A stretch of 44,342 nucleotides of DNA, taken from a virus. Taxonomy: Duplodnaviria; Heunggongvirae; Uroviricota; Caudoviricetes. This document shows positions 1 through 44,342 of this stretch, piece by piece; positions within the stretch are counted from its first letter, which is position 1; every line of letters starts with the position of its first letter. Made by a program: the position numbers and the translations under genes. The stretch spans positions 1 through 44,342 of the IMG/VR virus record IMGVR_UViG_2547132254_000004; one strand, 5' to 3'. Below the pieces are notes generated by a model. It worked only from the letters and a program-made list of their open reading frames with translations. It did not search any database and was not told the DNA's origin.

Positions 1-1209
1 ATGTCGGTTTTTCATAACTGGCTGCTTGATATCGCAAGCGGGAATTACTTTATCTACATCAAACGCCTTTCTGCAAACGACACAGGCGCAACAGGTGGCC
101 ATCAGGTCGGACTTTATATCCCCTCAAATATCGTTGAAAAGCTTTTTCCATCTATCAATCATACTCGCGAACTGAACCCTTCAGTCTTCCTTACTGCGCA
201 TGTATCATCCCATGATTGCCCTGATACCCAAGCACGCGCAATTTATTACAACAACCGTTATTTTGGTAAGACCCGAAACGAAAAAAGAATTACGCGCTGG
301 GGGAGAGGAAGTCCATTACAGAACCCTGAAAATACAGGAGCCCTCACAATTCTTGCTTTCAGGTTAAACGAACAGAACACTGACTGTTCCGAGGTAGATA
401 TATGGGTCTGCGTCAATCCCGATGAAGAGGATATCATCGAGTCTGCTATTGGCGAAATCATACCTGGAACCCTAATTTCCGGCCCTGCCGGACAAATTTT
501 GGGCGGATTGTCTCTTCAGCAAACTCCAGTAAATCATAAATATGTTATTCCTGAAGACTGGAAGAAGCGTTTTCCTTCTGGAAACGAAATTATTCAATAT
601 GCTGCTGGCCATTATGCTAAAAACTCCAAGGATCCAGATGAGCAACTGATTGACCGTCGGCGTGTCGAGTATGATATTTTTCTACTCGTCGAGGAATTAC
701 ATGTTCTTGATATTATTAAGAAAGGGTTCGATTCTGTAGATGAGTTTATTGCATTAGCCAACTCTGTCAGTAATCGACGTAAATCAAGGGCAGGTAAATC
801 ACTTGAACTTCACCTAGAGAAGCTTTTTATCGAGCACGGACTACGGCATTTCTCCACTCAGGCAGTTACTGAAGGTAATAAAAAACCAGATTTCCTGTTT
901 CCTTCAGCAGAGGCATATCATAACGCTGAATTTCCTGTAGAAAACTTACGTATGCTGGCAGTAAAGACCACCTGCAAAGATCGCTGGCGTCAGATACTGA
1001 ATGAAGCAGATAAAATCCATCAGGTACATTTATTTACGCTGCAAGAAGGTGTTTCTTCAGCACAATACCGAGAAATGAAAGATGCGGGTGTCAGACTCGT
1101 TGTACCATCAACTTTACATAAAAAATACCCAGAAGCAGTTAGAGAAGAATTAATAACGCTCGGAGCATTCATTACTGAGCTGATAGAACTTTACACTGAA
1201 CTATCATAG
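1..1209 (+). CDS. ecoRIIR: Type II restriction endonuclease, EcoRII family (CCWGG-type)
   Basis: 402-aa ORF starting at ATG pos 1; N-terminus MSVFHNWLL...YIKRLSANDTGATGGHQVGLYIP and overall length match my recollection of R.EcoRII; convergent with a Dcm-type methyltransferase. Identity from memory, not a search. Confidence 0.85.
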   Translation: MSVFHNWLLDIASGNYFIYIKRLSANDTGATGGHQVGLYIPSNIVEKLFPSINHTRELNPSVFLTAHVSSHDCPDTQARAIYYNNRYFGKTRNEKRITRWGRGSPLQNPENTGALTILAFRLNEQNTDCSEVDIWVCVNPDEEDIIESAIGEIIPGTLISGPAGQILGGLSLQQTPVNHKYVIPEDWKKRFPSGNEIIQYAAGHYAKNSKDPDEQLIDRRRVEYDIFLLVEELHVLDIIKKGFDSVDEFIALANSVSNRRKSRAGKSLELHLEKLFIEHGLRHFSTQAVTEGNKKPDFLFPSAEAYHNAEFPVENLRMLAVKTTCKDRWRQILNEADKIHQVHLFTLQEGVSSAQYREMKDAGVRLVVPSTLHKKYPEAVREELITLGAFITELIELYTELS

Positions 1210-1214
1210 GCTGA

Positions 1215-1237
1215 CTCCCGGCTTAAAAGGCCGGGAG
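1215..1237. terminator. Inverted repeat between the convergent R and M stop codons (possible bidirectional terminator)
   Basis: CTCCCGGC-N7-GCCGGGAG stem in the 34-bp gap between stops at 1209 and 1244; no clear U-tract. Confidence 0.4.
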
Positions 1238-1243
1238 GTGTTC

Positions 1244-2677
1244 TCAAGGCTGCCCAGTCTTACCAGCATCAGCAGAAACAGCTTTGAGGATATAGGGTTC
1301 CAGAAGTCTGGCAACGGCTTCAAATACTGGCACCACAACGGAGTTACCGAACTGCCGATATGACTGAGTATCTGAAACCGGAATACGGAATGGTTTCCCT
1401 CCAGGTTTTTCAAACCCCATAAGGCGTGCGCACTCTCGGGGAGTCAGCCTGCGTGGTCGACGAGCCTGGTTACTCTCATTCATAAAGTCAGCCTCTCCCG
1501 TTGCCATATCCCAACCACGATCAATAAGAATTTCTGATCCGTCTTTGTGATATCTGGCAGAAAGTGTGCGTGCAATGCTTTCCTTATTCTCAGGATTGAC
1601 CAACCCAAAGCCAAAACCATTCCCCTTGGCTGCATGCTTTTTGGCGTAGTTATAAAGGTACTCCCATAGTTTTGGCGTAAGTATATATTTACTGTCGACT
1701 ACAGGCTCCAGCAATTCACCAAATGATGGGCGGTGTTCCGGATAAAAACGACTGATATCACGCAAGGTAAACCCCTTGTGAATATTCAGATCTCGTCTAA
1801 ATCCGACCAGAACAATGCGTTCACGATGCTGAGGCAAAAAATGCTTCCCATCGATAATCTTTGGATCGTTTTTTCCCATTTCTGCAGCATCGGCAACTTC
1901 GTAGCCCAGCTCGTCAAGGGTCTCCATAATGACTTTGAAAGTTTTACCCTTATCATGGCTCTTCAGATTTTTGACATTTTCCAGCACAAAAATTGCCGGT
2001 TTTTTTGCTCGTATAATACGTGCCACGTCAAAAAAAAGTGTTCCTTGTGCTTCACATTCAAAACCATGCGCACGACCAAGTGAGTTTTTCTTACTAACAC
2101 CAGCAAGGCTAAATGGCTGGCACGGGAACCCCGCAAGAAGCACATCATGATCCGGCACATGCTCATCAATATATGCATAAGCATCCGTTTCCAATACATC
2201 GGTTTTATCACTCAGCGTGACTTCCCGAATATCGAGATTGAATTTATGCACCTGTTCATCGTTAAACCAGTTGGCCTTGTATGTACGCACAGCATCTTTA
2301 TTCCATTCACTGGTAAAAACACACTGGCCTCCAATGGCCTCAAAACCTTTCCGTATCCCTCCAATTCCAGCAAATAAGTCAATGAAGCGGAAAGCATATT
2401 CCGGATGGTTTGCAGGTGGTTCTGGTAGCATCTTACGCAGAAGAGACTCTTCTACTGAAGTCAACGATTTTGGTAAACACTTGCCATTAATCCAGCGGTT
2501 AATGGTTTCACGGCTCCACTCATTTTTTCCGACTTTTCTCAGTAATTCAGCCACATACTTCTGATCATAGATTTCCAGCACTTTCTCGATAAGCTTTTTA
2601 TCATTTTCCTGTCGCAGCTTTTCTTCCGCCTCGGCTTCCTTCAGCAGATGCTGTGCCAACACTTCAAATTCAGACAT
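1244..2677 (-). CDS. ecoRIIM: DNA-cytosine C5-methyltransferase, M.EcoRII/Dcm family
   Basis: C5-MTase motifs [26 protein letters not shown]. Start placed at ATG 2677 (MSEFE..., 477 aa) preceded by GGAGG; track ORF extends 14 codons further to 2719. Confidence 0.9.
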
Positions 2678-2984
2678 AATTCCTCCAAGGGGTCTAATGG
2701 GTGAAACTTTATCACTCATTCAACCCAGAAGGAAATGTTTTATCTGGATATTTAAACAGTGACTACAACGTAATCTAGCACTGGTGATGCTTTGTTAGGC
2801 ATAGAGAATCATTCTATATACGACTAATGACAGAAAAACAGCAGACAAGTAGTTTGTTCATAAATTAACGCATACTACGTGCCTACGGTTTTCGAGACCG
2901 GTCCAATCATCAAACGAAACATAAAATTAGCTCACATTATGAGGAAAAGTATCTTTTTTGTACTCTGTAAATTCAAAGGCTTAG

Positions 2985-3971
<987 letters not shown>

Positions 3972-4404
3972 TATTCTCAGCAGGACACCGGTCAGATAGT
4001 GCGGCAGATCAATGTCTGGTGAATATTGATGTCCGCTGCCCGCTGATTCTATTGCCGAAACTGTGCGGGAAAAGATGTGGCAAGATATTGTTGGTAAAAA
4101 ATTCTCAGTGACTTTATGCCAGCAAATCAGTTTACCTGGCATCCAGTATCGTGTGCGGTGGATAATGTCAAAAAACATGGGGAGTCGATTAAACAGGTAT
4201 AATCGTTAAAAACCTTCAAACTCCAGGCAAAACCCTATTTCATAGAACATGTACTTTCATCTGGTATACATGAACGAATTATGACTGCGTTAGTAAAATT
4301 ATCCTGGTTAAATTACAGGCAGAGATATATGTTCCAGTCCAGTGTTTTTTCGTTTACAATATTTATCTTTCATTATCACTTGACTTTATTAAAAGAGGTT
4401 CGTT

Positions 4405-5470
4405 GTGACGAATGTTTTTGGGAAGAGAATATATACCCTGGATGTTCTGAGAGGATTTGCCGCACTTTCCGTTGTGTTATGGCATTGGCAACATTTTTTT
4501 ATGAAAAAGAATGCTGCATCTGACATAATCATAAACCGCCAACCTTTTTATGAATTTTTTCCGTCTTTTATCATTACGGTTTATATGCTGTCGAATTGTT
4601 TTTTATGATTTCTGGATTCATATTTTTTTATCTATACGCTGACAATATACACAGCAATAAAACCTCAGCAAAAACTTTTATAGTTAACCGTGTCAGTAGA
4701 TTATATCCACTTTATATATTTACATTTGCTGTCGTGGCAATATTACAAATTATTTTCTTTAAAAGTCATAATTATTTTTTGTTTATCCTATGAATGACAT
4801 TTACCATGCCATTCTGAATTTATTGATGATTCAATCATGGGGATTTGAGCGAGGTTGGTCCTTCAACGCCCCGACATGGTCCGTGTCGATTGAAGTACTT
4901 ATGTACATGATATTTTTTATATTATGCAAGTTCACATCAAAAACAACATTCATATCAATTTTAATAGTTGCATTATCGTACTACTTTTTCAAAATTAACA
5001 ATCCCATAATGATCGGCGCATTCTCTTTCTTTATTGGTGGTCTGACTTATAAAATTACGATTGCGGCCATAAAAAATATTAGCGCAAAGTTATTTTTTAT
5101 TTTTGCTTGTGTTTTTCTATTGATCTCATGGGGAGTTATATTTACCCTGCAAGTAGCAGATATATTCTCAATTATCTTATTCGGATTTACCTCCATAATC
5201 TTTTTCCTTGTATCAATTAGCGCAATACGAAACGATTTTGGGAAAAAAATTGAATGGTTGGGCGATATCAGTTATTCATCTTATCTTTTACATTTTCCTT
5301 TGCAAATCATTGTTGTTTATTTAGCTGACAAGATTGGCTATGGACGCGATCTTTTTTACAGCCCCAAGGTATTCATTTTATTCATGCTTACATTAATGGC
5401 AATTAGCTATATGTCATATATATTCATTGAAAAACCATCGCAACAATTCATCCGAGATAAATTTCATTAA
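4405..5470 (+). pseudogene. Acyltransferase family 3 (O-antigen/LPS acetylase-like) gene split over three frames
   Basis: Track ORFs 4405-4608, 4596-4793, 4790-5470 lie in three frames and concatenate to ~358 aa with N-terminal LDVLRGFAALSVVLWH and a WSVSIEV motif; highly hydrophobic; both junctions at T6 runs; GTG start at 4405 preceded by AAGAGG; AT-rich. Confidence 0.6.
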
Positions 5471-5488
5471 GTAAAGTCACTTTGCAAT

Positions 5489-5523
5489 GATTAGAGTCAA
5501 CAACTATTACTTTGACTCTAATC
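5489..5523. repeat. Perfect 12-bp inverted repeat (GATTAGAGTCAA-N11-TTGACTCTAATC) between convergent genes
   Basis: Read directly; lies between the acyltransferase stop (5470) and the tail fibre assembly gene stop (5731); no U-tract. Confidence 0.4.
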
Positions 5524-5730
5524 ACACTGCAGTTTATCCGTATGCTCTATATTCATAAAAATCGACATCAATATATAGAATGGAAATAAACGAAACCGCG
5601 TCACATCCTCAATATAGAAGCGTTCAAAGCCTTGCAAACCATTGCGAGGCTTTATGTGTCACAGTTTTGTCCTACTTTTATTACACAAAAAGAATTGAGT
5701 TACAATTAAACCGCTTCTCCTCAACAGACT

Positions 5731-6171
5731 TTACTCAGCGAAGCACGGTTCATCCGGCCACTCAAAATCCGGTGCAATGCTGGTATCTGTTGCCGTCACA
5801 GCCTCGATATAATCCAGCACAACGTTAAGTCGGGTAGTTTCTTCTTGCGTCAGTTTGCGCCCGGCCTGCAGCTTTAACTGAATCACGCTGATATTGGCCA
5901 TTGCTGCGTCTATCAGCGACTGTTTTTTCTGTTCAGCGTCAGCTACCAGTTCATCATGAGAACGTTCCGGAGGGAGCGGCGCAGTAAATACCCCGTCTGA
6001 ATACCCCCAGCCGATTCCGGGATGCTCACTGATATCAGAAATATCAATGAGCTGCTGATTATCCGGCACTGTGAATTCAGCCTCGCCATCCCAGACAATG
6101 ACATTCACAACCATCCCATTTTCAATAACTGCATATGACGCATTCATTATGCAAACTCCTCGATAATACAA
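5731..6171 (-). CDS. Tail fibre assembly protein (Tfa/Mu U-like)
   Basis: 146 aa directly downstream of the tail fibre gene on the minus strand; sequence typical of enterobacterial prophage Tfa proteins. Confidence 0.75.
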
Positions 6172-7073
6172 ATCCCAGCAGCACCTTTCCCGCCTGTCAT
6201 ACTGGTTCCGCTATAACCGGCATCGTATGCGCCACCGCCACCTGAACCATATGCCTTACCACTAACACCACCGCCAGCGCCTGCGCGTCCACCGCCCCCC
6301 CAGTACGATGTTCCGCCTTCACCGCTGACGCCGATATTTCCGGACTGACCGTCGCCTCCATTTCCACCAATGATGTTGATACCGCCAGTACTTGGCACAC
6401 CGCCGTTACCACCGTTCGTGTTTGTGACTCCTGATTTTCCACCACCTTCACCACCAGGGGCTATTACCGATCCGAACGAGCTATCACCGCCCTTGAGGCC
6501 GTTCGTCGCACTAACGCCGCCGGCCCCACCTGCGCCGATAGTGACAGGATAACTATCCTTCGTCAGGATCAGCGTGGTGATTACTGTCCCACCTGCCCCG
6601 CCGCCAGCACCGAAAAACGTTTCATTATTGGATATAGCCTTACAGCCGCCCCCTCCGCCACCGCCGCCCGTTATTGTGACCCTGATCCGTTTTGTTCCTG
6701 GCGTCGGGGTGTACGTACCTGATGACGTGAAAACCCGGGTATTCACCCAGCGTCCCACGTATCCGCTTGTATCCCCCAAACCAAGGTTTTCGAGAGCCGT
6801 TTTCACCGTGCCGTCCGATTTGATATCGCCAAACGGATTCTTGCGGCTTAACAGCAGCGCGCGAAGTGCGGTAAGCAACTGATCGTGCCGCCCCTTCTCC
6901 AGACTGGCACCGGATGCCTCCACAACACTGCAAAGTTCCTCCTGCAACATGTCAAAGTAGTCATCATCCAGATCGGTGGCAGGCGTGCCTGTCTGGGGGT
7001 TACCACGGGTAAAACCGTTCTTACCCGCGCCGAACTTATCCTTTTGCGCGGTTTTCGTGTCTATACGATGCAT
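6147..7073 (-). CDS. Tail fibre protein with glycine-rich repeats
   Basis: 308 aa with ATG start; long GGxGG tracts including a G8 run; last gene of the Mu-like baseplate/fibre block. Confidence 0.75.
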
Positions 7074-7076
7074 GGA

Positions 7077-7661
7077 TTACTCCGGATATTTAAAAATTAC
7101 GTAGGTATGCGACGGGCAGAGTTTGTTAAGCACGCACTCGATAACGGTGTCCCCCCAGATACGCAGTGCGGAATCGCAGGGATCGCCACATGTCATCCAG
7201 GTGGTGTTGGTGGCAGCTGGCATATTGACCTGCCAGTAATACCGCCATTCCGGCGCATTCACCGCGTCAGTACAGGCCGATGAGCAGGTGAACGTGCTTT
7301 TGTCGTATCGCGTGATGGTGGCATCTGGTCTGCCCAGGGCAGCAAGCTGCGCAAGGTAAAAATCCTCATTGATGCCGCCCGCCAGGTTAACCTTCGCATC
7401 CAGCCGTTGCTGACGCTGGCGAAGGGTCTGCGTCCCTGCCGGAATACATTCATCCGGCAGGCCGCACAGACGCTCCCAGCGGTTTATCAGTTCGGTGGTG
7501 GTGCGCGGATCCAGCTCCCGCATCAGGGCATCCGCACGCTGATGAACGCGGGTTAATGACGGTGCCGCACCGGCAATCGCCGGATCGCTGGCTGACCACG
7601 CCGGACCGGGGGGCAACAGTGCCGACAACAGACGGATGTAATCATCGTTTGTCACGTCCAT
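7077..7661 (-). CDS. Mu gp48-like tail protein (YmfQ/DUF2313 type)
   Basis: 194 aa in conserved order between the baseplate J-like gene and the tail fibre; recalled similarity to e14 YmfQ-type proteins. Confidence 0.65.
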
Positions 7662-8710
7662 GAAATCGTCCCCAGTACCGCCAGTTCATTTTTTGCAATG
7701 GAGATATTGTCTGCCGGTGCAAGCAACTGATGGCTGTATTCCCCGTTCGCACCGGAAATCGCCTCACTGATACGCGATACCTTCAGTTCTCCCTGCGGAT
7801 AACCATCACGCAGCAGGAACGAACGCAACTCCGCGGTGATGGCAGCCCGTATTTCCGGTGTGTCCGGCGTCACACGGATATGAAAATCCACCGTATGTGC
7901 CACCGGCCTGAACACATACAAATCAGAGCCTGCCACCGGGGCCAGTGGCCCGATATGTTGTCTTGCCGCCGTTTCCGTTGATTCTTCCGGAATGGGATTA
8001 ATCAGGTCACTGCTGGCAATCATCACACCGACAGTCCCCGTTCCCATCCAGTGTCGGTATGTCCATGCGCGGGTAATGCCAGGCACTTCTTTAGCCCAGA
8101 CGACATAGTCCCCGTCAGCCCCGCCCTGCGGCGTCCAGTAATACCGCTCAATGACGCGGGCGCGCCACGTTTCCAGCTCTTCAGTATCAAATCCGCCTGT
8201 CAGGGTGTCAGCCACACCGGAAGACGGCAGACCATTCACCGGCGTGACCAGGATTAATGCCGTACCGTCGTCAGCGTTACCGACCGCACCTGCACTTGAG
8301 CAGGCGATCGGCACGCGCAGGACACCACCGGAGCTGATTGCATCGTCAGTTGTCGTGTACTGCACCAGGTCATCGCGCTGAATAACACTCCCGGCAGTCA
8401 CCTTCAGGCCATCGCTGACACCTTCCCAGCGCATATACCCGCTGGCAACCGTGGCTCCCTTACGCGGACACCGTTTCATCGCAGCATGTCGCGCCAGCCA
8501 GAACTCATCGCACAGGTCAGGCAGCATGTTCATTGCCAGATAATCGATGTACCCGTAAACCGTATGCAGCGCCGCCGCATACACCTTTGCCCGCACGTCT
8601 TCATCCATGCGCCGGAGCGTGTCGCTGACGTCCAGCCTGGCGAATAAATCGTTACGGAGCATACTGATATTTTCTGCCAGCGTCGGGCGCTGAAATTCAC
8701 TGTCCGCCAT
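7652..8710 (-). CDS. Baseplate J-like protein (Mu gp47-like)
   Basis: 352 aa, translationally overlapping both neighbours; position and sequence consistent with the baseplate J family. Confidence 0.75.
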
Positions 8711-9125
8711 GCGTTATCGCACTCCACAGATCATCAAAAGAAATCATTACCGGTCCGTCACGACGCCAGAGAGTGATACTGTTACCCAGTTCATTAATCC
8801 CGGTGCGGCGGATATCCAGATCAATGCGGGACACCACGCCGTCATCAATCATCCATTGCAGGCATTCGCGGATATACCCCCTTACCGTCTGCACCAGTTG
8901 ATTGGTCAGTTTGCTGCGCTGAAGCAGCCACAGTCGGGAGCCGTAACGGTCATTCTGTACCGCAGGCCAGGTATCCCCCCACCATCCCATCGGGACGTCG
9001 GCATTGTCATCAGGCTCCGCCCGCCGCCAGGTAAACAGGGAAATCACCACGGCGCGGGTCAGCGGATCCAGCGGTGCGCTGGCGCAGGTGCGTTTACCGT
9101 TCACCGTCAGCCACAGTTCCATCAT
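8697..9125 (-). CDS. Mu gp46-like baseplate protein
   Basis: 142 aa in conserved synteny between the gp45-like and gp47-like genes. Confidence 0.6.
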   Translation of the reverse strand: MMELWLTVNGKRTCASAPLDPLTRAVVISLFTWRRAEPDDNADVPMGWWGDTWPAVQNDRYGSRLWLLQRSKLTNQLVQTVRGYIRECLQWMIDDGVVSRIDLDIRRTGINELGNSITLWRRDGPVMISFDDLWSAITHGGQ

Positions 9126-9670
9126 GCCTCCATCGCTTTATCAGGTTTGTCGGTGTTACTGCCCTGACCGTTCTCTCTGTGACGATGCCCGTTATAGGCA
9201 AGCCGCATCGCTGACATGGTGGTGCCGCCGGAGTCGCACAGGTCTTTCACCTGTCCGGTCACTTCAAGGTCCATTTCAAAACGTGCTTCAGGTGCATTGC
9301 GAAACGTGATCGTTTTACCTGCACCGTCCACCACGATCCCCTCCCGGGTCAGCGTCACGGACTGCCCCTGATCGTCATAGACAGCCACCTCACCCGTCTG
9401 CAGCCCTTTCAGGCGGTAGCGCCGGTCCGACACCGTAACAACCACCGCATGAGAACGATCGCCATCCGGAAACAACACCACCGCTTCCGCACCGCTGTTT
9501 GCCCTTGCGGTAAAACCGTAGGGTTCAAGATGTTCAACCCCGGCTTTGGGTTCACCGGCAATCAGGGACACATCCACGGTCTGACATTTCGTGGCGGCAC
9601 TGATGCTTTTCACCACGGCCCGCCCAATCAGGCCGAGGAGTTGTCGCTGCATGGCTTCAATCGTCCTCAT
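9122..9670 (-). CDS. Baseplate assembly protein V / spike (Mu gp45-like)
   Basis: 182 aa in conserved synteny; overlapping stop/start with neighbours. Confidence 0.65.
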   Translation of the reverse strand: MRTIEAMQRQLLGLIGRAVVKSISAATKCQTVDVSLIAGEPKAGVEHLEPYGFTARANSGAEAVVLFPDGDRSHAVVVTVSDRRYRLKGLQTGEVAVYDDQGQSVTLTREGIVVDGAGKTITFRNAPEARFEMDLEVTGQVKDLCDSGGTTMSAMRLAYNGHRHRENGQGSNTDKPDKAMEA

Positions 9671-10749
9671 CAGAACGGGTCCTCCTGTACTCTGGCTTTT
9701 TTCTTTTTCCGCGCGCCGGGGGCTTCGGGTTCAGGCAGATAAGCATCAGGTGGGCCGACTCGGATTTCCGTCAGGGTGCCGTTCTGGTCCTGAGTAAACG
9801 TGACTTCCGAGACAAGCAGTTCGGTATTGTCGAAACCACAGACCGGATCGAAGACAATCACCCGCTGGTTGGGCTGCCACAGCGTACCGTTACCCTGTCG
9901 CCAGCCCTGCACCACATAGGTGGTTTCATCCGTCCGCGCCGCCCGTTGCCGGGCTTCAAAGTCCGCACGGGCAATACAGCCTGCCCCCGTAGCCTGCCCT
10001 GTCTGCCTGATATACATCGGACGGTAACGGGCAATAAATGCGTCTTCTGTGCGGGCCCGCAGCGCGGTGGTGGTGGCCTCACCGAAATCATCGTCATTTC
10101 CGGCACGCTGCCCCGCCACCTGGTAAACTGAAAACCGCTCCCGGATACTCTTCTCCGTATCGCAGGAAAGGATGTTTTCCCCAAGTACCAGCGCGGTATG
10201 TGCCCGCGTTGAGCCAATACCGCCAATCACTAGCCTGCCGTGCGGGTCGTCGTAAGCCAGCGCCTGCTGCTGACCGAGTATTTTGTTGATCACCTCAATC
10301 ACCGTTTCACCGTGATCAGGCTGGACATCAGGAATAACACCAGACGGCGCACCGCTGTTCACCACCTCAATGCCGAAAGGCGCAGCAAGCGCCTGCGCAA
10401 TCTGAACCAGCGATCGTCCGTTAAACTGTGTCGGTTCGGCTGCACAGTCAATCAGGTCAGCGGTCAGACTACGCCCAGCAATACCGGTGCTGACCGAACG
10501 GGCATCGTAACGAACGGGAGTCGCCTCCACCCAGCCGGTGATCACCAGCTCATCACCAATCAGCACTTCCACTTTTGAACCGTTTTTAATACGCGGCTGA
10601 AGCGTGGTGATACCCTCATCTCCCGGCCACTGGCGGGTGATCTCCACACTGAAATCCCGCGTCAGCCGTTCAATACCGGCACCGATGCGCACCGATGTCC
10701 AGCCATTCCACTCCCGGCCATTTACCCGTAGCGTGACTTTATCATTCAT
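9670..10749 (-). CDS. Mu P (gp44)-like tail/baseplate hub protein
   Basis: 359 aa following the DNA circularisation gene in Mu order. Confidence 0.6.
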   Translation of the reverse strand: MNDKVTLRVNGREWNGWTSVRIGAGIERLTRDFSVEITRQWPGDEGITTLQPRIKNGSKVEVLIGDELVITGWVEATPVRYDARSVSTGIAGRSLTADLIDCAAEPTQFNGRSLVQIAQALAAPFGIEVVNSGAPSGVIPDVQPDHGETVIEVINKILGQQQALAYDDPHGRLVIGGIGSTRAHTALVLGENILSCDTEKSIRERFSVYQVAGQRAGNDDDFGEATTTALRARTEDAFIARYRPMYIRQTGQATGAGCIARADFEARQRAARTDETTYVVQGWRQGNGTLWQPNQRVIVFDPVCGFDNTELLVSEVTFTQDQNGTLTEIRVGPPDAYLPEPEAPGARKKKKARVQEDPF

Positions 10750-12074
10750 AGCACTGGCACCTTCAGAGGGATCACCGGCACAAAGCCGGGATGCGTAATG
10801 GCATTACGCCGGATAATGTCCGCGTCACGCGCCGCGTTATCAAACCAGGTCGCCGCCAGCACCAGCGCGGGTAAGACCTCATCCGGCGTGCGCTGAATGA
10901 TCCGTGCAGACTGTTCAAGGCGCGTGTTGATATCCGCATTCAGATCTGCTTTCACCCGGCGCAGCGCCAGAAACAGCGCATCACTGGTTGTACGGGACAA
11001 CTCCTTATCAATTGCCGTATTCAGTGTGTCGCGAATGTCAGTCAGTTCTTCCCACGTCGGCAGGTCAACCGTGTTTTTCACCGCCGGTGCATTGTTCAGT
11101 GCCGGATGCGTGACGGAAGGCCAGTCGGTGCTCTGCGCGGGTGTTGTTGACTGCCCCACTGCGGCATTCTGCATCACCGCGGAAATTGTTGGCGCAGGCA
11201 ATCGGGTGATGGCATACGCTGCTTCGCTGATTGCGGTCGTACGAAGGGTGCTGGCAACCACGTTACGCTGCTGCGTTGCCGTGACGGTGGTTTTACTGTC
11301 CGTTTTCCAGACGCCGCGCGGTTGCAGATCGCTGCCGAGGCTGACACCAGAAAGCGTTTTGATCATGGTGACCAGGTCGCTGGCGTTACCATAAAGGCGC
11401 TTCCCGGTACGCCACATTTTCTGCACCTGCTCAACGAAATTTTTTCCTGACGATGGCGGCGGCAGAAGTACCGAGATATCCCCCTGCAACAGCCTGGCGG
11501 CATCCGATACGGCAGAATCCACCACTTTCATCGCATCAGAAACATACCCCAGCATTGTGCTGGCATTACCGATAACGTCGTTCTGTACGAAATCCGCCAC
11601 GCCATCGATACTGAAACCACTGAAGCTGTCACTGATGCAGTCATCCAGCGCAGAACAGGATGACATCAGCGTCTGCGCCGTCGCCGCGCCTGATGTGGGG
11701 TAAGAGAGTTCTCCCGCTTCGACAAACTTCAGGTCAAAGCGGACAATACGCCCTTCACTCTTCGATGTGCTGACCCGAACTTCCCCGTCAACACAGACTT
11801 TCAGCTCACCGTATGTCGGGTGGACAAGCGTGCCGGGACCGGGTTTATTCAGCGCTTCAATCAGGCGATCACGCTGGTCAAAGCAGTCATCTCCCACCAC
11901 ATAAGCCGTGATGGACGGGCGGAAAGTGATTTTCCCCAGGTCTTCGGTATAGGGTTTGTCGCGGTTCGGGTATTCGTGTGTTTCCACACGGCGACCGGTT
12001 CCCGCACTTTCTTCTTCAACCTTAAACGGCACGCCGCGAAATGACGCGTCCTGAAGTCTGTCTTTCCACGTCAT
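10746..12074 (-). CDS. DNA circularisation protein N (Mu gpN-like)
   Basis: Start placed at ATG 12074 (MTWKDRLQDASFRGVPFKVEEE...) with GGAG 7 nt upstream; the track extension to 12116 translates a terminator hairpin. Confidence 0.7.
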   Translation of the reverse strand: MTWKDRLQDASFRGVPFKVEEESAGTGRRVETHEYPNRDKPYTEDLGKITFRPSITAYVVGDDCFDQRDRLIEALNKPGPGTLVHPTYGELKVCVDGEVRVSTSKSEGRIVRFDLKFVEAGELSYPTSGAATAQTLMSSCSALDDCISDSFSGFSIDGVADFVQNDVIGNASTMLGYVSDAMKVVDSAVSDAARLLQGDISVLLPPPSSGKNFVEQVQKMWRTGKRLYGNASDLVTMIKTLSGVSLGSDLQPRGVWKTDSKTTVTATQQRNVVASTLRTTAISEAAYAITRLPAPTISAVMQNAAVGQSTTPAQSTDWPSVTHPALNNAPAVKNTVDLPTWEELTDIRDTLNTAIDKELSRTTSDALFLALRRVKADLNADINTRLEQSARIIQRTPDEVLPALVLAATWFDNAARDADIIRRNAITHPGFVPVIPLKVPVL

Positions 12075-12087
12075 ATAAACTCCGGAT

Positions 12088-12113
12088 ATAAAAAAACCCG
12101 CCGAAGCGGGTTT
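12088..12113 (-). terminator. Rho-independent terminator downstream of the lipoprotein moron
   Basis: Minus-strand reading GAAACCCGC-TTCG-GCGGGTTT followed by a T7 run, 14 nt upstream of the gpN start. Confidence 0.6.
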
Positions 12114-12127
12114 CATTAAATTATCGC

Positions 12128-12805
12128 TTATCTAAAGTTACTTATTACCCGATACCTTATGCTTTGGTTACTCGCATCAAGTACTTCGAATTTAGCCCCT
12201 TTATAGCCAATTGTTTTAGACTCCGCGAGATCATACTCAACATCGTTGTTGAAGGCCGGGCGTGCTGTATTCGATGAAAATTCACGATATCCAATGTTGA
12301 TTTTGTTTCCGACCCTTCCGTTGTAAAGCAGAGCTTGCTGGAAAGATGAATCACCACTGATATTCAGAGTAACCTTTTCGATAGGCATGTTAGTTTCACA
12401 GTTGGTAACACCGAAAACTGTTATTACACATAAGGCATTCTTTTTCTTTTCTACCATGATGCCCTGCCACATATCGGCAAGGGCTGCCTTTTCCACATTG
12501 GCTGAATCAGCACCGTTTGTGAGAAAGTAATAATCAGCCTTGTTATCCTCACCAACCTTTTTCAGCATCCCCGGAGTGATCGTATACGCCCAGGAAATTC
12601 TCGCAGGAGCATTAACCTTCAGACCTTCAAACCTCTGTGACACCCCCTGCTTAATCATTGAATCACCGACATAAGCTGTATTAATGCTTCCTACAGGAGG
12701 TTCACTATAATTTTCTGTTTTTGGTAAATAATTGTACTTCGGAGAGGTACATCCCCCGAGTAAAAGAGCCATGCCGACAACTGAATAAATTGTTAAGACT
12801 TTCAT
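12128..12805 (-). CDS. Predicted lipoprotein, function unknown (moron inside the tail operon)
   Basis: Start placed at ATG 12805 (MKVLTIYSVVGMALLLGGC...) preceded by a purine-rich RBS; signal peptide with LLGGC lipobox; 225 aa; AT-rich by eye; sits between tape measure and gpN, a junction normally contiguous in Mu-like tail clusters. Confidence 0.6.
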   Translation of the reverse strand: MKVLTIYSVVGMALLLGGCTSPKYNYLPKTENYSEPPVGSINTAYVGDSMIKQGVSQRFEGLKVNAPARISWAYTITPGMLKKVGEDNKADYYFLTNGADSANVEKAALADMWQGIMVEKKKNALCVITVFGVTNCETNMPIEKVTLNISGDSSFQQALLYNGRVGNKINIGYREFSSNTARPAFNNDVEYDLAESKTIGYKGAKFEVLDASNQSIRYRVISNFR

Positions 12806-12886
12806 ATCCCTATTCCCATCATTAAAGTATCGGACTAATCCTACCAAGAACCTGCTAAACGACAAAACCCGTGTTTAAGCGGGGTA

Positions 12887-14728
12887 TCAGCCCCCCATAC
12901 CAAATCGGGTGTAGCCAACGTCGTGATTCACGTCGATACCGCTGGATCGCGTTTCCATAACCCGCATACCCGGAGGCGAATTCACAAAAGATACCTTGAT
13001 CTCACCATCAACTTTTGGCGCAGAAGCTTTGTTAATCATGAAGGGATTCGGGCCTGTGGCATTAGAGGCGTTGTTTGACTGAGCCGGATCCACCGCCGGA
13101 TAAGGTGTGTATCCCCGCGCCGGTATTCCCGTCCCATAAGCATCATAAGCACCCGCGCCCCACTGCGCCGAGTTAATGGCATCGACCGTGTCACCGGAAC
13201 TGTCGGTAAGCCACTCAATAATTGGCTTCAGCTTGTCCCACATATCCTGAAACCACTTAACAACCGGCCCCCAGTTATTGATCACCATCCCCAGCGGCGA
13301 CCAGGCAAAAACTTTCTTAAGGAGTTCCCAGCCAGCCTCAAAATAAGGACCAATGGTTTCCCAGAGCTTCTTGAAATAAGGTCCGACAACATCCCAGTTA
13401 GTGATAATTAATCCCGCAGCCAGGGCTATCGCCGTCGCAATCATGCCAATCGGCGTCATCGACATGATCCTGCTGACAATACTGATGGCACTGCCCACGC
13501 CCATCAATCCCAGTTTCAGAATCGCAAGACCGGCAGCAAGCCCGACGACGCCGCGAATAACCCGGGGATTTTCATCCGCAAACTTCGTGAATTTTTCCCC
13601 CAATTCCCCCAGCCATTGCGTGATATTTTTGGCGTCACCAGAAAATACGCCGCCAATAGCCGCAAGGCCGTTAGTTGCGGTCCCCGTCATTGCCTCCCAC
13701 AGGTTGGACAGCGTACCAAGCTGTGCCTGAACACGTTTATTCAGGCTGGCCTGTTTATTCATCTTCTGCTGGATCTGATCGTAGCCATCCTTTCCTTTAT
13801 CGATTAGTGCATTGACCACCTGAAGGGTTTCGGCATCATCACCAAATATTGCCTTAAGTACACCTGTTCGCTTAACGTCGGTCAGTTTTCGCAGCTTTGC
13901 CAGTTGCCTGAACATGTTATCAAGACCGCCAAAACTTCCTTTGCCGTCAGTAAAATCGAGCTGTACCCCGAGTTTCTGGCGGGCCATAACTTTATTAACG
14001 TCTCTGATTTTCTTAACGCTTAACCCGGACTGGATAACTTTTCGCAGGGCATTACCTGCCGACTCCCCGTTCATCCCCATCTGATCCATCATGACGCTGA
14101 TGGGAGCAAGGCTCTGTGCAGCCTGAAGACCGTCCTTATTCACCATCTTCAGAACAGAACTGGTTTTAGTGAAGAAGGACAACATGTTGGTATCGTCAAC
14201 GCCCAGATAAAACGCCTTCTGGATAGTGTCGAACAGCCCCATCATGTCTTCTGACGCCGTTCCGGTAGCATCCTGCATCTTTGCAGCAAACTCAGCAGCC
14301 GCTTCCGGTGTTTTTTTCAGTTGTACCGCAAGATAAGCTGTCGCTTTACCCACACCACCCAGAATGTTTTCTGCCGGGATCCCCTGACGCACCAGCATCT
14401 GCATCATGTTCTGGAAATCAGCCGTTGTACCGGGTAGCTGGTTACCCAGGCCAATAGCCAGTTTATTGATGTCCTGAAAGCGCTTTCCAACCTCGCCGTT
14501 CGCATCCATCATGGCGACTTTCAGCCCGGTGGCGGCGTTTTCCTGATCGGCATAAGATTTCAGGGAAAGCGTCAGACCCGCTGCCAGTCCGCCACCAAGC
14601 GCCAGCCCACCCTGTGACGCTTCTTCCGCCTGGCGTTTAAATCCCCGGATTTTCTTTTGCATTTTCGACAGCGCGGGAGAAAGCCTGTCGACACCGGTGA
14701 TCAACGCCTTAAGCTCAAATTCAGCCAT
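12887..14728 (-). CDS. Tail tape measure protein
   Basis: 613 aa, Ala/Gly/Leu-rich with hydrophobic segments, directly downstream of the frameshifted chaperone pair. Confidence 0.85.
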   Translation of the reverse strand: MAEFELKALITGVDRLSPALSKMQKKIRGFKRQAEEASQGGLALGGGLAAGLTLSLKSYADQENAATGLKVAMMDANGEVGKRFQDINKLAIGLGNQLPGTTADFQNMMQMLVRQGIPAENILGGVGKATAYLAVQLKKTPEAAAEFAAKMQDATGTASEDMMGLFDTIQKAFYLGVDDTNMLSFFTKTSSVLKMVNKDGLQAAQSLAPISVMMDQMGMNGESAGNALRKVIQSGLSVKKIRDVNKVMARQKLGVQLDFTDGKGSFGGLDNMFRQLAKLRKLTDVKRTGVLKAIFGDDAETLQVVNALIDKGKDGYDQIQQKMNKQASLNKRVQAQLGTLSNLWEAMTGTATNGLAAIGGVFSGDAKNITQWLGELGEKFTKFADENPRVIRGVVGLAAGLAILKLGLMGVGSAISIVSRIMSMTPIGMIATAIALAAGLIITNWDVVGPYFKKLWETIGPYFEAGWELLKKVFAWSPLGMVINNWGPVVKWFQDMWDKLKPIIEWLTDSSGDTVDAINSAQWGAGAYDAYGTGIPARGYTPYPAVDPAQSNNASNATGPNPFMINKASAPKVDGEIKVSFVNSPPGMRVMETRSSGIDVNHDVGYTRFGMGG

Positions 14729-14903
14729 GTGTGCGTTTCTCCTGCTCTATCCTGTTTGCCTGACTGACCAGTAAGGGAATTTCACTGATCGGCATATTCA
14801 GCAATTCGAAAGGATTAATGCGCCAGTAGCTGGCGCAGTCAAAGAAGCGATCAGTGAGGTATTCAGCCGTCAGGCCTGGAGGAAAAAACCGGCCACAAGC
14901 CAC
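14721..14903 (-). CDS. Tail assembly chaperone frameshift extension (GT-like -1 frame)
   Basis: ORF overlaps the 3' end of the upstream chaperone ORF; the overlap contains the slippery heptamer U UUU UUC (minus strand, 14882-14888), so translation likely enters by -1 frameshift rather than from the track ATG. Confidence 0.55.
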   Translation of the reverse strand: MACGRFFPPGLTAEYLTDRFFDCASYWRINPFELLNMPISEIPLLVSQANRIEQEKRTHG

Positions 14904-15139
14904 GCCGCTGCATTCAGGTCTGCCGGAGACATCTGGTCGACAGAGCTTTGCGGCACTTTCGCCAGCCGCACAATGTATTTCGACACCACATGCGCCAGAA
15001 GTCTGACGGACTCATCCTGATTCATCTGGTAGGGATACCCCAGCTCGCGGACATCCTTCCCGGTGGGCTCATCAAACTCCAGTACGGAGAGTGTCTCGCC
15101 ATGAGCAGTAATCGGTTTCTTTAACTCAAGCTCTTTCAT
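14870..15139 (-). CDS. Tail assembly chaperone (lambda G-like / Mu gp41-like)
   Basis: 89 aa between tail tube and tape measure; ends ...LVAGFFLQA just past the slippery site. Confidence 0.6.
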   Translation of the reverse strand: MKELELKKPITAHGETLSVLEFDEPTGKDVRELGYPYQMNQDESVRLLAHVVSKYIVRLAKVPQSSVDQMSPADLNAAAWLVAGFFLQA

Positions 15140-15495
15140 TACTGGTAATCCCCTTCTTCACCGTGGAACTCAAGATCAACCGTGCCTTCTTCGGCATTAT
15201 GGTTCGCTTCGCCGTGCAGCCAGGCGGACGACAATACATAGACCTGACCGTTCGCCAGCTCGGCAGTGATGGTCATCTCATCAGACGAGGTGATTTTGCT
15301 CACCGGAAAATTCTTCGGCACCTTGAAGGTCCCTTTGACATAAGGCGCACGGTGAGTTTCCTTGCGGTCCACTGAACCGTCCAGGCCGATGATGTCATCA
15401 TTGACCGTCCTGTTCATGGGCACCTCAATGCCGCCGGTCAGCGATAGCTGCTGACCGTCAATTTTGAAATAACAGGTTCCCCCGATACGGGCCAT
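15139..15495 (-). CDS. Tail tube protein (Mu M-like)
   Basis: 118 aa immediately downstream of the sheath gene. Confidence 0.75.
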   Translation of the reverse strand: MARIGGTCYFKIDGQQLSLTGGIEVPMNRTVNDDIIGLDGSVDRKETHRAPYVKGTFKVPKNFPVSKITSSDEMTITAELANGQVYVLSSAWLHGEANHNAEEGTVDLEFHGEEGDYQ

Positions 15496-16991
15496 TATGC
15501 AGACTCCTCTGAATACTGAAGACGGAACTGGTTAACCACGGCAAAGACACGCAACTGGTTAACATAGTCAGGCGGGAACAGCGTGTTCAGGCGGTTCGGA
15601 TCGCTGGCATCACGCTCCACAGCCAGGTACTGCTTAAACAGTTCGTAGTTTTCCACGATCCCCGCACGCTCAAGCTGACGGTAGGTTGCCAGCAGTTCCC
15701 CTTTGATCACCGCCGGTGTGACAATCGCCTGACCGGGACCAAAGCGGGTACCGTCACTGGCAAGCTTGTGACGCCCGTACTTACTGGTAATGACGGATTT
15801 CAGTTTGCGCAGCACATACGCGCTGGTATGCAGCGTCTCGCTGTCGAGGTAGCTGTTATCCGCAACACCGTAAGCATTTTTCCTGTACGTGGTGACATCA
15901 CGCTGAATGCGCAGTACCCCGCTTTCGACATACGCCGTTGCCACGCCATGAGACAGCAGGGTCTGTTGTTCGGTCATCGTGAACCGTTTCCCCTTCGGCG
16001 CAGGCAGCATACCCACCAGCTCACCGGTCTGCGTGGGACGTGCCGGATCGTTGCGGATAAACACCGCTGCGCGGGCGGTACGGCTTGCCGCCAGTTCGTC
16101 GGCAGGCGTCTGGGTGTCTTTTTCGTACCCCGCCAGGGTAATGTGCTGCTGGTTAAACTGGTCACCTGCGGTCACCAGTTCTGACAGCGTGCCGATCTTT
16201 GCCGTATACACATGACCATACAGCTGACGCGCATAGCTCCAGCGACCGCTGGTATCGTTCATCTCGGTCACCAGCGTGTTAACGGAGGCCGTGTCGTTGA
16301 ACGGCAGACCGATATAATCAAACGGCTCATCCGCCATTGCAGCCACCGCGCCGGTGAGAACCGGAGCGCCCGTTCCGGCGGTCCCCGTCGCCACGGCAAT
16401 CTGTACGCCCGCTGGCAGCACTTCGCCCCCACCGAAGCCGTAGTAATTGAGGCTGACAGGAATTTCATTCCCGCAAAGCCCCTTATGACGCGCGGTCAGC
16501 GTGACAACACCAGCCGAAGATGAAGCTGTAAACGGCAGAGTCGGAACGGCATTGATGGCATCTTTGATACTGCTGGCAATCGTCGTGACGTTATCGCCGT
16601 TGGTCACCGGAGCCTGCACGCGGGTACGTCCCACATAGACATTCACCGTGCCGCTTTCGGTTGCTTCCCCGGTCACCGTCAGCGTAACCGTTGCCGCCGC
16701 GCCTGTGGCTTCCGGAACGGCAATCACATACAGCTCACCAAACGGGTCGGTCTGGCGATAAGCCTCGACCATACGCGCCAGCTGACTTCCCGCACCACAA
16801 ATCTGGCGTGCATAGTCTGCCGACGGCATCAGCACCAGACTGTTGGCAACAATCTCTGCACCGTTATTGGCATGACCAATCAGCAGCGATGCTCCGCTGT
16901 CCTGTGCAGTATTCGCAGCCTGGTTATCCATTTCCGCATAAAACAGCGGAACCAGCGTATTCGACGGAATGGTGTTAAAGCTTATCGTCAT
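15495..16991 (-). CDS. Tail sheath protein (Mu L-like)
   Basis: 498 aa with ATG start; position and sequence typical of contractile-tail sheath proteins. Confidence 0.85.
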   Translation of the reverse strand: MTISFNTIPSNTLVPLFYAEMDNQAANTAQDSGASLLIGHANNGAEIVANSLVLMPSADYARQICGAGSQLARMVEAYRQTDPFGELYVIAVPEATGAAATVTLTVTGEATESGTVNVYVGRTRVQAPVTNGDNVTTIASSIKDAINAVPTLPFTASSSAGVVTLTARHKGLCGNEIPVSLNYYGFGGGEVLPAGVQIAVATGTAGTGAPVLTGAVAAMADEPFDYIGLPFNDTASVNTLVTEMNDTSGRWSYARQLYGHVYTAKIGTLSELVTAGDQFNQQHITLAGYEKDTQTPADELAASRTARAAVFIRNDPARPTQTGELVGMLPAPKGKRFTMTEQQTLLSHGVATAYVESGVLRIQRDVTTYRKNAYGVADNSYLDSETLHTSAYVLRKLKSVITSKYGRHKLASDGTRFGPGQAIVTPAVIKGELLATYRQLERAGIVENYELFKQYLAVERDASDPNRLNTLFPPDYVNQLRVFAVVNQFRLQYSEESA

Positions 16992-17145
16992 CGGTGTTCA
17001 CCTTTTTATTCACGCGCCGGATATCACCCGCTGCTTCACGGCGCAGCCAGTAGTTGTTCTCATCAACATTTCGCCCTTCGGCGGGCAAAAGGTCGCCGCG
17101 GGCAGGGTCAGGCACTGACCGCCCTTTAACAGGTTTCACAAACAT
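16975..17145 (-). CDS. Small conserved tail-module protein (Mu gp38/DUF2635-like)
   Basis: 56-aa ORF (MFVKPVKGRSVPDPARGDLLPAEGRNVDENNYW...) below the track cut-off, found by hand; ATG at 17143-17145, stop overlapping the sheath start. Confidence 0.4.
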   Translation of the reverse strand: MFVKPVKGRSVPDPARGDLLPAEGRNVDENNYWLRREAAGDIRRVNKKVNTDDDKL

Positions 17146-17153
17146 GATGATCC

Positions 17154-17714
17154 TCAGGAAGGAAGGGGTATTTCGGTGTGATGTTCGATATCGCCGTCAG
17201 ACCCGTTACCGGGATCGAGATAATCAACATCAATCGCCAGCGTTCGCAGTTCATCCAGACTGTTCAGGTCATCCTGCTGGCGGGTATCGTCTTCGGTCAG
17301 CTCGCTGATGACCGAAAAATCGAACTGATAAATCAGCTCATGACGATTCAGATCCAGCAGCGTGCCGCCGTCATAGGTAATCGGGTTACCGCACGCTTCC
17401 GGGTTCCAGCCCAGCAGAGCCTTAAAGAGCATCTGCCGGACATCGTCCACCACATCATACGAGGCAAACTGACCGCGCTCATCACGCCCGTTACTCAGTA
17501 TGACAACCACGGAGAAGCCCTCTTTCAGCTCCTGCCAGTAGTCGGTCTGGCTTTTGTTTTCTCCCGGAGAATCATCACCCGGTACAACATATGCCGCCGG
17601 GAGTTTCAGCTTTCCGACCTCCGGCAGATTTTTGAACTGGGCCGCGCCTGCCACCCGGTTTTCAAAATACGGGCAGCGGGCACGCAGCGCAGCAATAACA
17701 GGCGTCAGTTTCAT
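17154..17714 (-). CDS. Mu gp37-like tail protein
   Basis: 186 aa, acidic, upstream of the sheath gene in Mu order; assignment by synteny. Confidence 0.45.
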   Translation of the reverse strand: MKLTPVIAALRARCPYFENRVAGAAQFKNLPEVGKLKLPAAYVVPGDDSPGENKSQTDYWQELKEGFSVVVILSNGRDERGQFASYDVVDDVRQMLFKALLGWNPEACGNPITYDGGTLLDLNRHELIYQFDFSVISELTEDDTRQQDDLNSLDELRTLAIDVDYLDPGNGSDGDIEHHTEIPLPS

Positions 17715-18217
17715 CTGTGTCGTCGCTCCGGCTTCAGTGATTTACGCAATTCCCGCGCCAGAAAATAGCGTGTCCAGCTGCGGTTCTTTTCAAGAGTTTC
17801 CACCATGAAGTTATTACGTGGAGCCAGTCGCCAGCCGCTGCCACCGGATGCACCACGATGATGACTACGACGACGTTTTGCTCCTCCCCGGACACCAAAA
17901 AACAGAAACGCCGGATAGAAGTCACCAGAGATCATCCGGTTCCCCTTCCCGTTGCGCTGGTTAGGGGCAATGCGTGTCATAAAACCGGCTCGCTTTTTAC
18001 TGGCTCTCGGCACCATATAACCAATCGAACGAGCCAGGCGTCCGGTCTGATAACCGGGGTTTTCACCCGGTGCCGACCGCGCACGGCGCATCACCAGCCG
18101 ACGGGCATCACGCATATGATGCTGCCCAATCGTGACAAACGCCCGCCGGACACGGGCGCGGTTAAAGCGCATCTCGGCGGGCTGCTGAACATCAACGTGA
18201 AAAAAGGGAGTCGCCAT
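17711..18217 (-). CDS. HK97 gp10-like head-tail joining protein
   Basis: 168 aa, basic; ATG preceded by GGAGG; lies between head-closure and tail genes. Confidence 0.45.
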   Translation of the reverse strand: MATPFFHVDVQQPAEMRFNRARVRRAFVTIGQHHMRDARRLVMRRARSAPGENPGYQTGRLARSIGYMVPRASKKRAGFMTRIAPNQRNGKGNRMISGDFYPAFLFFGVRGGAKRRRSHHRGASGGSGWRLAPRNNFMVETLEKNRSWTRYFLARELRKSLKPERRHR

Positions 18218-18602
18218 TGCTGCCTCCGTGACTCTGCCTACATTCGCCCAGCTCCGTACACTCCAGCAGCAGAAAGCGCCGCGCCCCGTTCAGATCGCGC
18301 TGACGTTTCACCCGGTACACACTGTCACCGCAGACCACCTCATAATCAGCGGTGATCCCCCGGCGGTAACGAATGGTGATGTAATGGGTGATGGCGTCCC
18401 CGGTCTGCGCGGTTTCCTGCCAGGTGGTGGCACTGGTCTGGATAACCTTCGCCCATGTCCGGAACGTAACCGGGTATTGAGGCTCCACGCCAAAGTTATC
18501 CGCGGGCATATCCACCCGCAGGCGGATCAGGACGCGTTTATTCAGTTCACCGGGGTCCGGCAGAATGTAGGTTGCGCTGGTCTGCGCCTGACGAATTTTC
18601 AT
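18192..18602 (-). CDS. Head closure / head-tail adaptor protein
   Basis: 136 aa in the conserved connector block after the major capsid gene. Confidence 0.5.
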   Translation of the reverse strand: MKIRQAQTSATYILPDPGELNKRVLIRLRVDMPADNFGVEPQYPVTFRTWAKVIQTSATTWQETAQTGDAITHYITIRYRRGITADYEVVCGDSVYRVKRQRDLNGARRFLLLECTELGECRQSHGGSNGDSLFSR

Positions 18603-18922
18603 TGCGGAAAGTACCTGTACGGGCCGACAAGCCAGCCAAAACTCTGCGGCATGTCGAGTTTCTCCACTTCCGTAACCGACGAGCGGTTTTCGTAAAAATG
18701 GCTGATAAGCATCAGCATCCCCAGACGAATATCATCCGTCAGGTGCAGCCCGTCCGGATCGCTCTCCGGAATGGTTTCATCCGGTGCATAGAGCTTCCGG
18801 TTCAGATACGTTTCCGTCCGCTTTTGCGCCGCACAGGCCAGCAGTTGCAGATGGCGGTCATCAGCATCGAAATCCTCATCCAGCCGGAGTTGGGCTTTAA
18901 TCTCTTCCATTGTCAGAAGCAT
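18599..18922 (-). CDS. Head-tail connector protein (gp6-like)
   Basis: 107 aa (MLLTMEEIKAQLRLDEDFD...), typical N-terminus of phage gp6-type connector proteins. Confidence 0.55.
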   Translation of the reverse strand: MLLTMEEIKAQLRLDEDFDADDRHLQLLACAAQKRTETYLNRKLYAPDETIPESDPDGLHLTDDIRLGMLMLISHFYENRSSVTEVEKLDMPQSFGWLVGPYRYFPQ

Positions 18923-18924
18923 AC

Positions 18925-19125
18925 TCAGCCCTCTTTACTGGTCGTGGCTTTTTTCTCTTTTGCCGCTTTACTGCTTTTTGCACTGGTTCCGCGCTCTGCT
19001 AACCCGGCCTGAAGTGCAATCTCCTGCACCCGGGCAGGAAGCGCCCCGTCGTCATACTCACCGGCCCGAATGACCTCAACACGCATACCGTCCGGTGACC
19101 ATTTCAGATCTTGTTTCAGGATCAT
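18925..19125 (-). CDS. Small hypothetical head-module protein
   Basis: 66-aa ORF packed between capsid and connector genes; Lys/Ala-rich C-terminus. Confidence 0.3.
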   Translation of the reverse strand: MILKQDLKWSPDGMRVEVIRAGEYDDGALPARVQEIALQAGLAERGTSAKSSKAAKEKKATTSKEG

Positions 19126-19174
19126 GATTCTTCACCCGTCAGAACAGGGGGCGCGGTTCCGCGCCCCTGAGTGA

Positions 19175-20380
19175 TTACGCCGCTGCAATCTTCAGCAGTT
19201 TGATGGCCTGCGAATCGACCAGCATCCCGCCGGTGCGCTTGGTGGTATAAAAACCGACAAACGGTTTATTGGTGTACGGGTCACGCAGAATGCGGGTGCC
19301 GATACGATCAACGATGGTGTAACCCCGTTTGAAGTTACCAAATGCAATGGCTTTCGCATCCGCGGCGATATCCGGCATCTGTTCGTTTTCAGCGATACCG
19401 TAACCCGCCAGAGAGGACGGCTGCCCCAGTTCCAGCCCCGGACGCCACAGATAGTTACCCTCGGTGTCTTTCAGCAGACGGATGGCAAACAGGCTGTTGT
19501 TGTTCATCATGAACTTCGCGCCGGTGCGGTGTGCCTTACGCAGCGTGTAAATCAGTTTGATAATGGCGTCTGCGGTCACCGCAGTCGCGTCGCCGGATAC
19601 AATATGCTGAAGTTTGCCGAACGCCCGGACCTTATCGGTTTCATCCGTGGATTCATACGCCAGGAACCCTTTCGGCTTCTTGGTACCATCGCCGGTGGTA
19701 AAGGCAATTTCTTCCTGTTCGGCAAATTCGGTTGCCAGCTCGCTGTTGATCCATGCTTCCACGTTGAAAAAGGCATCATCCAGCATTTTCTGGGTGGCCT
19801 GCGGGTTACCGTAGATTTCCCCCATGAAAGGTTCAATCAGGCCCAGTTTTGAGGTGGCAGTCTGGGAGCGCGCGTCAGTCTCGCCAACCCATCCGGAAGC
19901 CGTGCCGCCCAGATTCACCAGTTTTTTGTAGTCGGAACCACCAATGGTGATCACCGTGGCTTCCTGACGCATCACCACTTCATCTTTCAGCAAGGTCAGA
20001 ATGTTGCGATCCAGCGCTTCCGGCACGGCATAGCCGCCGTCTTCATCGGTGCCCACCTGTAATGCCTTGCGCTCCAGATCGCGCAGACCATCTTCACGGC
20101 CTTTACGCAGGAAGCCCACAAACGCTTCTTTATGCTCGGTGGTCAGTTTATTTTGCGCACCACCTGCCGGACGTTTCAGCTCAAGCAGCTCTTTTTCAAG
20201 ATCGCTTTTGAGGTTTTCCAGCTCGCTGAGTTTTCCGTTCAGGGTTTCCACCTGCCCGGCAAGCTTGCCTTTTTCCTGCTCAATCGCATCCACGCGCTTG
20301 TCGTTCTTTGCTTTGAAGTCGTCAAACTTCTGCTGCAGCTCCTGCGCGACCTGTTCGACATCTTTAATATCAACCGCCAT
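19175..20380 (-). CDS. Major capsid protein, HK97 family
   Basis: 401 aa with an N-terminal coiled-coil delta region (MAVDIKDVEQVAQELQQKFDDFKAKNDK...) then capsid body, directly downstream of the prohead protease. Confidence 0.9.
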   Translation of the reverse strand: MAVDIKDVEQVAQELQQKFDDFKAKNDKRVDAIEQEKGKLAGQVETLNGKLSELENLKSDLEKELLELKRPAGGAQNKLTTEHKEAFVGFLRKGREDGLRDLERKALQVGTDEDGGYAVPEALDRNILTLLKDEVVMRQEATVITIGGSDYKKLVNLGGTASGWVGETDARSQTATSKLGLIEPFMGEIYGNPQATQKMLDDAFFNVEAWINSELATEFAEQEEIAFTTGDGTKKPKGFLAYESTDETDKVRAFGKLQHIVSGDATAVTADAIIKLIYTLRKAHRTGAKFMMNNNSLFAIRLLKDTEGNYLWRPGLELGQPSSLAGYGIAENEQMPDIAADAKAIAFGNFKRGYTIVDRIGTRILRDPYTNKPFVGFYTTKRTGGMLVDSQAIKLLKIAAA

Positions 20381-20394
20381 CGTATTTCTCCTGA

Positions 20395-21081
20395 TTAGAA
20401 GTTCAGATTTTTCAGTGCATTCAGTGCAGAGCCCACATCCTCAGCGTCGCGCAGGGACAGTGCGCCATAGCCCCCGGCCATGAATGCTTTGGCCTGGGTA
20501 CGGGAGAGTCCGACATCACGCAGGACTCTTTCGATTTTTTTCTGTTCGGGGATTTCCCCGCGGGCCAGTGCGTTCTTGACGTCGCTGATCCGCGCCTCGT
20601 CGTTAGACGGGAACGTCACCAGGCTGACTTCCCAGAGGTCGATTTCTTTCAGCAGAAAGGCTTCTTTGCTCCGGTCGTATTCCCAGTCTTTCAGGACGTA
20701 CCCAATAGAAAGGCCGGTTAACGAACCGGCCTTCATGTGTGCATGTGCGCGTTTTGCGAGGGGATCATCATCAATAAGCAACCGTCCCCTGACGTAAAGC
20801 CCGACATCGTCTTCCTTCATTTCGGTGTAAACACCGATGGGTTCATCCATGCGGTGCTGCCAGAGCAGCGCAGGTAACGCTTTTCTGTCACTCCACGCCC
20901 GCAGGGAAGCAGCAAATGCCCCGGACATCACCACATCATCGTGGCTGTCCTTTACACCAAAGACGGAGCCATACCCTTCAAACTCACCGGAGTCACTGAC
21001 AGATTTCAGACTCAGCGGTACATCAAGACGTTGTTTCGTCTGCATTGGCGTTATCCTTCTGCTTACCGGCTTTACTGCCAT
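20395..21081 (-). CDS. Prohead protease, HK97 family
   Basis: 228 aa between portal and capsid; GYGSVFGVKDSHDDVVMSGAF motif region typical of this family. Confidence 0.85.
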   Translation of the reverse strand: MAVKPVSRRITPMQTKQRLDVPLSLKSVSDSGEFEGYGSVFGVKDSHDDVVMSGAFAASLRAWSDRKALPALLWQHRMDEPIGVYTEMKEDDVGLYVRGRLLIDDDPLAKRAHAHMKAGSLTGLSIGYVLKDWEYDRSKEAFLLKEIDLWEVSLVTFPSNDEARISDVKNALARGEIPEQKKIERVLRDVGLSRTQAKAFMAGGYGALSLRDAEDVGSALNALKNLNF

Positions 21082-22264
21082 CGGAGGGTTTCGTGGTCAT
21101 GTTCATCGGTGTGAGATAGACATCACCACCGGGACGCGGATTCATATCTTCCAGGTCGCGGCAGTCATTGGGAGAGTAAATTCCCCAGTTAATCCCGGTG
21201 GCGTAGGCTTCAAAACGGGACTTCATATCCCCGCGCAGTAACGCCCCGGCGTTAAATTTGGCGTAATAAACACCCTGCTTACTTTTTCGTACCAGTCCGG
21301 TGTTGATCCGCTGCTCAATGCGGGTCAGATACGGCACCAGTGAATAGTTGATAAATCCGAGCCCCAGCTCTTCGATATTGTTGAAGGTGGCGCGATCGGT
21401 GTTCTGCACCATGTGCAATGGCACCCGGAACAGACGACAGATTTCTTCAAGCTGAAACTTGCGGGTTTCCAGGAACTGGCTGTCCTCGGCGTTCAGCGCC
21501 ATCGACTTCCAGTCCAGCCCCATCTCAAGGATCATCGGGCGGTGAGCATTGCCAAGCCCGGTGTGACGCTCCTCAAAATCTTTCTTCAGGCGCTCATAAG
21601 CCTGATCTGACAGCGTCTGCTCTGTACGCAACACACCCGACGTCACCGCGCCATTGCTGAACAGTCTGGCCCCGTGCTCTTCGGTCGCTGCCGCCAGCGA
21701 TATTGCCTCGCGGGCATAGGCGATGGGATTCAGCCCCACCAGTCCGTCCAGCGTCAGCGTGCGCACATGCCAGATATCCTCCTGGCTCAGTACATCCGTG
21801 GAGCCATCCGGGAATGTGACCTGATAGACCGGCTCCCAGCTACTGTTAAGCTTCGGTACCACACAGCCGGGATCGACGGGCAGCAGTTCAGCCACTTCGC
21901 CAAATGCTTTCACTTTGTAGGCGTAAAAGTTTCCCCGCAGGCACAGACAGGTGACCACCAGCTCCCAGAACTCCTGCGGCGTCATATAGCCATTGGGATG
22001 CGTGGAGATCAGCTTATGCAGACGTTCGCCAGTGGCTCTCTGCTTCAGGCTGCCGTTCAGGTGATACAGGTTGCAGGGCAACATCCCGACCGACTCCGCC
22101 AGCACCCTGACACAGGAAAAAACCGCCGTCAGTCGCATGGCCCGCTGGCTGCTGATCTGCTTTCCGGTATAGGTGTCGTAGGACAACCCGATAGCATCCG
22201 CCAGCTCTGCTGGCGTGGTCACCGGTGCGTCACTTTTTCGTTGAAATAATCCCGAAAAGAACAC
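21023..22264 (-). CDS. Portal protein, HK97 family
   Basis: 413 aa by track (GTG start); true start may be an internal ATG near MRLTAVFSCVRVLAES. Confidence 0.8.
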   Translation of the reverse strand: MFFSGLFQRKSDAPVTTPAELADAIGLSYDTYTGKQISSQRAMRLTAVFSCVRVLAESVGMLPCNLYHLNGSLKQRATGERLHKLISTHPNGYMTPQEFWELVVTCLCLRGNFYAYKVKAFGEVAELLPVDPGCVVPKLNSSWEPVYQVTFPDGSTDVLSQEDIWHVRTLTLDGLVGLNPIAYAREAISLAAATEEHGARLFSNGAVTSGVLRTEQTLSDQAYERLKKDFEERHTGLGNAHRPMILEMGLDWKSMALNAEDSQFLETRKFQLEEICRLFRVPLHMVQNTDRATFNNIEELGLGFINYSLVPYLTRIEQRINTGLVRKSKQGVYYAKFNAGALLRGDMKSRFEAYATGINWGIYSPNDCRDLEDMNPRPGGDVYLTPMNMTTKPSDGSKAGKQKDNANADETTS

Positions 22265-22446
22265 TATTTACCTCCGCCGACAGACGACTGTGTACGGTCG
22301 AGATATCGCGCCACCAGCCACGACCAGAACAGGCACAACGCCCCGGCAACAACAAACCCCGCCGGGGGATAAATCAGCCAGGCACCATACGCCAGCAAAA
22401 GCGCCCCCAGCACGCCCACCAGAGGCGCGAGAATCAGCATGATCAT
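22264..22446 (-). CDS. Small two-helix membrane protein
   Basis: 60 aa, two hydrophobic helices, between terminase large subunit and portal. Confidence 0.35.
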
Positions 22447-22457
22447 AATTACCTCAG

Positions 22458-24191
22458 TTAAAGCGAGCGGATCCCATAGGACTCAATGTGGTCAGACAGC
22501 GTGTCTTCTTTCTCGTACAGCATGGCTCTGCCAACCGCCATAATCAGCGCAACTGCACCATCGATTTTGTTTTCCGCCTGCTCTTTGACGGGCTTCACCA
22601 CATCATCGTTACCCGGAATGGTTTTGCCGACCACGTTGCCGATACACCAGGTCATGATGGGATTGCCATCATGATGAAAGCGCCCCGATTCAATTGCCGC
22701 TTCCAGCTCTTTCATCGGGTCGGACATGTTGGTGTAGTTCTGAATGATAGTGATGGGGTTCAGGTCTTCATCAGCAAGGTCATGTGAGAGCCCGGTCGCC
22801 CCGAAGGGGTCGATGGGTGACTCGCTGACCGGGCTGATTTTGTTCGCCGCTTTGGCCTCCTCGAGGATGTAGCGATAATCCACCTCCGCACCAGCGGTAA
22901 CGGTCAGAACGCCCATTTCCACCCATTTCTGAAAGCGTTCGGCTGTCCGTCGATCTTCATTTTTCTCGACGCTGTACACCGTGTCATACGGTACCCAGAA
23001 ACGCGGGGCCACACTGTAGTAATGCGTTTTACCGTCAATCTCGCGGGTATAAAGTCGCGCCATGCTGTTCATATCCAGCTTACGCGCCAGGTCAAAGGCC
23101 AGAATGCACGGCTGCCCCTCGAACTGCTCAAGGGTCAGTGATTTATCCTCGCAGCTCTGCCAGCTCACCAGGTTGAAATACGCCGAACGCGCCGACACCC
23201 AGATATTGAGGTGTTTTGTTTTAAAGACGTTTGCCAGACGGGCGTTATTTTTCGCACGCTGCTGCTGACTTAACAAAAATTCGCGATAAACCGACACGCC
23301 AATATTTGGATTGGCTTTTTCCAGCACCTGCGGGTCGGTCCAGTCGTCACCTTCATCAACGGTATAGATGATCCCGAACAGTTCATCGTTGGGCACCGAG
23401 CCGTTGAGCATCTCGATGACTTCCCGCCGCTTGTCGTAGCACGGCCCCTCAATGTTGTACCCGGCAGTAGTAATGGCCCACATCAGTGGCTGACGTCGCG
23501 CCCCCATCCCGGTAAGCATCGTGGTGTAAAGCGCATCGGTGGCGTGCTCGTGATATTCATCCACCACCGCACAGTGGGGTGATGATCCATCACCGGGGTT
23601 ACCGATCAGCGGTTCAAACCGCGCGCCATCCTCCGGACGGTTCATGTTTGAGGCGTTAACCTCAATCCCGAACGCTTCCGTCAGCATGGGTGTGCGTTTA
23701 CACATCAGTCGCGCCGGGCGAAAGACTTCCCACGCCTGTTTCTCTGTCGTGGCACCGGAATACACTTCCGCGCCAAACTCGTTATCACAGGCAAAACAAT
23801 ACAGGGCGACACCGGCAGAGATTGCCGATTTGCCGTTCTTACGGGGGATTTCGGTATACACCTCACGGAAGCGGCGCAGCCGGGAGCCTTTATTGACCCA
23901 GCCAAACGCGCAGCAGATCACAAAGAGCTGCCACGGCTCTAGCGTGATGGGCATCCTCTTGAATGCCCACTCACCCTTGGTGTGCGGCAACAGCTGAATA
24001 AATTTGGCGGCCCGTTCAGCCAGGTCCTTGTCGAAGCGGTAACGAAACGACTTACTTTTTTCCGCCATCAGGTCATCAAGATGGCGCTGGCAGGCCTGAA
24101 TCACAAACTGGCAGGCCACAATCTTTCCGCGAACGACATCCCGGGCATACTGATTGGCAGCATTTACGTTGGGGTAAGATTTCCGGCTCAT
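22458..24191 (-). CDS. Terminase large subunit
   Basis: 577 aa with ATG start; ATPase and nuclease regions typical of HK97-type large terminases. Confidence 0.9.
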
Positions 24192-24691
24192 GATTCGATG
24201 ATTTTCAGAAACGGGTTAGTAGCTTTCTTCTGCCCCGCCAGGCCAATCAGACGCTGGCGGCTGCTGGGGTCGAGTCCGAGCATTGCCCCCGTGCTGCTCA
24301 TCTCGGACTCCTGTTCTTTTTTGGCGGTCAGCTCCGGGTTTTTGACCATACCGCCCATTGCACCGGTGATGGTGTTGCCCTGGCTGGCAATATTTTTCAC
24401 GGCACGTCGCCAGAACTCATAGGCCACGCACCACCGCTCAAGTACCGCCAGGTCAGTCACGCACAACAGGCCCTGACCGCAGAGTTCTTTGGTTGTCAGT
24501 TGCCACATGATCGTGGCGAGAGGGAGATCTTCTTCAGCGAACCACTCCGGTGGCTCAACACCTTTGATGGGCGTAAAAACAGGTTCATCTTTGTTCAGGG
24601 CTCGCTTGCCGGGGTTTCCGGCCAGCGCCTTGCGCGCCGTTGGCTTGGGGCGACGCCCGGAACGCCCCGCCGTTCCAGCCATATGCGGCAC
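24188..24691 (-). CDS. Terminase small subunit (P27 family-like)
   Basis: 167 aa overlapping the large subunit start by 4 nt; basic N-terminus. Confidence 0.75.
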
Positions 24692-24731
24692 TCCTGGTTA
24701 AATTTCATTTTTCGCGGGTATAAAAAACGAT

Positions 24732-24780
24732 GGGGCGGGCAGTCCGGAAGACGTCAGGTCACAGGGATTTGACCCGCCCC
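24732..24780. repeat. GC-rich inverted repeat GGGGCGGG-N33-CCCGCCCC (possible cos-region element)
   Basis: Read directly in the 115-bp gap between the HNH and small terminase genes. Confidence 0.3.
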
Positions 24781-24806
24781 TCCCCTCAGACAGTTGAGAA
24801 TTATTA

Positions 24807-25157
24807 TCACTTTAACCGTTCACGGGCCGTCTTCGCCTTATGACACGGCCAGCACAGACTCTGCAGATTACTGTCAGCATCAGTGCCGCCATGCGCTTTA
24901 GGGATGATGTGGTCAACAGTTTTCGCCTCACGCACCACACCGGCACGCAGACATAACTGACACAGGCCTTTGTCACGCTTCAGGACACGCGCGCGGATAC
25001 TGTCCCACTTCGAACCGTAGCCGCGCTGATGACGGGATTGTCCAGGTTTGTATTGCTTCCAGCCTTCGCTTTTGTGGCTTTCGCAATAGCCTGACGGGTC
25101 AGTGGTGGTATGGCGGCAGCCGCGAACACGGCAGGCTTTTGGGGTTCGTGGGGGCAT
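24807..25157 (-). CDS. HNH endonuclease (terminase-associated)
   Basis: 116 aa with Cys pairs and DHIIPKAHGGTDADSNLQSLCWPCH motif, immediately upstream of the terminase genes. Confidence 0.85.
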   Translation of the reverse strand: MPPRTPKACRVRGCRHTTTDPSGYCESHKSEGWKQYKPGQSRHQRGYGSKWDSIRARVLKRDKGLCQLCLRAGVVREAKTVDHIIPKAHGGTDADSNLQSLCWPCHKAKTARERLK

Positions 25158-25204
25158 TTAAATTTCTCCTTCAATCATTACTACTGGTCTACCCATCGTA
25201 ATGG

Positions 25205-25238
25205 CAACAAAAAACCGCCCGTGGAAAGTGGGCGGTTT
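25205..25238 (-). terminator. Rho-independent terminator downstream of the GrlR-like gene
   Basis: Minus-strand AAACCGCCC-N9-GGGCGGTTT followed by a T-run. Confidence 0.5.
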
Positions 25239-25252
25239 AGGAGAGAATCGAT

Positions 25253-25573
25253 TTAAATCAAATTGCCGATAAATTTCGCCTGTACAGACAGAGTCGCACC
25301 AGGAACACCAGCAATTCCACCTTCAAGGTAATAACCATCCCCAATATCTCTCACTGAGAGATCCATCACATAATCGTTAAGGCCTGCAATAACGTTTTGT
25401 GCTGAAGGGTTGTGGCGGGATACATGAAGTTTCAATACCCCATCTTGTACACGCCCCTGATAGGTAAACCCAAAATCACCACCATTAACCGCATTATCCT
25501 TCACAACGACCGTGCCATTGCCAACATCATTATGACCGCTTCTGAACACAACAAAATAAATGCCGTCTTTCAT
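25253..25573 (-). CDS. GrlR-like protein (tentative), moron after the lysis cassette
   Basis: 106 aa (MKDGIYFVVF...GGD...YQG...LHVSRHN) resembling, from memory, the LEE regulator GrlR; AAGGA RBS; AT-rich gene and upstream region; own terminator. Confidence 0.4.
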   Translation of the reverse strand: MKDGIYFVVFRSGHNDVGNGTVVVKDNAVNGGDFGFTYQGRVQDGVLKLHVSRHNPSAQNVIAGLNDYVMDLSVRDIGDGYYLEGGIAGVPGATLSVQAKFIGNLI

Positions 25574-25665
25574 GTGTATAGTCCTTCAAAAAAATCACCC
25601 AAATCAGGTGCTTTGTATCTATTGGGTCATCACATATCAAATCAAGGAACAAAATAAAGTGAACA

Positions 25666-25935
25666 TCATTTTTTTTGCATGATGTGACCACGCTCAACTT
25701 CAATCCTTCTGATGTCAGCTTTATCGGTATTACACTGCGCCAATGCAGACAACAAGGCGGCATTCAGATCTAAGCTCGAGCCCCACGTAAAATGATCAGG
25801 TAAATCAGGCTGAGGGGTTTCAACCGTCAGGCTGGCTGGCAGTGGTGCCGTCGGAGTGTTCACGTAAACTGTCCGCGTACTTCCGCAACCGCTCAGCAGC
25901 GGCAGCAGGCACAAGACGTGAAGCACAATCATCAT
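25666..25935 (-). CDS. Rz1: Rz1-like o-spanin lipoprotein
   Basis: Alternate-frame ORF overlapping the 3' end of Rz; MMIVLHVLCLLPLLSGCGS lipobox then Pro-rich sequence; start placed at tandem ATGs 25930-25935. Confidence 0.6.
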   Translation of the reverse strand: MMIVLHVLCLLPLLSGCGSTRTVYVNTPTAPLPASLTVETPQPDLPDHFTWGSSLDLNAALLSALAQCNTDKADIRRIEVERGHIMQKK

Positions 25936-26212
25936 CCGCAACGGCCATTTTGATATCTTCCTGGGCTCTCTGTGACTCCAGTGCGATCTGCTGTTTTGCA
26001 TGCTGGTTAGCCTCCAGAACTGTATTGACGATTTGCAGTGATTGCAGGACGTTATTGGTAATGGCCATTGCTGATCCAGCATTTCGTACAGACTCATCAG
26101 CACGTTTCTTTTCGTACTGATATTTGCTGTAGTAGTGGTTGGCTGACCAGATGAAAGAACCAATGACAGTAACGAAGAAAGCAGCGATAACCAGCTTATA
26201 GCTCAACTTCAT
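25820..26212 (-). CDS. Rz: Rz-like i-spanin
   Basis: 130 aa with N-terminal transmembrane helix and coiled-coil, overlapping the endolysin stop. Confidence 0.7.
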   Translation of the reverse strand: MKLSYKLVIAAFFVTVIGSFIWSANHYYSKYQYEKKRADESVRNAGSAMAITNNVLQSLQIVNTVLEANQHAKQQIALESQRAQEDIKMAVADDDCASRLVPAAAAERLRKYADSLREHSDGTTASQPDG

Positions 26213-26672
26213 TTATCACCCCACCAGCCTCTTCAAACCGTGCAATCAGGTCACCGATTTTATGTTCATACTGACCGTAACCTGCACCAGGTAATGACGC
26301 CCAGATATTGCTGCAACGGTCGATTGCCTGACGAATATTGCCGCGGTCAATCATCGGTAAAGCGCCACACTCTTTAATCTGCTGCAGAGCTACAACGTCC
26401 TGGCTTTCTGGAGAAAAATCTTTCAGGCCAAGCTGTTTACGGTAAGCATCCCACCAGCGTGAAAGAAGCTGGTAACGTCCGGCGGCTGTTGACTTGAGTT
26501 TCGGGTTTAGCGTGACAAGTTTGCGAGGGTGATCGGAGTAATCAGTGAAGAGTTCACCACCAACAATAACGTCATAACCGTGGTTACGTGTCGGTTGTCG
26601 TCCGTTATCCGTTCCTTCTGACCAAGCCACCATATCGAGGAAAGCTTTACGCTGGGAATTTAGTACCTGCAT
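26196..26672 (-). CDS. R: Endolysin, lambda R-type lytic transglycosylase
   Basis: 158 aa; NSQRKAFLDMVAWSEGTDNGRQPTRNHGYDVIVGGELFTDYSDHPRK... closely matches my recollection of lambda R. Confidence 0.9.
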   Translation of the reverse strand: MQVLNSQRKAFLDMVAWSEGTDNGRQPTRNHGYDVIVGGELFTDYSDHPRKLVTLNPKLKSTAAGRYQLLSRWWDAYRKQLGLKDFSPESQDVVALQQIKECGALPMIDRGNIRQAIDRCSNIWASLPGAGYGQYEHKIGDLIARFEEAGGVINEVEL

Positions 26673-26675
26673 AAA

Positions 26676-27002
26676 TTACTCCTTAGAGCCACCAAATTTG
26701 TTACCGATTACTCGCATTGCAGCCCCACGAATAGCATCGACACCGATCAGCCCCACCCCACCACCAATGGCAACAGATAGTGATTTAGGCCATCCGACAT
26801 ACTCAAGAGCGGATGCAAAAGTCAGCGTCAGAGCGCCACAGAGTAGAATTTCGAGTGTTTTTCGCTTCCAGCCGCCACCACCGCCAAAATAGGCAATACG
26901 TAAACCAGCCATAACAATCGACATAATCACTGCGCCCAGCGGTGTGTCTCCACGCCACCAGCTCTGGACCAACTCCAGCCAGGTATTTGGGTTATGAGGC
27001 AT
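26676..27002 (-). CDS. S: Holin (class I, three predicted TM helices)
   Basis: 108 aa with three hydrophobic segments and a charged C-terminus, directly upstream of the endolysin. Confidence 0.7.
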   Translation of the reverse strand: MPHNPNTWLELVQSWWRGDTPLGAVIMSIVMAGLRIAYFGGGGGWKRKTLEILLCGALTLTFASALEYVGWPKSLSVAIGGGVGLIGVDAIRGAAMRVIGNKFGGSKE

Positions 27003-27153
27003 TTGTAGTTATCTCTCACCTCGCCAATACAGGAGGTGCAAATTGAGGGAACATCATGTACCGCAAATCAGAAGCGGAAACGTAAAAGAGGCCGAGCCAA
27101 TGGATAACTGCGGTATAGACCAGGCTCAACAAATAGCCGGGGCCAGAAACGAC

Positions 27154-27175
27154 AAACCCGCTCGACGGCGGGTTT
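27154..27175 (-). terminator. Hairpin in the late leader upstream of the holin (tR'-like, weak)
   Basis: AAACCCGC-N6-GCGGGTTT stem with a partly U-rich 3' tail on the minus strand, ~150 nt upstream of the holin start. Confidence 0.3.
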
Positions 27176-27402
27176 AAGCTGTGTGGCGAAGTGACCACTC
27201 TTAACACGATACAATAGTTTTTGCGTACGCGTTAGCATTTTTGATGGAAGTTAATGGTTGTTAATCTTATACTCAGTAAACAAAATTTATGCCGCCTTGA
27301 GCATGATGCGACATTAGGCACATGTTTGGATCTTCCTCGAAGATTCGTGCGGTAGCTATGCTCAAAATCCAATCAGCTCATAAAACATACTATGGGTTTT
27401 AA

Positions 27403-28092
27403 ATGCTCATTCCAACATCTCTATCAAAACAACCAGTAATCGAAGCTGCTTTCGAAATGCGTTTTTCTAAAGAAACACAAATATCGGAAATAGTTCCAGG
27501 GTTTCTTTTTCACGCTCTAGGTTGTACAAAACCAGTAATTAGTTTACCACCCAGTCAAATACCTAAAAATGTTCGTGAGGGAGATGAACAATTACATTAC
27601 GCAGTTGTCAGTCGCCTCGAAATCGAAGGGTACTATATTGGACTAAGTGACCATGGTGTTGTTGTATCCACCAGCACCAAATATCAAGGGTGGAGTCATT
27701 TTAGAGAAAAAATCATTCATGTATTAAATGAGCTTAACAAATTAAATTTAAATGACAACATCATCCGCTACTCATTAAAGTATGTAGATTTTTTCCCAAA
27801 AGAAGACGATTCTAATTTATTTGATAAGCTAAACGTCAGCTTAAATATGGCTGGCGAGTCTATGTCTAATTATCCGATCAATATCAGAATCGATAAAAAT
27901 GAAGGCGCATTTCTAAATATAATTCAAATATTATCTCATGCTTTAGTCATGTCAGATAATGGAGAATTTAATAAAAAAGGACTAATCCTAGACATAGACA
28001 GCATTAGGCAAATCACTAATACTGATGAAATAGATAAGTTTAAAAACGAACCAAAAAAATTCTTGATGATCTTCACTCCTGTAATAAATTAG
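27403..28092 (+). CDS. Hypothetical protein P1 of the AT-rich Q-S cassette
   Basis: 229-aa ATG ORF; AT-rich; opposite strand to all flanking phage genes; N-terminus KQPVIEAAFEMRF vaguely recalls the uncharacterised TIGR04255-type family (uncertain). Confidence 0.5.
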   Translation: MLIPTSLSKQPVIEAAFEMRFSKETQISEIVPGFLFHALGCTKPVISLPPSQIPKNVREGDEQLHYAVVSRLEIEGYYIGLSDHGVVVSTSTKYQGWSHFREKIIHVLNELNKLNLNDNIIRYSLKYVDFFPKEDDSNLFDKLNVSLNMAGESMSNYPINIRIDKNEGAFLNIIQILSHALVMSDNGEFNKKGLILDIDSIRQITNTDEIDKFKNEPKKFLMIFTPVIN

Positions 28093-28166
28093 CTTTCTTT
28101 AGTTGCCTTAAAGAGTCAACAATTCAAGAACTAGAACCATCCTACAAATAGAAATGGTGGTATGAT

Positions 28167-28511
28167 ATGTATCCGTCTCATCATGTTTATCGAGCTCAAC
28201 TTCAAGTATTAACTTTGGTTTTATATGGTCTGCATATAACTGCATTAACAGACATTGCCCAAAATCAACAGCATGGTCCTCAACAAAGTTTAATCGTCAA
28301 AAATCACGCTTTGGAGTATAAGTCTTCAACTACCGATTCAGTTCATTCCATCACACAAACATATAAAGCAGGGAGCACAATCTCAGTTGATCAAAGACTT
28401 GCAGTCTCGATGACAAACTTTTATGAAAAATTATCGACAAACCAGGTGTCTTTAGGCAGTGAAATAAATAAAGTCGTTCATGCTTCACTGTGGGATTTAT
28501 ACTTGGATTAA
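28167..28511 (+). CDS. Hypothetical protein P2 of the Q-S cassette
   Basis: 114-aa ATG ORF with GGTGG 8 nt upstream. Confidence 0.45.
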   Translation: MYPSHHVYRAQLQVLTLVLYGLHITALTDIAQNQQHGPQQSLIVKNHALEYKSSTTDSVHSITQTYKAGSTISVDQRLAVSMTNFYEKLSTNQVSLGSEINKVVHASLWDLYLD

Positions 28512-28514
28512 GTG

Positions 28515-28748
28515 ATGAGTAATAACATTTTTGATATCGAGAAATTCAAAGATCAAATTCCATATTATTTAACAGCTCATCAAAAAGAAGGGCTAATAAA
28601 TGCACTTAGAGATTTCCCTGAAAACACTAACTACTACCTTAGCAATTATCATGATGATCTGAAAAATGCTGCACTCCAGGGAGATATATTTAAGGAGCTT
28701 ACAGTATATTCAATTAAAGGGACTAAAAAACACGAGGCATTATATTAA
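28515..28748 (+). CDS. Hypothetical protein P3 of the Q-S cassette
   Basis: 77 aa; TAA-GTG-ATG junction with P2 suggests translational coupling. Confidence 0.45.
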   Translation: MSNNIFDIEKFKDQIPYYLTAHQKEGLINALRDFPENTNYYLSNYHDDLKNAALQGDIFKELTVYSIKGTKKHEALY

Positions 28749-28792
28749 GCAACAGTTGCGATATAGATACAAGTAATAATCGTGATGTGCCA

Positions 28793-29128
28793 ATGCGTGC
28801 AGTCTTTGCTCCGTTAGTAAGTTTATCTAAGTTCGAAGCTATTCTTCTCTCCAACGGAGTTTCTAAGACTTCAATAGATAGCAAAATTGATGCTATAAGG
28901 AAGCAGTTAATTACTAATATTTTTTATCTTCCTGAATCAGACAACTTAGAAGAATGCATCGTTTTTCTTGATGATGTATACCAATTACCAACGGAAGAAT
29001 TACAAAAACTCTTGAATGATAAATGCAAAGCCATAACTTTAAGTCAAGTTGGTTTCTACATTTTACTATTCAAAATATCTATTCACTTTTGTAGATTCCA
29101 TGAAAACATACAACGATTCGATCATTAA
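28793..29128 (+). CDS. Hypothetical protein P4 of the Q-S cassette
   Basis: 111 aa from ATG 28793 (track starts at GTG 28787); followed by an intrinsic terminator. Confidence 0.4.
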   Translation: MRAVFAPLVSLSKFEAILLSNGVSKTSIDSKIDAIRKQLITNIFYLPESDNLEECIVFLDDVYQLPTEELQKLLNDKCKAITLSQVGFYILLFKISIHFCRFHENIQRFDH

Positions 29129-29156
29129 GGCGGTACTACCGCCTTTTATTATTTTA
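29127..29156 (+). terminator. Rho-independent terminator ending the Q-S cassette
   Basis: AAGGCGG-TACTA-CCGCCTT followed by TTTTATTATTTT, overlapping the P4 stop and abutting the Q stop. Confidence 0.55.
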
Positions 29157-29513
29157 CACAAGTATACTTACAACCCCCTCTATAAAACCGATTGCGGTTT
29201 GCAACTCCTTCCTAATAGTGCCATCAGAGCACCTTCTCCTTTTGGCAATAGTGCGTAATGAGATACCAATAACAAAGTGGGCTATGATGAGCTCATATTC
29301 CTCTGGTTTATACTTTCTCAACCGAGCCACACAACTGTCTATCATAATGCCTTCGTCATCATCACACTGAATCCGTGACTTTTTGCCATGAGGTAAAAGC
29401 CCCTTGAAGCCTGCTGCTACCGGCTGCCAGTCCACACCACTGTTGTCTGCTGCAGCCCATGCTCCCCAGCGGTCCAATACTTCATACATATCACGCATCA
29501 ACTTACCCCACAA
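29154..29513 (-). CDS. Late-gene antitermination protein Q-like
   Basis: 119 aa at the end of the early-right operon upstream of the lysis genes; sequence compatible with the phage-82-type Q family by recollection. Confidence 0.6.
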   Translation of the reverse strand: MWGKLMRDMYEVLDRWGAWAAADNSGVDWQPVAAGFKGLLPHGKKSRIQCDDDEGIMIDSCVARLRKYKPEEYELIIAHFVIGISLRTIAKRRRCSDGTIRKELQTAIGFIEGVVSILV

Positions 29514-29516
29514 AAA

Positions 29517-30512
29517 TCAGGCCAGCACGCCAATTGCCAGCGCACGATCGATAAAACGAAATATCAGCTCCAACTGAGAGCCATACTTTTCTTCAAATAC
29601 CACGGTATCCGCATGCAGCTCGTCGTGATGCTTTCTGCACAAAGGCAACACAAAAAGGTCATGCGCTTTTGTTCCCATTCCACCCTGACCGTAACCTATC
29701 AGGTGGTGGGGATCATCAGCGGGCTTTCCACAACATGCACACGGCTGTGTCTTAACCCAGCGCGTGTACTTTTCATTAACCCAGCGGCGACGTTTTGGGC
29801 GTAACATAAAAGACTCCGGCGACTCCGGATCCACTTTCAGCGCCAGCACCTTTTTCGCCTTATCCTGGATGATGCTGGTGGCAGGAACCGAAGGCACAAG
29901 GTCACTTTCCCGGGTGACAGACGGCACAACAGGCTTCGGTAATCTCAGTGCCTTACGGGCTGCACTTTCCGGTAAGGCATCCGCCAGGTCATTACGAATC
30001 AGCCACCAGCACAGTTCCGGCATTGTCACAACGTGACTGTCATCAAAACCGAGATCCCGACGCACAACAGACAACACCCAGCGGGCACAGTTATCCGTTG
30101 CCATTGATTCCAGCCGTTCCGTGAACTGATCGCGCAGCTGGTTATCGCAGTGCCAGCACAGACGGATTGCACCCGGAGCGTGTCGCATTGTGGTCATGTT
30201 CTCGCTGTGCCAGTCGGAATGAGGCCACTGGCAGCCTTTTTCACGAAGTAACCAGCTTTCAAGACATTCCACGCCACCAGCACGACGGATCACTGCCTCA
30301 TTGCGGAACACGGCCCGAACGGTAGGATCATCCGCCAGCGGTTGTGATGCCGCCGGAACGGCACCACTGGCGAAAGATGAATAACGTTCCGGCTCAGGCT
30401 CCAGCAGGACACGCCCCTGCATAAACAGGGGCATCAGCTCTGAACCTGGTCTGAACAATACGATCCCCATACGCGGGGCAATTTCAGGGGTCAGTAGTGC
30501 TCTCACGGTCAC
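29517..30512 (-). CDS. DUF968-type prophage protein with HNH-like C-terminal Cys/His cluster
   Basis: 331 aa; C-terminal CACCGKPADDPHHLIGYGQGGMGTKAHDLFVLPLCRKHHDELH. Confidence 0.5.
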   Translation of the reverse strand: MTVRALLTPEIAPRMGIVLFRPGSELMPLFMQGRVLLEPEPERYSSFASGAVPAASQPLADDPTVRAVFRNEAVIRRAGGVECLESWLLREKGCQWPHSDWHSENMTTMRHAPGAIRLCWHCDNQLRDQFTERLESMATDNCARWVLSVVRRDLGFDDSHVVTMPELCWWLIRNDLADALPESAARKALRLPKPVVPSVTRESDLVPSVPATSIIQDKAKKVLALKVDPESPESFMLRPKRRRWVNEKYTRWVKTQPCACCGKPADDPHHLIGYGQGGMGTKAHDLFVLPLCRKHHDELHADTVVFEEKYGSQLELIFRFIDRALAIGVLA

Positions 30513-30513
30513 C

Positions 30514-31356
30514 TCAATGTACGGTATCGAGCAGCTTTAACAGCTCAGGGAATCGGGATTCGAAGAAATGCGGCTGCGTCTCGCGCGGATTTGCGGGACT
30601 GGTGATGTTCTTGCCGAACATGCAGCCTTTCGCTGTCAGTGACCAGAATTTTTTGATGTTGTTAATCGCGGTACGGCTGTATCGTTCGCGCTGCTCGACG
30701 ATCCCCAGCTTCACCATCTGGTGATATGCCTGATTAGCTGTCAGGCGGATACCATACTGCTTCAGCAATGCACTCAGTGACAGCGTGGGGCGGCTTGAGC
30801 CATCAGGCGCGTCAGCAGGAGCATCAATGGCATAGCGCGGTGCCAGATTCGGTAAGCCAACAGCCTCCTGGAGTTTCTGACAGGCCCCAAGCACTGAAGA
30901 GTTAGACAGGTTTAACTCCCTGCGCATAAAGTCCAGCAGAATCACTCCAGCCTGCATCTTGTCAGCAGCCTGCCCGGATAATTTTTCCGGTGCGCTGGTT
31001 ACCATATCGAAAGTACGGATCACCTTCAGATGGAATGACGGGCTGATCCACATTGCATAGGCATACACCAGTTCCTTGCAGACATAAGTTCCCCGTTCAT
31101 TTCCCCCATGAATCACACTCACCGGGTCAACACCCAAATTCTGGGTGTTGGTCAATTCATGAACAAGTTCAACAGTTTGTTGGCTGGAAAGAAACTTTCC
31201 TGGCTCCTTGGTTCTGGCATTTGCACCAGATGCTACTGCTGCGCGATGCAGATCGTTCAGGCTGTAACGCCCATAAGCATCACGACGAACTTCAATACCA
31301 TCAATGACCATCAGATTATTCATACTTCGTTTCTCCTTTTGCTCAGGCAGCTGCAC
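30514..31356 (-). CDS. KilA-N domain protein (antirepressor-like)
   Basis: 280 aa; N-terminal MNNLMVIDGIEVRRDAYGRYSLNDLHRAA fits KilA-N/APSES-type domains. Confidence 0.55.
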   Translation of the reverse strand: MQLPEQKEKRSMNNLMVIDGIEVRRDAYGRYSLNDLHRAAVASGANARTKEPGKFLSSQQTVELVHELTNTQNLGVDPVSVIHGGNERGTYVCKELVYAYAMWISPSFHLKVIRTFDMVTSAPEKLSGQAADKMQAGVILLDFMRRELNLSNSSVLGACQKLQEAVGLPNLAPRYAIDAPADAPDGSSRPTLSLSALLKQYGIRLTANQAYHQMVKLGIVEQRERYSRTAINNIKKFWSLTAKGCMFGKNITSPANPRETQPHFFESRFPELLKLLDTVH

Positions 31357-31732
31357 CCGCCGTTTTCTCGTACTTACTGATAGTGATCTCGACCTTCCCT
31401 TCCGGGATAACCGGTCCCCACTCCACCAGCATTCTTTTCACCTGACTGTCGTCTTCCCACACCCCCGCGTGGGTCAGGGCGTCAAACAGCGCCTTGTTAT
31501 AGTTGTCCAGATCGCGGATCCGGTTATCCGGAGGAAACAACACGATCTCCACTGAAGCAGGTGCCGACGTTGGTTTCGGCAGACGACGTAGCTGCTCAAC
31601 TATTGCTGCGCACGCCGCACTCTGGAATTTTCGCCCCGCCGCGCTTATCAGGCTCTTACCAGCAAACGCCCCTTTGTTGGGGTGTCGCCAGTACGTGTTC
31701 ACGCTGGGCGGAAAAGGCAGAATCAGCTTCAT
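31343..31732 (-). CDS. rusA: Holliday junction resolvase RusA
   Basis: 129 aa with LPFPPSVNTYWRH and RIRDLDNYNKALFDALTHAGVWEDDSQV, matching the RusA pattern. Confidence 0.85.
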   Translation of the reverse strand: MKLILPFPPSVNTYWRHPNKGAFAGKSLISAAGRKFQSAACAAIVEQLRRLPKPTSAPASVEIVLFPPDNRIRDLDNYNKALFDALTHAGVWEDDSQVKRMLVEWGPVIPEGKVEITISKYEKTAGAAA

Positions 31733-32088
31733 ACTTTCAGGCCCCTCTCATGTAACCAGTGGGCTGCACGCAGCCTGGCGTTTTCCTCACCGGCAAGCAG
31801 TGAGCGGATAATCCCGACCGCCTCGCTGTCGTCGTCCTTCACCGCGGTATGAAGCGTTATCCCCCGGGCCACGCCACGCTTTATCGTGATGACGCCTTTT
31901 TTCTCCAGTGCGCGAAGATGCTCTACCGCTGCATTCACTGAACGGTATCCCAGCATGGTTGCCACCTCCTGATTGGTTGGCGGAAAGCCACGCTCTTTCT
32001 GATAAGAAATCAGCATATCCAGCACCTGCTGCTGGCATTGAGTTAACGTCGTCATTACGCCCCCACGTAATTCCCTGACAGATACCAC
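31729..32088 (-). CDS. LexA-N-like winged-helix DNA-binding protein
   Basis: 119 aa; TQCQQQVLDMLISYQKERGFPPTNQEVATMLGYRSVNAAVEHLRALEKKGVI resembles the LexA N-terminal domain; no peptidase domain. Confidence 0.5.
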   Translation of the reverse strand: MVSVRELRGGVMTTLTQCQQQVLDMLISYQKERGFPPTNQEVATMLGYRSVNAAVEHLRALEKKGVITIKRGVARGITLHTAVKDDDSEAVGIIRSLLAGEENARLRAAHWLHERGLKV

Positions 32089-32549
32089 TCATCACTCGAT
32101 ACAGCGCGCTTGCTGCTTTTCCGTAAACACTGCTCACGACGCGCCAGAAAATTGTTTCGTTCTGGCTGGGAGTGGCTTTCACGGAATGCCGCCATCCACA
32201 CCGTTGCAGCACGACGGTATAAGCCCCTGGACTCCAGTTCTTCAGCCTGGCGGGTCAGGCACAAAATCTCCCGCGGGTCGTTAGTGCCGACATAGAAATT
32301 GCGCACAGGTCTGGTTTCACGAACTGGTTGCGGTTCCGCCTCCTGCGCTCTCTCAGTCAGGCGCGGGAAATGTCTGCGTGTATCCCCTTCACAACGGTGA
32401 GCCACACGCCCACTCTGACGTAACTTGCTTGCTGACTGCAGAACGCGCTGCCGTGAGTAACCTGCAAAAGCATCCGCAATGTCTCCGGAAGTACACCCCG
32501 GATGGGCTTCAATGTATTTCTGAACTTCATTCAAAAGACTCATGATCAC
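32055..32549 (-). CDS. PerC-family-like transcriptional regulator
   Basis: 164 aa; C-terminal LESRGLYRRAATVWMAAF matches the recalled PerC/Pch signature; N-terminal helix-turn-helix-like region. Confidence 0.45.
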   Translation of the reverse strand: MIMSLLNEVQKYIEAHPGCTSGDIADAFAGYSRQRVLQSASKLRQSGRVAHRCEGDTRRHFPRLTERAQEAEPQPVRETRPVRNFYVGTNDPREILCLTRQAEELESRGLYRRAATVWMAAFRESHSQPERNNFLARREQCLRKSSKRAVSSDEWYLSGNYVGA

Positions 32550-33487
32550 CCCCTGAATCCTGCCGGGATCTGGCTGTAGTCCACGTTGTCGTAACTGGCT
32601 TTGAAGTACGGGTCTTCGCGTTTTTCTGTGTACGTGCTGACGGACGGCGATAAGCGCAGGGAAAGCTCATCCCATTTTTCCCGCAGCTTCGACGGGCTGA
32701 GCACGTTACGGCACCAGAACGGATCGCGGCTGACGCGGCTGTACATCTCGCAGATTTGTTTGTGAGTACGACCATCCTGCACACACATCAGGCGAATTTC
32801 GTTTGCCCAGGCTGTCCAGTTCGGTTCTTTGGGACGAACCACCTCGCCGTCACATTCGGCGGCCAGCTCGTACAGGGCGATGATTTTTTTCCAGAGCCAC
32901 TGTGCGCAGGTCAAATCATCCTGCGTTCCCCACTGGCGCTTTTTAGGGCTGAATACAACCGCATCAGGATGGCGAGTTAAAAACTCCTGTTCAGCCGTCT
33001 GCGTGTCCGGTTGCGAAGCGTCCGGACGAGAAGTTTTTTTATCTGACGGATCATGTTTTGATTTTACTGACGGATCCCCGCCAGATTCTGACGGGTGAAA
33101 ACCCGCTTTTTTGCCAGATTTCGACGCATCAAATTTTGACGGGTCAGATTTTGATGCGTCAGATTTTGACGGGTCAGAATCTGACAATTGAGAAAATGCC
33201 GCTGCCTGAAGCTTCGCAACGTTAAGCTGATAAACATTCGACGCATTGCGGTTACCCTGGCGACGCGCCTTACGCGTTAACCAGCCTTCTGCTTCCAGCC
33301 GTGCGATAGCCGTTCTGACGGTACTCATCCCCGCGCCAATCTGACGGGCAATGGTTTCAATTGATGGCCAGCACACACCTTCGTCATTACTGAAATCAGC
33401 CAGGCGGGCCATAATTGCCACGCTGGATAATTTCATGCCTGACGCAGCGCAACCATCCCATACATAGCCGGTTAATTTAGTGCTCAT
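32546..33487 (-). CDS. Replication initiation protein (N-terminal wHTH; contains the iteron array)
   Basis: 313 aa; N-terminal HTH-like SVAIMARLADFSNDEGVCWPSIETIARQIGAGMSTVRTAIARLEAEGWL; internal SKSD peptide repeats coincide with 15-bp DNA repeats. Confidence 0.6.
   Translation of the reverse strand: MSTKLTGYVWDGCAASGMKLSSVAIMARLADFSNDEGVCWPSIETIARQIGAGMSTVRTAIARLEAEGWLTRKARRQGNRNASNVYQLNVAKLQAAAFSQLSDSDPSKSDASKSDPSKFDASKSGKKAGFHPSESGGDPSVKSKHDPSDKKTSRPDASQPDTQTAEQEFLTRHPDAVVFSPKKRQWGTQDDLTCAQWLWKKIIALYELAAECDGEVVRPKEPNWTAWANEIRLMCVQDGRTHKQICEMYSRVSRDPFWCRNVLSPSKLREKWDELSLRLSPSVSTYTEKREDPYFKASYDNVDYSQIPAGFRG
33040..33190. repeat. Iteron-like direct repeats (putative replication origin) inside the initiator gene
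   Basis: About 8 copies of a TCTGACGG(A/G)TC-centred unit; the last five (AGATTTTGACGGGTC / AGATTTTGATGCGTC) are spaced exactly 15 bp apart. Confidence 0.6.
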
Positions 33488-33496
33488 GACCGACCT

Positions 33497-33835
33497 CTAT
33501 TTCCCTGAATTTACGACGAAACTGTTCGAGCGGACTGAAGCATTCATGCTCATAGCCTTCGCGGAGGTAGATAACCCGTTGTGTTTCCGGCTCCCAACGA
33601 ATGACTCTGACGGGTACTCCGTAGTGATCTTTGAACCAGCGGTTAACTTGTCGCAAAGGACTGTCTCCTTTTGCCGGTTAAAATCACCCACAGCCCACTC
33701 TGCAAAGCTGTGGGTTACAATTACCCTGCCACCTGGTACATTTACTGCATAGCAATACTCCACCTTCGCTTTTCCACCCGGTACAGGAAGCGCAATCAGT
33801 TGCGAGCGACGGTAGTGTGTTGTTAAACTGTTCAT
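33497..33835 (-). CDS. Hypothetical protein between the cII-like and replication genes
   Basis: 112-aa track ORF in operon orientation; no recognisable motif. Confidence 0.3.
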
Positions 33836-34383
33836 GCGTTAGTTTCTCCACAGTCACGACACGCCACGGCGCCCGGAGCTGCACACTCGCGGGCGTCATT
33901 ACTTTCTGAAATGCAAAAAATTTTGTAGACCAGTGCTGCATGCTCCTGCAGCTTCGAAATTGAGAGGTACAGCTCGTCGTTAATTGCTGTCTTCTCATGC
34001 GGTTCCACTACACCGTCTTCAATTGCTGAACGAATCTGTTTTGAATAACTGCCGATCTGTTCAATGACCTCCAGCAGGCGTTGGTTGATATCGGCGTTGT
34101 CCACATCCTCGACATCAGGAAGAGACACAAAGACGCCATTTGCAGACTGCGCCACAGCGTCAGCAATGAAGTGAGTTCCACCAGCACGTTGCAAAATCAT
34201 TGCCCATCCCAGCGGGAAAATCTGATCGCCATCGGCACGAAGGCGGTTAAATAATGCGTTCTCTGTTACATCCAGCCAGTCAGCAGCTTCAGCGTACCCC
34301 CCCGGCAACGCTGCGATAGTTTTTCTGACAGCTTTCACGTACCACTCAGGCTGTTTTTCTACTTTCCAGTGATGCTTACCCAC
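33832..34383 (-). CDS. CII-like regulatory protein (CP76-type)
   Basis: 183 aa directly downstream of cro in the rightward operon; family assignment from recollection. Confidence 0.5.
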
Positions 34384-34636
34384 GGTTCACCTCCTGTTCC
34401 TGTGGTTTAAACCCATTCTGGTTTTGGCTAGATTGAAAACGTGCCGGATAAAGAATCTGCATTTCGCTGACTTCACCCTTAAAAAAATTGGCTAAACGTT
34501 CTGCAAGCTCGATAGATGGAATCTGCTCCAGCCTCTCAATACGACTCAACGTCGCTGGATTGACTTGAACACCCGCAGCAACATGCTGCAAAGTGAAACC
34601 ATGCGCCTTACGCACATTTCGTAATGGTGATTGCAT
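34376..34636 (-). CDS. Cro-like HTH (XRE family) repressor
   Basis: 86 aa with HTH HGFTLQHVAAGVQVNPATLSRIE; divergent from cI across an operator-containing spacer. Confidence 0.7.
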   Translation of the reverse strand: MQSPLRNVRKAHGFTLQHVAAGVQVNPATLSRIERLEQIPSIELAERLANFFKGEVSEMQILYPARFQSSQNQNGFKPQEQEVNRG

Positions 34637-34733
34637 ATGCCCTCCAAATATTGCGCGTTATGCATGTTATTTCACGCAATTATTTTGCGCAAGTTGATTT
34701 GCTTATCACGCAATAAAGAAATGTAATAAACGC
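34637..34733. promoter_or_regulatory. Right operator/promoter region with TTGC-N7-GCAA palindromes
   Basis: Palindromic 15-mers TTGCGCGTTATGCAT (34651-34665) and TTGCTTATCACGCAA (34699-34713), plus TTGCGCAA (34685-34692), between divergent cro and cI. Confidence 0.5.
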
Positions 34734-35426
34734 ATGAACATAGGAAACCGAGTCAGACAACTTCGCCAAGCGAAGAACATGAAAATCGCCGATCTCGCTG
34801 AAGCGATAGGAGTAGATGCGGCGAACATCTCGCGCTTAGAAACGGGTAAGCAAAAACAATTTACCGAACAAACACTGAGTAATATTGCCAAGAGCTTAGG
34901 TGTTGATATTGCTGATCTCTTTACCTCTGCCCACAAAAGTAATACTGTATATAAAAACAGTAATAATGAGGATGTTGCGCAGGTGAAGGATGTGTTCCGT
35001 ATTGAAATGCTGGATATCAGTGCCAGTGCGGGAAATGGCCTTATCCAGGGCGGTGATGTCATTGATGTGATTCATGCCATCGAATACAGAACTGATAATG
35101 CTGTATCAATGTTCGGCGGACGACCAGCCAATCACATCAAAGTTATCAACGTTCGTGGGGACAGTATGTGTCCAACCATTGAGCCAGGAGATCTCATCTT
35201 CGTTGATGTCAGCATCAATCAGTTTGATGGTGATGGTATATATGTCTTTGGTTTTGATGACAAAATATACGTTAAAAGACTTCAAATGATTCCTGACAAA
35301 CTGCTGGTGATTTCTGATAACCAGATTTACCGTGAATGGGGAATTACTAGCGAAAACGAACACCGATTCATGGTCTTTGGAAAGGTCTTAATCAGTCAGT
35401 CGCAAACCCTTAAGAGACATAATTAA
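34734..35426 (+). CDS. CI-type prophage repressor (XRE HTH plus S24/LexA-like peptidase domain)
   Basis: 230 aa; N-terminal HTH RVRQLRQAKNMKIADLAEAIGVDAANISRLETGK; C-terminal S24-like region (GDSMCPTIEPGDLIFVD ... VKRL). Confidence 0.85.
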   Translation: MNIGNRVRQLRQAKNMKIADLAEAIGVDAANISRLETGKQKQFTEQTLSNIAKSLGVDIADLFTSAHKSNTVYKNSNNEDVAQVKDVFRIEMLDISASAGNGLIQGGDVIDVIHAIEYRTDNAVSMFGGRPANHIKVINVRGDSMCPTIEPGDLIFVDVSINQFDGDGIYVFGFDDKIYVKRLQMIPDKLLVISDNQIYREWGITSENEHRFMVFGKVLISQSQTLKRHN

Positions 35427-35445
35427 CCTCAATATCCCATCCATC

Positions 35446-35469
35446 GGCCACCGAAAGGTGGCTTTTTAT
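35446..35469 (+). terminator. Rho-independent terminator after cI
   Basis: GCCACC-GAAA-GGTGGC followed by TTTTTATT, 20 nt after the cI stop. Confidence 0.55.
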
Positions 35470-35480
35470 TACCTATAAAT

Positions 35481-35517
35481 TTGCATATCTCGCAAACATC
35501 ACTTGCATATCTCGCAA
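35481..35517. promoter_or_regulatory. Left-operator-like pair of identical palindromes TTGCATATCTCGCAA
   Basis: Two identical copies (35481-35495, 35503-35517), same TTGC-N7-GCAA architecture as the cro/cI sites, upstream of the early-left genes. Confidence 0.45.
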
Positions 35518-35702
35518 TTTAATTTTATCTTTTGTTCCAGACCAACTACAGGATTACAACAAAATCTGGTTGCAACACGGTGCATGTGTCGTAAGCAGTC
35601 AGTAAATGTCAAAAACGAACAGGCAGGACGCCCACGAAGTAGCCGCCGGTGGCGTATGAATGACCGGATGATTCGTTAAATACTATGTGTAAGAGAGCGC
35701 AA

Positions 35703-35906
35703 ATGAACCGTTATTTCACATGCTCGTTTTGTGGCGCAAACGAGCTGCAGGCAAAAAAAATCATCGCCAAAGGCGGAAAAGATGAAGTTGCTATCTGCTC
35801 TGAGTGCGTAGTCTTGTGTGTCGGGGCATTAATCAATAGCAGCACAACTATTCGGTTCACACCAAATGAGAATGCGCCTTTAGATGCGCGGAAATCTGGA
35901 GGTTAA
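35703..35906 (+). CDS. Small ClpX-type C4 zinc-finger-like protein
   Basis: 67 aa from ATG 35703 (MNRYFTCSFCGANELQAKKIIAKGGKDEVAICSECVVLCV...); CSFCG...ICSECV spacing resembles the ClpX N-terminal zinc-binding domain; AAGAGAG RBS. Confidence 0.45.
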   Translation: MNRYFTCSFCGANELQAKKIIAKGGKDEVAICSECVVLCVGALINSSTTIRFTPNENAPLDARKSGG

Positions 35907-35914
35907 AGAACAAA

Positions 35915-36190
35915 ATGAAAGTCCAGATTTTAAACAATAGTGGTGAAGTCGTTTGGTCATACGACATAGCCGCTCCTGTAGATCAGAGCGGCGATAGCTG
36001 GACCAATGGGAAACATCAGATTATGGCTGGAGTTGTATTCTCTTTACGCCGTGCTTTGGAACAGGCTGAAGTCTTTCCATCAGACCCTGAATGGAAATGG
36101 CCTTTTTCTATTTGTCCAAATTCGGAGAGTACATTTCAGAAAATTGGTCAGAAAGTCGCACTCGAAGAGCATCAGCCAACTGTTTCCTGA
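35915..36190 (+). CDS. Hypothetical early-left protein
   Basis: 91-aa ATG ORF; 3' end overlaps a convergent minus-strand ORF, so one of the two may be spurious. Confidence 0.3.
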   Translation: MKVQILNNSGEVVWSYDIAAPVDQSGDSWTNGKHQIMAGVVFSLRRALEQAEVFPSDPEWKWPFSICPNSESTFQKIGQKVALEEHQPTVS

Positions 36191-36353
36191 TTTTTTCAGG
36201 TAACTCGTCGGCATCGCAGAAACAACAACGCTCGATCATGTTGAAAGCCGATTCGTAGAACTGTTTCTGCTGAGTGTCGCTGAGACAGGAAAAGAGCGAC
36301 GTTACGATGATTTTATTAATTGCATTATCAAGTTCTTTTTCATCAAAAGTCAT
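36108..36353 (-). CDS. Hypothetical small acidic protein, antisense to the early-left operon
   Basis: 81 aa with ATG start and AAGGA RBS; helical/acidic composition. Confidence 0.35.
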   Translation of the reverse strand: MTFDEKELDNAINKIIVTSLFSCLSDTQQKQFYESAFNMIERCCFCDADELPEKIRKQLADALRVRLSDQFSEMYSPNLDK

Positions 36354-36790
36354 TTGATTTTCCTTTTATGTATACGGGCTTAAAAGGATACCACCGAGCC
36401 TGAAGTGGTGAAAAGACAGGCACATAACAGCTAAGTATTTTCAACCAGAGAGAATCCTTAGCGTTGTGGTGAATGCGGCTCAGCGCACGCGGGTTAAGGT
36501 TGAGGCTGACAGTCGACCTTCTGTGGATACCCACCCGCCTGGTGTGCAACCTTCGCCAGGCACCGGGAGGCACCCGGCACCACAACTTTATGCTGTGTGT
36601 AGTCCTGGCGGTACCAGTTTGTACCCTTGCTTCCGGCTGGTACCGCTCTTTTTACAAAACAGAGAAGAGCATCACCGGACGACGGGCTCATAACCCAATC
36701 CATCCGGGCGGCTGCCACCGCAGGTGTTCTTCTCTGTTTTGTGGAGAAACTAATCGGCCTTGCAGGGTCGATATGATGAGGAGCAGCAAA

Positions 36791-37153
36791 ATGGCTAGCG
36801 AACGCAGTACTGATGTGCAGGCATTTATCGGGGAGCTGGACGGCGGCGTATTTGAAACCAAAATCGGCGCAGTTCTCAGTGAAGTCGCTTCCGGTGTGAT
36901 GAACACGAAAACCAAAGGGAAGGTCTCACTCAATCTGGAAATCGAACCGTTTGATGAGAACCGTGTGAAAATCAAACACAAACTCTCATATGTTCGCCCG
37001 ACTAACCGCGGGAAAATTTCCGAAGAAGACACCACCGAAACGCCGATGTATGTCAATCGCGGTGGTCGCCTGACTATTCTGCAGGAAGACCAGGGACAAT
37101 TACTGACTCTTGCCGGTGAACCTGACGGAAAACTCCGCGCAGCAGGTCGTTAA
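36791..37153 (+). CDS. yfdP: YfdP-like prophage protein
   Basis: 120 aa from ATG 36791 (MASERSTDVQAF...) with GAGGAG RBS; size and position before the yfdQ-like gene match CPS-53 as I recall it; the longer track ORF from 36473 is judged an artefact. Confidence 0.5.
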   Translation: MASERSTDVQAFIGELDGGVFETKIGAVLSEVASGVMNTKTKGKVSLNLEIEPFDENRVKIKHKLSYVRPTNRGKISEEDTTETPMYVNRGGRLTILQEDQGQLLTLAGEPDGKLRAAGR

Positions 37154-37218
37154 TATCGTTCTTAATAAACTGATTATTTATCTCATCACTGAATATCTTT
37201 ATATAGTGAGGACTTATT

Positions 37219-38043
37219 ATGTCTCAGAACTTAGACGCAACCGCAATTAATCAAATCCATGCCCTTATTTCTGCTCAGGGTGTTAATGAAATTATCAGTA
37301 AGATTGGTGCCGATGCTGTGGCATTGCCTGAGAATTACCGCATTCATGATCTGGAAAAATTTAATTTAAATCGTTTCCGTTTCCGTGGTGCGCTTTCCAC
37401 TGCCAGCATCGATGACTTTACCCGTTATTCTAAAGATCTTGCAGATGAAGGCACCCGCTGCTTTATCGATGCCGATAATATGCGTGCCGTCAGTGTGCTT
37501 AACCTGGGTACTATTGATGAGCCAGGTCACGCAGATAACACTGCCACTCTCAAACTGAAAAAGACAGCACCGTTCTCTGCTCTGTTGTCTGTTAACGGCG
37601 AGCGTAACTCCCAGAAGTCACTGGCAGAATGGATCGAAGACTGGGCCGACTACCTTGTGGGCTTTGATGCTAATGGTGATGCCATTCAGGCAACAAAAGC
37701 GGCTGCGGCAGTCCGTAAAATCACGATTGAAGCAAACCAGACTGCTGATTTTGAAGATAATGACTTCAGCGGCAAACGCTCCCTGATGGAGTCTGTCGAA
37801 GCGAAGACCAAAGACATTATGCCAGTGGCATTTGAGTTTAAATGCGTTCCGTTTGAAGGTCTGAAAGAACGTCCGTTTAAATTACGCCTCAGCATTATCA
37901 CTGGCGATCGTCCGGTACTGGTTCTGCGCATTATTCAGCTGGAAGCGGTGCAGGAAGATATGGCTAACGAATTTCGTGATCTGCTTGTTGAGAAATTCAA
38001 GGACAGCAAAGTAGAAACCTTTATTGGGACTTTCACCGCCTGA
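37219..38043 (+). CDS. yfdQ: YfdQ-like prophage protein (DUF2303-type)
   Basis: 274 aa with GAGGA RBS; length and N-terminus match my recollection of CPS-53 YfdQ. Confidence 0.55.
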
Positions 38044-38334
38044 TTTCATTACTGCAAATGCCCCTGCGGGGGCATTTATGGAAACGTAATTGACTCAATA
38101 ATCGCCTGAAGGCGAGGGTTTTCTTTAACCAAAATTCAGCGCGGTGCAGCGCATATAACGTGGAGAACAAAATGTCATTTATTAAAACTTTTTCCGGGAA
38201 GCATTTTTATTATGACAGGATAAATAAAGACAACATCGATATTAACGATATCGCGGTTTCCCTTTCAAATATCTGTCGCTTTGCCGGCCATCTTTCACAC
38301 TTCTACAGCGTCGCCCAACATGCGGTGCTTTGCA

Positions 38335-39663
38335 CTGATGAATCCCCTAATGATTTTGGTAAAAATCATTAAGTTAAGGTGGATACACATCTTGTCATAT
38401 GATCAAATGGTTTCGCGAAAAATCAATAATCAGACAACAAGATGTGCGAACTCGATATTTTACACGACTCTCTTTACCAATTCTGCCCCGAATTACACTT
38501 AAAACGACTCAACAGCTTAACGTTGGCTTGCCACGCATTACTTGACTGTAAAACTCTCACTCTTACCGAACTTGGCCGTAACCTGCCAACCAAAGCGAGA
38601 ACAAAACATAACATCAAACGAATCGACCGATTGTTAGGTAATCGTCACCTCCACAAAGAGCGACTCGCTGTATACCGTTGGCATGCTAGCTTTATCTGTT
38701 CGGGCAATACGATGCCCATTGTACTTGTTGACTGGTCTGATATTCGTGAGCAAAAACGACTTATGGTATTGCGAGCTTCAGTCGCACTACACGGTCGTTC
38801 TGTTACTCTTTATGAGAAAGCGTTCCCGCTTTCAGAGCAATGTTCAAAGAAAGCTCATGACCAATTTCTAGCCGACCTTGCGAGCATTCTACCGAGTAAC
38901 ACCACACCGCTCATTGTCAGTGATGCTGGCTTTAAAGTGCCATGGTATAAATCCGTTGAGAAGCTGGGTTGGTACTGGTTAAGTCGAGTAAGAGGAAAAG
39001 TACAATATGCAGACCTAGGAGCGGAAAACTGGAAACCTATCAGCAACTTACATGATATGTCATCTAGTCACTCAAAGACTTTAGGCTATAAGAGGCTGAC
39101 TAAAAGCAATCCAATCTCATGCCAAATTCTATTGTATAAATCTCGCTCTAAAGGCCGAAAAAATCAGCGCTCGACACGGACTCATTGTCACCACCCGTCA
39201 CCTAAAATCTACTCAGCGTCGGCAAAGGAGCCATGGGTTCTAGCAACTAACTTACCTGTTGAAATTCGAACACCCAAACAACTTGTTAATATCTATTCGA
39301 AGCGAATGCAGATTGAAGAAACCTTCCGAGACTTGAAAAGTCCTGCCTACGGACTAGGCCTACGCCATAGCCGAACGAGCAGCTCAGAGCGTTTTGATAT
39401 CATGCTGCTAATCGCCCTGATGCTTCAACTAACATGTTGGCTTGCGGGCGTTCATGCTCAGAAACAAGGTTGGGACAAGCACTTCCAGGCTAACACAGTC
39501 AGAAATCGAAACGTACTCTCAACAGTTCGCTTAGGCATGGAAGTTTTGCGGCATTCTGGCTACACAATAACAAGGGAAGACTTACTCGTGGCTGCAACCC
39601 TACTAGCTCAAAATTTATTCACACATGGTTACGCTTTGGGGAAATTATGAGGGGATCTCTCAG
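38335..39663 (+). mobile_element. IS10 (IS4 family), 1329 bp, flanked by 9-bp target duplication TGCTTTGCA
   Basis: Ends CTGATGAATCCCCTAATGATTTTGG... and ...GGGGATCTCTCAG match IS10 termini; identical TGCTTTGCA at 38326-38334 and 39664-39672. Confidence 0.95.
38442..39650 (+). CDS. IS10 transposase
   Basis: 402 aa (MCELDILHDSLYQFCPELHLKRLNSLTLACHALLDCKTLTL...) matching the IS10/Tn10 transposase. Confidence 0.95.
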   Translation: MCELDILHDSLYQFCPELHLKRLNSLTLACHALLDCKTLTLTELGRNLPTKARTKHNIKRIDRLLGNRHLHKERLAVYRWHASFICSGNTMPIVLVDWSDIREQKRLMVLRASVALHGRSVTLYEKAFPLSEQCSKKAHDQFLADLASILPSNTTPLIVSDAGFKVPWYKSVEKLGWYWLSRVRGKVQYADLGAENWKPISNLHDMSSSHSKTLGYKRLTKSNPISCQILLYKSRSKGRKNQRSTRTHCHHPSPKIYSASAKEPWVLATNLPVEIRTPKQLVNIYSKRMQIEETFRDLKSPAYGLGLRHSRTSSSERFDIMLLIALMLQLTCWLAGVHAQKQGWDKHFQANTVRNRNVLSTVRLGMEVLRHSGYTITREDLLVAATLLAQNLFTHGYALGKL

Positions 39664-40036
39664 TGCTTTGCAGCCAGCTGGTACCGCAGGAATTTGCTTT
39701 TGAAGCGTTAATGCATGATGCAACAGAAGCGTATTGCCAGGACATCCCGGCTCCACTGAAACGCCTTCTTCCTGACTATAAACGGATGGAAGAAAAAATA
39801 GACGCCGTAATCCGTGAGAAATACGGGTTACCCCCGGTTATGAGTACACCCGTGAAATATGCCGATCTCATCATGCTGGCAACCGAACGCCGCGATCTCG
39901 GGCTTGATGATGGCTCTTTCTGGCCTGTGCTGGAAGGTATCCCGGCAACAGAGATGTTCAACGTGATTCCACTGGCTCCAGGCCATGCCTACGGGATGTT
40001 TATGGAACGCTTTAACGAATTATCGGAGTTACGCAA

Positions 40037-40399
40037 ATGCGCATAAATGTTTTCGAAATGGAAGGGTTTCTTCGCGGGAAATGTGTACCGCAAGATCTGA
40101 AAGTGAACGAAACAAATGCTGAGTACCTGGTACGTAAATTCGACGCGCTTGAAGCTAAATGTGCGGCACTGGAAAGCAAAATAATACCAGTGTCAGCTGA
40201 ACTGCCACCAGCAAATGAAAGTGTTCTGTTATTTGATGCTAACGGAGAAGGCTGGCTGATTGGCTGGCGTTCTCTCTGGTACACCTGGGGACAAAAAGAA
40301 ACCGGAGAATGGCAGTGGACATTTCAGGTCGGGGACCTTGAAAACGTCAATATCACTCACTGGGCAGTAATGCCGAAAGCACCAGAGACTAAGAAATGA
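40037..40399 (+). CDS. yfdS: YfdS-like prophage protein
   Basis: 120 aa with ATG start and GGAG RBS, immediately after the yfdR-like gene. Confidence 0.45.
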   Translation: MRINVFEMEGFLRGKCVPQDLKVNETNAEYLVRKFDALEAKCAALESKIIPVSAELPPANESVLLFDANGEGWLIGWRSLWYTWGQKETGEWQWTFQVGDLENVNITHWAVMPKAPETKK

Positions 40400-40611
40400 G
40401 CGTGATAAAAACTCATACAGGAATTGTTATCACCCGAGACGGTGAAAAGCGGATGAAATTACATTCCACTGAAACGTCCTGGGTTGCCGGACGTTGTGAA
40501 TCCTACGACAAAAAGACTGGTTACCGTTGGGGGGCACCTAACATGCGTCGCCGTCTGCTACTGGACAGCATCAGGCCAATAAAACAGGTAGCAACCAGGG
40601 AACAAAATTAA
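40396..40611 (+). CDS. Small hypothetical protein (YfdT-position)
   Basis: 71 aa overlapping the upstream stop by 4 nt. Confidence 0.35.
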   Translation: MSVIKTHTGIVITRDGEKRMKLHSTETSWVAGRCESYDKKTGYRWGAPNMRRRLLLDSIRPIKQVATREQN

Positions 40612-40658
40612 TTATCAGGACTGGAATTTGATATTACTGCCCGTGTGCAGCGGGCTAA

Positions 40659-40877
40659 GTGGAGAAACATATGCTGAACCTCGATTGTGTTCCAATCTCA
40701 ACTTATTGCAAAGAAACTGGCGAAACTCCTGAAGCAATAAACAAACGTGTACAGCGCGGTGTTTGGCGTGAAGGTGTTCAGGTTTTAAAGGTTGAAGGCG
40801 TTAAGGAGAGGTGGATTGATCTTAGTGAGGTTGCAAAATGGGCCAGACAAAACTGCTCAAACTACCGCGCGGCGTAA
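40659..40877 (+). CDS. Excisionase-like protein
   Basis: 72 aa immediately upstream of and overlapping the integrase start. Confidence 0.5.
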   Translation: MEKHMLNLDCVPISTYCKETGETPEAINKRVQRGVWREGVQVLKVEGVKERWIDLSEVAKWARQNCSNYRAA

Positions 40878-42010
40878 CAATCAGGAAACACCGCCTGGGC
40901 GAAACGATCAATATAACTTTCACCTATAAAGGAGTTAAATGTCGTGAGCCTCTTTCCAATCTGGAAGTAATACCAAAGAACATAAAATACGCCGAGCGCA
41001 CACTCGGCGAAATTCATAATAAGATCGAAAGGGGAACATTCATTTATGCGGAATATTTTCCCCGTTCTGCTCGTTTGAAAATTTTTGGTAATGCTGCTGC
41101 AGGCAAAACGGTAAAAATGTACCTGGACGAATACCTTGAAATCTGCGAAACGAGAAAACTTTCACCCTCTACGATTGGTGGTTATAAAAAATGCCGTAGT
41201 GCGTTAGCCTCACTCCACATTTGCCCTGCAAGTGAATTAACACCAGCAATCCTGAAAGCGTGGATTCAAAGCCAGAAAACGACCTTAAAAACAATTCGCA
41301 ACCAGTTATCTTTCCTGCGGTCAGCACTTGATGAAGCCGTAACCGATGGGGTACTTCAAATTAACCCCGTATCGTTGGTAACTGCTTCGCGCTACCAAAG
41401 TGATAAGTCAGAAGCAGAAAGCAGCTACGTGGTTGATCCGCTATCACCAGCAGAAGTTGATGCATTACTAGCAGCAGCCGGAAACAAACAATGGGAAAAT
41501 CTGTTCCGGTTCGCTATACATACAGGCCTGCGTAGTTCTGAATTATGTGCCCTTCGATGGCGTGATATCGACTTTGTTGGAAAAACTGCCCATGTCCAGA
41601 GCGCAAGTGTTGTCGGTGTTATCAAAGGGACAAAGACAAAAGCAGGTACTCGGAAAGTTGAACTGACAGAAGAGGCAATGTTGGCGCTGATAAATCAGAA
41701 GCCATTTACATTCATGAAGGATGCTACTGTCTTTGAAGATCCAAAGACCAATAAGCCTTGGGCAAGTGCTGATGCAATTAGGAAAAAAGCATGGGTGCCA
41801 ACATTGCGAAAAGCAGGTATTCGTTACAGAAACCCATATCAAACCAGGCATACATTCGCCACCAGCCATATCAGCCGAGGAGCAAACCTGTTTTGGCTTG
41901 CAGCTCAAATGGGGCATAAAGGGCCGGAGATGCTTTTCAGGCACTATGGTTCGTATCTTAAAGAGTATGATAACTTTACATCGATAAATCATTTGCATAA
42001 TCATAATTAA
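40838..42010 (+). CDS. Tyrosine integrase (lambda Int family) of the lambdoid prophage
   Basis: 390 aa with ATG start; C-terminal catalytic region with RHTFATSHISRGANLFWLAAQMGHK...LFRHY; reads toward the ssrA-derived attachment core. Confidence 0.85.
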   Translation: MGQTKLLKLPRGVTIRKHRLGETINITFTYKGVKCREPLSNLEVIPKNIKYAERTLGEIHNKIERGTFIYAEYFPRSARLKIFGNAAAGKTVKMYLDEYLEICETRKLSPSTIGGYKKCRSALASLHICPASELTPAILKAWIQSQKTTLKTIRNQLSFLRSALDEAVTDGVLQINPVSLVTASRYQSDKSEAESSYVVDPLSPAEVDALLAAAGNKQWENLFRFAIHTGLRSSELCALRWRDIDFVGKTAHVQSASVVGVIKGTKTKAGTRKVELTEEAMLALINQKPFTFMKDATVFEDPKTNKPWASADAIRKKAWVPTLRKAGIRYRNPYQTRHTFATSHISRGANLFWLAAQMGHKGPEMLFRHYGSYLKEYDNFTSINHLHNHN

Positions 42011-42020
42011 TATTTAATAA

Positions 42021-42047
42021 TCCCCGCATTTTTAAAATCGGGGATTT
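42021..42047 (+). terminator. Hairpin after the integrase gene (weak terminator)
   Basis: TCCCCG-N12-CGGGGA followed by TTT. Confidence 0.35.
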
Positions 42048-42051
42048 AAAG

Positions 42052-42348
42052 TTGATTACAATTACATTCGACAAACTAATCACCTACATATCTTCAGTTG
42101 GTACTTTCATTTCAGCAATTGCTGCATTATATGCAATATGGTTAACGATATTTCAAAGAAGGCTCTCTTATAAACCCAATTTAGTGATAGACACTTTAAA
42201 TGTCAAGATGAATGTTAACGATTTCAACGGTTTTCATGTTGATATCTTACAAGCCCCTACGCTTCCACAAACAAAATTTTCAAACATAGGATTGGGGGCG
42301 GCAATTTCACTTAGATATCATTGGGATTTTAATTATAAAAAAACATAA
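42052..42348 (+). CDS. Hypothetical membrane protein (AT-rich cargo between int and att), possible 5' part of a frameshifted gene
   Basis: 98 aa from TTG; N-terminal TM helix YISSVGTFISAIAALYAIWLTIF; ends at an A7 run. Confidence 0.4.
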   Translation: MITITFDKLITYISSVGTFISAIAALYAIWLTIFQRRLSYKPNLVIDTLNVKMNVNDFNGFHVDILQAPTLPQTKFSNIGLGAAISLRYHWDFNYKKT

Positions 42349-42362
42349 ATCTATACTTAGAG

Positions 42363-42830
42363 TTGTTTTCGAAAAAATTCAAAAAAGAAGATAAATCTTT
42401 TACAACCGACTCCCAGTATGGAATGTTCAAAATAATAAAAGAAAGAAAAGTATATATGTACAATACTTTATCGACACCTTACGATATTGATTTTTCGTTA
42501 CCATATAGTATAGATAAGAAGTCAAAAAACATTTTTGTACCAACCGCGGCAATTGATATTCTATTGAATATAGCATATCTTTCACATAGACTTAAATTAG
42601 TCGGTTCTTCATCATTCACTGGTCCAAAATTAATTATTGAATATCAAGATATAGAGGGTAAAACTAAAAAAGTCACTTGGCAAACAAAATTGGAACGTGG
42701 AGTGGCACGTTTCAGTGGTGATAATATGGAGGCAGATTTTGCACTACGGTTTACACCTGTACCAGAGAAATGGACTACAAAAGGTCTAGAGAAGATACGC
42801 AAAAGCGCCGCAAACGCCATGTTCAGATAA
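42363..42830 (+). CDS. Hypothetical protein, possible 3' part of the same frameshifted gene
   Basis: 155 aa from TTG; frame is open from 42339; one extra A in the A7 run at 42337-42343 would fuse it to the upstream ORF. Confidence 0.4.
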   Translation: MFSKKFKKEDKSFTTDSQYGMFKIIKERKVYMYNTLSTPYDIDFSLPYSIDKKSKNIFVPTAAIDILLNIAYLSHRLKLVGSSSFTGPKLIIEYQDIEGKTKKVTWQTKLERGVARFSGDNMEADFALRFTPVPEKWTTKGLEKIRKSAANAMFR

Positions 42831-42867
42831 ATATATAATTAAAACAACAGGTTAATATTTTTCAGAC

Positions 42868-42895
42868 ACGGGTTCAACTCCCGCCAGCTCCACCA
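42868..42895 (+). other. ssrA: Prophage attachment core: 3'-terminal ~28 nt of ssrA (tmRNA) ending CCA
   Basis: ACGGGTTCAACTCCCGCCAGCTCCACCA matches the E. coli tmRNA 3' end as I recall it; sequence to the left is phage cargo, not the tmRNA body. Confidence 0.65.
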
Positions 42896-42942
42896 AAATT
42901 CTCCATCGGTGATTACCAGAGTCATCCGATGAAGTCCTAAGA

Positions 42943-42975
42943 GCCCGCACGGCGCAAGCCCTGCGGGCTTTTTTG
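42943..42975 (+). terminator. Rho-independent terminator (native ssrA terminator)
   Basis: GCCCGCA-N12-TGCGGGC followed by TTTTTT. Confidence 0.6.
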
Positions 42976-43028
42976 TGCCCTCAATTTGTCCCGCGAAGTC
43001 CGAAGAAAACTAATTAAATCCGATCCTT

Positions 43029-43082
43029 TTAGGCACCTTGTTAGGCACCTCATAAAGCTTTATTGTTTTTTGAGGTGCCTAA
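43029..43082. repeat. Three copies of TTAGGCACC (two direct, one inverted) upstream of the intA-like gene
   Basis: 43029-43037, 43041-43049 direct; 43074-43082 inverted (GGTGCCTAA); possible integrase arm-type or regulator binding sites. Confidence 0.4.
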
Positions 43083-43100
43083 AACTATGGAAACCCGGCA

Positions 43101-44342
43101 ATGGCAAGACAAACCAAACCTCTATCCGTTAAAGAAATAGAATCAGCCAAACCCAAGGAGGCGGACTACGTTCTCTATGATGGCGATGGCCTTGAGCTAC
43201 TCATTAAATCCAGCGGGAGTAAAATCTGGCAGTTTCGCTACATTCGCCCTGTCACCAAGAAACGAGCAAAGAAGAGCATAGGCTCCTACCCGTCAGTTAC
43301 CCTTGCCGATGCCAGAAACTACCGTGCAGAGTCCCGCTCACTACTGGCTAAACAGATCGATCCGCAGGAACATCAGCAAGAACAATTGCGCAGTTCGCTG
43401 GAAGCCAAAACCAACACTTTCCAACTCGTAGCTGAACGTTGGTGGAATGTGAAGAAAGCCAGTGTGACAGAGGACTATGCGGAAGATATCTGGCGCTCTC
43501 TTGAAAGAGACGTCTTTCCTGCGATTGGCGACGTTAGCGTTACAGATATTAAAGCTCATACACTGGTTCAGGCCGTACAACCGGTTCAGGCCAGAGGAGC
43601 ACTGGAAACTGTTCGTCGCCTGTGCCAACGTATTAATGAGGTCATGATCTATGCCCAGAACACAGGGCTGATTGATGCTGTTCCCAGCGTTAATATCGGT
43701 AAAGCCTTCGAGAAGCCTCAGAAAAAGAACATGCCCAGCATTCGACCGGATCAGCTACCTCAGTTAATGCAGACGATGCGAACAGCCAGCATTAGCCTTT
43801 CCACACGCTGCCTGTTCATGTGGCAACTTCTTACTATTACCCGCCCTGCCGAAGCGGCTGAAGCTCTCTGGGAAGAGGTAGACATAGAAGCGCGAGAGTG
43901 GAAGATTCCTGCAGCACGCATGAAAATGAACCGCGACCATACTGTTCCATTGTCAGATGAAGCAATTGCGATACTAGAGATGATGAAGCCGTTAAGTGGA
44001 AATCGAGAATTTATCTTTCCCAGCCGCATCAAGCCAAACCAGCCGATGAACAGTCAGACCGTAAACGCATCGCTAAAACGCGCAGGTTTTGGTGGGGTGC
44101 TCGTTTCACACGGCCTGCGATCTATCGCCAGTACAGCCCTTAATGAGCAGGGATTTCCACCTGATGTTATTGAGGCTGCACTTGCTCATGTGGATAAGAA
44201 TGAGGTTCGTCGTGCGTATAACCGTAGTGATTATCTTGAGCAGCGACGGCCTATGATGCAGTGGTGGGCTGATTTTGTGATGGCTGCAGATCACGGTAGT
44301 ATGATTGAAGGAGGGATAAAGGCAATGCGGTTAGTTGGATGA
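43101..44342 (+). CDS. intA: P4-family tyrosine integrase, CP4-57 IntA-like
   Basis: 413 aa (MARQTKPL...LYDGDGLELLIKSSGSKIWQFRY...), same length and position relative to ssrA as E. coli K-12 IntA; catalytic HGLRSIASTALNEQG...AHVDKNEVRRAYNRSDY. Confidence 0.85.
   Translation: MARQTKPLSVKEIESAKPKEADYVLYDGDGLELLIKSSGSKIWQFRYIRPVTKKRAKKSIGSYPSVTLADARNYRAESRSLLAKQIDPQEHQQEQLRSSLEAKTNTFQLVAERWWNVKKASVTEDYAEDIWRSLERDVFPAIGDVSVTDIKAHTLVQAVQPVQARGALETVRRLCQRINEVMIYAQNTGLIDAVPSVNIGKAFEKPQKKNMPSIRPDQLPQLMQTMRTASISLSTRCLFMWQLLTITRPAEAAEALWEEVDIEAREWKIPAARMKMNRDHTVPLSDEAIAILEMMKPLSGNREFIFPSRIKPNQPMNSQTVNASLKRAGFGGVLVSHGLRSIASTALNEQGFPPDVIEAALAHVDKNEVRRAYNRSDYLEQRRPMMQWWADFVMAADHGSMIEGGIKAMRLVG

Follow-up and report, generated by a model that had tools for sequence, protein, structure and literature searches.

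Does the short stretch of DNA between two divergent regulatory genes of an SfII-like prophage carry the operators of a lambda-type immunity switch and, if so, which proteins would read them? In the window (i.e., the whole 44,342-nt stretch of viral DNA analyzed here), this gap spans 34637–34733, exactly the 97 bp from the ATG of a cro-like gene (34636, − strand) to that of cI (34734, + strand). The original prediction placed three palindromes in this gap and regarded them as the recognition sequence of the repressor. We located all three, at 34651–34665, 34685–34692, and 34699–34713. Judging from their location, conservation, co-segregation with cI and cro, and covariation with the recognition helices, the palindromes are very probably CI/Cro operators of such a switch.

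Layout of the cro–cI locus

The region from 33800 to 35700 was 98.7% identical to Shigella phage SfII, in which a cII-like gene, cro, cI, and a terminator are annotated. The cro-like gene (34376–34636, − strand) encodes an 86-aa protein matching Pfam HTH_3 (E = 5e-10), and a Shine-Dalgarno sequence, GGAGG, lies 5 nt 5′ of its ATG; when OR regions that agree everywhere else are compared, the 3–4 nt separating the two (34637–34640) prove highly polymorphic. The cI repressor gene (34734–35426, + strand; 230 aa) combines an N-terminal HTH_3 domain with a C-terminal Peptidase_S24 autopeptidase domain, and the residues Ala99-Gly100, Ser144 (GDSM), and Lys181 are present and conserved, as judged from alignment and motifs. 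Adjoining cro is the cII-like gene (33832–34383, − strand), which belongs to the Pfam Phage_CP76 family, while cI is followed by a predicted intrinsic terminator (35446–35472, + strand) that is also annotated in the SfII record. The locus displays the layout of a lambdoid switch, with a repressor gene of the HTH plus S24 type standing divergent from a small cro across a short control region.

For comparison, we assembled 168 loci with a CI of the SfII-type family, which provided 52 distinct OR sequences and 103 distinct sequences downstream of cI. The scan of genome contigs yielded 5 of these loci. To reach more divergent relatives, we used the CI N-terminal domain as a tblastn query against phage records. 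A CI protein 100% identical to that of the window was found in at least 72 prophage loci, mostly IMG/VR viral contigs. In the GenBank records of mEp460 and Stx2a_1447 (2413–2457), cI is begun at an internal ATG corresponding to Met16 of the window protein, a start that would delete the first helix of the HTH domain. We favor the longer ORF because an in-frame ATG lies upstream and the Pfam HTH_3 match begins at residue 7.

Several other features of the window deserve mention in their own right. Inside the O-like replication gene (32546–33487, − strand), 4.3 tandem copies of the 15-bp unit CAGATTTTGACGGGT occupy 33115–33178 and, by their sequence, look like origin iterons. The first ORF past the predicted PL promoter (35703–35906, + strand) encodes 67 aa with a ClpX-type C4 zinc finger (Pfam zf-C4_ClpX, E = 1.4e-10) and is found at the same place in Salmonella F1055 and sal3; that its product modulates ClpX is a guess. 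The early-left region also carries an IS10-like insertion (38380–39650), comprising a transposase-sized ORF of 402 aa (38442–39650, + strand) and a match to Rfam RNA-OUT (38380–38449, − strand; 98.8 bits). This was the only Rfam match in the window, with none in the PL leader.

Probable operator sites and predicted promoters flanking cI

Of the three 15-bp sites in the control region, two are strong and one is weak. The OR1-like operator TTGCGCGTTATGCAT (34651–34665) scored 20.2 bits with the position weight matrix (PWM) described below and consists of a strong half, TTGCG, and a weak half, GCAT, whereas the OR3-like operator TTGCTTATCACGCAA (34699–34713; 19.5 bits) is a full TTGC-N7-GCAA palindrome. 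This formula had been proposed for both 15-mers; it fits TTGCTTATCACGCAA and fails for TTGCGCGTTATGCAT, whose mismatched right arm, GCAT, was kept in 167 of 168 relatives. Between them lies a weak OR2-like operator, TTGCGCAAGTTGATT (34685–34699; 5.5 bits), centered at −42 from the cI ATG. The last T of OR2 is also the first base of OR3 in every lineage, and the OR2 15-mer becomes a good palindrome in C. amalonaticus (TTGCGCAAGTCGCAT) as well as in Yersinia and Cronobacter (ATGCGCAAGGCGCTT). The compact palindrome TTGCGCAA (34685–34692) had been put forward as an element of its own. However, it falls within OR2, and its complement supplies the predicted −35 of PR (34687–34692). As two HTH half-sites cannot overlap, TTGCGCAA makes no self-standing operator, and we read it as the strong half of the weak central 15-mer.

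An additional half-site, CACGCAA (34673–34679), is lineage specific: SfII, mEp460, and C. braakii belong to lineages that carry it, and the lineages of Salmonella, C. amalonaticus, and Klebsiella lack it. Since this left half is missing from the latter three, both an everted palindrome, CGCAA-N5-TTGCG (34675–34689), and an apparent two-fold symmetry of OR about 34682 were rejected as general features. A LexA SOS box (CTGT-N8-ACAG) was rejected as well, with no CTGT found anywhere in 34637–34733.

The half-sites were also expected to recur downstream of cI, and they do so as two exact copies of the same 15-mer, TTGCATATCTCGCAA, just 3′ of the cI terminator (35481–35495, distal; 35503–35517, proximal; 19.7 bits each). 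We read this pair as OL/PL, with the proximal copy covering the predicted −35 of PL. Related, partly symmetric sites (two strong, one weak) are therefore spread over both putative divergent promoters at OR, and the same type of site is repeated at a second operator beyond cI, over a predicted early promoter.

Next, we asked how often such sequences occur in the window as a whole. The bare pattern TTGC-N7-GCAA was found 4 times against 1.38 expected, a weak enrichment, with 3 of 100 shuffles reaching 4; three of the four exact matches are noncoding and, flanking cI, fall within ~820 bp of one another. Allowing one mismatch in TTGC-N7-GCAA, or two in TTGCG-N5-CGCAA, gave no window-wide enrichment, so only exact or PWM-level matches are informative. 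We then scanned all 44 kb with a 15-bp PWM trained on sites of relatives only (mEp460, Salmonella F1055, and three Citrobacter prophages). This motif search across the prophage, proposed with the original prediction, picked exactly four 15-mers (19.5–20.2 bits), all flanking cI; the next best match reached 11.5 bits and ~0.07 sites of ≥19 bits would be expected in the window by chance, although, as the training sites are orthologous to those of the window, the scan demonstrates uniqueness within it rather than independent discovery. The four high-scoring sites are confined to the two positions at which operators are required in a lambdoid phage.

Comparison with related immunity regions, likewise proposed at the outset, revealed conserved arms and drifting centers. 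The 52 distinct OR sequences aligned without any gap across the control region, and the invariant or nearly invariant blocks comprised TTGCG and CAT of OR1, a central block TTGCGCAAGT, TTGC and GCAA of OR3, and TGTAAT. OR1 occurred in 16 variants among the 168 loci (all TTGCG-N6-(G/A)CAT) and OR3 in 13, every one of them TTGC-N7-GCAA, while TTGCGCAAGT was invariant (168/168) and more conserved than any full site. Downstream of cI, the distal and proximal OL sites showed 33 and 30 variants, respectively, with conserved arms in both. Two OL sites were present in 164 of 168 relatives, with a start-to-start spacing of 22–24 bp in 163 of the 165 scorable loci; because the relatives are homologous sequences, all of these counts represent non-independent events. 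A single OL site downstream of cI was seen in one relative, IMGVR_UViG_2529293213_000044, the outcome to be expected if recombination between the two 15-bp repeats had caused a deletion.

Pooling the 83 distinct site sequences yielded the consensus T-T-G-C-(A/G)-(T/C)-A-(T/A)-(C/T)-N-C-G-C-A-A, in which positions 2–4 and 12–15 carry 1.7–2.0 bits each and positions 5–10 at most 0.9 bit each. This consensus and its information profile point to TTGCG-N5-CGCAA as the ideal site, a refined motif of which real sites, going by their sequences, usually hold one strong and one weaker half. Among 68 prophages whose CI is 100% identical to that of the window, a phylogenetically non-independent sample, the arms had a minor-allele frequency of 0.004 and the remaining ~100 bp one of 0.005, compared with 0.078 in the distal OL center and 0.088 in the spacer between the OL sites. 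Polymorphism was concentrated 16- to 20-fold in 35485–35502, namely across the seven-base center of the distal OL site and the spacer to the proximal one. This variability could reflect ongoing selection on operator strength, for instance if induction is being tuned or if the phage escapes a resident repressor.

A σ70 consensus scan of 34300–35800 called no promoter at ≥9/12, so promoters were assigned from conserved geometry. The predicted PR has its −35, TTGCGC (34692–34687, − strand), within OR2 and, 17 bp away, its −10, TAACAT (34664–34669, − strand), which was below the threshold of the consensus scan. This −10 reads TAACAT, TAATAT, or TAAAAT in closer relatives and TATTAT, with the same geometry, in Cronobacter. 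In the opposite direction, the predicted PRM combines a −35, TTGCTT (34699–34704, + strand), within OR3 with a −10, TGTAAT (34722–34727, + strand), at 17 bp; the latter was invariant in all 52 distinct OR sequences, and the arrangement (−35, 17 bp, TnnAAT, 6–7 nt, ATG) is retained in Yersinia and Cronobacter. Beyond cI, the predicted PL is directed at the early-left genes, with its −35, TTGCAT (35503–35508, + strand), within the proximal OL site and its −10, TATCTT (35526–35531, + strand), 17 bp downstream in a region (TTATCT/TATCAT) conserved in relatives. All three match the σ70 consensus at 7–8 of 12 positions, with the PRM −10 lacking the usual A at position 2, and the PR/PRM geometry is gapless in all lineages, distant ones included. 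No Shine-Dalgarno sequence precedes the cI ATG, and, as the PRM −10 ends only 6 nt before it, the cI mRNA would be leaderless. We also considered whether the PL leader (35536–35705) forms a structured RNA and rejected this, its fold being no better than that of shuffled sequences (z = +1.18).

Placed on this map, OR1 would cover the last 2 bp of the PR −10 together with the predicted PR start, OR2 would lie on the PR −35, centered at −42 of PRM, OR3 would extend over the PRM −35 and part of the spacer, and the proximal OL site would lie over the PL −35. Such overlap raises the question of whether the repeats are mainly promoter elements, i.e., TTGCxx −35 hexamers of PR, PRM, and PL conserved for RNA polymerase. 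TTGC does coincide with a predicted −35 at three of the five sites (OR2/PR, OR3/PRM, and proximal OL/PL), and the most conserved block, TTGCGCAAGT, contains the PR −35. However, the GCAA arms have no promoter role, yet both arms are >95% conserved, GCAA as much so as TTGC. Moreover, OR1 falls on the −10/+1 region rather than on a −35, and the distal OL site, although upstream of the PL −35, is still TTGC-N7-GCAA in nearly all relatives. Phage SfIV, finally, carries a quite different palindrome at the same positions, which promoter constraints would not require. We consider it very unlikely that promoter function accounts for the repeats and favor their reading as operators.

Proteins that may read the sites

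The heteroimmune phage SfIV speaks to the identity of the putative binding proteins. By blastn, SfIV matches the window at ~98% identity as far as 34411, a stretch that takes in the complete cII-like gene, and similarity resumes at 35611; everything from 34412 to 35610 (cro, OR, cI, and OL) is replaced. The replaced segment corresponds to a mosaic immunity module, comprising most of cro, OR, cI, the terminator, and OL/PL, that is swapped en bloc. Within it, CI and Cro are only 22% and 21% identical to those of the window, respectively, and the palindromes at equivalent positions read TGTAC-N7-GTACA. Because SfIV keeps the flanks and the cII-like gene, only Cro and CI change along with the palindromes, which argues against the CP76 protein or any other shared factor as the binder. 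The segment at the right edge of the module (35611–35678, ACGAACAGGCAGGACGCCCACGAAGTAGCCGCC...) is conserved even in SfIV, Salmonella F1055, and Citrobacter phiNP; it may serve as a linker for recombination or contain a signal of a kind not recognized so far.

The same comparison bears on the possibility that another phage regulator, namely the cII-like CP76 protein or an activator of the lambda CII type (TTGC-N6-TTGC), recognizes the repeats. TTGC is also the half-site of lambda CII, a CP76-family gene adjoins cro, and one TTGC-N6-TTGC lies inside cro (34578–34591, − strand). On the other hand, the repeats of OR and OL are inverted (N7) rather than direct, the CP76 family is unrelated to lambda CII, and the cII-like gene remains outside the swapped module, ~98% identical at the DNA level in SfIV despite the different palindromes. 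When searched for across the window, the lambda CII-type pattern was at chance level (4 found versus 3.5 expected), with no occurrence in OR or OL. Binding by such a regulator is, in our estimation, extremely improbable, and CI and Cro remain the preferred candidates.

Distant lineages provided a second line of evidence, since half-sites and recognition helices appear to vary together. Klebsiella relatives keep the CI recognition helix DAANISRLET and have TTGCG/CGCAA sites, and Citrobacter phiNP, with a slightly altered helix (DGANVSRVET), keeps TTGCG/CGCAA too. In Yersinia vB_YenM_30.14 and Cronobacter ENT47670, the CI helix reads DVGN(V/L)SRLER, the Cro helix DVGNLSRIER, and the sites are mostly ATGCG-N5-CGCAT. 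The sites travel with the repressor: they are replaced in heteroimmune SfIV, and the outermost base of the half-site changes from T to A in lineages with an altered helix. In Cronobacter ENT47670, two operator-like 15-mers, ATGCGCTTGACGCAT and ATGCGCTATACGCAT, abut each other ~130–170 bp 3′ of cI (start-to-start distance, 15 bp), and the gene after cI encodes an N-like antiterminator, unlike in the window.

When the window CI and Cro are set on the Pfam HTH_3 frame, their recognition helices share A-x-(I/L)-S-R-(L/I)-E, which fits shared sites; as BLASTP did not align the CI N-terminal domain with Cro, it is this short helix motif that suggests sharing. The CI N-terminal domain matched the 434 repressor (E = 0.008) and dh434 (E = 4e-4) weakly, and among solved structures we found only distant HTH and UmuD matches, none with a known operator of the TTGCG type.

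These observations leave some room for real operators that serve one protein only (e.g., Cro on TTGCGCAAGT) or follow a logic other than that of lambda, for instance without positive autoregulation or with mutually exclusive OR2 and OR3. In line with this option, OR2 and OR3 share a base pair at a 14-bp center spacing, OR3 is strong and OR2 weak, the central block exceeds every full site in conservation, CI and Cro failed to align by BLASTP, and non-lambda behavior is documented for the repressor of phage 933W (PMC3317979). Against a single binder, SR(L/I)E is common to the CI and Cro helices, both of which are altered in lineages with a changed half-site, and two HTH half-sites spaced by one helical turn would not fit into a 10-bp palindrome. 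We regard this option as unlikely, and our preferred reading remains one in which both CI and Cro use the 15-bp sites.

The proposed switch and its distribution

In the switch that we propose, CI (a 434-like HTH domain joined to an S24 autopeptidase) and Cro (a small HTH_3 protein) would each recognize, as dimers, 15-bp partly symmetric sites with the ideal sequence TTGCG-N5-CGCAA, contacting the outer 4–5 bp of each half-site and leaving the center free to vary. CI bound at OR1 and OR2 would silence cro together with the replication genes, perhaps stimulating PRM as well, while CI at OL (two sites just past the cI terminator, the proximal one over the −35 of the rightward PL) would repress this lytic promoter. 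Occupation of OR3 by Cro or by excess CI would turn off PRM and cI, whose transcript would start at or beside its ATG as a leaderless mRNA, and SOS-triggered autocleavage of CI would induce the prophage. Differing site preferences of the two proteins, cooperative binding, and looping of OL and OR over ~0.8 kb are hypothetical elements of this scheme. The site-by-site logic may differ from that of lambda because OR3 is of consensus strength, lies on the PRM −35, and overlaps OR2 by 1 bp. With a consensus-strength OR3 overlapping a weak OR2, occupation of one site could preclude that of the other, and cI could be tightly self-limited.

Several features of this arrangement are shared with lambda, in which OR2 is centered at −42 of PRM, the sites are 17 bp long, OR1 and OR2 are spaced by 24 bp, OL contains three sites, OR3 is the weakest site for CI, and the cI mRNA is leaderless. 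Like lambda, the window has divergent cI and cro genes, three partly symmetric OR sites overlapping (predicted) PR and PRM, a central OR site near −42 of PRM, another operator beyond cI at a (predicted) PL, a repressor with HTH and S24 autocleavage domains (Ala-Gly, Ser/Lys), and a cI mRNA that is probably leaderless. In contrast to lambda, with its TATCACCGC-type sites, the sites here are 15 bp long with TTGCG half-sites, only two of them form OL, the centers of OR1 and OR2 are 34 bp apart, OR2 and OR3 overlap by 1 bp (centers 14 bp apart), and OR3 and OR1 match the consensus equally well. Furthermore, OL directly follows the cI terminator and rex genes are absent, an N gene is not apparent, and the cII analogue belongs to the CP76 family.

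Similarities to other phages were partial as well. The repressor and Cro of phage 434 belong to the same HTH_3 fold class and share sites (as they putatively do here), and their operators also have conserved outer 4–5 bp and variable central bases; however, the 434 sites (14-bp ACAA-N6-TTGT) differ in half-site sequence and length, and the proteins are only distantly related. SfV and SfIV, the heteroimmune siblings of SfII, resemble the window in genome architecture, in flanks of ~98% identity, and in the order cro-OR-cI-terminator-OL, and they differ in CI and Cro (21–22% identical) and in palindromes (TGTAC-N7-GTACA versus TTGC-N7-GCAA). The switch of Stx phage 933W is likewise lambdoid with only two OL sites, the number given for EDL933 in PMC4587872. 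It also exemplifies an affinity order unlike that of lambda (PMC3317979). Nevertheless, its repressor and operator sequences are unrelated to those of the window, and 933W has been characterized biochemically, whereas the SfII-type group is known from sequence.

None of the six operator 15-mers turned up in the text of the literature searched, in which we found no binding, footprint, transcription-start, or reporter data for an SfII-type phage or its relatives. The SfIV genome paper states that cI and cro of SfII differ from those of SfIV and SfV and gives no operators (PMC3851460), a survey of CI clades in Stx phages lists none for the SfII-type group (PMC8951638), the mEp phage paper includes none for this group either, and the operators identified in work on O157 Stx2a phages were confined to lambda-like clusters (PMC4587872). 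As no publication with these sites was found, the operator sites appear undescribed, while the kind of element is textbook (the lambda paradigm) and the mechanism is not new.

Finally, we found that the immunity module (34400–35620) is present at ≥80% identity in 1,041 of 5,426 complete E. coli genomes (~19%), usually once per genome. The same repressor type occurs in Shigella phage SfII, coliphage mEp460, Salmonella ST64B-like phages, Citrobacter and Klebsiella prophages, and several Stx2-converting phages, and the annotation of the module's genes in RefSeq and genome records goes no further than XRE regulator and S24 peptidase. A joint reading that combines non-lambda wiring, selection on the strength of the OL operator, and widespread cross-immunity and cross-regulation strikes us as rather doubtful. 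The operator code TTGCG-N5-CGCAA, together with the coordinates given here, provides testable predictions on cross-immunity and on the control of Stx2 phage induction, and it could guide the design of reporters or virulent mutants. If the reading is correct, the shared code would predict widespread cross-immunity and the cross-regulation of Shiga-toxin phages by resident cryptic prophages.

What the first reader, a model, noticed from the sequence alone, without database searches (positions are those of the whole stretch)
35446..35520. cI ends in a terminator followed by a left-operator-like pair; no rex-position genes
Twenty nt after the cI stop there is an intrinsic terminator, then two identical TTGCATATCTCGCAA palindromes 22 bp apart (start to start), then the early-left genes. 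So cI is monocistronic and the early-left promoter/operator sits immediately downstream, a compact immunity region.
Basis: seen in the sequence. Interest (0 to 1): 0.4.

Follow-up and report, generated by a model that had tools for sequence, protein, structure and literature searches.

The report
cI terminator and left operator pair
The prophage repressor gene ends in a terminator followed directly by two repressor-binding sites and the promoter for the early-left genes, an ordinary compact switch, but the transcript from that promoter starts with a widespread structured RNA found in no database searched.

Summary
The cI stop is at 35424-26. A strong hairpin plus T-run lies at 35446-35467. Two identical TTGCATATCTCGCAA sites lie at 35481 and 35503, and there is no ORF between them and cI.

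The same TTGC-N7-GCAA sites occur at the cI/cro intergenic region. In relatives about 10% diverged, all four sites keep their half-sites and change only in the centre. A TTGCAT-17-TATCTT promoter overlapping the second site is conserved even in diverged immunity types. The layout matches HK022, e14 and SfV, and the window is 99% identical to Shigella phage SfII, so this part is ordinary.

A less ordinary feature lies just outside the given coordinates. The early-left leader carries a 64-nt structured RNA motif at 35614-35677. It has two covarying helices and a 22-nt core used as the search key. It occurs in about a third of complete E. coli genomes, including K-12 e14, and always follows a repressor gene and its left promoter. 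It has no Rfam match and is not detectably related to HK022 put. Its function is unknown. It is often followed by an rrn-type boxA, which suggests a role in transcription elongation or antitermination.

The parts
34376..34636 (-). cro-like gene (86 aa, HTH_3), divergent from cI
   Evidence: annotated as Cro in SfII
34651..34665 (.). Right-operator site TTGCGCGTTATGCAT, overlapping the predicted PR start region
   Evidence: Half-sites are conserved and the centre varies in mEp460/Stx2a_1447.
34666..34694 (-). Candidate PR for cro: -35 TTGCGC (34694..34689), 17 nt, -10 TAACAT (34671..34666)
   Evidence: Read by eye. The stretch is invariant. This is an inference.
34699..34713 (.). Right-operator site TTGCTTATCACGCAA, an exact TTGC-N7-GCAA
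   Evidence: Changes are centre-only.
34699..34727 (+). Candidate PRM: -35 TTGCTT, 17 nt, -10 TGTAAT. The -10 ends 6 nt before the cI ATG, which predicts a leaderless cI mRNA.
   Evidence: Read by eye and invariant. The e14 repressor ymfK mRNA is leaderless experimentally (PMC4681348). This is an inference.
34734..35426 (+). cI repressor (230 aa): N-terminal HTH, Ala99-Gly100 cleavage site, S24 domain with Ser144 and Lys181
   Evidence: It is 99% identical in DNA to the SfII cI region, 83% to ST64B Sb38 and 42% to HK022 CI.
35446..35470 (+). Intrinsic terminator of the cI transcript: 7-bp stem, GAAA loop, TTTTTATT tail
   Evidence: It is annotated as a putative terminator in SfII. The stem is kept and the loop changed in mEp460. 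Equivalent hairpins with other sequences occur in all relatives examined.
35481..35495 (.). Left-operator site distal to the promoter (about -57 to -43 of PL), TTGCATATCTCGCAA
35503..35517 (.). Left-operator site proximal to the promoter (about -35 to -21 of PL), TTGCATATCTCGCAA. Its first six bases are the -35 hexamer.
35503..35531 (+). Candidate PL: -35 TTGCAT, 17 nt, -10 TATCTT. The predicted start is near 35538.
   Evidence: It is the best promoter in the 150 nt upstream of the RNA motif. TTTTATCTTT is invariant in mEp460/Stx2a_1447. The same -10 at the same spacing occurs in L023/L029/L033. The strict scan does not find it.
35538..35613 (+). Leader segment of about 75 nt, specific to the SfII/mEp460 immunity type, function unknown
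   Evidence: Shared with mEp460/Stx2a_1447 up to about 35586. No significant fold.
35614..35677 (+). Conserved structured leader RNA motif. P1 pairs 35614-19 with 35672-77. The 22-nt core used as the search key lies at 35622-43. P2 pairs 35646-50 with 35663-67.
35703..35906 (+). First early-left gene, a 67-aa ClpX-type zinc-finger protein (the ORF is open from 35685)
   Evidence: start inferred from homologues
35915..36190 (+). Second early-left gene, homologue of SfV orf33 (phrog_3195)
36433..36655 (+). STnc100-like RNA ending in a long-stem terminator, inside the early-left operon
   Evidence: 46.5 bits; gathering score 47

Best explanation
This is the left boundary of a compact, HK022/e14/SfII-type lambdoid immunity region. 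cI is transcribed alone, probably as a leaderless mRNA, and its transcript stops at the intrinsic terminator at 35446-35470. Directly downstream lies the early-left control region. It has two TTGC-N7-GCAA operators 22 bp apart and a sigma-70 promoter, TTGCAT-17-TATCTT, whose -35 hexamer is the left half of the proximal operator. In a lysogen, CI dimers bound to the two sites would occlude the -35 and upstream contacts and shut off early-left transcription. They are likely to bind cooperatively and may loop to the two like sites about 780 bp away at the cI/cro region. RecA-stimulated autocleavage of CI would release the promoter. The sequence features, their non-random placement, their conservation pattern and the recurrence of the architecture are shown. 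CI binding, the transcription start, terminator efficiency and looping are inferred. The transcript from this promoter carries a conserved structured RNA at 35614-35677. My best guess (about 0.3) is that it acts in cis on the elongating polymerase to help the operon read through internal terminators.
For: Exact repeats and a terminator are present at the stated coordinates. Three of the four exact TTGC-N7-GCAA matches in the window lie in the two cI-flanking control regions. With one mismatch allowed, 4 of 24 sites lie there, p = 5e-6. In mEp460 and Stx2a_1447, all four sites keep their half-sites and vary only at positions 6-11. The terminator stem and the -10 TTTTATCTTT are kept while flanks, loop and spacer change. 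In nine closer relatives, substitutions fall only in operator centres and in the spacer. Diverged immunity types L023/L029/L033 have their own TTGC..GCAA pair at the same distance from the same TATCTT. ST64B cI shares the HTH region (83% identity overall) and ST64B has TTGCATATATCGCAA at the same place. Across 98 loci, the region after cI shares longer words with its own cI-upstream region than with foreign ones: 35% against 7% share a 10-mer or longer. The same order of parts recurs with unrelated sequences in e14, SfV, ZF40, an Aeromonas phage and HK022. HK022 is the experimentally studied case, with OL and OR about 700 bp apart and CI looping shown (PMC8053113). The upstream ORF is a cI-type repressor in at least 88 of 113 loci. 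In 61 of 63 loci with a strong promoter, the -10 ends 5-25 nt before the RNA motif, so transcription does start between cI and the motif.
Against: The promoter matches the consensus at only 7 of 12 positions, and the strict scan finds none in 34300-36300. No operator covers the -10 or the start site, unlike lambda PL. The operator spacing is not fixed among relatives (22, 23 or 24 bp), which sits uneasily with strict same-face cooperativity. There are no binding or transcript data for this phage. In this window the promoter lies 82 nt upstream of the RNA motif rather than the usual 5-25 nt, so a second start nearer the motif cannot be excluded.
Confidence: 0.85

Rival explanations
1. There is no promoter here. 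Early-left genes are expressed by read-through from the cI promoter, and the repeats serve some other purpose, such as a roadblock or a looping anchor only.
For: The consensus match of the candidate promoter is weak and the strict scan finds nothing.
Against: A strong terminator lies between cI and the repeats. The -10 and its spacing to the operator are conserved across diverged relatives. Homologous positions in e14, SfV, ZF40 and the Aeromonas phage carry near-consensus TTGACA-N16-18-TAATAT-type promoters. Read-through from the maintenance promoter would express lytic, xis and int genes in lysogens.
Confidence: 0.05
2. The repeats are bound by a regulator other than CI (Cro only, or a host factor), or they are a chance duplication.
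For: There are no binding data. Cro normally shares CI's operators, so Cro binding is expected in any case.
Against: The same half-sites occur at the cI/cro region and are enriched there at p = 5e-6. Conservation spares the half-sites. Operator sequences change together with the repressor type across loci.
Confidence: 0.04
3. On the function of the leader RNA: it is a docking site for a phage or host protein (nut-like), not an RNA that acts on polymerase by itself.
For: An rrn-type boxA follows the motif in 35 of 209 contexts. Thirteen Xenorhabdus/Photorhabdus contexts have an N-like gene about 200 nt downstream.
Against: SfII, SfV and SfIV are reported to lack N (PMC3851460), yet they carry the motif. 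The first downstream gene is highly variable, 54 clusters among 150 contexts. The window has no boxA.
Confidence: 0.25
4. On the function of the leader RNA: it does not act on elongation at all. It could be a 5' stabiliser, a CsrA-type binding site (the core contains CAGGACG in a small hairpin loop), a processed trans-acting RNA, or an anti-defence decoy.
For: The motif sits at the extreme 5' end of the transcript in most loci. There is only one copy per phage and none in the right operon. mEp460-type phages with the same immunity region lack it, so it is dispensable for that switch.
Against: A simple stabiliser would not need 22 invariant nucleotides. The association with boxA points to elongation complexes. 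No terminator follows the motif that would release a discrete small RNA.
Confidence: 0.4

Closest known systems
Phage HK022 immunity region (cI, terminator, OL/PL, putL, nun)
   Same: cI stands alone between the left and right operators. A hairpin plus T-run follows cI directly, then repeated operators and PL, then a structured leader RNA about 70 nt long, then the early-left genes. The operators are about 700-800 bp apart (PMC8053113). The CI C-terminal domain is homologous, 42% identity.
   Different: The HTH and operator sequences differ. HK022 OL has three sites, with 53 bp between OL2 and OL3 (PMC8053113), whereas two are seen here. The leader RNA is put in HK022, with a second copy (putR) in the right operon. 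Here the leader RNA is an unrelated motif in a single copy.
E. coli K-12 e14 prophage and Shigella phages SfV/SfIV (cohE/ymfK, PL, ymfJ)
   Same: The order of parts is identical, and the leader RNA motif is the same. The repressor mRNA is leaderless in e14 (PMC4681348). The left operon is induced by DNA damage (PMC11228462).
   Different: The repressor specificity differs (ATGTACC-N5-GGTACAT-type operators). PL is near-consensus, TTGACA-16-CATAAT. The motif starts about 15 nt after the -10 there, against 82 nt here.
Phage lambda cI-rexA-rexB, OL1-3/PL, nutL, N
   Same: cI and the early-left operon share one orientation. The left operators repeat the right-operator sequence. Repression acts by occluding the promoter.
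   Different: Lambda has rexA and rexB between cI and OL, three operators covering -10 and -35, and N with nutL. Here there are no rex-position genes, two operators over -35 and upstream of it, and no N gene (reported for SfII in PMC3851460) and no boxA.
HK022/HK639 put antiterminator RNA
   Same: The position (start of the PL transcript), the size (about 65-70 nt), conserved unpaired bases flanked by covarying helices, and carriage by phages reported to lack N. HK639 is annotated with a putL-like site only.
   Different: There is no detectable sequence or structure relationship. The covariance model of the motif does not hit HK022 or HK639 put at E up to 10. Antitermination activity has not been tested.
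rrn and lambda boxA-containing antitermination leaders
   Same: In 17% of contexts the motif is followed within about 100 nt by GCTCTTTAACAA, the rrn boxA consensus (that it is the rrn consensus is from my own knowledge), on the same strand.
   Different: This window has no boxA. The motif is not a boxB-type 15-nt hairpin.

Membership tests
Lambdoid left operator/promoter (OL/PL) | The sites repeat the operator sequence found between cI and cro of the same phage. | tested here: met
   TTGC-N7-GCAA occurs at 34699 (exact), 34651 (1 half-site mismatch), 35481 and 35503.
Lambdoid left operator/promoter (OL/PL) | The region lies downstream of cI and faces the early-left genes on the same strand. 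| tested here: met
   The downstream + strand genes run on towards a large ORF (40838-42010) that I take to be the integrase; that ORF was not checked for domains.
Lambdoid left operator/promoter (OL/PL) | The operators overlap a sigma-70 promoter. | tested here: inconclusive
   TTGCAT-17-TATCTT overlaps the proximal site and is conserved, but it fails the strict consensus scan.
Lambdoid left operator/promoter (OL/PL) | The sites are bound by CI, and the promoter is repressed in lysogens and released on induction. | not testable with these tools
   This needs a footprint or a reporter assay.
Intrinsic (Rho-independent) terminator | A G+C-rich hairpin is followed at once by a U-run. | tested here: met
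   7-bp stem, GAAA loop, UUUUUAUU tail; -13.2 kcal/mol, z = -3.4. The stem is kept and the loop changed in mEp460.
Intrinsic (Rho-independent) terminator | It actually stops transcription. | not testable with these tools
   This needs 3'-end mapping.
HK022-type put RNA | Sequence and structure similarity to putL/putR (CGAACGGCGCG...AAACCAUGCGUCGG..., two stem-loops). | tested here: not met
   The model R1 does not hit HK022 or HK639 put at E up to 10. No alignment is visible by eye.
HK022-type put RNA | A copy in each early operon (putL and putR). | tested here: not met
   There is one copy in the window with filters off and one per locus.
HK022-type put RNA | Factor-independent terminator read-through that is blocked by RNA polymerase beta-prime zinc-domain mutations. 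| not testable with these tools
   This needs an experiment.
Lambda-type nut site | A boxA plus a boxB hairpin, and an N gene downstream. | tested here: not met
   There is no boxA within 2 mismatches between 34000 and 38400. The first genes are a ClpX-zinc-finger protein and phrog_3195. SfII is reported to lack N (PMC3851460).
Any Rfam 15 family (for the leader motif) | A match to a curated covariance model. | tested here: not met
   There is no match at E up to 1 in 35300-36000, none at gathering score in the window, and none at the motif in seven other loci.

The most novel reading that the evidence does not exclude
The 64-nt leader motif (35614-35677) is a previously undescribed class of cis-acting RNA. 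On this reading it modifies the transcription elongation complex at the start of early-left operons, working like put without being related to it and sometimes together with boxA/Nus factors. That would give N-less lambdoid prophages such as SfII, SfV, ST64B and K-12 e14 their means of reading through internal terminators. A weaker claim is more probable, about 0.55: that it is a real structured RNA family absent from the databases and literature I could search.
Probability: 0.2. Interest if true: 0.8.

Novelty: new member of a known kind. Interest (0 to 1): 0.4.

Why it matters
The operator, promoter and terminator assignment fills an annotation gap for the SfII/mEp460/Stx2a_1447 immunity type, which includes Shiga-toxin-converting phages. 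It also defines that type's operator as TTGC-N7-GCAA. This helps predict immunity groups and induction behaviour, but it adds no new principle.

The leader RNA could matter more. It is a highly conserved structured element in roughly a third of complete E. coli genomes and across Enterobacterales. It sits at the first transcribed bases of the operon that carries recombination, excision and integration genes. How N-less lambdoid phages other than HK022 get past terminators in their early operons is, as far as I know, not established, and I found no account of it for these phages in the papers I could search. This motif makes that question directly testable in E. coli K-12, because e14 carries it.

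Tried and rejected
- **Strict promoter scan:** it found nothing in 34300-36300. The PL, PR and PRM candidates therefore rest on reading by eye plus conservation.
- **Rfam:** I searched at gathering score over the whole window, at E up to 1 around the leader, and over seven related loci. Nothing matched at the motif.
- **Relationship to put:** I fetched the HK022 and HK639 put regions and searched them with the motif model. There was no hit, so membership is rejected.
- **Second, putR-like copy in the right operon:** none was found with filters off.
- **nut site in the window:** no boxA.
- **Minus-strand small RNA:** the scan flags a weak terminator-like site on the minus strand at 35635..35619. 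It lies inside the invariant core, and the U-run after it is peculiar to the SfII group. I rejected this reading.
- **Small ORF across the motif:** the 58-aa ORF 35503-35679 is rejected. The 22-nt core was required exactly, so its invariance says nothing here; what argues against coding is that the flanks vary by paired compensatory changes rather than at third codon positions.
- **Single-sequence folding:** it gives no significant z-score for the leader or the motif. The support for structure comes from covariation only.
- **Strand from covariation:** this is not decisive, with 13 G-U cells against 24 A-C cells, 18 of them at one terminal pair.
- **Gene-specific riboswitch-like role:** rejected, because the first downstream gene is very variable.
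- **Literature:** a full-text search for the core sequence found nothing. King 2011 (PMC3187212) and Mehta 2004 (PMC331406) are not held, so a prior description there cannot be excluded. PreS/LPR1 of lambda is a different RNA.

Full report
**What the window is.** The segment 34300-35677 is 99.1% identical to Shigella phage SfII. It is about 91% identical to mEp460, several ECOR prophage-derived phages and the Stx2a_1447/WGPS2 Shiga-toxin phages. The + strand corresponds to lambda's leftward direction. The gene at 34734-35426 (+) is a cI-type repressor with HTH_3 and Peptidase_S24 domains. The gene at 34376-34636 (-) is a Cro-like HTH protein, followed by a CII(CP76)/YmfL-like gene. The SfII record annotates cI, cro and a 'putative rho-independent terminator' after cI, but no operators.

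**The observation.** The cI stop is TAA at 35424-26. A 7-bp G+C-rich hairpin with a GAAA loop lies at 35446-35463, followed by TTTTTATT. The terminator scan finds it. It folds at -13.2 kcal/mol, z = -3.4 against shuffles. TTGCATATCTCGCAA occurs exactly twice in the window, at 35481-95 and 35503-17. No ORF of 30 aa or more lies between cI and these sites. The only correction is that 19 nt, not 20, separate the stop from the hairpin.

**Are the repeats operators?**
- The outer bases form the palindrome TTGC-N7-GCAA. The exact pattern occurs four times in 44 kb. Three of these are next to cI: the two repeats, and 34699-34713 in the cI/cro intergenic region.
- With one half-site mismatch allowed, a fourth site appears at 34651-65. 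Four of the 24 such sites in the window then lie in the two ~100-bp regions flanking cI, p = 5e-6.
- Phylogenetic footprinting agrees. In mEp460 and Stx2a_1447 the four sites keep TTGC and GCA(A/T), and every change falls at positions 6-11. In nine closer relatives, substitutions hit only operator positions 8-10 and the inter-operator spacer.
- ST64B's repressor is 83% identical, with an almost identical HTH region. ST64B has TTGCATATATCGCAA at the equivalent place.
- Diverged relatives L023, L029 and L033 carry their own TTGCG..CGCAA pairs there.
- e14 and SfV have a different repressor. They carry ATGTACC-type palindromes both after cI and between cI and cro.
- Over 98 distinct loci, the post-cI region shares a 10-mer or longer with its own pre-cI region in 35% of cases, against 7% for foreign pairings.

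**Is there a promoter?** The strict consensus scan finds none. TTGCAT (35503-08), 17 nt, TATCTT (35526-31) is the best candidate in the 150 nt upstream of the leader motif. TTTTATCTTT is invariant in mEp460 and Stx2a_1447 while neighbouring bases change. The same -10 at the same distance from the proximal operator is present in L023, L029 and L033. At the homologous position, e14, SfV, ZF40 and an Aeromonas phage have near-consensus promoters. The proximal operator would then cover -35 to -21 and the distal one about -57 to -43. This differs from lambda, where the operators cover -10 and -35. The spacing between the two sites is 22 bp here but 23-24 bp in relatives.

**The cI side of the switch.** By eye, the cI side reads as a -10 TGTAAT ending 6 nt before the ATG, which implies a leaderless mRNA. 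The e14 repressor mRNA has been shown to be leaderless (PMC4681348). PR for cro reads as TTGCGC-17-TAACAT on the minus strand.

**Generality of the architecture.** A hairpin plus T-run after the repressor gene, then repeats plus a promoter, recurs with unrelated sequences in ST64B, ZF40, the Aeromonas phage, SfV, e14 and HK022. HK022 is the studied model. Its OL and OR are about 700 bp apart, with cI alone between them, and its CI loops the two (PMC8053113). Here the corresponding distance is about 780 bp. The window's CI is 42% identical to HK022 CI, mainly in the C-terminal domain. Some relatives do carry cargo genes, such as a kinase-like or a ParA-like protein, between the repressor and the left promoter. 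'No rex-position genes' is thus one of two states in this family.

**The leader RNA motif.**
- *Discovery.* A distant-similarity search showed that 35609-35679 is 82-97% identical to unannotated DNA in many phages with unrelated repressors: ST64B, SfV, SfIV, ZF40, and Yersinia, Klebsiella, Providencia and Aeromonas phages.
- *Distribution.* The 22-nt core GGCAGGACGCCCACGAAGTAGC occurs in at least 120 IMG/VR contigs and in 92 stretches of species-representative genomes, almost all Enterobacterales. It occurs in 1838 of 5426 complete E. coli genomes. One of these is K-12, where it lies in e14 between ymfK and ymfJ and is not annotated.
- *Structure.* An alignment of 98 distinct copies shows two helices. 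P1 pairs window 35614-19 with 35672-77. P2 pairs 35646-50 with 35663-67. Covariation is extensive: 94.3% of cells are paired against 64% in shuffles and 18-44% when the partner is slid, and 10 of 11 pairs show compensatory changes. RNAalifold finds the same helices.
- *Limits of the invariance.* Because these copies were collected by requiring the core exactly, the core's invariance in the alignment is by construction. The BLAST hits are the independent evidence that it is conserved.
- *Relationships.* There is no Rfam match. A covariance model of the motif finds one copy in the window at 91.9 bits and no second copy. It does not hit HK022 or HK639 put.
- *Strand.* Covariation does not settle the strand, with 13 G-U cells against 24 A-C cells. 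The + strand is assigned for three reasons. In 61 of 63 loci with a strong promoter, the -10 ends 5-25 nt upstream of P1. The upstream gene is a cI-type repressor in at least 88 of 113 loci. The associated boxA is on the + strand.

**What the motif might do.**
- The first downstream gene is highly variable, 54 clusters among 150 contexts. The motif is therefore not a gene-specific regulator.
- No terminator follows it that would release a small RNA.
- In 35 of 209 contexts an rrn-type boxA (GCTCTTTAACAA, at most 1 mismatch) follows within about 100 nt on the same strand. The background rate is 0.003 per 700 nt.
- Thirteen Xenorhabdus/Photorhabdus contexts have an N-like gene about 200 nt downstream.
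- SfII, SfV and SfIV are reported to lack N (PMC3851460), and all three carry the motif.
- The window's early-left operon contains an STnc100-like RNA ending in a long-stem terminator at 36433-36655. Distal genes would need read-through of this terminator.
- These points favour a role in elongation or antitermination, but none is a functional test.
- Against an essential role, mEp460-type phages with the same immunity region lack the motif, and the window has no boxA.
- I put antitermination in cis at about 0.3, a protein-docking nut-like role at about 0.25, and other roles (stabiliser, CsrA-type site, trans-acting RNA, decoy) at about 0.4.

**Verdict.** The finding as written is correct and ordinary. 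The operators, promoter and terminator are a new, unannotated member of the HK022/e14-type compact immunity layout. The overall score is raised somewhat by the leader RNA found next to it. That RNA appears undescribed in the sources I could search, but two possibly relevant papers were not available.

Noticed in passing
window 35614-35677 (+): A conserved structured RNA motif sits in the early-left leader. It has two covarying helices and a 22-nt core. There is one copy per phage and no Rfam match. It is present in 1838 of 5426 complete E. coli genomes, including K-12 e14.
   Followed up: yes
L015 ~1320-1345, L020, L036, L084, L090, L127, L191 and others: In 35 of 209 contexts the motif is followed within about 100 nt by an rrn-type boxA (GCTCTTTAACAA). 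The boxA is often preceded by the hairpin AAGCGCCC..GGACGCTT. The window has no boxA.
   Followed up: partly
window 36433-36655 (+): An STnc100-like RNA (46.5 bits, just under the gathering score of 47) ends in a 10-bp stem plus T-run, inside the early-left operon. Similar hits occur in e14, ST64B and L015.
   Followed up: partly
window 38380-39710: An IS10 (RNA-OUT at 38380-38449 at 98.8 bits; 402-aa transposase at 38442-39650) is inserted in the early-left operon, between the DUF2303 gene and the distal genes.
   Followed up: partly
window 35703-35906 (+): The first early-left gene encodes a 67-aa protein that is essentially a ClpX-type C4 zinc finger (Pfam zf-C4_ClpX, phrog_5259). The same family is the first gene after the motif in several other loci.
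   Followed up: partly
window 34722-34736: The -10-like TGTAAT ends 6 nt before the cI ATG, and there is no Shine-Dalgarno sequence. This predicts a leaderless cI mRNA, as shown experimentally for e14 ymfK.
   Followed up: partly
window 35538-35613: An extra leader of about 75 nt lies between the promoter and the motif. It is specific to the SfII/mEp460 immunity type. It is conserved in mEp460 and Stx2a_1447 up to about 35586 and shows no significant fold. In most other phages the motif starts 5-25 nt after the -10.
   Followed up: partly
L027, L034, L040, L073, L082, L087, L091 (between repressor gene and left promoter): Some relatives carry cargo genes in the 'rex position', including a Ser/Thr-kinase-like protein, a ParA-like ATPase and a 535-aa protein. 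These may be defence or exclusion genes.
   Followed up: no
L038, L031, L010, L005, L004 and others, ~20-90 nt after the motif: A second conserved leader module (..CGCAGCAGG..AACGTTCCGC-hairpin-ATAAGGCA..) follows the motif in many non-E. coli loci. It is absent from the window.
   Followed up: no
L003 (ST64B) 242-430 (-): Rfam C4 antisense RNA (79.7 bits) and isrK (64.3 bits) lie next to each other in the right operon of ST64B. Neither was found in the window.
   Followed up: no

What the first reader, a model, noticed from the sequence alone, without database searches (positions are those of the whole stretch)
35703..35906. ClpX-zinc-finger-like small protein as first gene of the early-left operon
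The 67-aa protein carries a C-x2-C...C-x2-C arrangement (CSFCG...ICSECV) spaced like the ClpX N-terminal zinc-binding domain, and occupies the position where lambda encodes N. A free ClpX N-domain mimic could compete for ClpX adaptors or substrates and so modulate ClpXP-dependent proteolysis during early infection or induction.
Basis: partly seen in the sequence, partly recalled or inferred. Interest (0 to 1): 0.55.

Follow-up and report, generated by a model that had tools for sequence, protein, structure and literature searches.

The report
Free-standing ClpX zinc-finger protein in prophage
A 67-residue prophage protein is a genuine stand-alone copy of the zinc-binding docking domain of the host unfoldase ClpX, and it may act as a decoy that alters which proteins ClpXP destroys after induction, though public annotation already names the domain and the function is untested.

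Summary
ORF 35703-35906 (+) encodes a 67-aa protein that scores above Pfam's threshold for zf-C4_ClpX (41.4 bits, E 1.3e-10). Its closest solved relatives by sequence and by predicted fold are the E. coli ClpX zinc-binding domain (ZBD). All four Cys are kept in homologues, and the gene is under strong purifying selection.

It is the first ORF after cI, its terminator, two operators and a candidate PL promoter in an SfII/SfV-like lambdoid prophage. NCBI's PGAP pipeline already names it "ClpX C4-type zinc finger protein" (about 98 of 5426 complete E. coli genomes). PHROGs lists it as unknown function, and I found no experimental paper.

It is not an N analogue. SfV and SfII lack it, and the slot is hypervariable, with more than 40 unrelated small ORF families.

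The decoy idea is plausible: free ClpX ZBD added in trans inhibits RssB-dependent sigma-S degradation. Only part of the adaptor-binding patch is conserved, so the mechanism remains inferred (about 0.4).

More novel is what lies just upstream. A ~65-nt structured leader RNA (35614-35677) has very strong covariation, is absent from Rfam, occurs once per phage, and starts early-left transcripts of many temperate phages and some T5-like phages.

The parts
34734..35426 (+). cI-like repressor (HTH + S24 peptidase). It defines the + strand as the 'leftward' direction.
   Evidence: Pfam Peptidase_S24 6e-19 and HTH_3/HTH_26. It is 100% identical to SfII cI.
35446..35472 (+). Intrinsic terminator after cI. 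It separates the lysogenic cI transcript from the early-left unit.
   Evidence: Terminator scan: GGCCACCGAAAGGTGGCT followed by TTTTATTACC. It is annotated as a terminator in SfII.
35481..35517 (.). OL: two exact copies of TTGCATATCTCGCAA (35481-95 and 35503-17).
   Evidence: Pattern search. Related TTGC-N7-GCAA sites lie in the cI-cro gap at 34651-34713.
35503..35531 (+). Candidate PL promoter (-35 TTGCAT, 17-nt spacer, -10 TATCTT), overlapping the second operator.
   Evidence: Read by eye. The consensus scan did not call it, because the -35 hexamer matches only 3 of 6. This part is inferred.
35614..35677 (+). Conserved structured leader RNA. Helices: P1 35614-19/35672-77, P1a 35622-24/35630-32, P2 35646-50/35663-67. 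The junctions and the P2 loop are nearly invariant.
   Evidence: On 116 distinct sequences, 94.6% of cells are paired against 21-42% when partners are slid, and 10 of 14 pairs change on both sides. The top mutual-information pairs are the helix pairs. The covariance model scores 92.8 bits with a single copy in the window. There is no Rfam match.
35691..35697 (+). Shine-Dalgarno-like AAGAGAG, 5 nt upstream of the ATG at 35703.
   Evidence: Sequence. Salmonella homologues have AGGAG at the same place.
35703..35906 (+). 67-aa stand-alone ClpX-type C4 zinc-finger protein. The ZBD-like domain spans residues 4-49 and the C-terminal tail 51-67 is disordered.
35915..36190 (+). Next gene of the operon (SfV orf33 homologue, PHROG 3195, function unknown). 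It starts 8 nt after the zinc-finger gene's stop codon.
   Evidence: In SfV it follows the leader RNA directly.

Best explanation
The ORF is a real gene for a stand-alone homologue of the ClpX N-terminal zinc-binding domain. The domain is a treble-clef C4 zinc finger with a hydrophobic C-terminal helix, followed by a short disordered tail.

It is transcribed only when the cI-like repressor leaves OL/PL, as the first ORF behind a conserved leader RNA.

Most likely mechanism (inferred): like the isolated ClpX ZBD, it forms Zn-bound dimers, or mixed dimers with ClpX N-domains. These titrate proteins that must dock on the ClpX N-domain, such as the adaptors SspB and RssB or N-domain-dependent substrates like replication initiators, MuA-like proteins and FtsZ. 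This would selectively dampen that subset of ClpXP proteolysis early after induction or infection, while leaving pore-recognised (ssrA-type) degradation intact.

Shown here: the homology, the fold, Cys conservation, purifying selection and the position in the operon. Inferred: Zn binding, dimerisation, the binding partners and the direction of the effect.
For: - Sequence: Pfam zf-C4_ClpX 41.4 bits against a cut-off of 27. Only ClpX chains are hit in the PDB.
- Structure: the AlphaFold2 model has pLDDT 73-81 over residues 1-40, with strands 20-23 and 30-32 and helix 33-49. The top seven Foldseek hits are ClpX ZBD (TM 0.71-0.74 normalised to target, rmsd 1.7-2.0 A, 36-41% identity).
- Conservation: C7, F9, C10, I31, C32, C35, C39 and V40 are invariant across 15 diverse family members. 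Against the Salmonella homologues pN is 0.15-0.17 while pS is 0.89-0.95.
- Regulatory context: terminator, operators and leader precede the ORF.
- Precedent: free ClpX ZBD at 5-20 uM inhibits RssB-dependent sigma-S degradation by ClpXP and binds the RssB C-domain (PMC7226468).
- Background: the N-domain dimerises on its own and is needed for adaptors, FtsZ and MuA but not for the ssrA tag (PMC5415555). It is needed for lambda O (PMC7804408).
- Residues: F16 of the adaptor/substrate patch and the L27-I28-A29 and V33/I35 positions are kept as F9, I20-I21-A22 and V29/I31.
- Family: many relatives are proteins made of 2 or 4 tandem ClpX fingers, which fits a domain that works as a dimer.
- Slot: the gene sits in a hypervariable first-gene slot, the kind that typically holds host-interaction accessory genes.
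Against:
- Two positions of the ClpX hydrophobic patch differ: Y34 is an invariant Ala30, and I46 is Ala42/variable.
- There is a 3-residue insertion in the hairpin, so adaptor specificity may be lost or changed.
- Identity to the host ZBD is only about 37-48%. The nearest relatives are other stand-alone fingers rather than ClpX, so this is an old independent lineage that need not still talk to ClpX partners.
- Model confidence is moderate (mean pLDDT 64.8, shallow alignment).
- SfV and SfII do without the gene, so it is accessory.
- No literature on a phage ClpX-finger protein was found.
Confidence: 0.4

Rival explanations
1. Hijacking adaptor rather than decoy. The zinc-finger domain pairs with a ClpX N-domain (mixed dimer) or otherwise docks on ClpX, while the variable C-terminal tail or extension binds a host or phage protein. 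That protein is thereby delivered to ClpXP, or ClpX is recruited to it as a remodelling chaperone.
For: - The N-terminal finger is conserved while C-terminal parts differ greatly (67 to 123 aa, some with an extra ~70-aa region).
- Several tails share a short motif, h-x-h-x-F-x(2-5)-AP. Examples are window TIRFTPNENAP, and ITVKFGDAP, LSVKFDYAP and IDISFPDAP in homologues.
- The ClpX N-domain dimerises independently (PMC5415555).
Against: - The tail motif is absent from several homologues (P0018, P0023).
- The tail has pLDDT below 50.
- No partner is known.
- Mixed dimer formation is untested.
Confidence: 0.2
2. A small zinc-ribbon regulator unrelated to ClpX function. It would bind RNA polymerase, DNA or RNA and tune early transcription, for example by acting with the adjacent leader RNA. 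The ClpX-like fold would be only shared ancestry of a treble-clef finger.
For: - The gene always lies directly after the structured leader RNA.
- Weak sub-threshold Pfam matches to Elf1-type zinc ribbons (E 0.19) and a source name 'transcription elongation factor Elf1'.
- Small C4 zinc fingers are common phage transcription factors (own knowledge: Ogr/Delta of P2/P4).
Against: - The leader RNA occurs without the gene in about 94% of sampled loci and in far more E. coli genomes (1387 against 98).
- The Elf1 and RecO matches are far below their cut-offs, whereas the ClpX match is far above its cut-off.
- After the ClpX ZBD hits, Foldseek matches drop to probabilities of 0.3 or less.
Confidence: 0.15
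3. Chance ORF or decaying remnant with no function.
For: It is short, its public function is listed as unknown (PHROG 5259), and it is absent from SfV and SfII.
Against: - Synonymous sites are saturated while pN is only 0.15-0.17.
- The Cys ligands and F9 are invariant.
- The start codon and Shine-Dalgarno sequence are conserved.
- The gene is present intact in about 98 complete E. coli genomes and many IMG/VR contigs.
Confidence: 0.03

Closest known systems
[quoted passage not shown]
   Same: C4 zinc finger with CSFCG...IC(S/D)ECVxLC, two short hairpins plus a C-terminal helix. F16 and most core hydrophobic residues are conserved. It is the best hit by sequence and by fold.
   Different: The phage protein has no linker and no AAA+ module (67 aa; NCBIfam clpX scores 26.6 bits against a cut-off of 359). 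It carries a 3-residue insertion in the hairpin. Y34 is Ala, I46 is Ala/variable, and the helix is more hydrophobic. It is encoded by a phage.
Stand-alone and tandem ClpX-finger proteins of diverse bacteria (uncharacterised; PHROG 5259/20296 in phages)
   Same: They have the same domain alone or in 2-4 copies and are 60-300 aa long. The protein is a full-length match to PHROG 5259 (E 1e-30).
   Different: The enterobacterial phage subgroup has its own signature, MNxY[YF]TCSFCG...AKGGKDExAICSECV..CV..LIN, and a fixed position behind the leader RNA. None of these proteins has a tested function that I could find.
Phage-encoded inhibitors of host AAA+ proteases: lambda CIII (FtsH), T4 PinA and T7 Gp4.5 (Lon) (own knowledge)
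   Same: Each is a small early phage protein that would modulate a host ATP-dependent protease. CIII is likewise in the PL operon.
   Different: These are unrelated in sequence and fold and target other proteases. They act as a competing substrate or direct inhibitor, not as a copy of the protease's own docking domain. I found no characterised ClpX-directed phage example.
Anti-adaptors IraD/IraM/IraP and the N-domain-only paralogue ClpC2 of mycobacteria
   Same: Both control an AAA+ protease by occupying the adaptor/N-domain interface. IraD and the ClpX ZBD share a site on RssB (PMC7226468). ClpC2 is a partial ClpC1 homologue that protects against a ClpC1-binding antibiotic, which it also binds (PMC10030653 abstract).
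   Different: These are cellular rather than viral proteins with different folds and different targets.
Lambda N / HK022 Nun (first gene of PL)
   Same: They occupy the same position, the first ORF downstream of PL.
   Different: There is no arginine-rich motif, no N-family hit and no boxA/boxB in the leader. The slot is occupied by more than 40 unrelated ORF families in related phages.

Membership tests
Pfam PF06689 zf-C4_ClpX (ClpX C4-type zinc finger domain) | Profile score above the curated gathering threshold | tested here: met
   41.4 bits against 27, E 1.3e-10, residues 6-40 on profile positions 2-34 of 39.
Pfam PF06689 zf-C4_ClpX (ClpX C4-type zinc finger domain) | Four zinc-ligand cysteines as CxxC...CxxC, conserved in relatives | tested here: met
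   C7, C10, C32 and C35 are invariant in alignments A2 and A5, except in the frameshift-like P0009. The spacer is 21 residues, against 18 in E. coli ClpX.
Pfam PF06689 zf-C4_ClpX (ClpX C4-type zinc finger domain) | Treble-clef-like fold: short hairpins followed by a C-terminal helix | tested here: met
   The AlphaFold2 model has E20-23, E30-32 and H33-49 with pLDDT 73-81 over residues 1-40. Foldseek's top seven hits are ClpX ZBD at rmsd 1.7-2.0 A. Model confidence is moderate.
Pfam PF06689 zf-C4_ClpX (ClpX C4-type zinc finger domain) | Binds one Zn(II) and forms a stable dimer | not testable with these tools
   This needs metal analysis and SEC-MALS or a multimer prediction. Tandem 2x/4x relatives hint at pairing.
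ClpX unfoldase (NCBIfam TIGR00382 / NF003745) | AAA+ ATPase module with pore loops and an IGF loop | tested here: not met
   The protein is only 67 aa. The clpX models score 23.5-26.6 bits against cut-offs of 359-371 and match only the N-terminal ~45 positions.
Functional ClpX N-domain (adaptor/substrate docking site) | Hydrophobic patch around F16 and I46 that binds lambda O, TF, SspB and RssB | tested here: inconclusive
   F16 is kept as an invariant F9. I46 aligns with A42, a variable column, and Y34 aligns with an invariant A30. No binding test was possible.
Lambda N-type antiterminators | N-terminal arginine-rich motif and a nut site (boxA plus boxB hairpin) in the leader | tested here: not met
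   There is no N-family Pfam hit and no arginine-rich motif in the sequence. boxA-like matches in the window are at chance level (39 found, 38 expected) and none lies on the + strand in 35530-35700.
HK022 put-type antiterminator RNA (considered for the leader element) | Sequence relatedness to putL/putR, and paired copies downstream of both PL and PR | tested here: not met
   There is no similarity to the HK022 immunity region beyond 8-9-mers. The covariance model R1 finds nothing in HK022 and only one copy in the window. The functional analogy was not tested: the element is promoter-proximal on the PL transcript and terminator-like hairpins lie downstream.

The most novel reading that the evidence does not exclude
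The protein is a viral decoy, or hijacker, of ClpX's adaptor-docking domain. That would make it the first phage-encoded modulator that works by copying the N-domain of a host AAA+ unfoldase. It would reprogramme which proteins ClpXP degrades (sigma-S, replication initiators, FtsZ, SspB cargo) in the first minutes after derepression. It is delivered from a hypervariable 'first-gene' slot behind a previously undescribed structured leader RNA.
Probability: 0.3. Interest if true: 0.65.

Novelty: new variant of a known kind. Interest (0 to 1): 0.42.

Why it matters
ClpXP controls sigma-S, lambda O-type replication initiators, MuA, FtsZ, some antitoxins and restriction alleviation. CmdTAC-type defences also need ClpX (bioRxiv 10.1101/2024.02.24.581848), although through a C-terminal Ala-Ala degron that is probably independent of the ZBD.

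Phage inhibitors are known for FtsH and Lon, but I found none for ClpX. A natural, 67-residue, N-domain-only protein would be a simple genetic tool for separating adaptor- and N-domain-dependent ClpXP proteolysis from pore-dependent proteolysis. It would also add a new entry to the list of host-takeover strategies.

If it does nothing to ClpXP, it still marks a large, unstudied family of stand-alone ClpX fingers.

Independently, the leader RNA found next to it is a strong candidate for a new cis-acting RNA class controlling early-left operons in many enterobacterial phages.

Tried and rejected
- **N-like antiterminator:** rejected. There is no arginine-rich motif, no N Pfam hit and no boxA, and the gene is absent from SfV and SfII.
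- **Recent capture of host clpX 5' end:** rejected. Identity to the E. coli ZBD is only 37-48%, and the closest relatives are other stand-alone fingers.
- **Known defence component:** no PADLOC hit for this protein or its neighbours.
- **Leader element as HK022 put homologue or Rfam family:** no sequence similarity, no covariance-model hit in HK022, and no Rfam hit at E up to 5.
- **Second (PR-side) copy of the leader:** none, even with filters off.
- **Leader as a small conserved ORF:** the ATG at 35657 (column 53 is T or C) is lost in about half of the variants, and the stem changes alter codons.
- **Single-sequence folding of the whole leader:** uninformative (z = +1.41). Only comparative analysis revealed the structure.
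- **Genome-contig scan for the family:** returned only 6 distant loci in unrelated bacteria, which was of little use.
- **Primary ZBD papers** (Wojtyra 2003, Thibault 2006, the Baker and Sauer review): not held. Residue-level contacts of the SspB tail (Park 2007) were not found in the papers I could read, so they could not be checked.
- **P0016,** the top hit of the exhaustive search, is a 2505-aa repetitive artefact-like protein and was ignored.

Full report
**1. The locus**

The window holds an SfII/SfV-like lambdoid prophage of E. coli. The + strand around the finding is the leftward, PL direction.
- A cI-like repressor (34734-35426, HTH + S24 peptidase) faces a cro-like gene (34376-34636, minus strand). 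A CII-like gene and an O-like replication gene follow on the minus strand.
- These four genes match SfII cI, cro, cII and O in size. The cI gene is 100% identical to SfII cI, and the cI-proximal leader is 98-100% identical.
- After cI comes an intrinsic terminator (35446-35463 plus a T run).
- Two exact copies of TTGCATATCTCGCAA follow (35481-95 and 35503-17). Related TTGC-N7-GCAA sites lie in the cI-cro gap.
- A candidate promoter overlaps the second operator (-35 TTGCAT at 35503, -10 TATCTT at 35526). I read it by eye; the consensus scan did not call it.
- The ORF 35703-35906 is the first ORF downstream.

**2. The observation**

- An upstream in-frame ATG (35685) gives the 73-aa form that PGAP annotates.
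- All homologues begin MNxY[FY]TCSFCG. A Shine-Dalgarno-like AAGAGAG precedes the 35703 ATG, and the Salmonella relatives have AGGAG at the same place.

Similarity to the ClpX zinc finger is significant.
- Pfam zf-C4_ClpX scores 41.4 bits (cut-off 27), E 1.3e-10.
- The NCBIfam clpX models match only their N-terminal ~45 positions.
- phmmer against all PDB sequences returns only ClpX chains. The best are the isolated E. coli ZBD entries 2ds5 and 1ovx at E 2-3e-4.
- The Cys spacing is C-x2-C-x21-C-x2-C, against x18 in ClpX, because of a GGK insertion.

The predicted fold agrees.
- An AlphaFold2 model built on an 11-sequence alignment has pLDDT 73-81 over residues 1-40, two short strands, a helix at 33-49 and a disordered tail at 51-67.
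- Foldseek against the PDB returns ClpX ZBD for its top seven hits (probability 0.98-1.00, rmsd 1.7-2.0 A, 36-41% identity). After these, probabilities fall to 0.3 or less.

**3. Conservation**
- In close and distant homologues C7, C10, C32, C35, C39, F9, I31 and V40 are invariant. One sequence, P0009, deviates in a frameshift-like way.
- Against Salmonella versions, synonymous sites are saturated (pS 0.89-0.95) while pN is 0.15-0.17. This is a protein under purifying selection, not a chance ORF.
- An exhaustive HMMER search of 1.8 billion representatives finds 185 relatives at E up to 1e-3. Nearly all are short proteins with one to four ClpX fingers and no AAA+ module.
- The phage protein therefore belongs to an old, broad, uncharacterised family of stand-alone ClpX fingers. 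It is not a recent copy of the host gene.

**4. What is already known**
- PGAP already names this protein "ClpX C4-type zinc finger protein". The leader plus gene is present at 80% coverage or more in 98 of 5426 complete E. coli genomes.
- PHROGs has it as family 5259, function unknown. PADLOC has nothing.
- Full-text searches found no study of a phage-encoded ClpX finger or of any phage inhibitor of ClpX.

**5. Position is not function: this is not an N analogue**
- SfV and SfII lack the gene. In SfV the same leader is followed, after about 50 nt, by orf33, which in the window is the second gene at 35915-36190.
- In 60 IMG/VR loci recovered through the protein, the gene is always directly behind the same conserved leader element. 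The cI/operator/promoter region differs from the window's in most of them, and at least six promoter/operator types precede the leader element.
- In 105 loci recovered through the leader element alone, only 6 have a ClpX-finger protein as the first ORF. More than 40 unrelated small ORF families fill the slot, and all those tested have unknown function.
- The recombination junction lies exactly at the 3' end of the leader element.
- So the gene is an accessory cassette in a hypervariable first-gene slot. There is no arginine-rich motif, no N-family hit and no boxA.

**6. Mechanism**

*Established background.* The ClpX N-domain dimerises on its own. It is required for adaptors (SspB, RssB) and for substrates such as MuA, FtsZ and lambda O, but not for the ssrA tag (PMC5415555; PMC7804408). 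A hydrophobic region around F16 and I46 binds lambda O, trigger factor (TF), SspB and RssB. Isolated ZBD added in trans at 5-20 uM inhibits RssB-dependent sigma-S degradation and cross-links to the RssB C-domain (PMC7226468).

*What the phage protein shows.* It keeps F16 (F9), L27-I28-A29 (I20-I21-A22), V33 and I35. It has Ala at the Y34 position (invariant) and Ala/variable at I46. Its helix is more hydrophobic than that of ClpX.

*Preferred reading (inference, confidence about 0.4).* A Zn-bound dimer, or a mixed dimer with ClpX, competes for N-domain-dependent partners. This would selectively dampen that branch of ClpXP proteolysis immediately after derepression. It would be analogous in logic to lambda CIII acting on FtsH (own knowledge) or to ClpC2 acting for ClpC1.

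*Main rival (0.2).* An adaptor-like hijacker. The finger is constant while the C-terminal parts vary from 67 to 123 aa. Several tails share an h-x-h-x-F-x(2-5)-AP motif, which in the window is TIRFTPNENAP.

*Other rivals.* A transcription-related zinc ribbon (0.15) is disfavoured, because the leader RNA mostly occurs without the gene and the non-ClpX profile matches are far below threshold. A non-functional ORF is excluded.

**7. The leader RNA (outside the finding's coordinates, and more novel)**
- Window 35614-35677 is conserved at 82-98% identity in 53 GenBank phage records. These include SfII, SfIV, SfV, ST64B, mEp237, mEp460, Pectobacterium ZF40, Yersinia YeP1-3, Pantoea AH07, Aeromonas pAEv1818 and the T5-like Providencia phages.
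Up to 1387 of 5426 E. coli genomes match the leader-plus-gene query; most of those matches cover too little of it to include the gene, and I did not check which part of the query each covers.
- It lies in the gap after a repressor gene, or just after a promoter, in the same orientation as the downstream early genes. In most immunity types it starts about 10-20 nt after the predicted transcription start; in the window the distance is about +78.
- On 116 distinct sequences a three-helix structure is 94.6% paired, against 21-42% when partners are slid. Ten of 14 pairs change on both sides, and the covariation score is 0.562 against 0.133 or less.
- The highest mutual-information column pairs are exactly the helix pairs.
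- Junctions and the P2 loop are nearly invariant. Part of that invariance was imposed by my search pattern, but the same holds in the blastn-derived alignment.
- There is no Rfam match and no similarity to HK022 put. There is one copy per phage and none on the PR side.
- Terminator-like hairpins lie downstream in the same operon, before xis and int. One is the 3' hairpin of the STnc100-like RNA at about 36618-36655; the other is at 38102-38125.
- A put-like processive antiterminator is therefore an attractive hypothesis, but it is untested.
- Wobble pairs do not decide the strand, so an antisense RNA is not excluded.

**8. Verdict**
The domain call is right and was already public. The 'N position' is only positional. 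The decoy mechanism is plausible and has an in vitro precedent, but it is untested.
- Interest is moderate.
- Novelty: a free-standing, phage-borne variant of a known domain.
- The adjacent leader RNA deserves its own follow-up.

Noticed in passing
window 35614-35677 (+); covariance-model hit 35608-35685: A ~65-nt structured leader RNA lies between the candidate PL promoter and the zinc-finger gene. It has three helices with very strong covariation (94.6% paired, 10 of 14 pairs with double changes on 116 distinct sequences) and about 35 near-invariant unpaired nucleotides. It occurs once per phage, is not in Rfam, and is unrelated in sequence to HK022 put. It is found at the 5' end of early-left transcripts in many temperate enterobacterial phages, in an Aeromonas phage, and in T5-like Providencia phages. 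It is a candidate put-like antiterminator or another kind of cis-regulatory RNA, and it also marks a module-exchange junction.
   Followed up: yes
window 36433-36655 (+): A match to Rfam STnc100 (gammaproteobacterial sRNA) scores 46.5 bits, just under the gathering score of 47, at E 3e-8. It has a terminator-like 3' hairpin and lies inside the early-left operon. It is conserved at 87-100% in most of the related loci.
   Followed up: partly
window 36108-36353 (-) against 35915-36190 (+): An 81-aa minus-strand ORF is a full-length match to PHROG 3311 (E 3e-55). It converges on the orf33-like gene and overlaps its 3' end by 83 nt. PGAP does not annotate it in strain RM10466.
   Followed up: no
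window 38442-39650 (+), flanked by 38160-38372 and 39663-40046: An IS4-family DDE transposase (402 aa) appears to split an HD-hydrolase/YfbR-like gene, which is intact in the otherwise identical prophage of strain RM10466. From memory the transposase looks IS10-like. The IS ends were not mapped.
   Followed up: partly
window 1-2719, 3030-3971, 4790-5470: The window starts with an EcoRII-type restriction enzyme (1-1209) and a convergent C5 cytosine methylase (1244-2719, minus strand). A GIY-YIG protein and an acyltransferase-3 family protein follow. I did not check whether these are prophage cargo or flanking genes.
   Followed up: no
window 40838-42010 and 43101-44342 (+): Two tyrosine integrase genes lie at the right end of the window, suggesting tandem or adjacent integrated elements.
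   Followed up: no
C-terminal tails of the zinc-finger protein's homologues (window residues 49-59; P0008, P0010, P0013, P0022, P0020): A recurring short motif, h-x-h-x-F/M-x(2-5)-AP, appears in otherwise unrelated, disordered C-terminal tails. Some relatives (121-123 aa, for example L180 and P0021) carry an extra C-terminal region. This may be a partner-binding linear motif.
   Followed up: partly
proteins P0017-P0160: A large uncharacterised family of stand-alone proteins with 1-4 tandem ClpX-type zinc fingers occurs in diverse bacteria (one search places a few single-finger relatives in Chloroflexota, Myxococcota, Mycobacteriales and Desulfovibrionales genomes). One member, P0034 (465 aa), has two fingers fused to a large C-terminal domain.
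   Followed up: no

What the first reader, a model, noticed from the sequence alone, without database searches (positions are those of the whole stretch)
38326..39672. IS10 insertion with 9-bp target duplication inactivating the yfdR-like HD-domain gene
A complete 1329-bp IS10 with intact transposase is flanked by identical TGCTTTGCA copies (close to the IS10 hotspot consensus), so the insertion is recent and unrearranged. It splits the HD-domain gene in frame, inactivating it and possibly exerting polar or promoter effects on the downstream yfdS-like, xis and int genes. IS10 here also hints at Tn10 elsewhere in the genome.
Basis: seen in the sequence. Interest (0 to 1): 0.5.

Follow-up and report, generated by a model that had tools for sequence, protein, structure and literature searches.

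The report
IS10-Right insertion splitting prophage gene yfdR
A complete copy of the common jumping gene IS10 has landed cleanly inside the prophage gene yfdR and broken it; this is an ordinary, well-understood event, with the small extra that the same 9-base spot has been hit separately in several other E. coli prophages.

Summary
Window 38335-39663 is a complete 1329-bp IS10, flanked by two identical TGCTTTGCA copies (38326-38334 and 39664-39672).

- **Identity of the element.** It is IS10-Right type. It differs from the IS10-Right of Tn10 on plasmid R100 by 1 silent base, and from IS10-Left by 16 nt and 4 aa. It has an intact 402-aa DDE transposase and a full RNA-OUT antisense gene.
- **Effect on yfdR.** Removing the IS and one repeat restores a 178-aa YfdR that is 174/178 identical to E. 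coli K-12 YfdR. The restored region is collinear with IS-free prophages. The break falls between His51 and the H68-D69 dyad of the HD motif, so the gene is inactivated.
"In frame" is only arithmetic, because a stop follows 12 IS-encoded codons. The strong outward promoter pOUT faces away from yfdS/xis/int; only the weak pIII/OUTIIp promoters face them. Polarity is plausible but untested. The Tn10 hint is weak.
- **Extra finding.** IS10 abuts this same 9-mer in four different yfdR allele and prophage backgrounds, once in inverted orientation. This suggests a natural IS10 hot spot.

The event is ordinary and the interest is low.

The parts
38326..38334 (.). Left copy of the 9-bp target-site duplication, TGCTTTGCA
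   Evidence: It is identical to the right copy, and these are the only two occurrences in the window.
38335..39663 (+). Complete IS10-Right-type insertion sequence (1329 bp). The outside end is on the left and the inside end on the right.
   Evidence: One search gives the length and termini. One search shows 100% identity to many E. coli copies. One search shows 1 silent nt difference from R100 Tn10 IS10-Right, against 16 nt and 4 aa from IS10-Left.
38335..38357 (+). Outside-end terminal inverted repeat (IS10 nt 1-23)
   Evidence: 17 of 23 positions match the reverse complement of the inside end. The function of the ends comes from established IS10 biology.
38380..38449 (-). RNA-OUT antisense RNA gene. 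It is transcribed from pOUT leftward, toward and across the outside end.
   Evidence: Rfam RF00240, 98.8 bits against a gathering score of 41, E=1.4e-19, full model 1-70.
38442..39650 (+). IS10 transposase gene (402 aa, intact). The ATG is at IS nt 108. A Dam GATC lies in the pIN -10 region at 38401-38404.
   Evidence: One search lists the ORF. One search gives Pfam DDE_Tnp_1 (87.3 bits). One search gives NCBIfam transpos_IS4_2 (404 bits against a cut-off of 152). One search shows 0 aa differences from the R100 IS10-Right transposase. One search confirms the GATC.
39641..39663 (-). Inside-end terminal inverted repeat, with a Dam GATC at 39654-39657
39664..39672 (.). Right copy of the 9-bp target-site duplication, TGCTTTGCA
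38172..38372 (+). yfdR 5' fragment. It encodes 54 YfdR residues including His51, then 12 IS-encoded residues and a stop, giving a 66-aa ORF.
   Evidence: The same 66-aa ORF is called in other assemblies.
39663..40049 (+). yfdR 3' fragment. This is a 127-aa ORF from a GTG formed by the last IS base plus TG of the duplication. It contains the H68-D69 dyad but lacks His51.
   Evidence: The restored gene (38172-38334 + 39673-40049) encodes 178 aa, 174/178 identical to K-12 YfdR.
37219..38043 (+). yfdQ (DUF2303), the upstream gene of the yfdQRS module
   Evidence: One search gives Pfam DUF2303 (310 bits). One search shows 272/274 identity to K-12 YfdQ.
40037..40399 (+). yfdS-like gene (DUF551). Its start overlaps the end of yfdR by 13 nt.
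   Evidence: One search shows 114/120 identity to K-12 YfdS. One search gives phrog_583. One search gives DUF551 at threshold.
40659..40877 (+). Excisionase (xis)
   Evidence: phrog_2917 excisionase, full length, E=1.6e-45.
40838..42010 (+). Prophage tyrosine integrase (390 aa)
   Evidence: One search gives Arm-DNA-bind_2 plus Phage_integrase. One search gives phrog_1.

Best explanation
A single, complete, transposition-competent IS10-Right element moved by the standard IS10 cut-and-paste pathway. In that pathway the DDE transposase makes 9-bp staggered target cuts, and repair of the gaps creates the TGCTTTGCA duplication. The element landed in codons 52-54 of yfdR, in the early-left (cI-side) operon of an otherwise apparently complete SfII/SfIV-like prophage. 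The insertion separates the first metal-binding His of the HD motif (His51) from the H68-D69 dyad, and it terminates the upstream reading frame after 12 IS-encoded codons. No full-length YfdR can therefore be made. In K-12, YfdR is a weak 5'-nucleotidase-type HD protein that binds DnaA. The site is a natural IS10 hot spot: IS10 ends abut the same 9-mer in four different yfdR alleles and prophages, once in inverted orientation. Shown here: the identity, completeness and orientation of the IS, the duplication, the precise empty site, the gene disruption, and the recurrence. Inferred from established IS10 biology: the transposition mechanism, Rho-type polarity on yfdS/xis/int, strong leftward pOUT transcription that is antisense to the yfdR 5' fragment and yfdQ, and at most weak rightward read-out from pIII/OUTIIp.
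For: The termini, the 1329-bp length and the identical 9-mers are shown. The element is 100% identical to many E. coli IS10 copies. It differs from R100 Tn10 IS10-Right by 1 silent nt and 0 aa, against 16 nt and 4 aa from IS10-Left. The transposase matches DDE_Tnp_1 and NCBIfam IS4, and RNA-OUT is found full-length. The empty site is collinear with T43, whose YfdR differs by 1 aa, and is 100% identical over 540 bp to IS-free alleles. The restored YfdR is 174/178 identical to K-12 YfdR, matches phrog_318 over its full length, and places the HD motif on either side of the break. On recurrence: isolate 2-101 has an identical IS at the same site, TSD and orientation, with flank SNPs at -23 and +13 from the IS ends and a different downstream gene. 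Its own empty allele exists IS-free at 100% identity and differs from the window allele at 30 of 540 positions. GCA_002517005.1 and GCA_012904145.2 supply a third haplotype. GCA_003549065.1 has the IS10 outside end abutting the same 9-mer in inverted orientation. The four right flanks differ pairwise at 11-21 of 386 positions.
Against: Nothing contradicts the basic reading. Several limits remain. No expression data exist, so polarity on xis/int and any residual activity of the 127-aa C-terminal fragment are untested. The hot-spot inference rests on 4 backgrounds, and only 1 of about 2950 yfdR-bearing complete genomes carries the insertion. It is therefore recurrent but rare, and I cannot separate target preference from selection for yfdR loss. 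The site is a 5/6 match to the classical core, while 4 perfect sites exist in the same window. An identical GCTTTGC core 49 bp upstream in yfdR was not used in any locus seen, so sequence outside the core must contribute.
Confidence: 0.96

Rival explanations
1. The insertion happened only once and was then spread among different prophages by homologous recombination between yfdR alleles. On this view the site is not a recurrent hot spot.
For: The IS copies in the window and in isolate 2-101 are identical at 1329 of 1329 positions and share orientation and TSD. Prophages of this group are mosaic and recombine often, as the different downstream modules show.
Against: Flank SNPs lie within 23 bp on the left and 13 bp on the right of the IS in 2-101. 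Each reconstructed empty allele is 100% identical over 540 bp to IS-free alleles elsewhere, while the two alleles differ at 30 of 540 positions. Four right-flank haplotypes exist. One copy is in the opposite orientation, which recombination of a shared tract cannot produce. IS10 identity is uninformative because most E. coli copies are identical.
Confidence: 0.06
2. The insertion is adaptive rather than neutral. Loss of YfdR, a DnaA-binding inhibitor of replication initiation, or IS10 polarity on xis/int that locks the prophage in, would be selected. That selection would explain why yfdR is repeatedly found disrupted.
For: K-12 YfdR binds DnaA, and an oversupply of yfdQRS/T inhibits initiation (PMC4776307). 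yfdR is also broken in other ways in other assemblies: an IS5-like insertion, a Q50 nonsense codon, and indels. The IS lies upstream of xis and int in the same transcription direction.
Against: The set of disrupted alleles was ascertained by searching for the truncated product, so it says nothing about frequency. About 2950 complete genomes keep a yfdR homologue and only one has this insertion. Deletion of yfdQRST had no effect on initiation or HU resistance in K-12 (abstract). Exact reuse of one 9-mer is what IS10 target preference predicts, whereas selection alone would scatter the insertions.
Confidence: 0.1
3. The element is one arm or a remnant of a composite Tn10 rather than a solo IS, or it is an assembly artefact.
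For: IS10 is best known as the arms of Tn10. 837 of 5426 complete E. coli genomes carry the tet(B) core.
Against: The window has only one outside end and one inside end, and no tet genes. A perfect 9-bp duplication directly flanks the single IS, and the empty site is collinear. The same junctions occur in an independent assembly on a 2.07-Mb contig.
Confidence: 0.01

Closest known systems
IS10-Right of transposon Tn10 (IS4 family; PGAP label 'ISVsa5 family')
   Same: The length is 1329 bp with the same outside and inside ends. The 402-aa transposase is identical in protein sequence to the tetD-side IS10 of R100 Tn10. RNA-OUT, Dam GATC sites at pIN and at the inside end, and a 9-bp target duplication are all present.
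   Different: It is a solo copy and not part of Tn10. One silent base (IS nt 203) differs from the R100 copy. The labelling of the tetD-side copy as 'Right' rests on my recollection of the published Tn10 map.
IS10-Left of Tn10
   Same: It has the same length and architecture.
   Different: It differs at 16 nt, including 3 in the outside-end region at nt 24-27, and at 4 aa (V266I, L381S, A389T, A398V). The window element is therefore not the IS10-Left variant.
E. coli K-12 yfdQ-yfdR-yfdS module of cryptic prophage CPS-53 (YfdR is an HD-domain protein that binds DnaA)
   Same: The restored YfdR is 174/178 identical, YfdQ 272/274 and YfdS 114/120. The gene order is the same, and the same TGCTTTGCA is present in K-12 yfdR. 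The function is described in PMC4776307.
   Different: Here the module sits in an apparently complete SfII/SfIV-like prophage with a different xis and int; the excisionase is unrelated to TorI (12 of 72 residues identical). In addition, yfdR is interrupted.
Classical Tn10/IS10 insertion hot spots (consensus NGCTNAGCN; relaxed NRCNNNGYN)
   Same: One exact 9-mer is reused in independent events and in both orientations. The site fits the relaxed consensus fully and the classical core at 5 of 6 positions.
   Different: It is not a perfect classical site, and the mismatch is at an inner position of the half-site. In the paper library searched, no paper mentions both IS10 and yfdR.

Membership tests
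IS10 (IS4 family insertion sequence) | Length of about 1329 bp with the specific IS10 outside and inside terminal sequences (imperfect terminal inverted repeats of about 23 bp) | tested here: met
   The element is 1329 bp. Its ends are identical to those of R100 Tn10 IS10-Right, and 17 of 23 terminal positions are complementary.
IS10 (IS4 family insertion sequence) | A single long ORF encoding a DDE transposase of 402 aa | tested here: met
   The ORF is intact, matches DDE_Tnp_1 and NCBIfam transpos_IS4_2 above their cut-offs, and has 0 aa differences from the R100 IS10-Right transposase.
IS10 (IS4 family insertion sequence) | A 9-bp direct target-site duplication | tested here: met
   TGCTTTGCA is present twice, and it is single-copy at the empty site in T43 and in IS-free alleles.
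IS10 (IS4 family insertion sequence) | RNA-OUT antisense RNA overlapping the transposase start near the outside end | tested here: met
   Rfam RF00240 scores 98.8 bits over the full-length model, covering the tnp ATG at 38442.
IS10 (IS4 family insertion sequence) | Dam (GATC) sites in the pIN -10 region and in the inside end | tested here: met
   GATC is present at 38401-38404 and at 39654-39657. Their regulatory role comes from established knowledge.
IS10 (IS4 family insertion sequence) | Actual transposition activity | not testable with these tools
   Activity is inferred only from protein identity to IS10-Right and from intact ends.
IS10-Right as opposed to IS10-Left | The sequence matches the tetD-proximal copy of Tn10 rather than the jemA/gltS-proximal copy | tested here: met
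   There is 1 nt difference from the tetD-side copy against 16 nt from the gltS-side copy. Which side is called 'Right' is from memory of the published Tn10 map.
YfdR-type HD-domain phosphohydrolase (for the interrupted gene) | Close full-length similarity to characterised K-12 YfdR | tested here: met
   One search shows 174/178 identity after removal of the IS and one TSD. One search shows a full-length match to phrog_318. One search shows 1 aa difference from WP_000008210.1, which is annotated as a 5'-deoxynucleotidase.
YfdR-type HD-domain phosphohydrolase (for the interrupted gene) | H...HD...D metal-binding motif | tested here: met
   VAQH51 and H68-D69 align with the conserved positions of PDB 2gz4. 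The insertion lies between them.
YfdR-type HD-domain phosphohydrolase (for the interrupted gene) | Match to the curated YfbR-like or 5'-deoxynucleotidase models above threshold | tested here: not met
   One search gives Pfam PF12917 at 24.4 bits against a gathering score of 25.9. One search gives NCBIfam NF003009 at 19.9 bits against 122. YfdR is a relative of YfbR but not a member of the YfbR equivalog.
YfdR-type HD-domain phosphohydrolase (for the interrupted gene) | DnaA binding or nucleotidase activity | not testable with these tools
   This is known only for K-12 YfdR (PMC4776307).

The most novel reading that the evidence does not exclude
Codons 52-54 of yfdR (TGCTTTGCA) are a natural, previously unrecorded IS10 hot spot that has been hit independently, in both orientations, in diverse E. 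coli prophages. The recurrent loss of this DnaA-binding prophage protein, together with IS10 polarity on the downstream xis-int genes, would be selected because it detoxifies the prophage or locks it in.
Probability: 0.1. Interest if true: 0.35.

Novelty: already known. Interest (0 to 1): 0.15.

Why it matters
The main value is for annotation. yfdR in this prophage should be called a pseudogene interrupted by IS10-Right. The element marks an active IS10 lineage in the strain. The downstream yfdS-xis-int genes may be under-expressed on induction. The recurrent use of one 9-mer in a gene present in about half of complete E. coli genomes is a small, practical addition. It gives a natural hot-spot sequence for studying IS10 target choice beyond the GCTNAGC core. 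It also warns that identical IS junctions in different strains need not mean common descent.

Tried and rejected
(1) I suspected that the 402-aa ORF at window 1-1209 was a second IS10 transposase, which would have implied a composite element. It is unrelated and is an EcoRII-type endonuclease.

(2) An exact-junction scan of GTDB species representatives found nothing, so it gave no information on source or recurrence. Exact-protein look-ups of the two fragment ORFs worked instead.

(3) I tried to read the OUTIIp paper (PMC150136), but it is not held. The position and direction of pIII/OUTIIp therefore rest on a secondary citation.

(4) The curated HD-family models (Pfam YfbR-like, NCBIfam 5'-deoxynucleotidase) are below threshold for the restored protein. 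Identity to K-12 YfdR was established directly instead.

(5) The consensus promoter scan found fewer sigma-70-like sites than the shuffles (7 against 11.3) and none facing right out of the IS. It neither supports nor excludes outward promoters.

(6) Most loci returned for the 127-aa fragment ORF carry no IS10 at this site. They have other upstream lesions in yfdR and were not counted as hot-spot hits.

(7) Composite Tn10 and assembly artefact were rejected, as set out under rival explanations.

Full report
**1. Observation**

The sequence shows TGCTTTGCA at 38326-38334 and again at 39664-39672, and nowhere else in the window. The 1329 bp between the two copies (38335-39663) begin with CTGATGAATCCCCTAATGATTTTGG and end with TTATGAGGGGATCTCTCAG. 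Read as inverted repeats, the two termini match at 17 of the first 23 positions. One long ORF at 38442-39650 on the + strand encodes 402 aa.

**2. What the element is**

- The 1329 bp are 100% identical over their full length to many E. coli copies that PGAP annotates as 'IS4-like element ISVsa5 family transposase'. 1175 of 5426 complete genomes hold a copy covering at least 80% of the query.
- To label the element properly I fetched Tn10 from plasmid R100 and compared its two arms. The tetC/tetD-side arm differs from the window element at one silent base and at 0 aa. The gltS(jemA)-side arm differs at 16 nt and 4 aa. By the published Tn10 map, which I am recalling from memory, the tetD-side arm is IS10-Right, the active arm. 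The window element is therefore IS10-Right type.
- The transposase matches Pfam DDE_Tnp_1 and the NCBIfam IS4 equivalog at 404 bits against a cut-off of 152.
- Rfam finds a full-length RNA-OUT (RF00240, 98.8 bits) on the minus strand at 38449->38380, overlapping the transposase ATG.
- The two Dam GATC sites known from IS10 biology are present, in the pIN -10 region (38401-38404) and in the inside end (39654-39657).
- The window has no second IS10 end. The other 402-aa ORF, at 1-1209, is an EcoRII-type endonuclease and not a transposase.

**3. What it interrupts**

- Deleting the IS and one 9-mer gives an uninterrupted 178-aa ORF. It is 174/178 identical to E. coli K-12 YfdR. The neighbouring genes are 272/274 identical to YfdQ and 114/120 identical to YfdS.
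- The restored protein matches the phage family phrog_318 over its full length. It differs by one residue from the intact YfdR of strain T43.
- The reconstructed empty site is collinear with T43 over 4 kb (98.65%, one gap), and the two flank alignments overlap by the duplicated bases. It is also 100% identical over 540 bp to IS-free alleles in three complete genomes. This is a simple insertion with no associated rearrangement.
- Alignment to PDB 2gz4 places the break after Cys54. That is between the conserved VAQH (His51) and the H68-D69 dyad of the HD motif.
- The upstream frame runs 12 codons into the IS and then stops, giving a 66-aa product. The downstream part is an ORF of 127 aa from a GTG made of the last IS base plus TG of the duplication. 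Neither fragment has the whole motif.
- The phrase 'in frame' is correct only in that 1338 is divisible by 3.

**4. Context**

- The window is most of an SfII/SfIV-like prophage with myovirus-type tail genes and lambdoid-type early genes. The contiguous virion ORFs, the lysis genes and the Q antiterminator appear intact.
- yfdR lies on the + strand downstream of the cI-like repressor (34734-35426), in the order yfdP, yfdQ, yfdR::IS10, yfdS-like, a 71-aa ORF, excisionase (phrog_2917) and integrase.
- K-12 YfdR is reported to bind DnaA domain I, and in multicopy with its neighbours it inhibits replication initiation. Deletion of the genes has no initiation phenotype. [quoted passage not shown]

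**5. Likely consequences (inferred, not shown)**

- RNA-OUT fixes the direction of pOUT as leftward, out across the outside end. That direction is antisense to the yfdR 5' fragment and yfdQ, and it points away from yfdS/xis/int.
- A secondary source places the weak promoters pIII and OUTIIp at about IS10 nt 1000-1230, reading out across the inside end, which is rightward here. The primary paper could not be read. Weak promoter effects on the downstream genes are therefore possible, but not through pOUT.
- Polarity of a 1.3-kb, poorly translated insert on transcripts coming from the early-left promoter is expected from established IS10/Tn10 genetics. It might lower xis/int expression on induction. 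Nothing here tests this.
- The yfdS start overlaps the yfdR stop by 13 nt, so loss of upstream translation could also reduce yfdS translation. This too is inference.
- The consensus scan is uninformative.

**6. Target site and recurrence**

- TGCTTTGCA matches the classical NGCTNAGCN at 5 of 6 core positions and fits the relaxed NRCNNNGYN consensus completely. Both consensus sequences are as quoted in PMC4574204.
- Before the insertion, the window held 4 perfect and 190 five-of-six core sites. One of the latter is an identical GCTTTGC 49 bp upstream in yfdR itself.
- Despite that, IS10 abuts this very 9-mer in other genomes, in three further backgrounds:
  - (a) Isolate 2-101 (NZ_CP053785.1) has an identical IS in the same orientation with the same TSD. 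Its flanks carry SNPs 23 bp to the left and 13 bp to the right of the IS ends. It has a different downstream gene (PAPS reductase family) and a different integrase, next to tRNA-Thr. Its own reconstructed allele occurs IS-free at 100% identity in at least 8 genomes and differs from the window allele at 30 of 540 positions.
  - (b) GCA_002517005.1 supplies both junctions (on two contigs), and GCA_012904145.2 the left junction only. They form a third haplotype with a 387-aa integrase.
  - (c) GCA_003549065.1 has the IS10 outside end abutting the right-hand side of the 9-mer, which is the opposite orientation. There the IS is truncated to 79 nt.
- The four right flanks differ pairwise at 11-21 of 386 positions. 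Independent hits at a hot spot explain this best. Spread of a single event by recombination would need crossovers within about 20 bp of the IS, and it cannot explain the inverted copy.
- The event is nevertheless rare. Only 1 of about 2950 yfdR-bearing complete genomes has it.
- No paper in the searchable library mentions both IS10 and yfdR.

**7. Source and the Tn10 hint**

- NCBI assembly GCA_000194295.2 (contig AEZP02000004.1, 2.07 Mb) matches window 32172-44342 with no mismatch and a single 1-bp homopolymer difference. It is the same strain or a sister strain.
- Among complete E. coli genomes, 837 carry the Tn10 tetR-tetA(B) core against 1175 with a full-length IS10. At least 29% of IS10 carriers therefore have no Tn10. 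The hint is reasonable but weak, and it cannot be tested inside this window.

**8. Verdict**

It is an ordinary insertion of a very well-known element into an accessory prophage gene. The only new element is the modest evidence that this 9-mer in yfdR is a natural IS10 hot spot. Interest is low, at 0.15.

Noticed in passing
window 1-1209 (+) and 1244-2719 (-): An EcoRII-type restriction endonuclease (Pfam EcoRII-N plus EcoRII-C) lies convergent with a C5 cytosine methyltransferase. This is a type II restriction-modification cargo module at the left end of the prophage. The same module is present in related prophages and in the 43.7-kb circular records.
   Followed up: partly
window 42344 (within 42052-42830): The only difference between the window and assembly GCA_000194295.2 over 12.2 kb is an A7 run here against A8 there. 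It splits a 259-aa hypothetical gene next to int into two ORFs (98 and 155 aa) in the window. It could be a sequencing error at a homopolymer or a real slippage frameshift.
   Followed up: partly
L013 (GCA_003549065.1, PCMT01000013.1) 2923-3001: At the same yfdR 9-mer there is an inverted IS10 of which only nt 1-79 remain. It is joined directly to host molybdopterin-oxidoreductase and nitrate-reductase-type genes, and the yfdR 5' part is absent within 3 kb. The rearrangement that truncated IS10 at an internal position is unexplained.
   Followed up: partly
L011, L014, L015, L016, L017, L018 (loci): yfdR is damaged in other ways in other assemblies. L011 has an IS5-like element (326-aa DDE transposase) inserted near gene nt 71-77. 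L016 loses similarity at nearly the same place (nt 73). L015 has a Q50 nonsense codon. L014, L017 and L018 have indels. These loci were ascertained by searching for the truncated product, so no frequency can be inferred.
   Followed up: partly
window 39649-39665: The right junction creates a GTG start from the last IS base plus TG of the duplication. It lies 13 nt after the transposase stop codon and is preceded by GAGGGG from the IS inside end. A 127-aa YfdR C-terminal fragment could therefore be translated at low level from IS-derived transcripts. Several gene callers do call this ORF.
   Followed up: no
window 38278-38284: A second identical GCTTTGC core lies 49 bp upstream of the used target within yfdR. 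It is not used in any of the IS10-bearing loci seen, so sequence context outside the 7-bp core must decide the choice.
   Followed up: no
window 43101-44342 (+): A second tyrosine integrase of 413 aa (Arm-DNA-bind_3, Phage_int_M and Phage_integrase domains) lies about 1.1 kb beyond the prophage integrase. This suggests that a second integrative element sits in tandem at the prophage's right end. There is no tRNA gene in the window.
   Followed up: no
L009 (NZ_CP081794.1, 43,671 bp, 'plasmid unnamed3' of strain CT01); also NZ_CP081704.1: Close relatives of this prophage (97.9% over 24 kb of the virion and R-M modules) are deposited as stand-alone circular records. They carry a dusA gene fragment next to the integrase and are probably excised or replicating phage genomes rather than plasmids. 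They have a different early-left module with no yfdR.
   Followed up: partly
window 4790-5470 (+): This acyltransferase-family ORF (Acyl_transf_3) of 226 aa matches only profile positions 105-320 of 326. The relative in L009 is 306 aa, so the window copy looks N-terminally truncated. It may be a decayed O-antigen-modification cargo gene.
   Followed up: no
window 38102-38128 (+): A terminator-like hairpin with a T-run (TCGCCTGAAGGCGA GGGTTTTCTT) lies between yfdQ and yfdR, and a second GC-rich hairpin lies at about 38062-38085. Transcription entering yfdR from upstream may therefore already be attenuated.
   Followed up: no

What the first reader, a model, noticed from the sequence alone, without database searches (positions are those of the whole stretch)
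42011..42860. AT-rich membrane-protein cargo between int and the attachment core, split at an A7 run
Two TTG-initiated ORFs fill the space between the integrase and the ssrA-derived core, a typical conversion or defence cargo position. The first has an N-terminal TM helix and ends at AAAAAAA (42337-42343); the second ORF's frame is open from 42339, so one extra A would fuse them into a ~260-aa protein. I recognise neither part.
Basis: partly seen in the sequence, partly recalled or inferred. Interest (0 to 1): 0.58.

Follow-up and report, generated by a model that had tools for sequence, protein, structure and literature searches.

The report
Frameshifted prophage membrane gene, likely anti-phage
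The two small ORFs are one 259-codon prophage gene for a membrane-anchored protein of unknown function, probably anti-phage, that is broken here by the loss of one A from an A8 run, a lesion seen repeatedly in other E. coli strains.

Summary
ORF1 (42052-42348) and ORF2 (42363-42830, frame open from 42339) meet at an A7 run (42337-42343). One extra A fuses them into 259 aa.

All 50 complete E. coli genomes that carry this gene have A8 and one 780-nt CDS. Every homologue down to about 23% identity is a single 240-280 aa protein. The window therefore holds a very recent -1 frameshift allele. The surrounding 3.2 kb is otherwise identical to an intact copy.

The same A8->A7 lesion occurs on at least three SNP haplotypes in other assemblies, and other A-tract indels also occur. 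The tract is a recurrent mutation site, or a recurrent error site.

The protein has a highly conserved N-terminal TM helix and a basic alpha/beta domain with no detectable known fold. It matches phrog_7259 (unknown function) and nothing in Pfam, NCBIfam or PADLOC.

It always sits between the integrase and the ssrA core of related prophages, and it survives intact in about 2-kb prophage remnants. Distant relatives lie between Hachiman and Tin, next to AbiTii, or between PDC-M68B and AbiD. A 2026 machine-learning screen lists the intact protein as a predicted novel defence gene.

It is an inactivated copy of a candidate single-gene defence or exclusion protein. That function is untested.

The parts
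42052..42830 (+). Frameshift-disrupted copy (779 nt) of a 780-nt, 259-codon gene for a single-pass membrane protein of the phrog_7259 family. The intact form is RefSeq 'hypothetical protein', e.g. WP_001407079.1 or WP_127490476.1.
   Evidence: 50/50 complete E. coli genomes have a single 780-nt CDS here. phrog_7259 matches at E=1.4e-86 over residues 7-259. Homologues are all single proteins of about 240-280 aa.
42052..42348 (+). 5' segment (ORF1, 98 aa). It has the TTG start, TM helix, the NIGLGAA motif and W91. It ends at a premature TAA after the shifted codon ACA. It holds 27 of the 30 invariant columns of the close family.
   Evidence: The TTG start is annotated in RefSeq and conserved in enterobacterial homologues.
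42337..42343 (+). A7 homopolymer, which is A8 in intact alleles (codons Lys96-Lys97-Asn98). This is the site of the -1 frameshift.
   Evidence: A8 is present only in the E. coli clade of the family.
42339..42830 (+). 3' segment in the -1 frame (residues 97-259 of the intact protein). It has no conserved start of its own.
   Evidence: dN/dS is 0.22-0.28 for this part between clade members.
42019..42046 (+). Stem-loop between the int stop codon and the TTG start. Its 3' arm contains the Shine-Dalgarno GGGGA (42040-42044).
   Evidence: Folding energy is -15.6 kcal/mol, z=-3.5, with 0 of 200 shuffles folding as well. The stem-loop is kept in 8 homologous loci, including phage LLS, with changes on both sides in 5 of 10 pairs.
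40838..42010 (+). Prophage tyrosine integrase (390 aa, Arm-DNA-bind_2 plus Phage_integrase), directly upstream of the cargo gene.
42871..42895 (+). 3' end of ssrA (tmRNA). This is the attachment core at the right prophage junction, followed by the ssrA terminator (42956-42970).
   Evidence: The same core lies about 50 bp after the homologue in 13 other loci.

Best explanation
Shown: the region holds one gene, not two. It encodes a 259-aa protein with an N-terminal transmembrane anchor and a basic domain of about 220 aa with no recognisable fold. The gene is cargo between the integrase and attP of ssrA-integrating temperate phages. In this window it is inactivated by loss of one A from an A8 tract (A8->A7). 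That gives a 98-aa N-terminal fragment and an untranslatable 3' part. The event is very recent. The same lesion recurs on different allelic backgrounds, so the tract is a mutational weak point.

Inferred: the intact protein is a prophage-borne, single-gene anti-phage protein of the abortive-infection or superinfection-exclusion type. Positive charges follow the TM helix, which suggests it is tethered to the inner membrane with its bulk in the cytoplasm. A TTG start and a Shine-Dalgarno-sequestering hairpin probably keep its level low. Recurrent loss would fit a costly or autotoxic membrane effector. It would also fit plain neutral decay at an A8 hot spot.
For: - Single gene: all 50 complete E. 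coli genomes have A8 and one 780-nt CDS. All 7 IMG/VR and metagenome matches have A8. The 21 close and 714 distant representatives are all single proteins of about 240-280 aa aligned from the N terminus. dN/dS is about 0.2 in both halves.
- Recent event: window 39663-42896 differs from strain R12 only at the tract.
- Recurrence: A7 is found on three SNP haplotypes. There is also an A6->A5 change in a second tract, a double shift, and an 11-bp deletion.
- Not a one-off read error: independent assemblies of SRR063736 and SRR11241493 are 100% identical to the window, including A7. Two NCBI draft genomes also carry A7.
- Architecture: TM helix 3-39, model pLDDT 79.7 and pTM 0.71. K+R is 37 against D+E 23, and an RR..K cluster follows the TM.
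- Cargo and defence context: the int-gene-core synteny holds in phage LLS, 11 IMG/VR loci, Klebsiella and others. The gene is intact in about 2.2-kb remnants that keep only an int stub. Neighbours of other family members are AbiTii; HamA/HamB plus Tin; and PDC-M68B plus AbiD.
- Published prediction: WP_127490476.1 is listed as 'Predicted novel defense gene', mean log-odds 8.59 against a strict cut-off of 4, in Table S10 of PMC13092281.
Against: - No experiment links this family to phage resistance. It is absent from the screened and validated sets of PMC13092281 as far as the stored tables show.
- There is no sequence or fold similarity to any known defence protein.
- The defence-neighbour evidence rests on three loci.
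- The machine-learning score itself uses neighbouring integrases and defence genes, so it is not independent of context.
- Topology is inferred only from the positive-inside rule.
- The high lysine content may simply reflect the AT-rich composition.
- A homopolymer sequencing error in the window cannot be excluded without reads, and none of the 50 complete genomes has A7.
Confidence: 0.72

Rival explanations
1. The A7 is a homopolymer sequencing or assembly error. The strain really carries the intact A8 gene and nothing is broken.
For: The difference is one base in an 8-nt homopolymer, the classic error site for 454, Ion Torrent and Nanopore data. None of the 50 complete RefSeq genomes has A7. 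SRR063736 is an early accession whose platform I could not determine. P0001 and L020 carry several -1 changes in neighbouring A tracts, which looks like long-read error.
Against: A7 is reproduced in separate assemblies of SRR063736 and SRR11241493, both 100% identical to the window, and in two NCBI drafts and several other runs on other haplotypes. About 30 kb of the window aligned to strain R12 shows only one other homopolymer indel, and that one is intergenic. The assembly is therefore not error-ridden.
Confidence: 0.15
2. The A tract is a contingency (phase-variation) switch. Slipped-strand mispairing turns a costly membrane defence protein ON (A8) and OFF (A7) reversibly within populations.
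For: The tract lies inside the ORF. A7 and A8 both occur on at least three closely related haplotypes, which implies repeated independent changes. SNP 306 is only 13 bp from the tract, so recombination is an unlikely explanation. Additional A-tract indels occur in the same 50-bp stretch. The low-expression signals of a TTG start and a hidden Shine-Dalgarno suggest a dose-sensitive product.
Against: Eight bases is short for a bacterial contingency tract. No A9 allele was seen. The tract is not conserved: L021 has AAAAAACAC, and Enterobacter, Cedecea and LLS homologues have no run. It is the sort of run expected in a 32% G+C gene. OFF alleles are a small minority and absent from all 50 complete genomes. 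Reversion has not been shown.
Confidence: 0.1
3. This is programmed recoding. The A7 allele is the functional form and yields a short product and a full-length product by -1 ribosomal frameshifting or transcriptional slippage on the A run.
For: A -1 slip of tRNA-Lys on AAA AAA, or addition of one A by RNA polymerase, would regenerate exactly the wild-type sequence ...YKKNIN... (sequence). A stop codon lies two codons downstream. Lys codons in A runs are known to be shift-prone in E. coli (established knowledge of dnaX and IS elements).
Against: The two-frame arrangement is not conserved. It is the minority allele, and all homologues are single ORFs. The 0-frame heptamer is U AAA AAA, not a canonical X XXY YYZ. 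No downstream stimulatory structure was looked for or seen. At most this predicts leaky suppression of a mutant allele.
Confidence: 0.03
4. The intact protein is not a defence factor. It would instead serve the phage or host in another way, for example lysogenic conversion of the envelope, control of integration or excision, or lysis timing.
For: The position next to int and attP is also where conversion genes sit in other temperate phages (established knowledge, e.g. O-antigen modification cassettes). There is no homology to any defence protein. The Serratia relative lies inside the early-left operon upstream of xis-int. The conserved hairpin directly after int could tie its expression to int transcription.
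Against: The gene is kept intact in remnants that have lost int and every other phage gene. That argues against a role in the phage's own cycle. Distant members sit in chromosomal defence islands with no prophage present. There are no enzyme-like motifs or glycosyltransferase or acyltransferase similarity.
Confidence: 0.25
5. These are two independent small genes, as the ORF list suggests.
For: Both ORFs have a possible TTG start.
Against: No homologue is split at this point by design. The ORF2 start is not conserved and has no independent support. One base restores a family-wide full-length protein.
Confidence: 0.01

Closest known systems
phrog_7259 / RefSeq 'hypothetical protein' WP_001407079.1, WP_127490476.1, WP_136752589.1; gene 31 of Escherichia phage LLS (PQ299149.1)
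   Same: It is the same gene. The fused translation is identical to a 259-aa protein seen on 125 contigs and matches phrog_7259 end to end. LLS gene 31 (27% identity) has the same position between int and attP in a tmRNA fragment. WP_127490476.1 is a 'predicted novel defense gene' in PMC13092281 Table S10.
   Different: The window copy lacks one A and is out of frame. None of these entries has a known function, and the LLS paper does not discuss gene 31.
Membrane-anchored single-protein abortive-infection factors: lactococcal AbiP and S. aureus prophage PdpSau (PMC10127798)
   Same: The architecture and setting match. Both have one gene of about 250-280 aa, an N-terminal membrane helix and a positively charged cytoplasmic domain. 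PdpSau is carried as an accessory gene at a prophage end. The protein here has TM 16-34, an RR..K cluster after the helix, a net charge of about +14 and an int-attP cargo site.
Superinfection-exclusion membrane proteins of temperate phages (P22 SieA, HK97 gp15, lactococcal Sie2009; recalled from the literature, not tested here)
   Same: They are small prophage-expressed inner-membrane proteins encoded as morons near the lysogeny module, and they protect the lysogen.
   Different: Those proteins are mostly smaller or multi-pass and act on DNA entry from the periplasmic side. This one has a large, probably cytoplasmic, domain. It also occurs in chromosomal defence islands away from prophages.
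Homopolymer-tract contingency loci (slipped-strand phase variation, as in Haemophilus, Neisseria and Campylobacter surface and restriction genes; established knowledge)
   Same: There is an intragenic mononucleotide run whose length differs by one between closely related strains and decides whether the protein is made.
   Different: The tract is only 8 nt, is not conserved among orthologues, has a rare OFF state, and has no demonstrated reversibility.

Membership tests
phrog_7259 (phage protein family of unknown function) | Significant full-length match to the family profile | tested here: met
   E=1.4e-86, residues 7-259 against profile 6-270 of 277, using the one-A-restored translation.
Any curated Pfam, NCBIfam or PADLOC family | Match above the curated or E-value threshold, for the protein or for 48 diverse relatives | tested here: not met
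   The protein has no Pfam or PADLOC hit. The 48 members of alignment A3 have no consistent hit in Pfam, PADLOC or NCBIfam. The PDB sequence profile search gives nothing below E=0.3.
Programmed frameshift or recoding gene | The two-frame arrangement is conserved among homologues | tested here: not met
   50/50 complete genomes and all homologues are single ORFs.
Programmed frameshift or recoding gene | Canonical slippery heptamer X XXY YYZ in the zero frame | tested here: not met
   The zero-frame codons are TAT AAA AAA ACA TAA, so the heptamer is U AAA AAA.
Phase-variable contingency locus | Intragenic repeat tract with length polymorphism between close relatives | tested here: met
   A7 and A8 both occur on each of at least three haplotypes, and neighbouring tracts carry further indels.
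Phase-variable contingency locus | Tract conserved or longer than composition predicts across orthologues | tested here: not met
   A8 occurs only in the E. coli clade. L021, Enterobacter, Cedecea and LLS have interrupted runs or none. The window holds 18 other A/T runs of at least 7 nt.
Phase-variable contingency locus | High-frequency reversible switching | not testable with these tools
   This needs read-level or culture data.
Prophage int-attP cargo (moron) | Conserved position between integrase and attachment core, with composition unlike the phage backbone | tested here: met
   The same order is seen in LLS, 11 IMG/VR loci, Klebsiella and others. G+C is 32% against 44% for int and 49% for the window.
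Anti-phage defence gene | Recurrent co-location with known defence genes | tested here: met
   AbiTii is upstream in Cedecea. One member lies between Hachiman HamA/HamB and Tin. Another lies between PDC-M68B and AbiD. Only three informative non-prophage loci were available.
Anti-phage defence gene | Reduces phage plating or burst when expressed | not testable with these tools
   The gene is predicted only (PMC13092281 Table S10, log-odds 8.59). It was not found among the screened or validated systems.
AbiP / PdpSau-type membrane-anchored Abi | N-terminal TM helix plus positively charged cytoplasmic domain | tested here: inconclusive
   The TM helix and net positive charge are present. The cytoplasmic orientation is inferred from the positive-inside rule alone.
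AbiP / PdpSau-type membrane-anchored Abi | Sequence or structural homology, including the OB-fold nucleic-acid-binding domain | tested here: not met

The most novel reading that the evidence does not exclude
The family would be a new single-gene anti-phage system: a membrane-anchored sensor and effector with a previously unseen fold. In E. coli, expression of this costly protein would be toggled by slippage in the A8 tract, making it a phase-variable prophage defence gene. The window would then show the OFF state.
Probability: 0.08. Interest if true: 0.7.

Novelty: new member of a known kind. Interest (0 to 1): 0.4.

Why it matters
The frameshift in this window is an ordinary pseudogenising lesion. 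The gene it hits is more useful. It is a compact, widespread family (714 representatives at 50% identity) with no annotation and no recognisable fold. Its transmembrane helix is unusually conserved. It has a fixed cargo slot in ssrA-integrating phages, is repeatedly kept when the rest of the prophage is lost, and sits among known defence genes. This makes it a well-defined and cheap candidate for a new single-protein phage-defence or exclusion mechanism. Natural A7 alleles provide ready-made null controls. The recurrent breakage gives a handle on whether such prophage cargo is costly to keep.

Tried and rejected
- Pfam, PADLOC and NCBIfam gave nothing for the protein or for 48 diverse relatives.
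- The PDB sequence profile search gave nothing.
- AFDB50 was unavailable.
P0002 (89% identical) was used instead.
- The scan of species-representative genomes found no relative. The wide alignment was too diverse for locus searching.
- Literature: accession and PHROG identifiers are not in any main text. The phage LLS paper says nothing on gene 31. Brenes & Laub 2025 on E. coli prophage defence is not in the library, so I could not check whether it tested this gene.
- I considered a second TM helix at residues 161-180 (mean Kyte-Doolittle 1.43) and rejected it. It is below the usual threshold and is modelled as a buried helix.
- I considered a Rossmann-type GxGxxG reading of NIGLGAA and rejected it. 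The spacing and the beta-hairpin context do not fit.
- I considered that recombination spread one A7 allele and rejected it. SNP 306 lies 13 bp from the tract and differs between A7 haplotypes.

Full report
**1. The observation**

The sequence is as described.
- ORF1 runs from TTG 42052 to TAA 42346-42348 (98 aa).
- ORF2 is listed from TTG 42363 to 42830 (155 aa). Its frame is open from 42339, because 42336-42338 is TAA.
- The run 42337-42343 is seven A, flanked by T and C.
- Adding one A gives an uninterrupted 259-codon ORF.
- The stretch is 32% G+C, against 44% for the integrase gene and 49% for the window.
- The integrase (40838-42010) lies directly upstream.
- The last 25 nt of ssrA are at 42871-42895, with a partial Rfam tmRNA match at 42820-42895.
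- The ssrA terminator (42956-42970) and a second integrase (43101-44342) follow.

**2. One gene, broken by one base**

Fifty of 5,426 complete E. coli genomes contain this sequence. In every one the match spans 780 nt rather than 779, and it lies under a single 'hypothetical protein' CDS. Three were read directly. Each has TATAAAAAAAAC (A8) and a TTG-initiated 259-aa product.

The restored translation of the window is identical to a protein recorded on 125 contigs.

Only 21 clusters in a collection of 5.8 billion proteins are close relatives. They come from E. coli, Enterobacter, Klebsiella, Cedecea and Citrobacter. All full-length members are single proteins of 246-269 aa. A profile search of 1.84 billion representatives finds 714 more distant members at E<1e-3. 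These are again about 240-280 aa and align from the N terminus.

dN/dS between clade members is 0.14-0.21 for codons 1-98 and 0.22-0.28 for the remainder. Both pieces have therefore evolved as coding sequence of one gene. The 'TTG start' of ORF2 is not a real start.

**3. How recent, and how real**

Window 39663-42896 is identical to strain R12 except for the missing A. This is a very recent change, not a decayed remnant.

About 30 kb of the window aligns to R12. In that length there is only one other homopolymer indel, A6 against A7 at 24722, and it is intergenic. The assembly is therefore not riddled with homopolymer errors.

The exact 98-aa truncated product exists in three independent read-set assemblies.
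- The SRR063736 contig is 100% identical to window 39639-44342. It begins at the IS10 junction, so it is the same strain.
- The SRR11241493 contig is 100% identical to window 40345-42888.

I could not determine the sequencing platforms. A homopolymer error in the window therefore remains possible, at about 15%.

**4. The lesion recurs**

Twelve contigs carry the 135-aa 3' ORF that gene callers produce from split alleles. Aligning them to an A8 reference shows A8->A7 on three SNP backgrounds:
- G151/C306: the window, L010, L011 and L012.
- A151/T306: L013 and L014 (two NCBI drafts), plus L016 and L018.
- A151/C306/A321: L015.

SNP 306 is 13 bp from the tract. Repeated mutation, or repeated error, is therefore more likely than recombination.

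Other disruptions cluster in the same 50 bp:
- A6->A5 in the next tract (L019).
- A -1 change in each of two tracts (L020).
- An 11-bp deletion (L017).
- An in-frame triple-deletion variant (P0001, on a 2.2-Mb contig). This one looks like long-read error.

A8 alleles dominate: 50/50 complete genomes, 6/6 IMG/VR matches and 1/1 metagenome match.

The tract is not conserved. A relative with 89% amino-acid identity has AAAAAACAC, and the Enterobacter, Cedecea and LLS homologues have no run.

I read this as recurrent inactivation at a modest mutational hot spot in a very AT-rich gene. A true contingency switch is possible but weakly supported. Programmed frameshifting is not supported. A -1 slip on AAA AAA, or addition of an A during transcription, would restore the wild-type sequence, so the allele may be slightly leaky. 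That last point is inference.

**5. The protein**

AlphaFold2 on a 20-sequence alignment (first row 89% identical to the window protein) gives pLDDT 79.7 and pTM 0.71. The model has these elements:
- A helix at residues 3-39.
- Three successive beta-meander-plus-helix units, with helices at 95-110, 165-180 and 240-258.

The frameshift falls at the start of helix 95-110.

The hydrophobic core is residues 16-34. The N-tail has no net charge, whereas RR..K follows the helix. The protein has 37 K+R against 23 D+E. By the positive-inside rule the bulk is cytoplasmic, which is inference only.

Conservation is unusual. 27 of the 30 invariant columns lie in residues 8-91. This covers most of the TM helix, the Q35-R-R..Y-K-P exit and an N78-I-G-L-G-A-A hairpin. 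Q35, N78, G80 and A84 stay invariant at about 20% identity.

No Pfam, NCBIfam or PADLOC family matches the protein or 48 diverse relatives. phrog_7259 (unknown function) matches end to end. No solved or viral predicted structure matches convincingly.

**6. Context**

The order integrase, this gene, then the ssrA core about 50 bp later is kept in many loci:
- Phage LLS, a viable temperate phage whose attP is annotated in a tmRNA fragment.
- Eleven IMG/VR prophages.
- Klebsiella and other enterobacterial contigs.

In Enterobacter hormaechei, Cedecea neteri and one IMG/VR contig, the whole prophage has shrunk to about 2.2 kb. What remains is ssrA, one foreign gene, a stub of the integrase (residues about 316-388), an intact homologue, and in most of them a second ssrA core. 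The gene is kept when everything else is lost.

Where family members lie outside prophage ends, their neighbours are defence genes:
- AbiTii in Cedecea.
- Hachiman HamA/HamB upstream and Tin downstream (P0198).
- PDC-M68B upstream and AbiD downstream (P0061).

A Serratia relative sits just upstream of xis-int inside a lambdoid prophage.

The DefensePredictor study lists WP_127490476.1, the intact 259-aa protein of the ST131-type haplotype, among uncharacterised 'predicted novel defense genes'. Its mean log-odds is 8.59 against a strict cut-off of 4. I found it neither in the screened units nor, by motif, among the validated proteins. That score partly reflects the same neighbourhood signals, so it is not independent of context.

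**7. Mechanism proposed**

Shown: the protein is a membrane-anchored prophage cargo protein under purifying selection. In this window it is a null or nearly null allele.

Inferred, at about 50-55%: it is a single-protein defence or exclusion factor.

The closest analogues by architecture are lactococcal AbiP and S. aureus PdpSau. Both have an N-terminal membrane helix and a basic cytoplasmic domain, and both cause abortive infection. PdpSau is prophage-borne. No homology to either was detected, so this is a 'works like' statement and not a membership claim.

The conserved TTG start and the conserved stem-loop at 42019-42046 suggest tight limits on expression, as would suit a toxic effector. 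The stem-loop pairs the Shine-Dalgarno GGGGA with CCCC and shows changes on both sides in 5 of 10 pairs across eight loci. The hairpin may equally be the 3' end or stability element of the int transcript.

**8. Verdict**

The window copy is an ordinary frameshift allele. The family behind it is uncharacterised, fairly widespread, and a credible, already computationally flagged, defence candidate. Interest is moderate.

Noticed in passing
window 38335-39663: A complete IS10 (1,329 bp; ends CTGATGAATCCCC... and ...GGGGATCTCTCAG; 402-aa transposase at 38442-39650) is inserted in the prophage yfdR-like 5'-deoxynucleotidase gene. It has a 9-bp target duplication, TGCTTTGCA (38326-38334 and 39664-39672). 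This is a second disruptive event in the same prophage arm. The name IS10 is from memory of the end sequences and the transposase.
   Followed up: partly
window 42019-42046: A conserved stem-loop lies directly after the int stop codon, and its 3' arm holds the Shine-Dalgarno of the cargo gene. It is kept with compensatory changes in E. coli, Enterobacter, Cedecea and phage LLS. It could be a translational mask or the int transcript's 3' end element.
   Followed up: partly
window 42871-44342: There are tandem elements at ssrA. The prophage's right junction (ssrA 3' core and terminator) is followed at once by a second tyrosine integrase (43101-44342; Arm-DNA-bind_3, Phage_int_M and Phage_integrase in the identical L010 gene). 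This resembles the CP4-57 IntA arrangement of K-12. Some relatives (R12, AZ146) have glaH/csiD there instead.
   Followed up: partly
L007/L009 4260-6850; L006 4137-6804; L029: In Enterobacter hormaechei, Cedecea neteri and an IMG/VR contig there are prophage remnants of about 2.2 kb. They contain ssrA, one foreign gene (AbiTii or an unknown 272-aa protein), an integrase stub and an intact cargo homologue. A second ssrA core closes the remnant in L007, L009 and L029; none was found after the homologue in the Cedecea locus L006. Both prophage-end cargo genes seem to have been kept while the phage was deleted.
   Followed up: partly
window 24722: An A6 run here is A7 in strain R12. By the R12 annotation it lies in the intergenic space between the small terminase and HNH endonuclease genes. 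It is the only other homopolymer indel in about 30 kb of alignment.
   Followed up: no
P0001 (WP_407241446.1) and L020, relative to window 42337-42390: Some variants have -1 changes in two or three neighbouring A tracts. In P0001 they sum to -3 and leave a 13-residue out-of-frame patch in an otherwise normal 258-aa protein. This is probably long-read homopolymer error that became the representative of a 257-member cluster.
   Followed up: partly
L033 7978-8769: A P2 Tin-like protein (PADLOC Tin, E=7e-69) lies directly downstream of a distant family member and a Hachiman system, on a 314-kb metagenome contig. It is a compact defence island.
   Followed up: no

What the first reader, a model, noticed from the sequence alone, without database searches (positions are those of the whole stretch)
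42868..43100. Tandem occupancy of the ssrA integration site: lambdoid prophage upstream of a CP4-57-type intA
The 28-nt ssrA 3' end with CCA, its native terminator and an intA-like gene 193 bp downstream reproduce the K-12 ssrA/CP4-57 junction, but the sequence left of the core is prophage DNA, not the tmRNA body. The lambdoid phage has therefore integrated into ssrA upstream of an existing CP4-57-like element and its integrase shares the same core. TTAGGCACC repeats before intA may be arm or regulator sites.
Basis: partly seen in the sequence, partly recalled or inferred. Interest (0 to 1): 0.5.

Follow-up and report, generated by a model that had tools for sequence, protein, structure and literature searches.

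The report
Prophage and island stacked at ssrA
This is the junction where a phiNP/SfV-type prophage ends in a displaced 36-base tail of the tmRNA gene (ssrA) and a CP4-57-type island begins: two mobile elements stacked at one known integration hotspot, an ordinary arrangement that has already been made in the laboratory.

Summary
Window 42860-42895 is the last 36 nt of ssrA with 2 mismatches. Of these, 27 nt are exact (42869-42895), not 28. There is no tmRNA body in the window. The next 110 nt, including the terminator hairpin, are identical to the K-12 ssrA-intA spacer. intA starts 205 nt after CCA, not 193. TTAGGCACC occurs three times, two direct and one inverted, and nowhere else in the window.

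The prophage integrase (40838-42010) is 92% identical to that of Citrobacter phage phiNP. phiNP is shown experimentally to integrate into this same 25-bp ssrA end in E. coli K-12, which already carries CP4-57. Near-identical relatives have a full ssrA at the other prophage end, 234 nt before window position 1. The phage also occurs alone at ssrA, and so does the island.

Corrections: the phage is SfV-like with a contractile tail, lambdoid only in gene order. The "native" terminator is island DNA. The order of arrival cannot be read from the structure.

The TTAGGCACC repeats are probably IntA arm-type sites overlapping the intA promoter. They co-vary with the integrase's arm-binding domain and recur on the island's far arm.

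This is already known biology and of low interest.

The parts
40671..40877 (+). Candidate excisionase (xis) of the prophage, overlapping the start of int
   Evidence: A 68-aa gene is called here in all related contigs. The gene in the equivalent position of phiNP is annotated xis. It has no Pfam hit, so the assignment rests on position only.
40838..42010 (+). Prophage tyrosine integrase, phiNP type, specific for ssrA
   Evidence: Pfam Arm-DNA-bind_2, Phage_int_SAM_5 and Phage_integrase. It is 92% identical to phiNP Int. An identical protein sits in 10 contexts, 9 of them shown followed by the same arm plus ssrA core; L022 printed no core line.
42052..42830 (+). AT-rich cargo gene (33% GC) between int and the att site, split here by a frameshift
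   Evidence: It is a single 259-aa ORF in T43 and L019-L028. The window has A7 instead of A8 near 42336. The truncated 98-aa product is also found in three independent read-set assemblies. No Pfam hit.
42829..42859 (+). Phage-side arm immediately left of the core
   Evidence: Different E. coli elements share only this roughly 20-30 nt plus the core ahead of the CP4-57-type spacer. It is identical in all contigs that carry the same Int.
42860..42895 (+). Displaced 3' fragment of ssrA, which is attR of the prophage and the left att core of the island. Exact identity covers 42869-42895, and the published phiNP 25-bp att site is 42871-42895.
   Evidence: The 25-bp attP/attB sequence is given in PMC6456863.
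42896..43026 (+). Island-borne spacer that follows ssrA in K-12-type genomes. It contains the terminator hairpin 42939-42972 and T-run to 42975.
   Evidence: The first 110 nt are identical to K-12. RefSeq counts this DNA as CP4-57. The flank after CCA changes with whichever element lies downstream.
43027..43084 (+). Three TTAGGCACC(T) repeats: 43029-43038 and 43041-43050 direct, 43073-43082 inverted. They are probably IntA arm-type sites. They bracket a -10-like TATTGT (43061-43066), and a -35-like TTGTTA lies at 43038-43043.
   Evidence: The arrangement is conserved in 80 Enterobacterales loci in two motif classes. The classes co-vary with IntA residues 4-74 only. The same motif recurs on the island's distal arm. 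The promoter hexamers were read from the sequence. The strict consensus scan found no promoter.
43101..44342 (+). intA, the P4/CP4-57-type tyrosine integrase of the downstream island. The window ends at its stop codon.
   Evidence: Pfam Arm-DNA-bind_3, Phage_int_M and Phage_integrase. It is 85% identical to K-12 IntA. It matches at 99.9% DNA identity, under the same RefSeq protein accession (WP_000113815.1) in T43 and O104:H4, in many E. coli where it directly follows a full ssrA.

Best explanation
Window 42860-43100 is a composite attachment junction in a tandem array at the tmRNA gene.

A roughly 43-kb temperate phage carries a phiNP-type tyrosine integrase and its own copy of the ssrA 3' end. 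The virion genes are SfV/SfII-like and the early genes are in lambda order. This phage recombined with the 3' end of ssrA. The crossover lay inside the 25-27 bp identity block, from the T-arm to CCA. As a result, the intact ssrA outside the window, about 234 nt before position 1, now ends in phage-supplied sequence with a phage-supplied terminator. The original 3' end, with whatever followed it, was displaced about 43 kb to the int-proximal prophage end.

What followed it here was a CP4-57-type island: its spacer, terminator, arm sites and intA. The island uses an unrelated P4-type integrase that targets the same end of ssrA. The fragment at 42860-42895 therefore serves as attR of the phage and as the left att core of the island.

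The three TTAGGCACC repeats are most likely arm-type binding sites for the N-terminal domain of IntA. They overlap the intA promoter, so IntA would both assemble its recombination complex there and regulate its own gene.

Shown: the sequences, the homologies, the separate occurrence of each element, and (in the literature) integration of the 92%-identical phiNP at this site in K-12. Inferred: the crossover position, the order of arrival (island first), IntA binding to the repeats, and present-day ability to excise.
For: Fragment and flanks.

No tmRNA gene in the window.

Full ssrA at the far end in relatives:
- L009, 0 mismatches over 4.2 kb.
- AR_0369.
- T43.

The phage Int is 92% identical to phiNP Int. 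The phiNP record carries the ssrA 3' end and a native-like downstream flank. phiNP integrates into the 25-bp ssrA end in E. coli K-12 and regenerates ssrA (PMC3072379, PMC6456863).

With an identical Int, the flank after CCA comes in three kinds:
- the native flank next to ypjA or csiD in phage-only lysogens;
- the CP4-57-type spacer and intA in the window, L023, L024 and T43;
- a third spacer with a 409-aa P4-type integrase in L025.

The same intA directly follows a full ssrA in many E. coli. It does so in 65 of 80 Enterobacterales species. Six species show the same order of phiNP-type int, ssrA fragment, then intA.

Repeats:
- three copies against 0.29 expected;
- two motif classes at fixed positions in 80 loci;
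- all 13 perfectly class-segregating IntA residues lie in aa 4-74;
- the matching motif is on the distal arm: type A in L094, type B in L099, and a diverged variant (GGACCA) in K-12.
Against: The source genome's own left junction was not retrieved. The full ssrA there is inferred from relatives.

The structure alone does not say which element arrived first.

No binding, excision or transcription data exist for this allele.

The co-variation between repeats and IntA residues 4-74 could partly reflect physical linkage, because the repeats lie within 75 nt of the codons. The match on the distal arm argues against linkage, but it rests on only a few loci.

The strict sigma-70 scan found no promoter upstream of intA.

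The prophage carries an IS10 and frameshifted cargo genes, so it may not be fully functional.
Confidence: 0.9

Rival explanations
1. Reverse order of arrival. The phage lysogenised an empty ssrA first. The IntA island later integrated into the displaced core copy at the phage's attR rather than into the functional gene.
For: Both orders give exactly the same sequence at 42860-43100. The displaced fragment keeps the whole 27-nt core that the island needs. Phage-only lysogens that could act as recipients exist.
Against: The identical intA allele directly follows a full ssrA in hundreds of E. coli genomes. The phage in front of it was seen in very few: T43 among the 5,426 complete genomes, plus the contigs L023 and L024. 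The laboratory precedent is phage into an island-bearing K-12 (PMC3072379). The fragment lacks the ssrA body sequences left of the core that may contribute to attB recognition.
Confidence: 0.12
2. The TTAGGCACC repeats are operators for another protein rather than arm-type sites of IntA. Candidates are an AlpA/Vis-like directionality factor or a repressor encoded by the island.
For: In K-12, AlpA induction drives CP4-57 excision (methods of PMC10107115). From my own knowledge, AlpA activates intA transcription. The repeats bracket a -10-like hexamer, which is a typical operator geometry (read from the sequence).
Against: The class-specific residues are confined to the Arm-DNA-bind_3 domain of IntA itself. 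The same motif recurs as a direct pair on the distal arm about 75 nt from the core. That is the classical P-arm/P'-arm layout and is not expected for a simple promoter operator. The two roles do not exclude each other.
Confidence: 0.15
3. The prophage and the intA island form one composite element, or the junction arose by homologous recombination or misassembly rather than by two site-specific integrations.
For: The window alone shows only one junction. IS10 and other IS elements are present nearby.
Against: Each element is found alone at ssrA with precise boundaries at CCA. The same junction occurs in independent complete genomes and in six other genera. L024 matches 7.5 kb across the junction with 0 mismatches.
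Confidence: 0.02

Closest known systems
Citrobacter rodentium phage phiNP and its lysogens of E. coli K-12 (Petty et al. 2011, PMC3072379; Magaziner et al. 2019, PMC6456863)
   Same: The integrase is 92% identical. The 25-bp att core, GGTTCAACTCCCGCCAGCTCCACCA at the ssrA 3' end, is the same. The virion has a contractile tail. The phage carries a native-like ssrA downstream flank with a terminator. A K-12 phiNP lysogen must have the same layout of ssrA, phage, core, then CP4-57 intA. That last point is inferred from the published site and the K-12 map.
   Different: Only the int region is phiNP-like at the DNA level (84% over int, nothing else in the 2.1-kb query). The structural genes are 97% SfII/SfI/SfIV/SfV-like. 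The cargo differs: an EcoRII-type restriction-modification pair and a 259-aa AT-rich gene here, against hicAB, an ATPase and a methylase in phiNP.
CP4-57 cryptic prophage of E. coli K-12 (ssrA-intA junction)
   Same: The first 110 nt after CCA are identical, including the terminator. The spacing from ssrA to intA is the same, 205 against 203 nt. IntA is 85% identical with the same three domains. The arrangement of two direct and one inverted repeat before intA is the same.
   Different: The repeat motif is GGCACC, not GGCCCA, and 13 residues in the arm-binding domain differ in a class-specific way. In relatives that carry this intA allele, the island's gene content is not that of CP4-57. Here the junction lacks the tmRNA body. 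The K-12 far end carries a damaged core (loss of T357), which explains why excision inactivates tmRNA (PMC10107115). That end lies outside this window.
[quoted passage not shown]
   Same: It is an array in which each member has its own integrase and its own displaced tDNA fragment. Unrelated integrase subfamilies converge on ssrA. The damaged-fragment phenomenon is also described (PMC4383910).
   Different: Nothing differs in kind. This is one more instance. The two-class arm-site analysis made here is a small addition that I did not find stated in the papers I could read.
Shigella flexneri serotype-converting phages SfV, SfII, SfI and SfIV
   Same: The head, tail and terminase module is 97% identical over about 17 kb. 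The overall organisation is lambda-like.
   Different: The integrase and att module differs. From my own knowledge, SfV-group phages use thrW. This phage uses ssrA through a phiNP-type Int. Near-identical virion and cargo DNA is also found joined to a dusA-type integrase as a 43.7-kb circle in strains AH02 and CT01.

Membership tests
phiNP-type ssrA-specific phage integration module | Tyrosine recombinase with an arm-binding N-terminal domain, closely related to phiNP Int | tested here: met
   Pfam PF12167 and PF00589. 92% identity over 386 aa.
phiNP-type ssrA-specific phage integration module | The 25-bp att core equals the 3' end of ssrA, at the int-proximal prophage end | tested here: met
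   Window 42871-42895 is the reverse complement of the published attP, TGGTGGAGCTGGCGGGAGTTGAACC (PMC6456863).
phiNP-type ssrA-specific phage integration module | A second core copy that completes an intact ssrA at the other prophage end | tested here: inconclusive
   It lies outside the window. It is present in L009 (0 mismatches to window 1-4208), AR_0369 and T43. The source genome's own left end was not obtained.
phiNP-type ssrA-specific phage integration module | Int/Xis-dependent integration and excision at this site | not testable with these tools
   This is known only for phiNP itself (PMC3072379, PMC6456863).
CP4-57 / P4-type IntA island | P4-subfamily integrase architecture with high identity to K-12 IntA | tested here: met
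   PF13356, PF22022 and PF00589. 85% identity over 413 aa.
CP4-57 / P4-type IntA island | int lies about 200 nt downstream of the ssrA 3' end, behind the island-borne spacer and terminator | tested here: met
   The gap is 205 nt. The first 110 nt are identical to K-12. The spacing is 182-207 nt in 80 loci.
CP4-57 / P4-type IntA island | CP4-57 gene content (alpA, yfj genes, rnlAB and others) and a distal att copy | not testable with these tools
   The window ends at the intA stop codon. In relatives with this intA allele, the island content differs from K-12 CP4-57, and in O104:H4 it is truncated by IS3. 'CP4-57-type' therefore applies to the integration module only.
Lambdoid phage | Lambda-like gene order: int-xis, early genes, repressor/cro, replication, Q, lysis, terminase, head, tail | tested here: met
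   Annotation of the 97-99% identical T43 prophage.
Lambdoid phage | Lambda-type non-contractile tail and virion genes | tested here: not met
   The phage has tail sheath, tail tube, Mu-like baseplate and DNA circularisation genes. It is 97% identical to the SfII/SfV myovirus module.
tmRNA gene (ssrA) | A complete tRNA-like domain plus the tag reading frame | tested here: not met
   ARAGORN finds none. Rfam tmRNA scores 23.6 bits against a gathering score of 47, and only the last roughly 36 nt align with confidence. This is a displaced fragment, not a gene.
Arm-type integrase binding sites (the TTAGGCACC repeats) | Repeated motif on both arms of attP, distinct from the core, matched to the integrase's N-terminal domain | tested here: met
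   Three copies lie on the int-proximal arm. Two copies lie on the distal arm of a type-A island (L094). The motif class tracks IntA residues 4-74 only.
Arm-type integrase binding sites (the TTAGGCACC repeats) | Physical binding by the integrase | not testable with these tools
   This needs gel-shift or footprinting experiments.

The most novel reading that the evidence does not exclude
IntA-family ssrA islands may fall into two orthogonal arm-site specificities, TTAGGCACC and TAGGCCCA. Each would be matched to a distinct version of the integrase's N-terminal domain, while the target core stays the same. Such orthogonality would let two IntA islands, or an island and a phage, stack at ssrA and still excise independently without cross-recombination. 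Because the sites overlap the intA promoter, each island would also have private autoregulation. One natural array, type A followed by type B in Citrobacter amalonaticus P55 (L038/L094), fits this idea. It is a single case.
Probability: 0.2. Interest if true: 0.35.

Novelty: already known. Interest (0 to 1): 0.12.

Why it matters
The finding matters mainly for correct annotation.

The 36-nt piece is a displaced ssrA fragment that marks the boundary between two independent mobile elements. The terminator that K-12 annotation treats as ssrA's own is island DNA. The functional ssrA of this strain now depends on phage-supplied 3' sequence and a phage-supplied terminator.

There is a practical consequence. 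Excision of the phage should restore the K-12-like junction with an intact tmRNA gene. Excision of a CP4-57-type island in K-12 is known to damage tmRNA by loss of T357. Which element moves therefore has different outcomes for ribosome rescue.

The arm-site analysis gives a cheap, testable prediction about IntA specificity classes. It does not open a major question.

Tried and rejected
1. Finding the source genome's own left end.
- Look-ups with the EcoRII-like protein and the 226-aa acyltransferase fragment gave close relatives but not the source contig.
- The look-up with the 98-aa frameshift product gave only short read-set contigs.
- AEZP02000004.1 (L024) matches the right 7.5 kb apart from one base. 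Its left part could not be fetched.

2. I first took ORF 1-1209 (402 aa) for a second IS10 transposase because it has the same length. It is an EcoRII-type endonuclease.

3. The 43.7-kb circular 'plasmid' of strain AH02 looked like a ready-made attP for this phage. It carries a dusA-type integrase instead, so it says nothing about the ssrA att site.

4. Williams 2002 and 2003 (PMC100330, PMC142792) are not held. Statements about them rest on citing papers and my own knowledge.

5. I looked for the distal end of this intA allele's island in O104:H4. It has been deleted by an IS3-associated event, so it is not informative.

6. The Rfam IsrM hit at 42886-42974 (32 bits against a gathering score of 376) covers only the terminator hairpin. 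I rejected it as a gene.

7. The strict promoter scan found nothing before intA. The proposed TTGTTA-17-TATTGT promoter matches only 8 of 12 consensus positions.

Full report
**1. What is in the sequence**

Window 42860-42895 reads TTTCAGACACGGGTTCAACTCCCGCCAGCTCCACCA. This is the last 36 nt of E. coli ssrA with two G>A mismatches, at 42864 and 42868. It is the only such match in the window, and none occurred in 100 shuffles. The exact block is 27 nt, 42869-42895.

No tmRNA or tRNA gene is detected anywhere in the window. A permissive Rfam scan aligns only this 3' end with high posterior probability, at 23.6 bits against a gathering score of 47. So this is a fragment, not a gene.

To the left lie prophage genes:
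- an AT-rich ORF at 42052-42830;
- a tyrosine integrase at 40838-42010;
- a small xis-like ORF before the integrase.

To the right, 110 nt are identical to the K-12 ssrA-intA spacer, including the hairpin at 42939-42972 and its T-run. Three TTAGGCACC copies follow. Then comes intA at 43101-44342, which is 85% identical to K-12 IntA. The gap from CCA to the ATG is 205 nt, not 193.

**2. Is it a tandem array at ssrA?**

The window starts at the ATG of the first prophage cargo gene, so the predicted full ssrA lies outside it. Three relatives were checked.
- L009 matches window 1-4208 with no mismatch. It has smpB and a 363-nt tmRNA gene ending 234 nt upstream of the position equivalent to window 1.
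- AR_0369 has the same arrangement at 99.9% identity.
- Strain T43 shares the right-hand junction at 100% identity. It shows smpB, ssrA, prophage, core, then intA.

A contig, L024 (AEZP02000004.1), matches window 36838-44342 with 0 mismatches and one 1-nt gap. It has the same IS10. I could not fetch its left end. The existence of ssrA upstream in the source itself is therefore a strong inference, not an observation.

**3. The two elements are independent**

An identical phage Int was found in ten contexts. Nine of them were shown followed by the same arm and core, and L022 printed no core line. What comes after CCA varies.
- In phage-only lysogens it is the native flank 'atcatgattgg...', followed by ypjA or csiD.
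- In the window, L023, L024 and T43 it is the CP4-57-type spacer and intA.
- In L025 it is a third spacer with a 409-aa P4-type integrase.

Conversely, the same intA allele directly follows a full ssrA in many E. coli. It does so in 65 of 80 Enterobacterales species representatives. Nine of those representatives have only a 35-45-nt ssrA fragment in front of intA. In six of the nine, a phiNP-type integrase (67-90% identical) sits immediately upstream. So the exact layout seen here recurs in Buttiauxella, Kosakonia, Trabulsiella, Citrobacter and Pseudocitrobacter.

Among 5,426 complete E. coli genomes, 13 have a non-ssrA arm joined to the core and the CP4-57-type spacer.

**4. Mechanism and precedent**

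The phage Int is 92% identical to that of Citrobacter phage phiNP. The phiNP record ends in the ssrA 3' end. After the core it carries a flank homologous to the native ssrA downstream region, with its own terminator.

The same kind of flank follows the full ssrA in AR_0369 and L009, with a strong terminator. It is also homologous to the K-12 chromosome beyond the far end of CP4-57. The phage therefore supplies both the 3' end of ssrA and a transcription terminator.

phiNP has been shown to excise, form virions and lysogenise E. coli K-12. It inserts into the 25-bp 3' end of ssrA and regenerates the gene (PMC3072379, PMC6456863). That 25-mer is window 42871-42895. K-12 carries CP4-57 next to ssrA. 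Those laboratory lysogens must therefore have the same architecture as this window.

The two integrases are unrelated at the BLASTP level (E = 0.63) and have different arm-binding domains. This is convergence of two subfamilies on one target, as the literature describes for the tmRNA hotspot (PMC10121019, PMC3603311, PMC4383910).

**5.

a. The phage is lambdoid only in gene order. Its virion module is 97% identical to the Shigella myoviruses SfII, SfI, SfIV and SfV.

b. The 'native' terminator belongs to the island. RefSeq places it inside CP4-57. Genomes without an island have a different flank after CCA.

c. The order of arrival cannot be read from the structure, because both orders give the same sequence. 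Island-first is favoured for two reasons. The island allele is common next to a full ssrA while the phage in front of it is rare. The laboratory precedent also runs that way.

d. 'Same core' is true for the overlapping ssrA segment. The K-12 far end of CP4-57, and the distal arms of IntA islands in three other genera, carry a conserved damaged version, TTCAGACTCCGCCAGCCCACCA. This fits the known loss of T357 on CP4-57 excision (PMC10107115). It also fits the 'damaged fragment' class in Islander (PMC4383910). The crossover points of both enzymes remain untested.

**6. The TTAGGCACC repeats**

In 80 loci the same layout is kept at a fixed distance from intA: two direct copies 12 nt apart and one inverted copy. 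It comes in two discrete motif classes, GGCACC in 48 loci and GGCCCA in 33. All three copies change together. Sequence between the copies drifts while the copies themselves stay constant.

Thirteen IntA alignment columns separate the two classes perfectly. All thirteen lie at residues 4-74, inside the Arm-DNA-bind_3 domain. None lies in the remaining 340 residues.

Physical linkage could contribute to this pattern. Against that, the distal arm of a type-A island (L094) carries two TTAGGCACC copies about 75 nt from the core. A type-B island (L099) carries two TAGGCCCA copies at the same place, and K-12 carries a variant. This is the classical two-arm layout of arm-type sites.

A -10-like hexamer (TATTGT, 43061-43066) lies between repeats 2 and 3 and is retained across the classes. 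A TTGTTA sits 17 nt upstream. These were read from the sequence, and the strict scan found no promoter.

My best reading is that these are IntA arm sites that double as an autoregulatory operator, as reported for P4 (own knowledge, not tested here).

**7. Verdict**

It is a textbook-type tandem array at a known hotspot. There is an experimental precedent and there are public genomes with the same junction. Interest is low. The only modest addition is the two-class arm-site and N-terminal-domain pattern of IntA islands.

Noticed in passing
window 38335-39663 (target duplications at 38326-38334 and 39664-39672): A complete IS10 (1329 bp) has inserted into the yfdR-like 5'-deoxynucleotidase gene of the prophage. 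It has a 402-aa transposase at 38442-39650 and an RNA-OUT Rfam hit at 38380-38449. It is flanked by a 9-bp duplication, TGCTTTGCA. The same insertion is in contig L024 but not in T43 or L023.
   Followed up: yes
window 1-2719: The first cargo genes next to the phage's ssrA-proximal end are an EcoRII-type restriction endonuclease (1-1209, PF09217 and PF09019) and a convergent Dcm-like cytosine methyltransferase (1244-2719). In other phages with the same neighbouring genes, this slot holds different defence genes such as GmrSD with HEPN, or HEPN RiboL-PSP. It looks like a variable defence-cargo slot.
   Followed up: partly
window 4405-5470: An Acyl_transf_3 acyltransferase gene, intact at 355 aa in AR_0369, is split into several ORFs here. 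The 226-aa C-terminal piece is identical in 62 other assembly blocks, so at least one of the disruptions is inherited and is not a sequencing error.
   Followed up: partly
window 42052-42830: A 33% GC gene of unknown function, with no Pfam hit, sits between int and the att core. It is frameshifted here (A8 to A7 near 42336). The truncated product is also found in three independent read-set assemblies.
   Followed up: partly
L006 (NZ_CP081704.1, 43.7-kb circular record of strain AH02); also CT01: A phage whose virion and cargo DNA is about 98% identical to window 1-24749 exists as a circular 43.7-kb molecule. It has a dusA-specific integrase module in place of the ssrA one. This is a clear case of integrase/att module swapping on one phage backbone.
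   Followed up: partly
window 42886-42974; L025 6060-6130: The spacer and terminator after the ssrA core give a weak partial hit to the Salmonella island sRNA IsrM (32 bits against a gathering score of 376). The hit covers only the terminator. The alternative spacer in L025 resembles the IsrM 3' end more closely by eye. IsrM may therefore derive from the equivalent spacer ahead of a P4-type integrase.
   Followed up: no
L005 22665-22686 (K-12 far end of CP4-57); L070, L094 and L099, about 1275-1345: The displaced core at the far end of IntA-type islands is the same damaged 22-mer, TTCAGACTCCGCCAGCCCACCA, in E. coli K-12, Citrobacter amalonaticus, Erwinia and Cedecea. The 'damage', including loss of T357, is therefore a conserved property of these islands and not random decay.
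   Followed up: partly
L001 (T43), locus 22183-42044: In strain T43 the DNA beyond intA runs through a second tyrosine recombinase gene, IS3 and IS5 copies, and then dgcT-like and pgaA genes. Those genes map about 1.1 Mb from the origin in K-12, which suggests a large rearrangement with an end point in the ssrA island.
   Followed up: no
L086 (Pseudescherichia MAG), upstream of intA: The ssrA copy in front of intA appears to have an internal deletion. Only positions 1-51 and 312-363 align, and they are contiguous. This could be a real deletion or a metagenome-assembly artefact.
   Followed up: no
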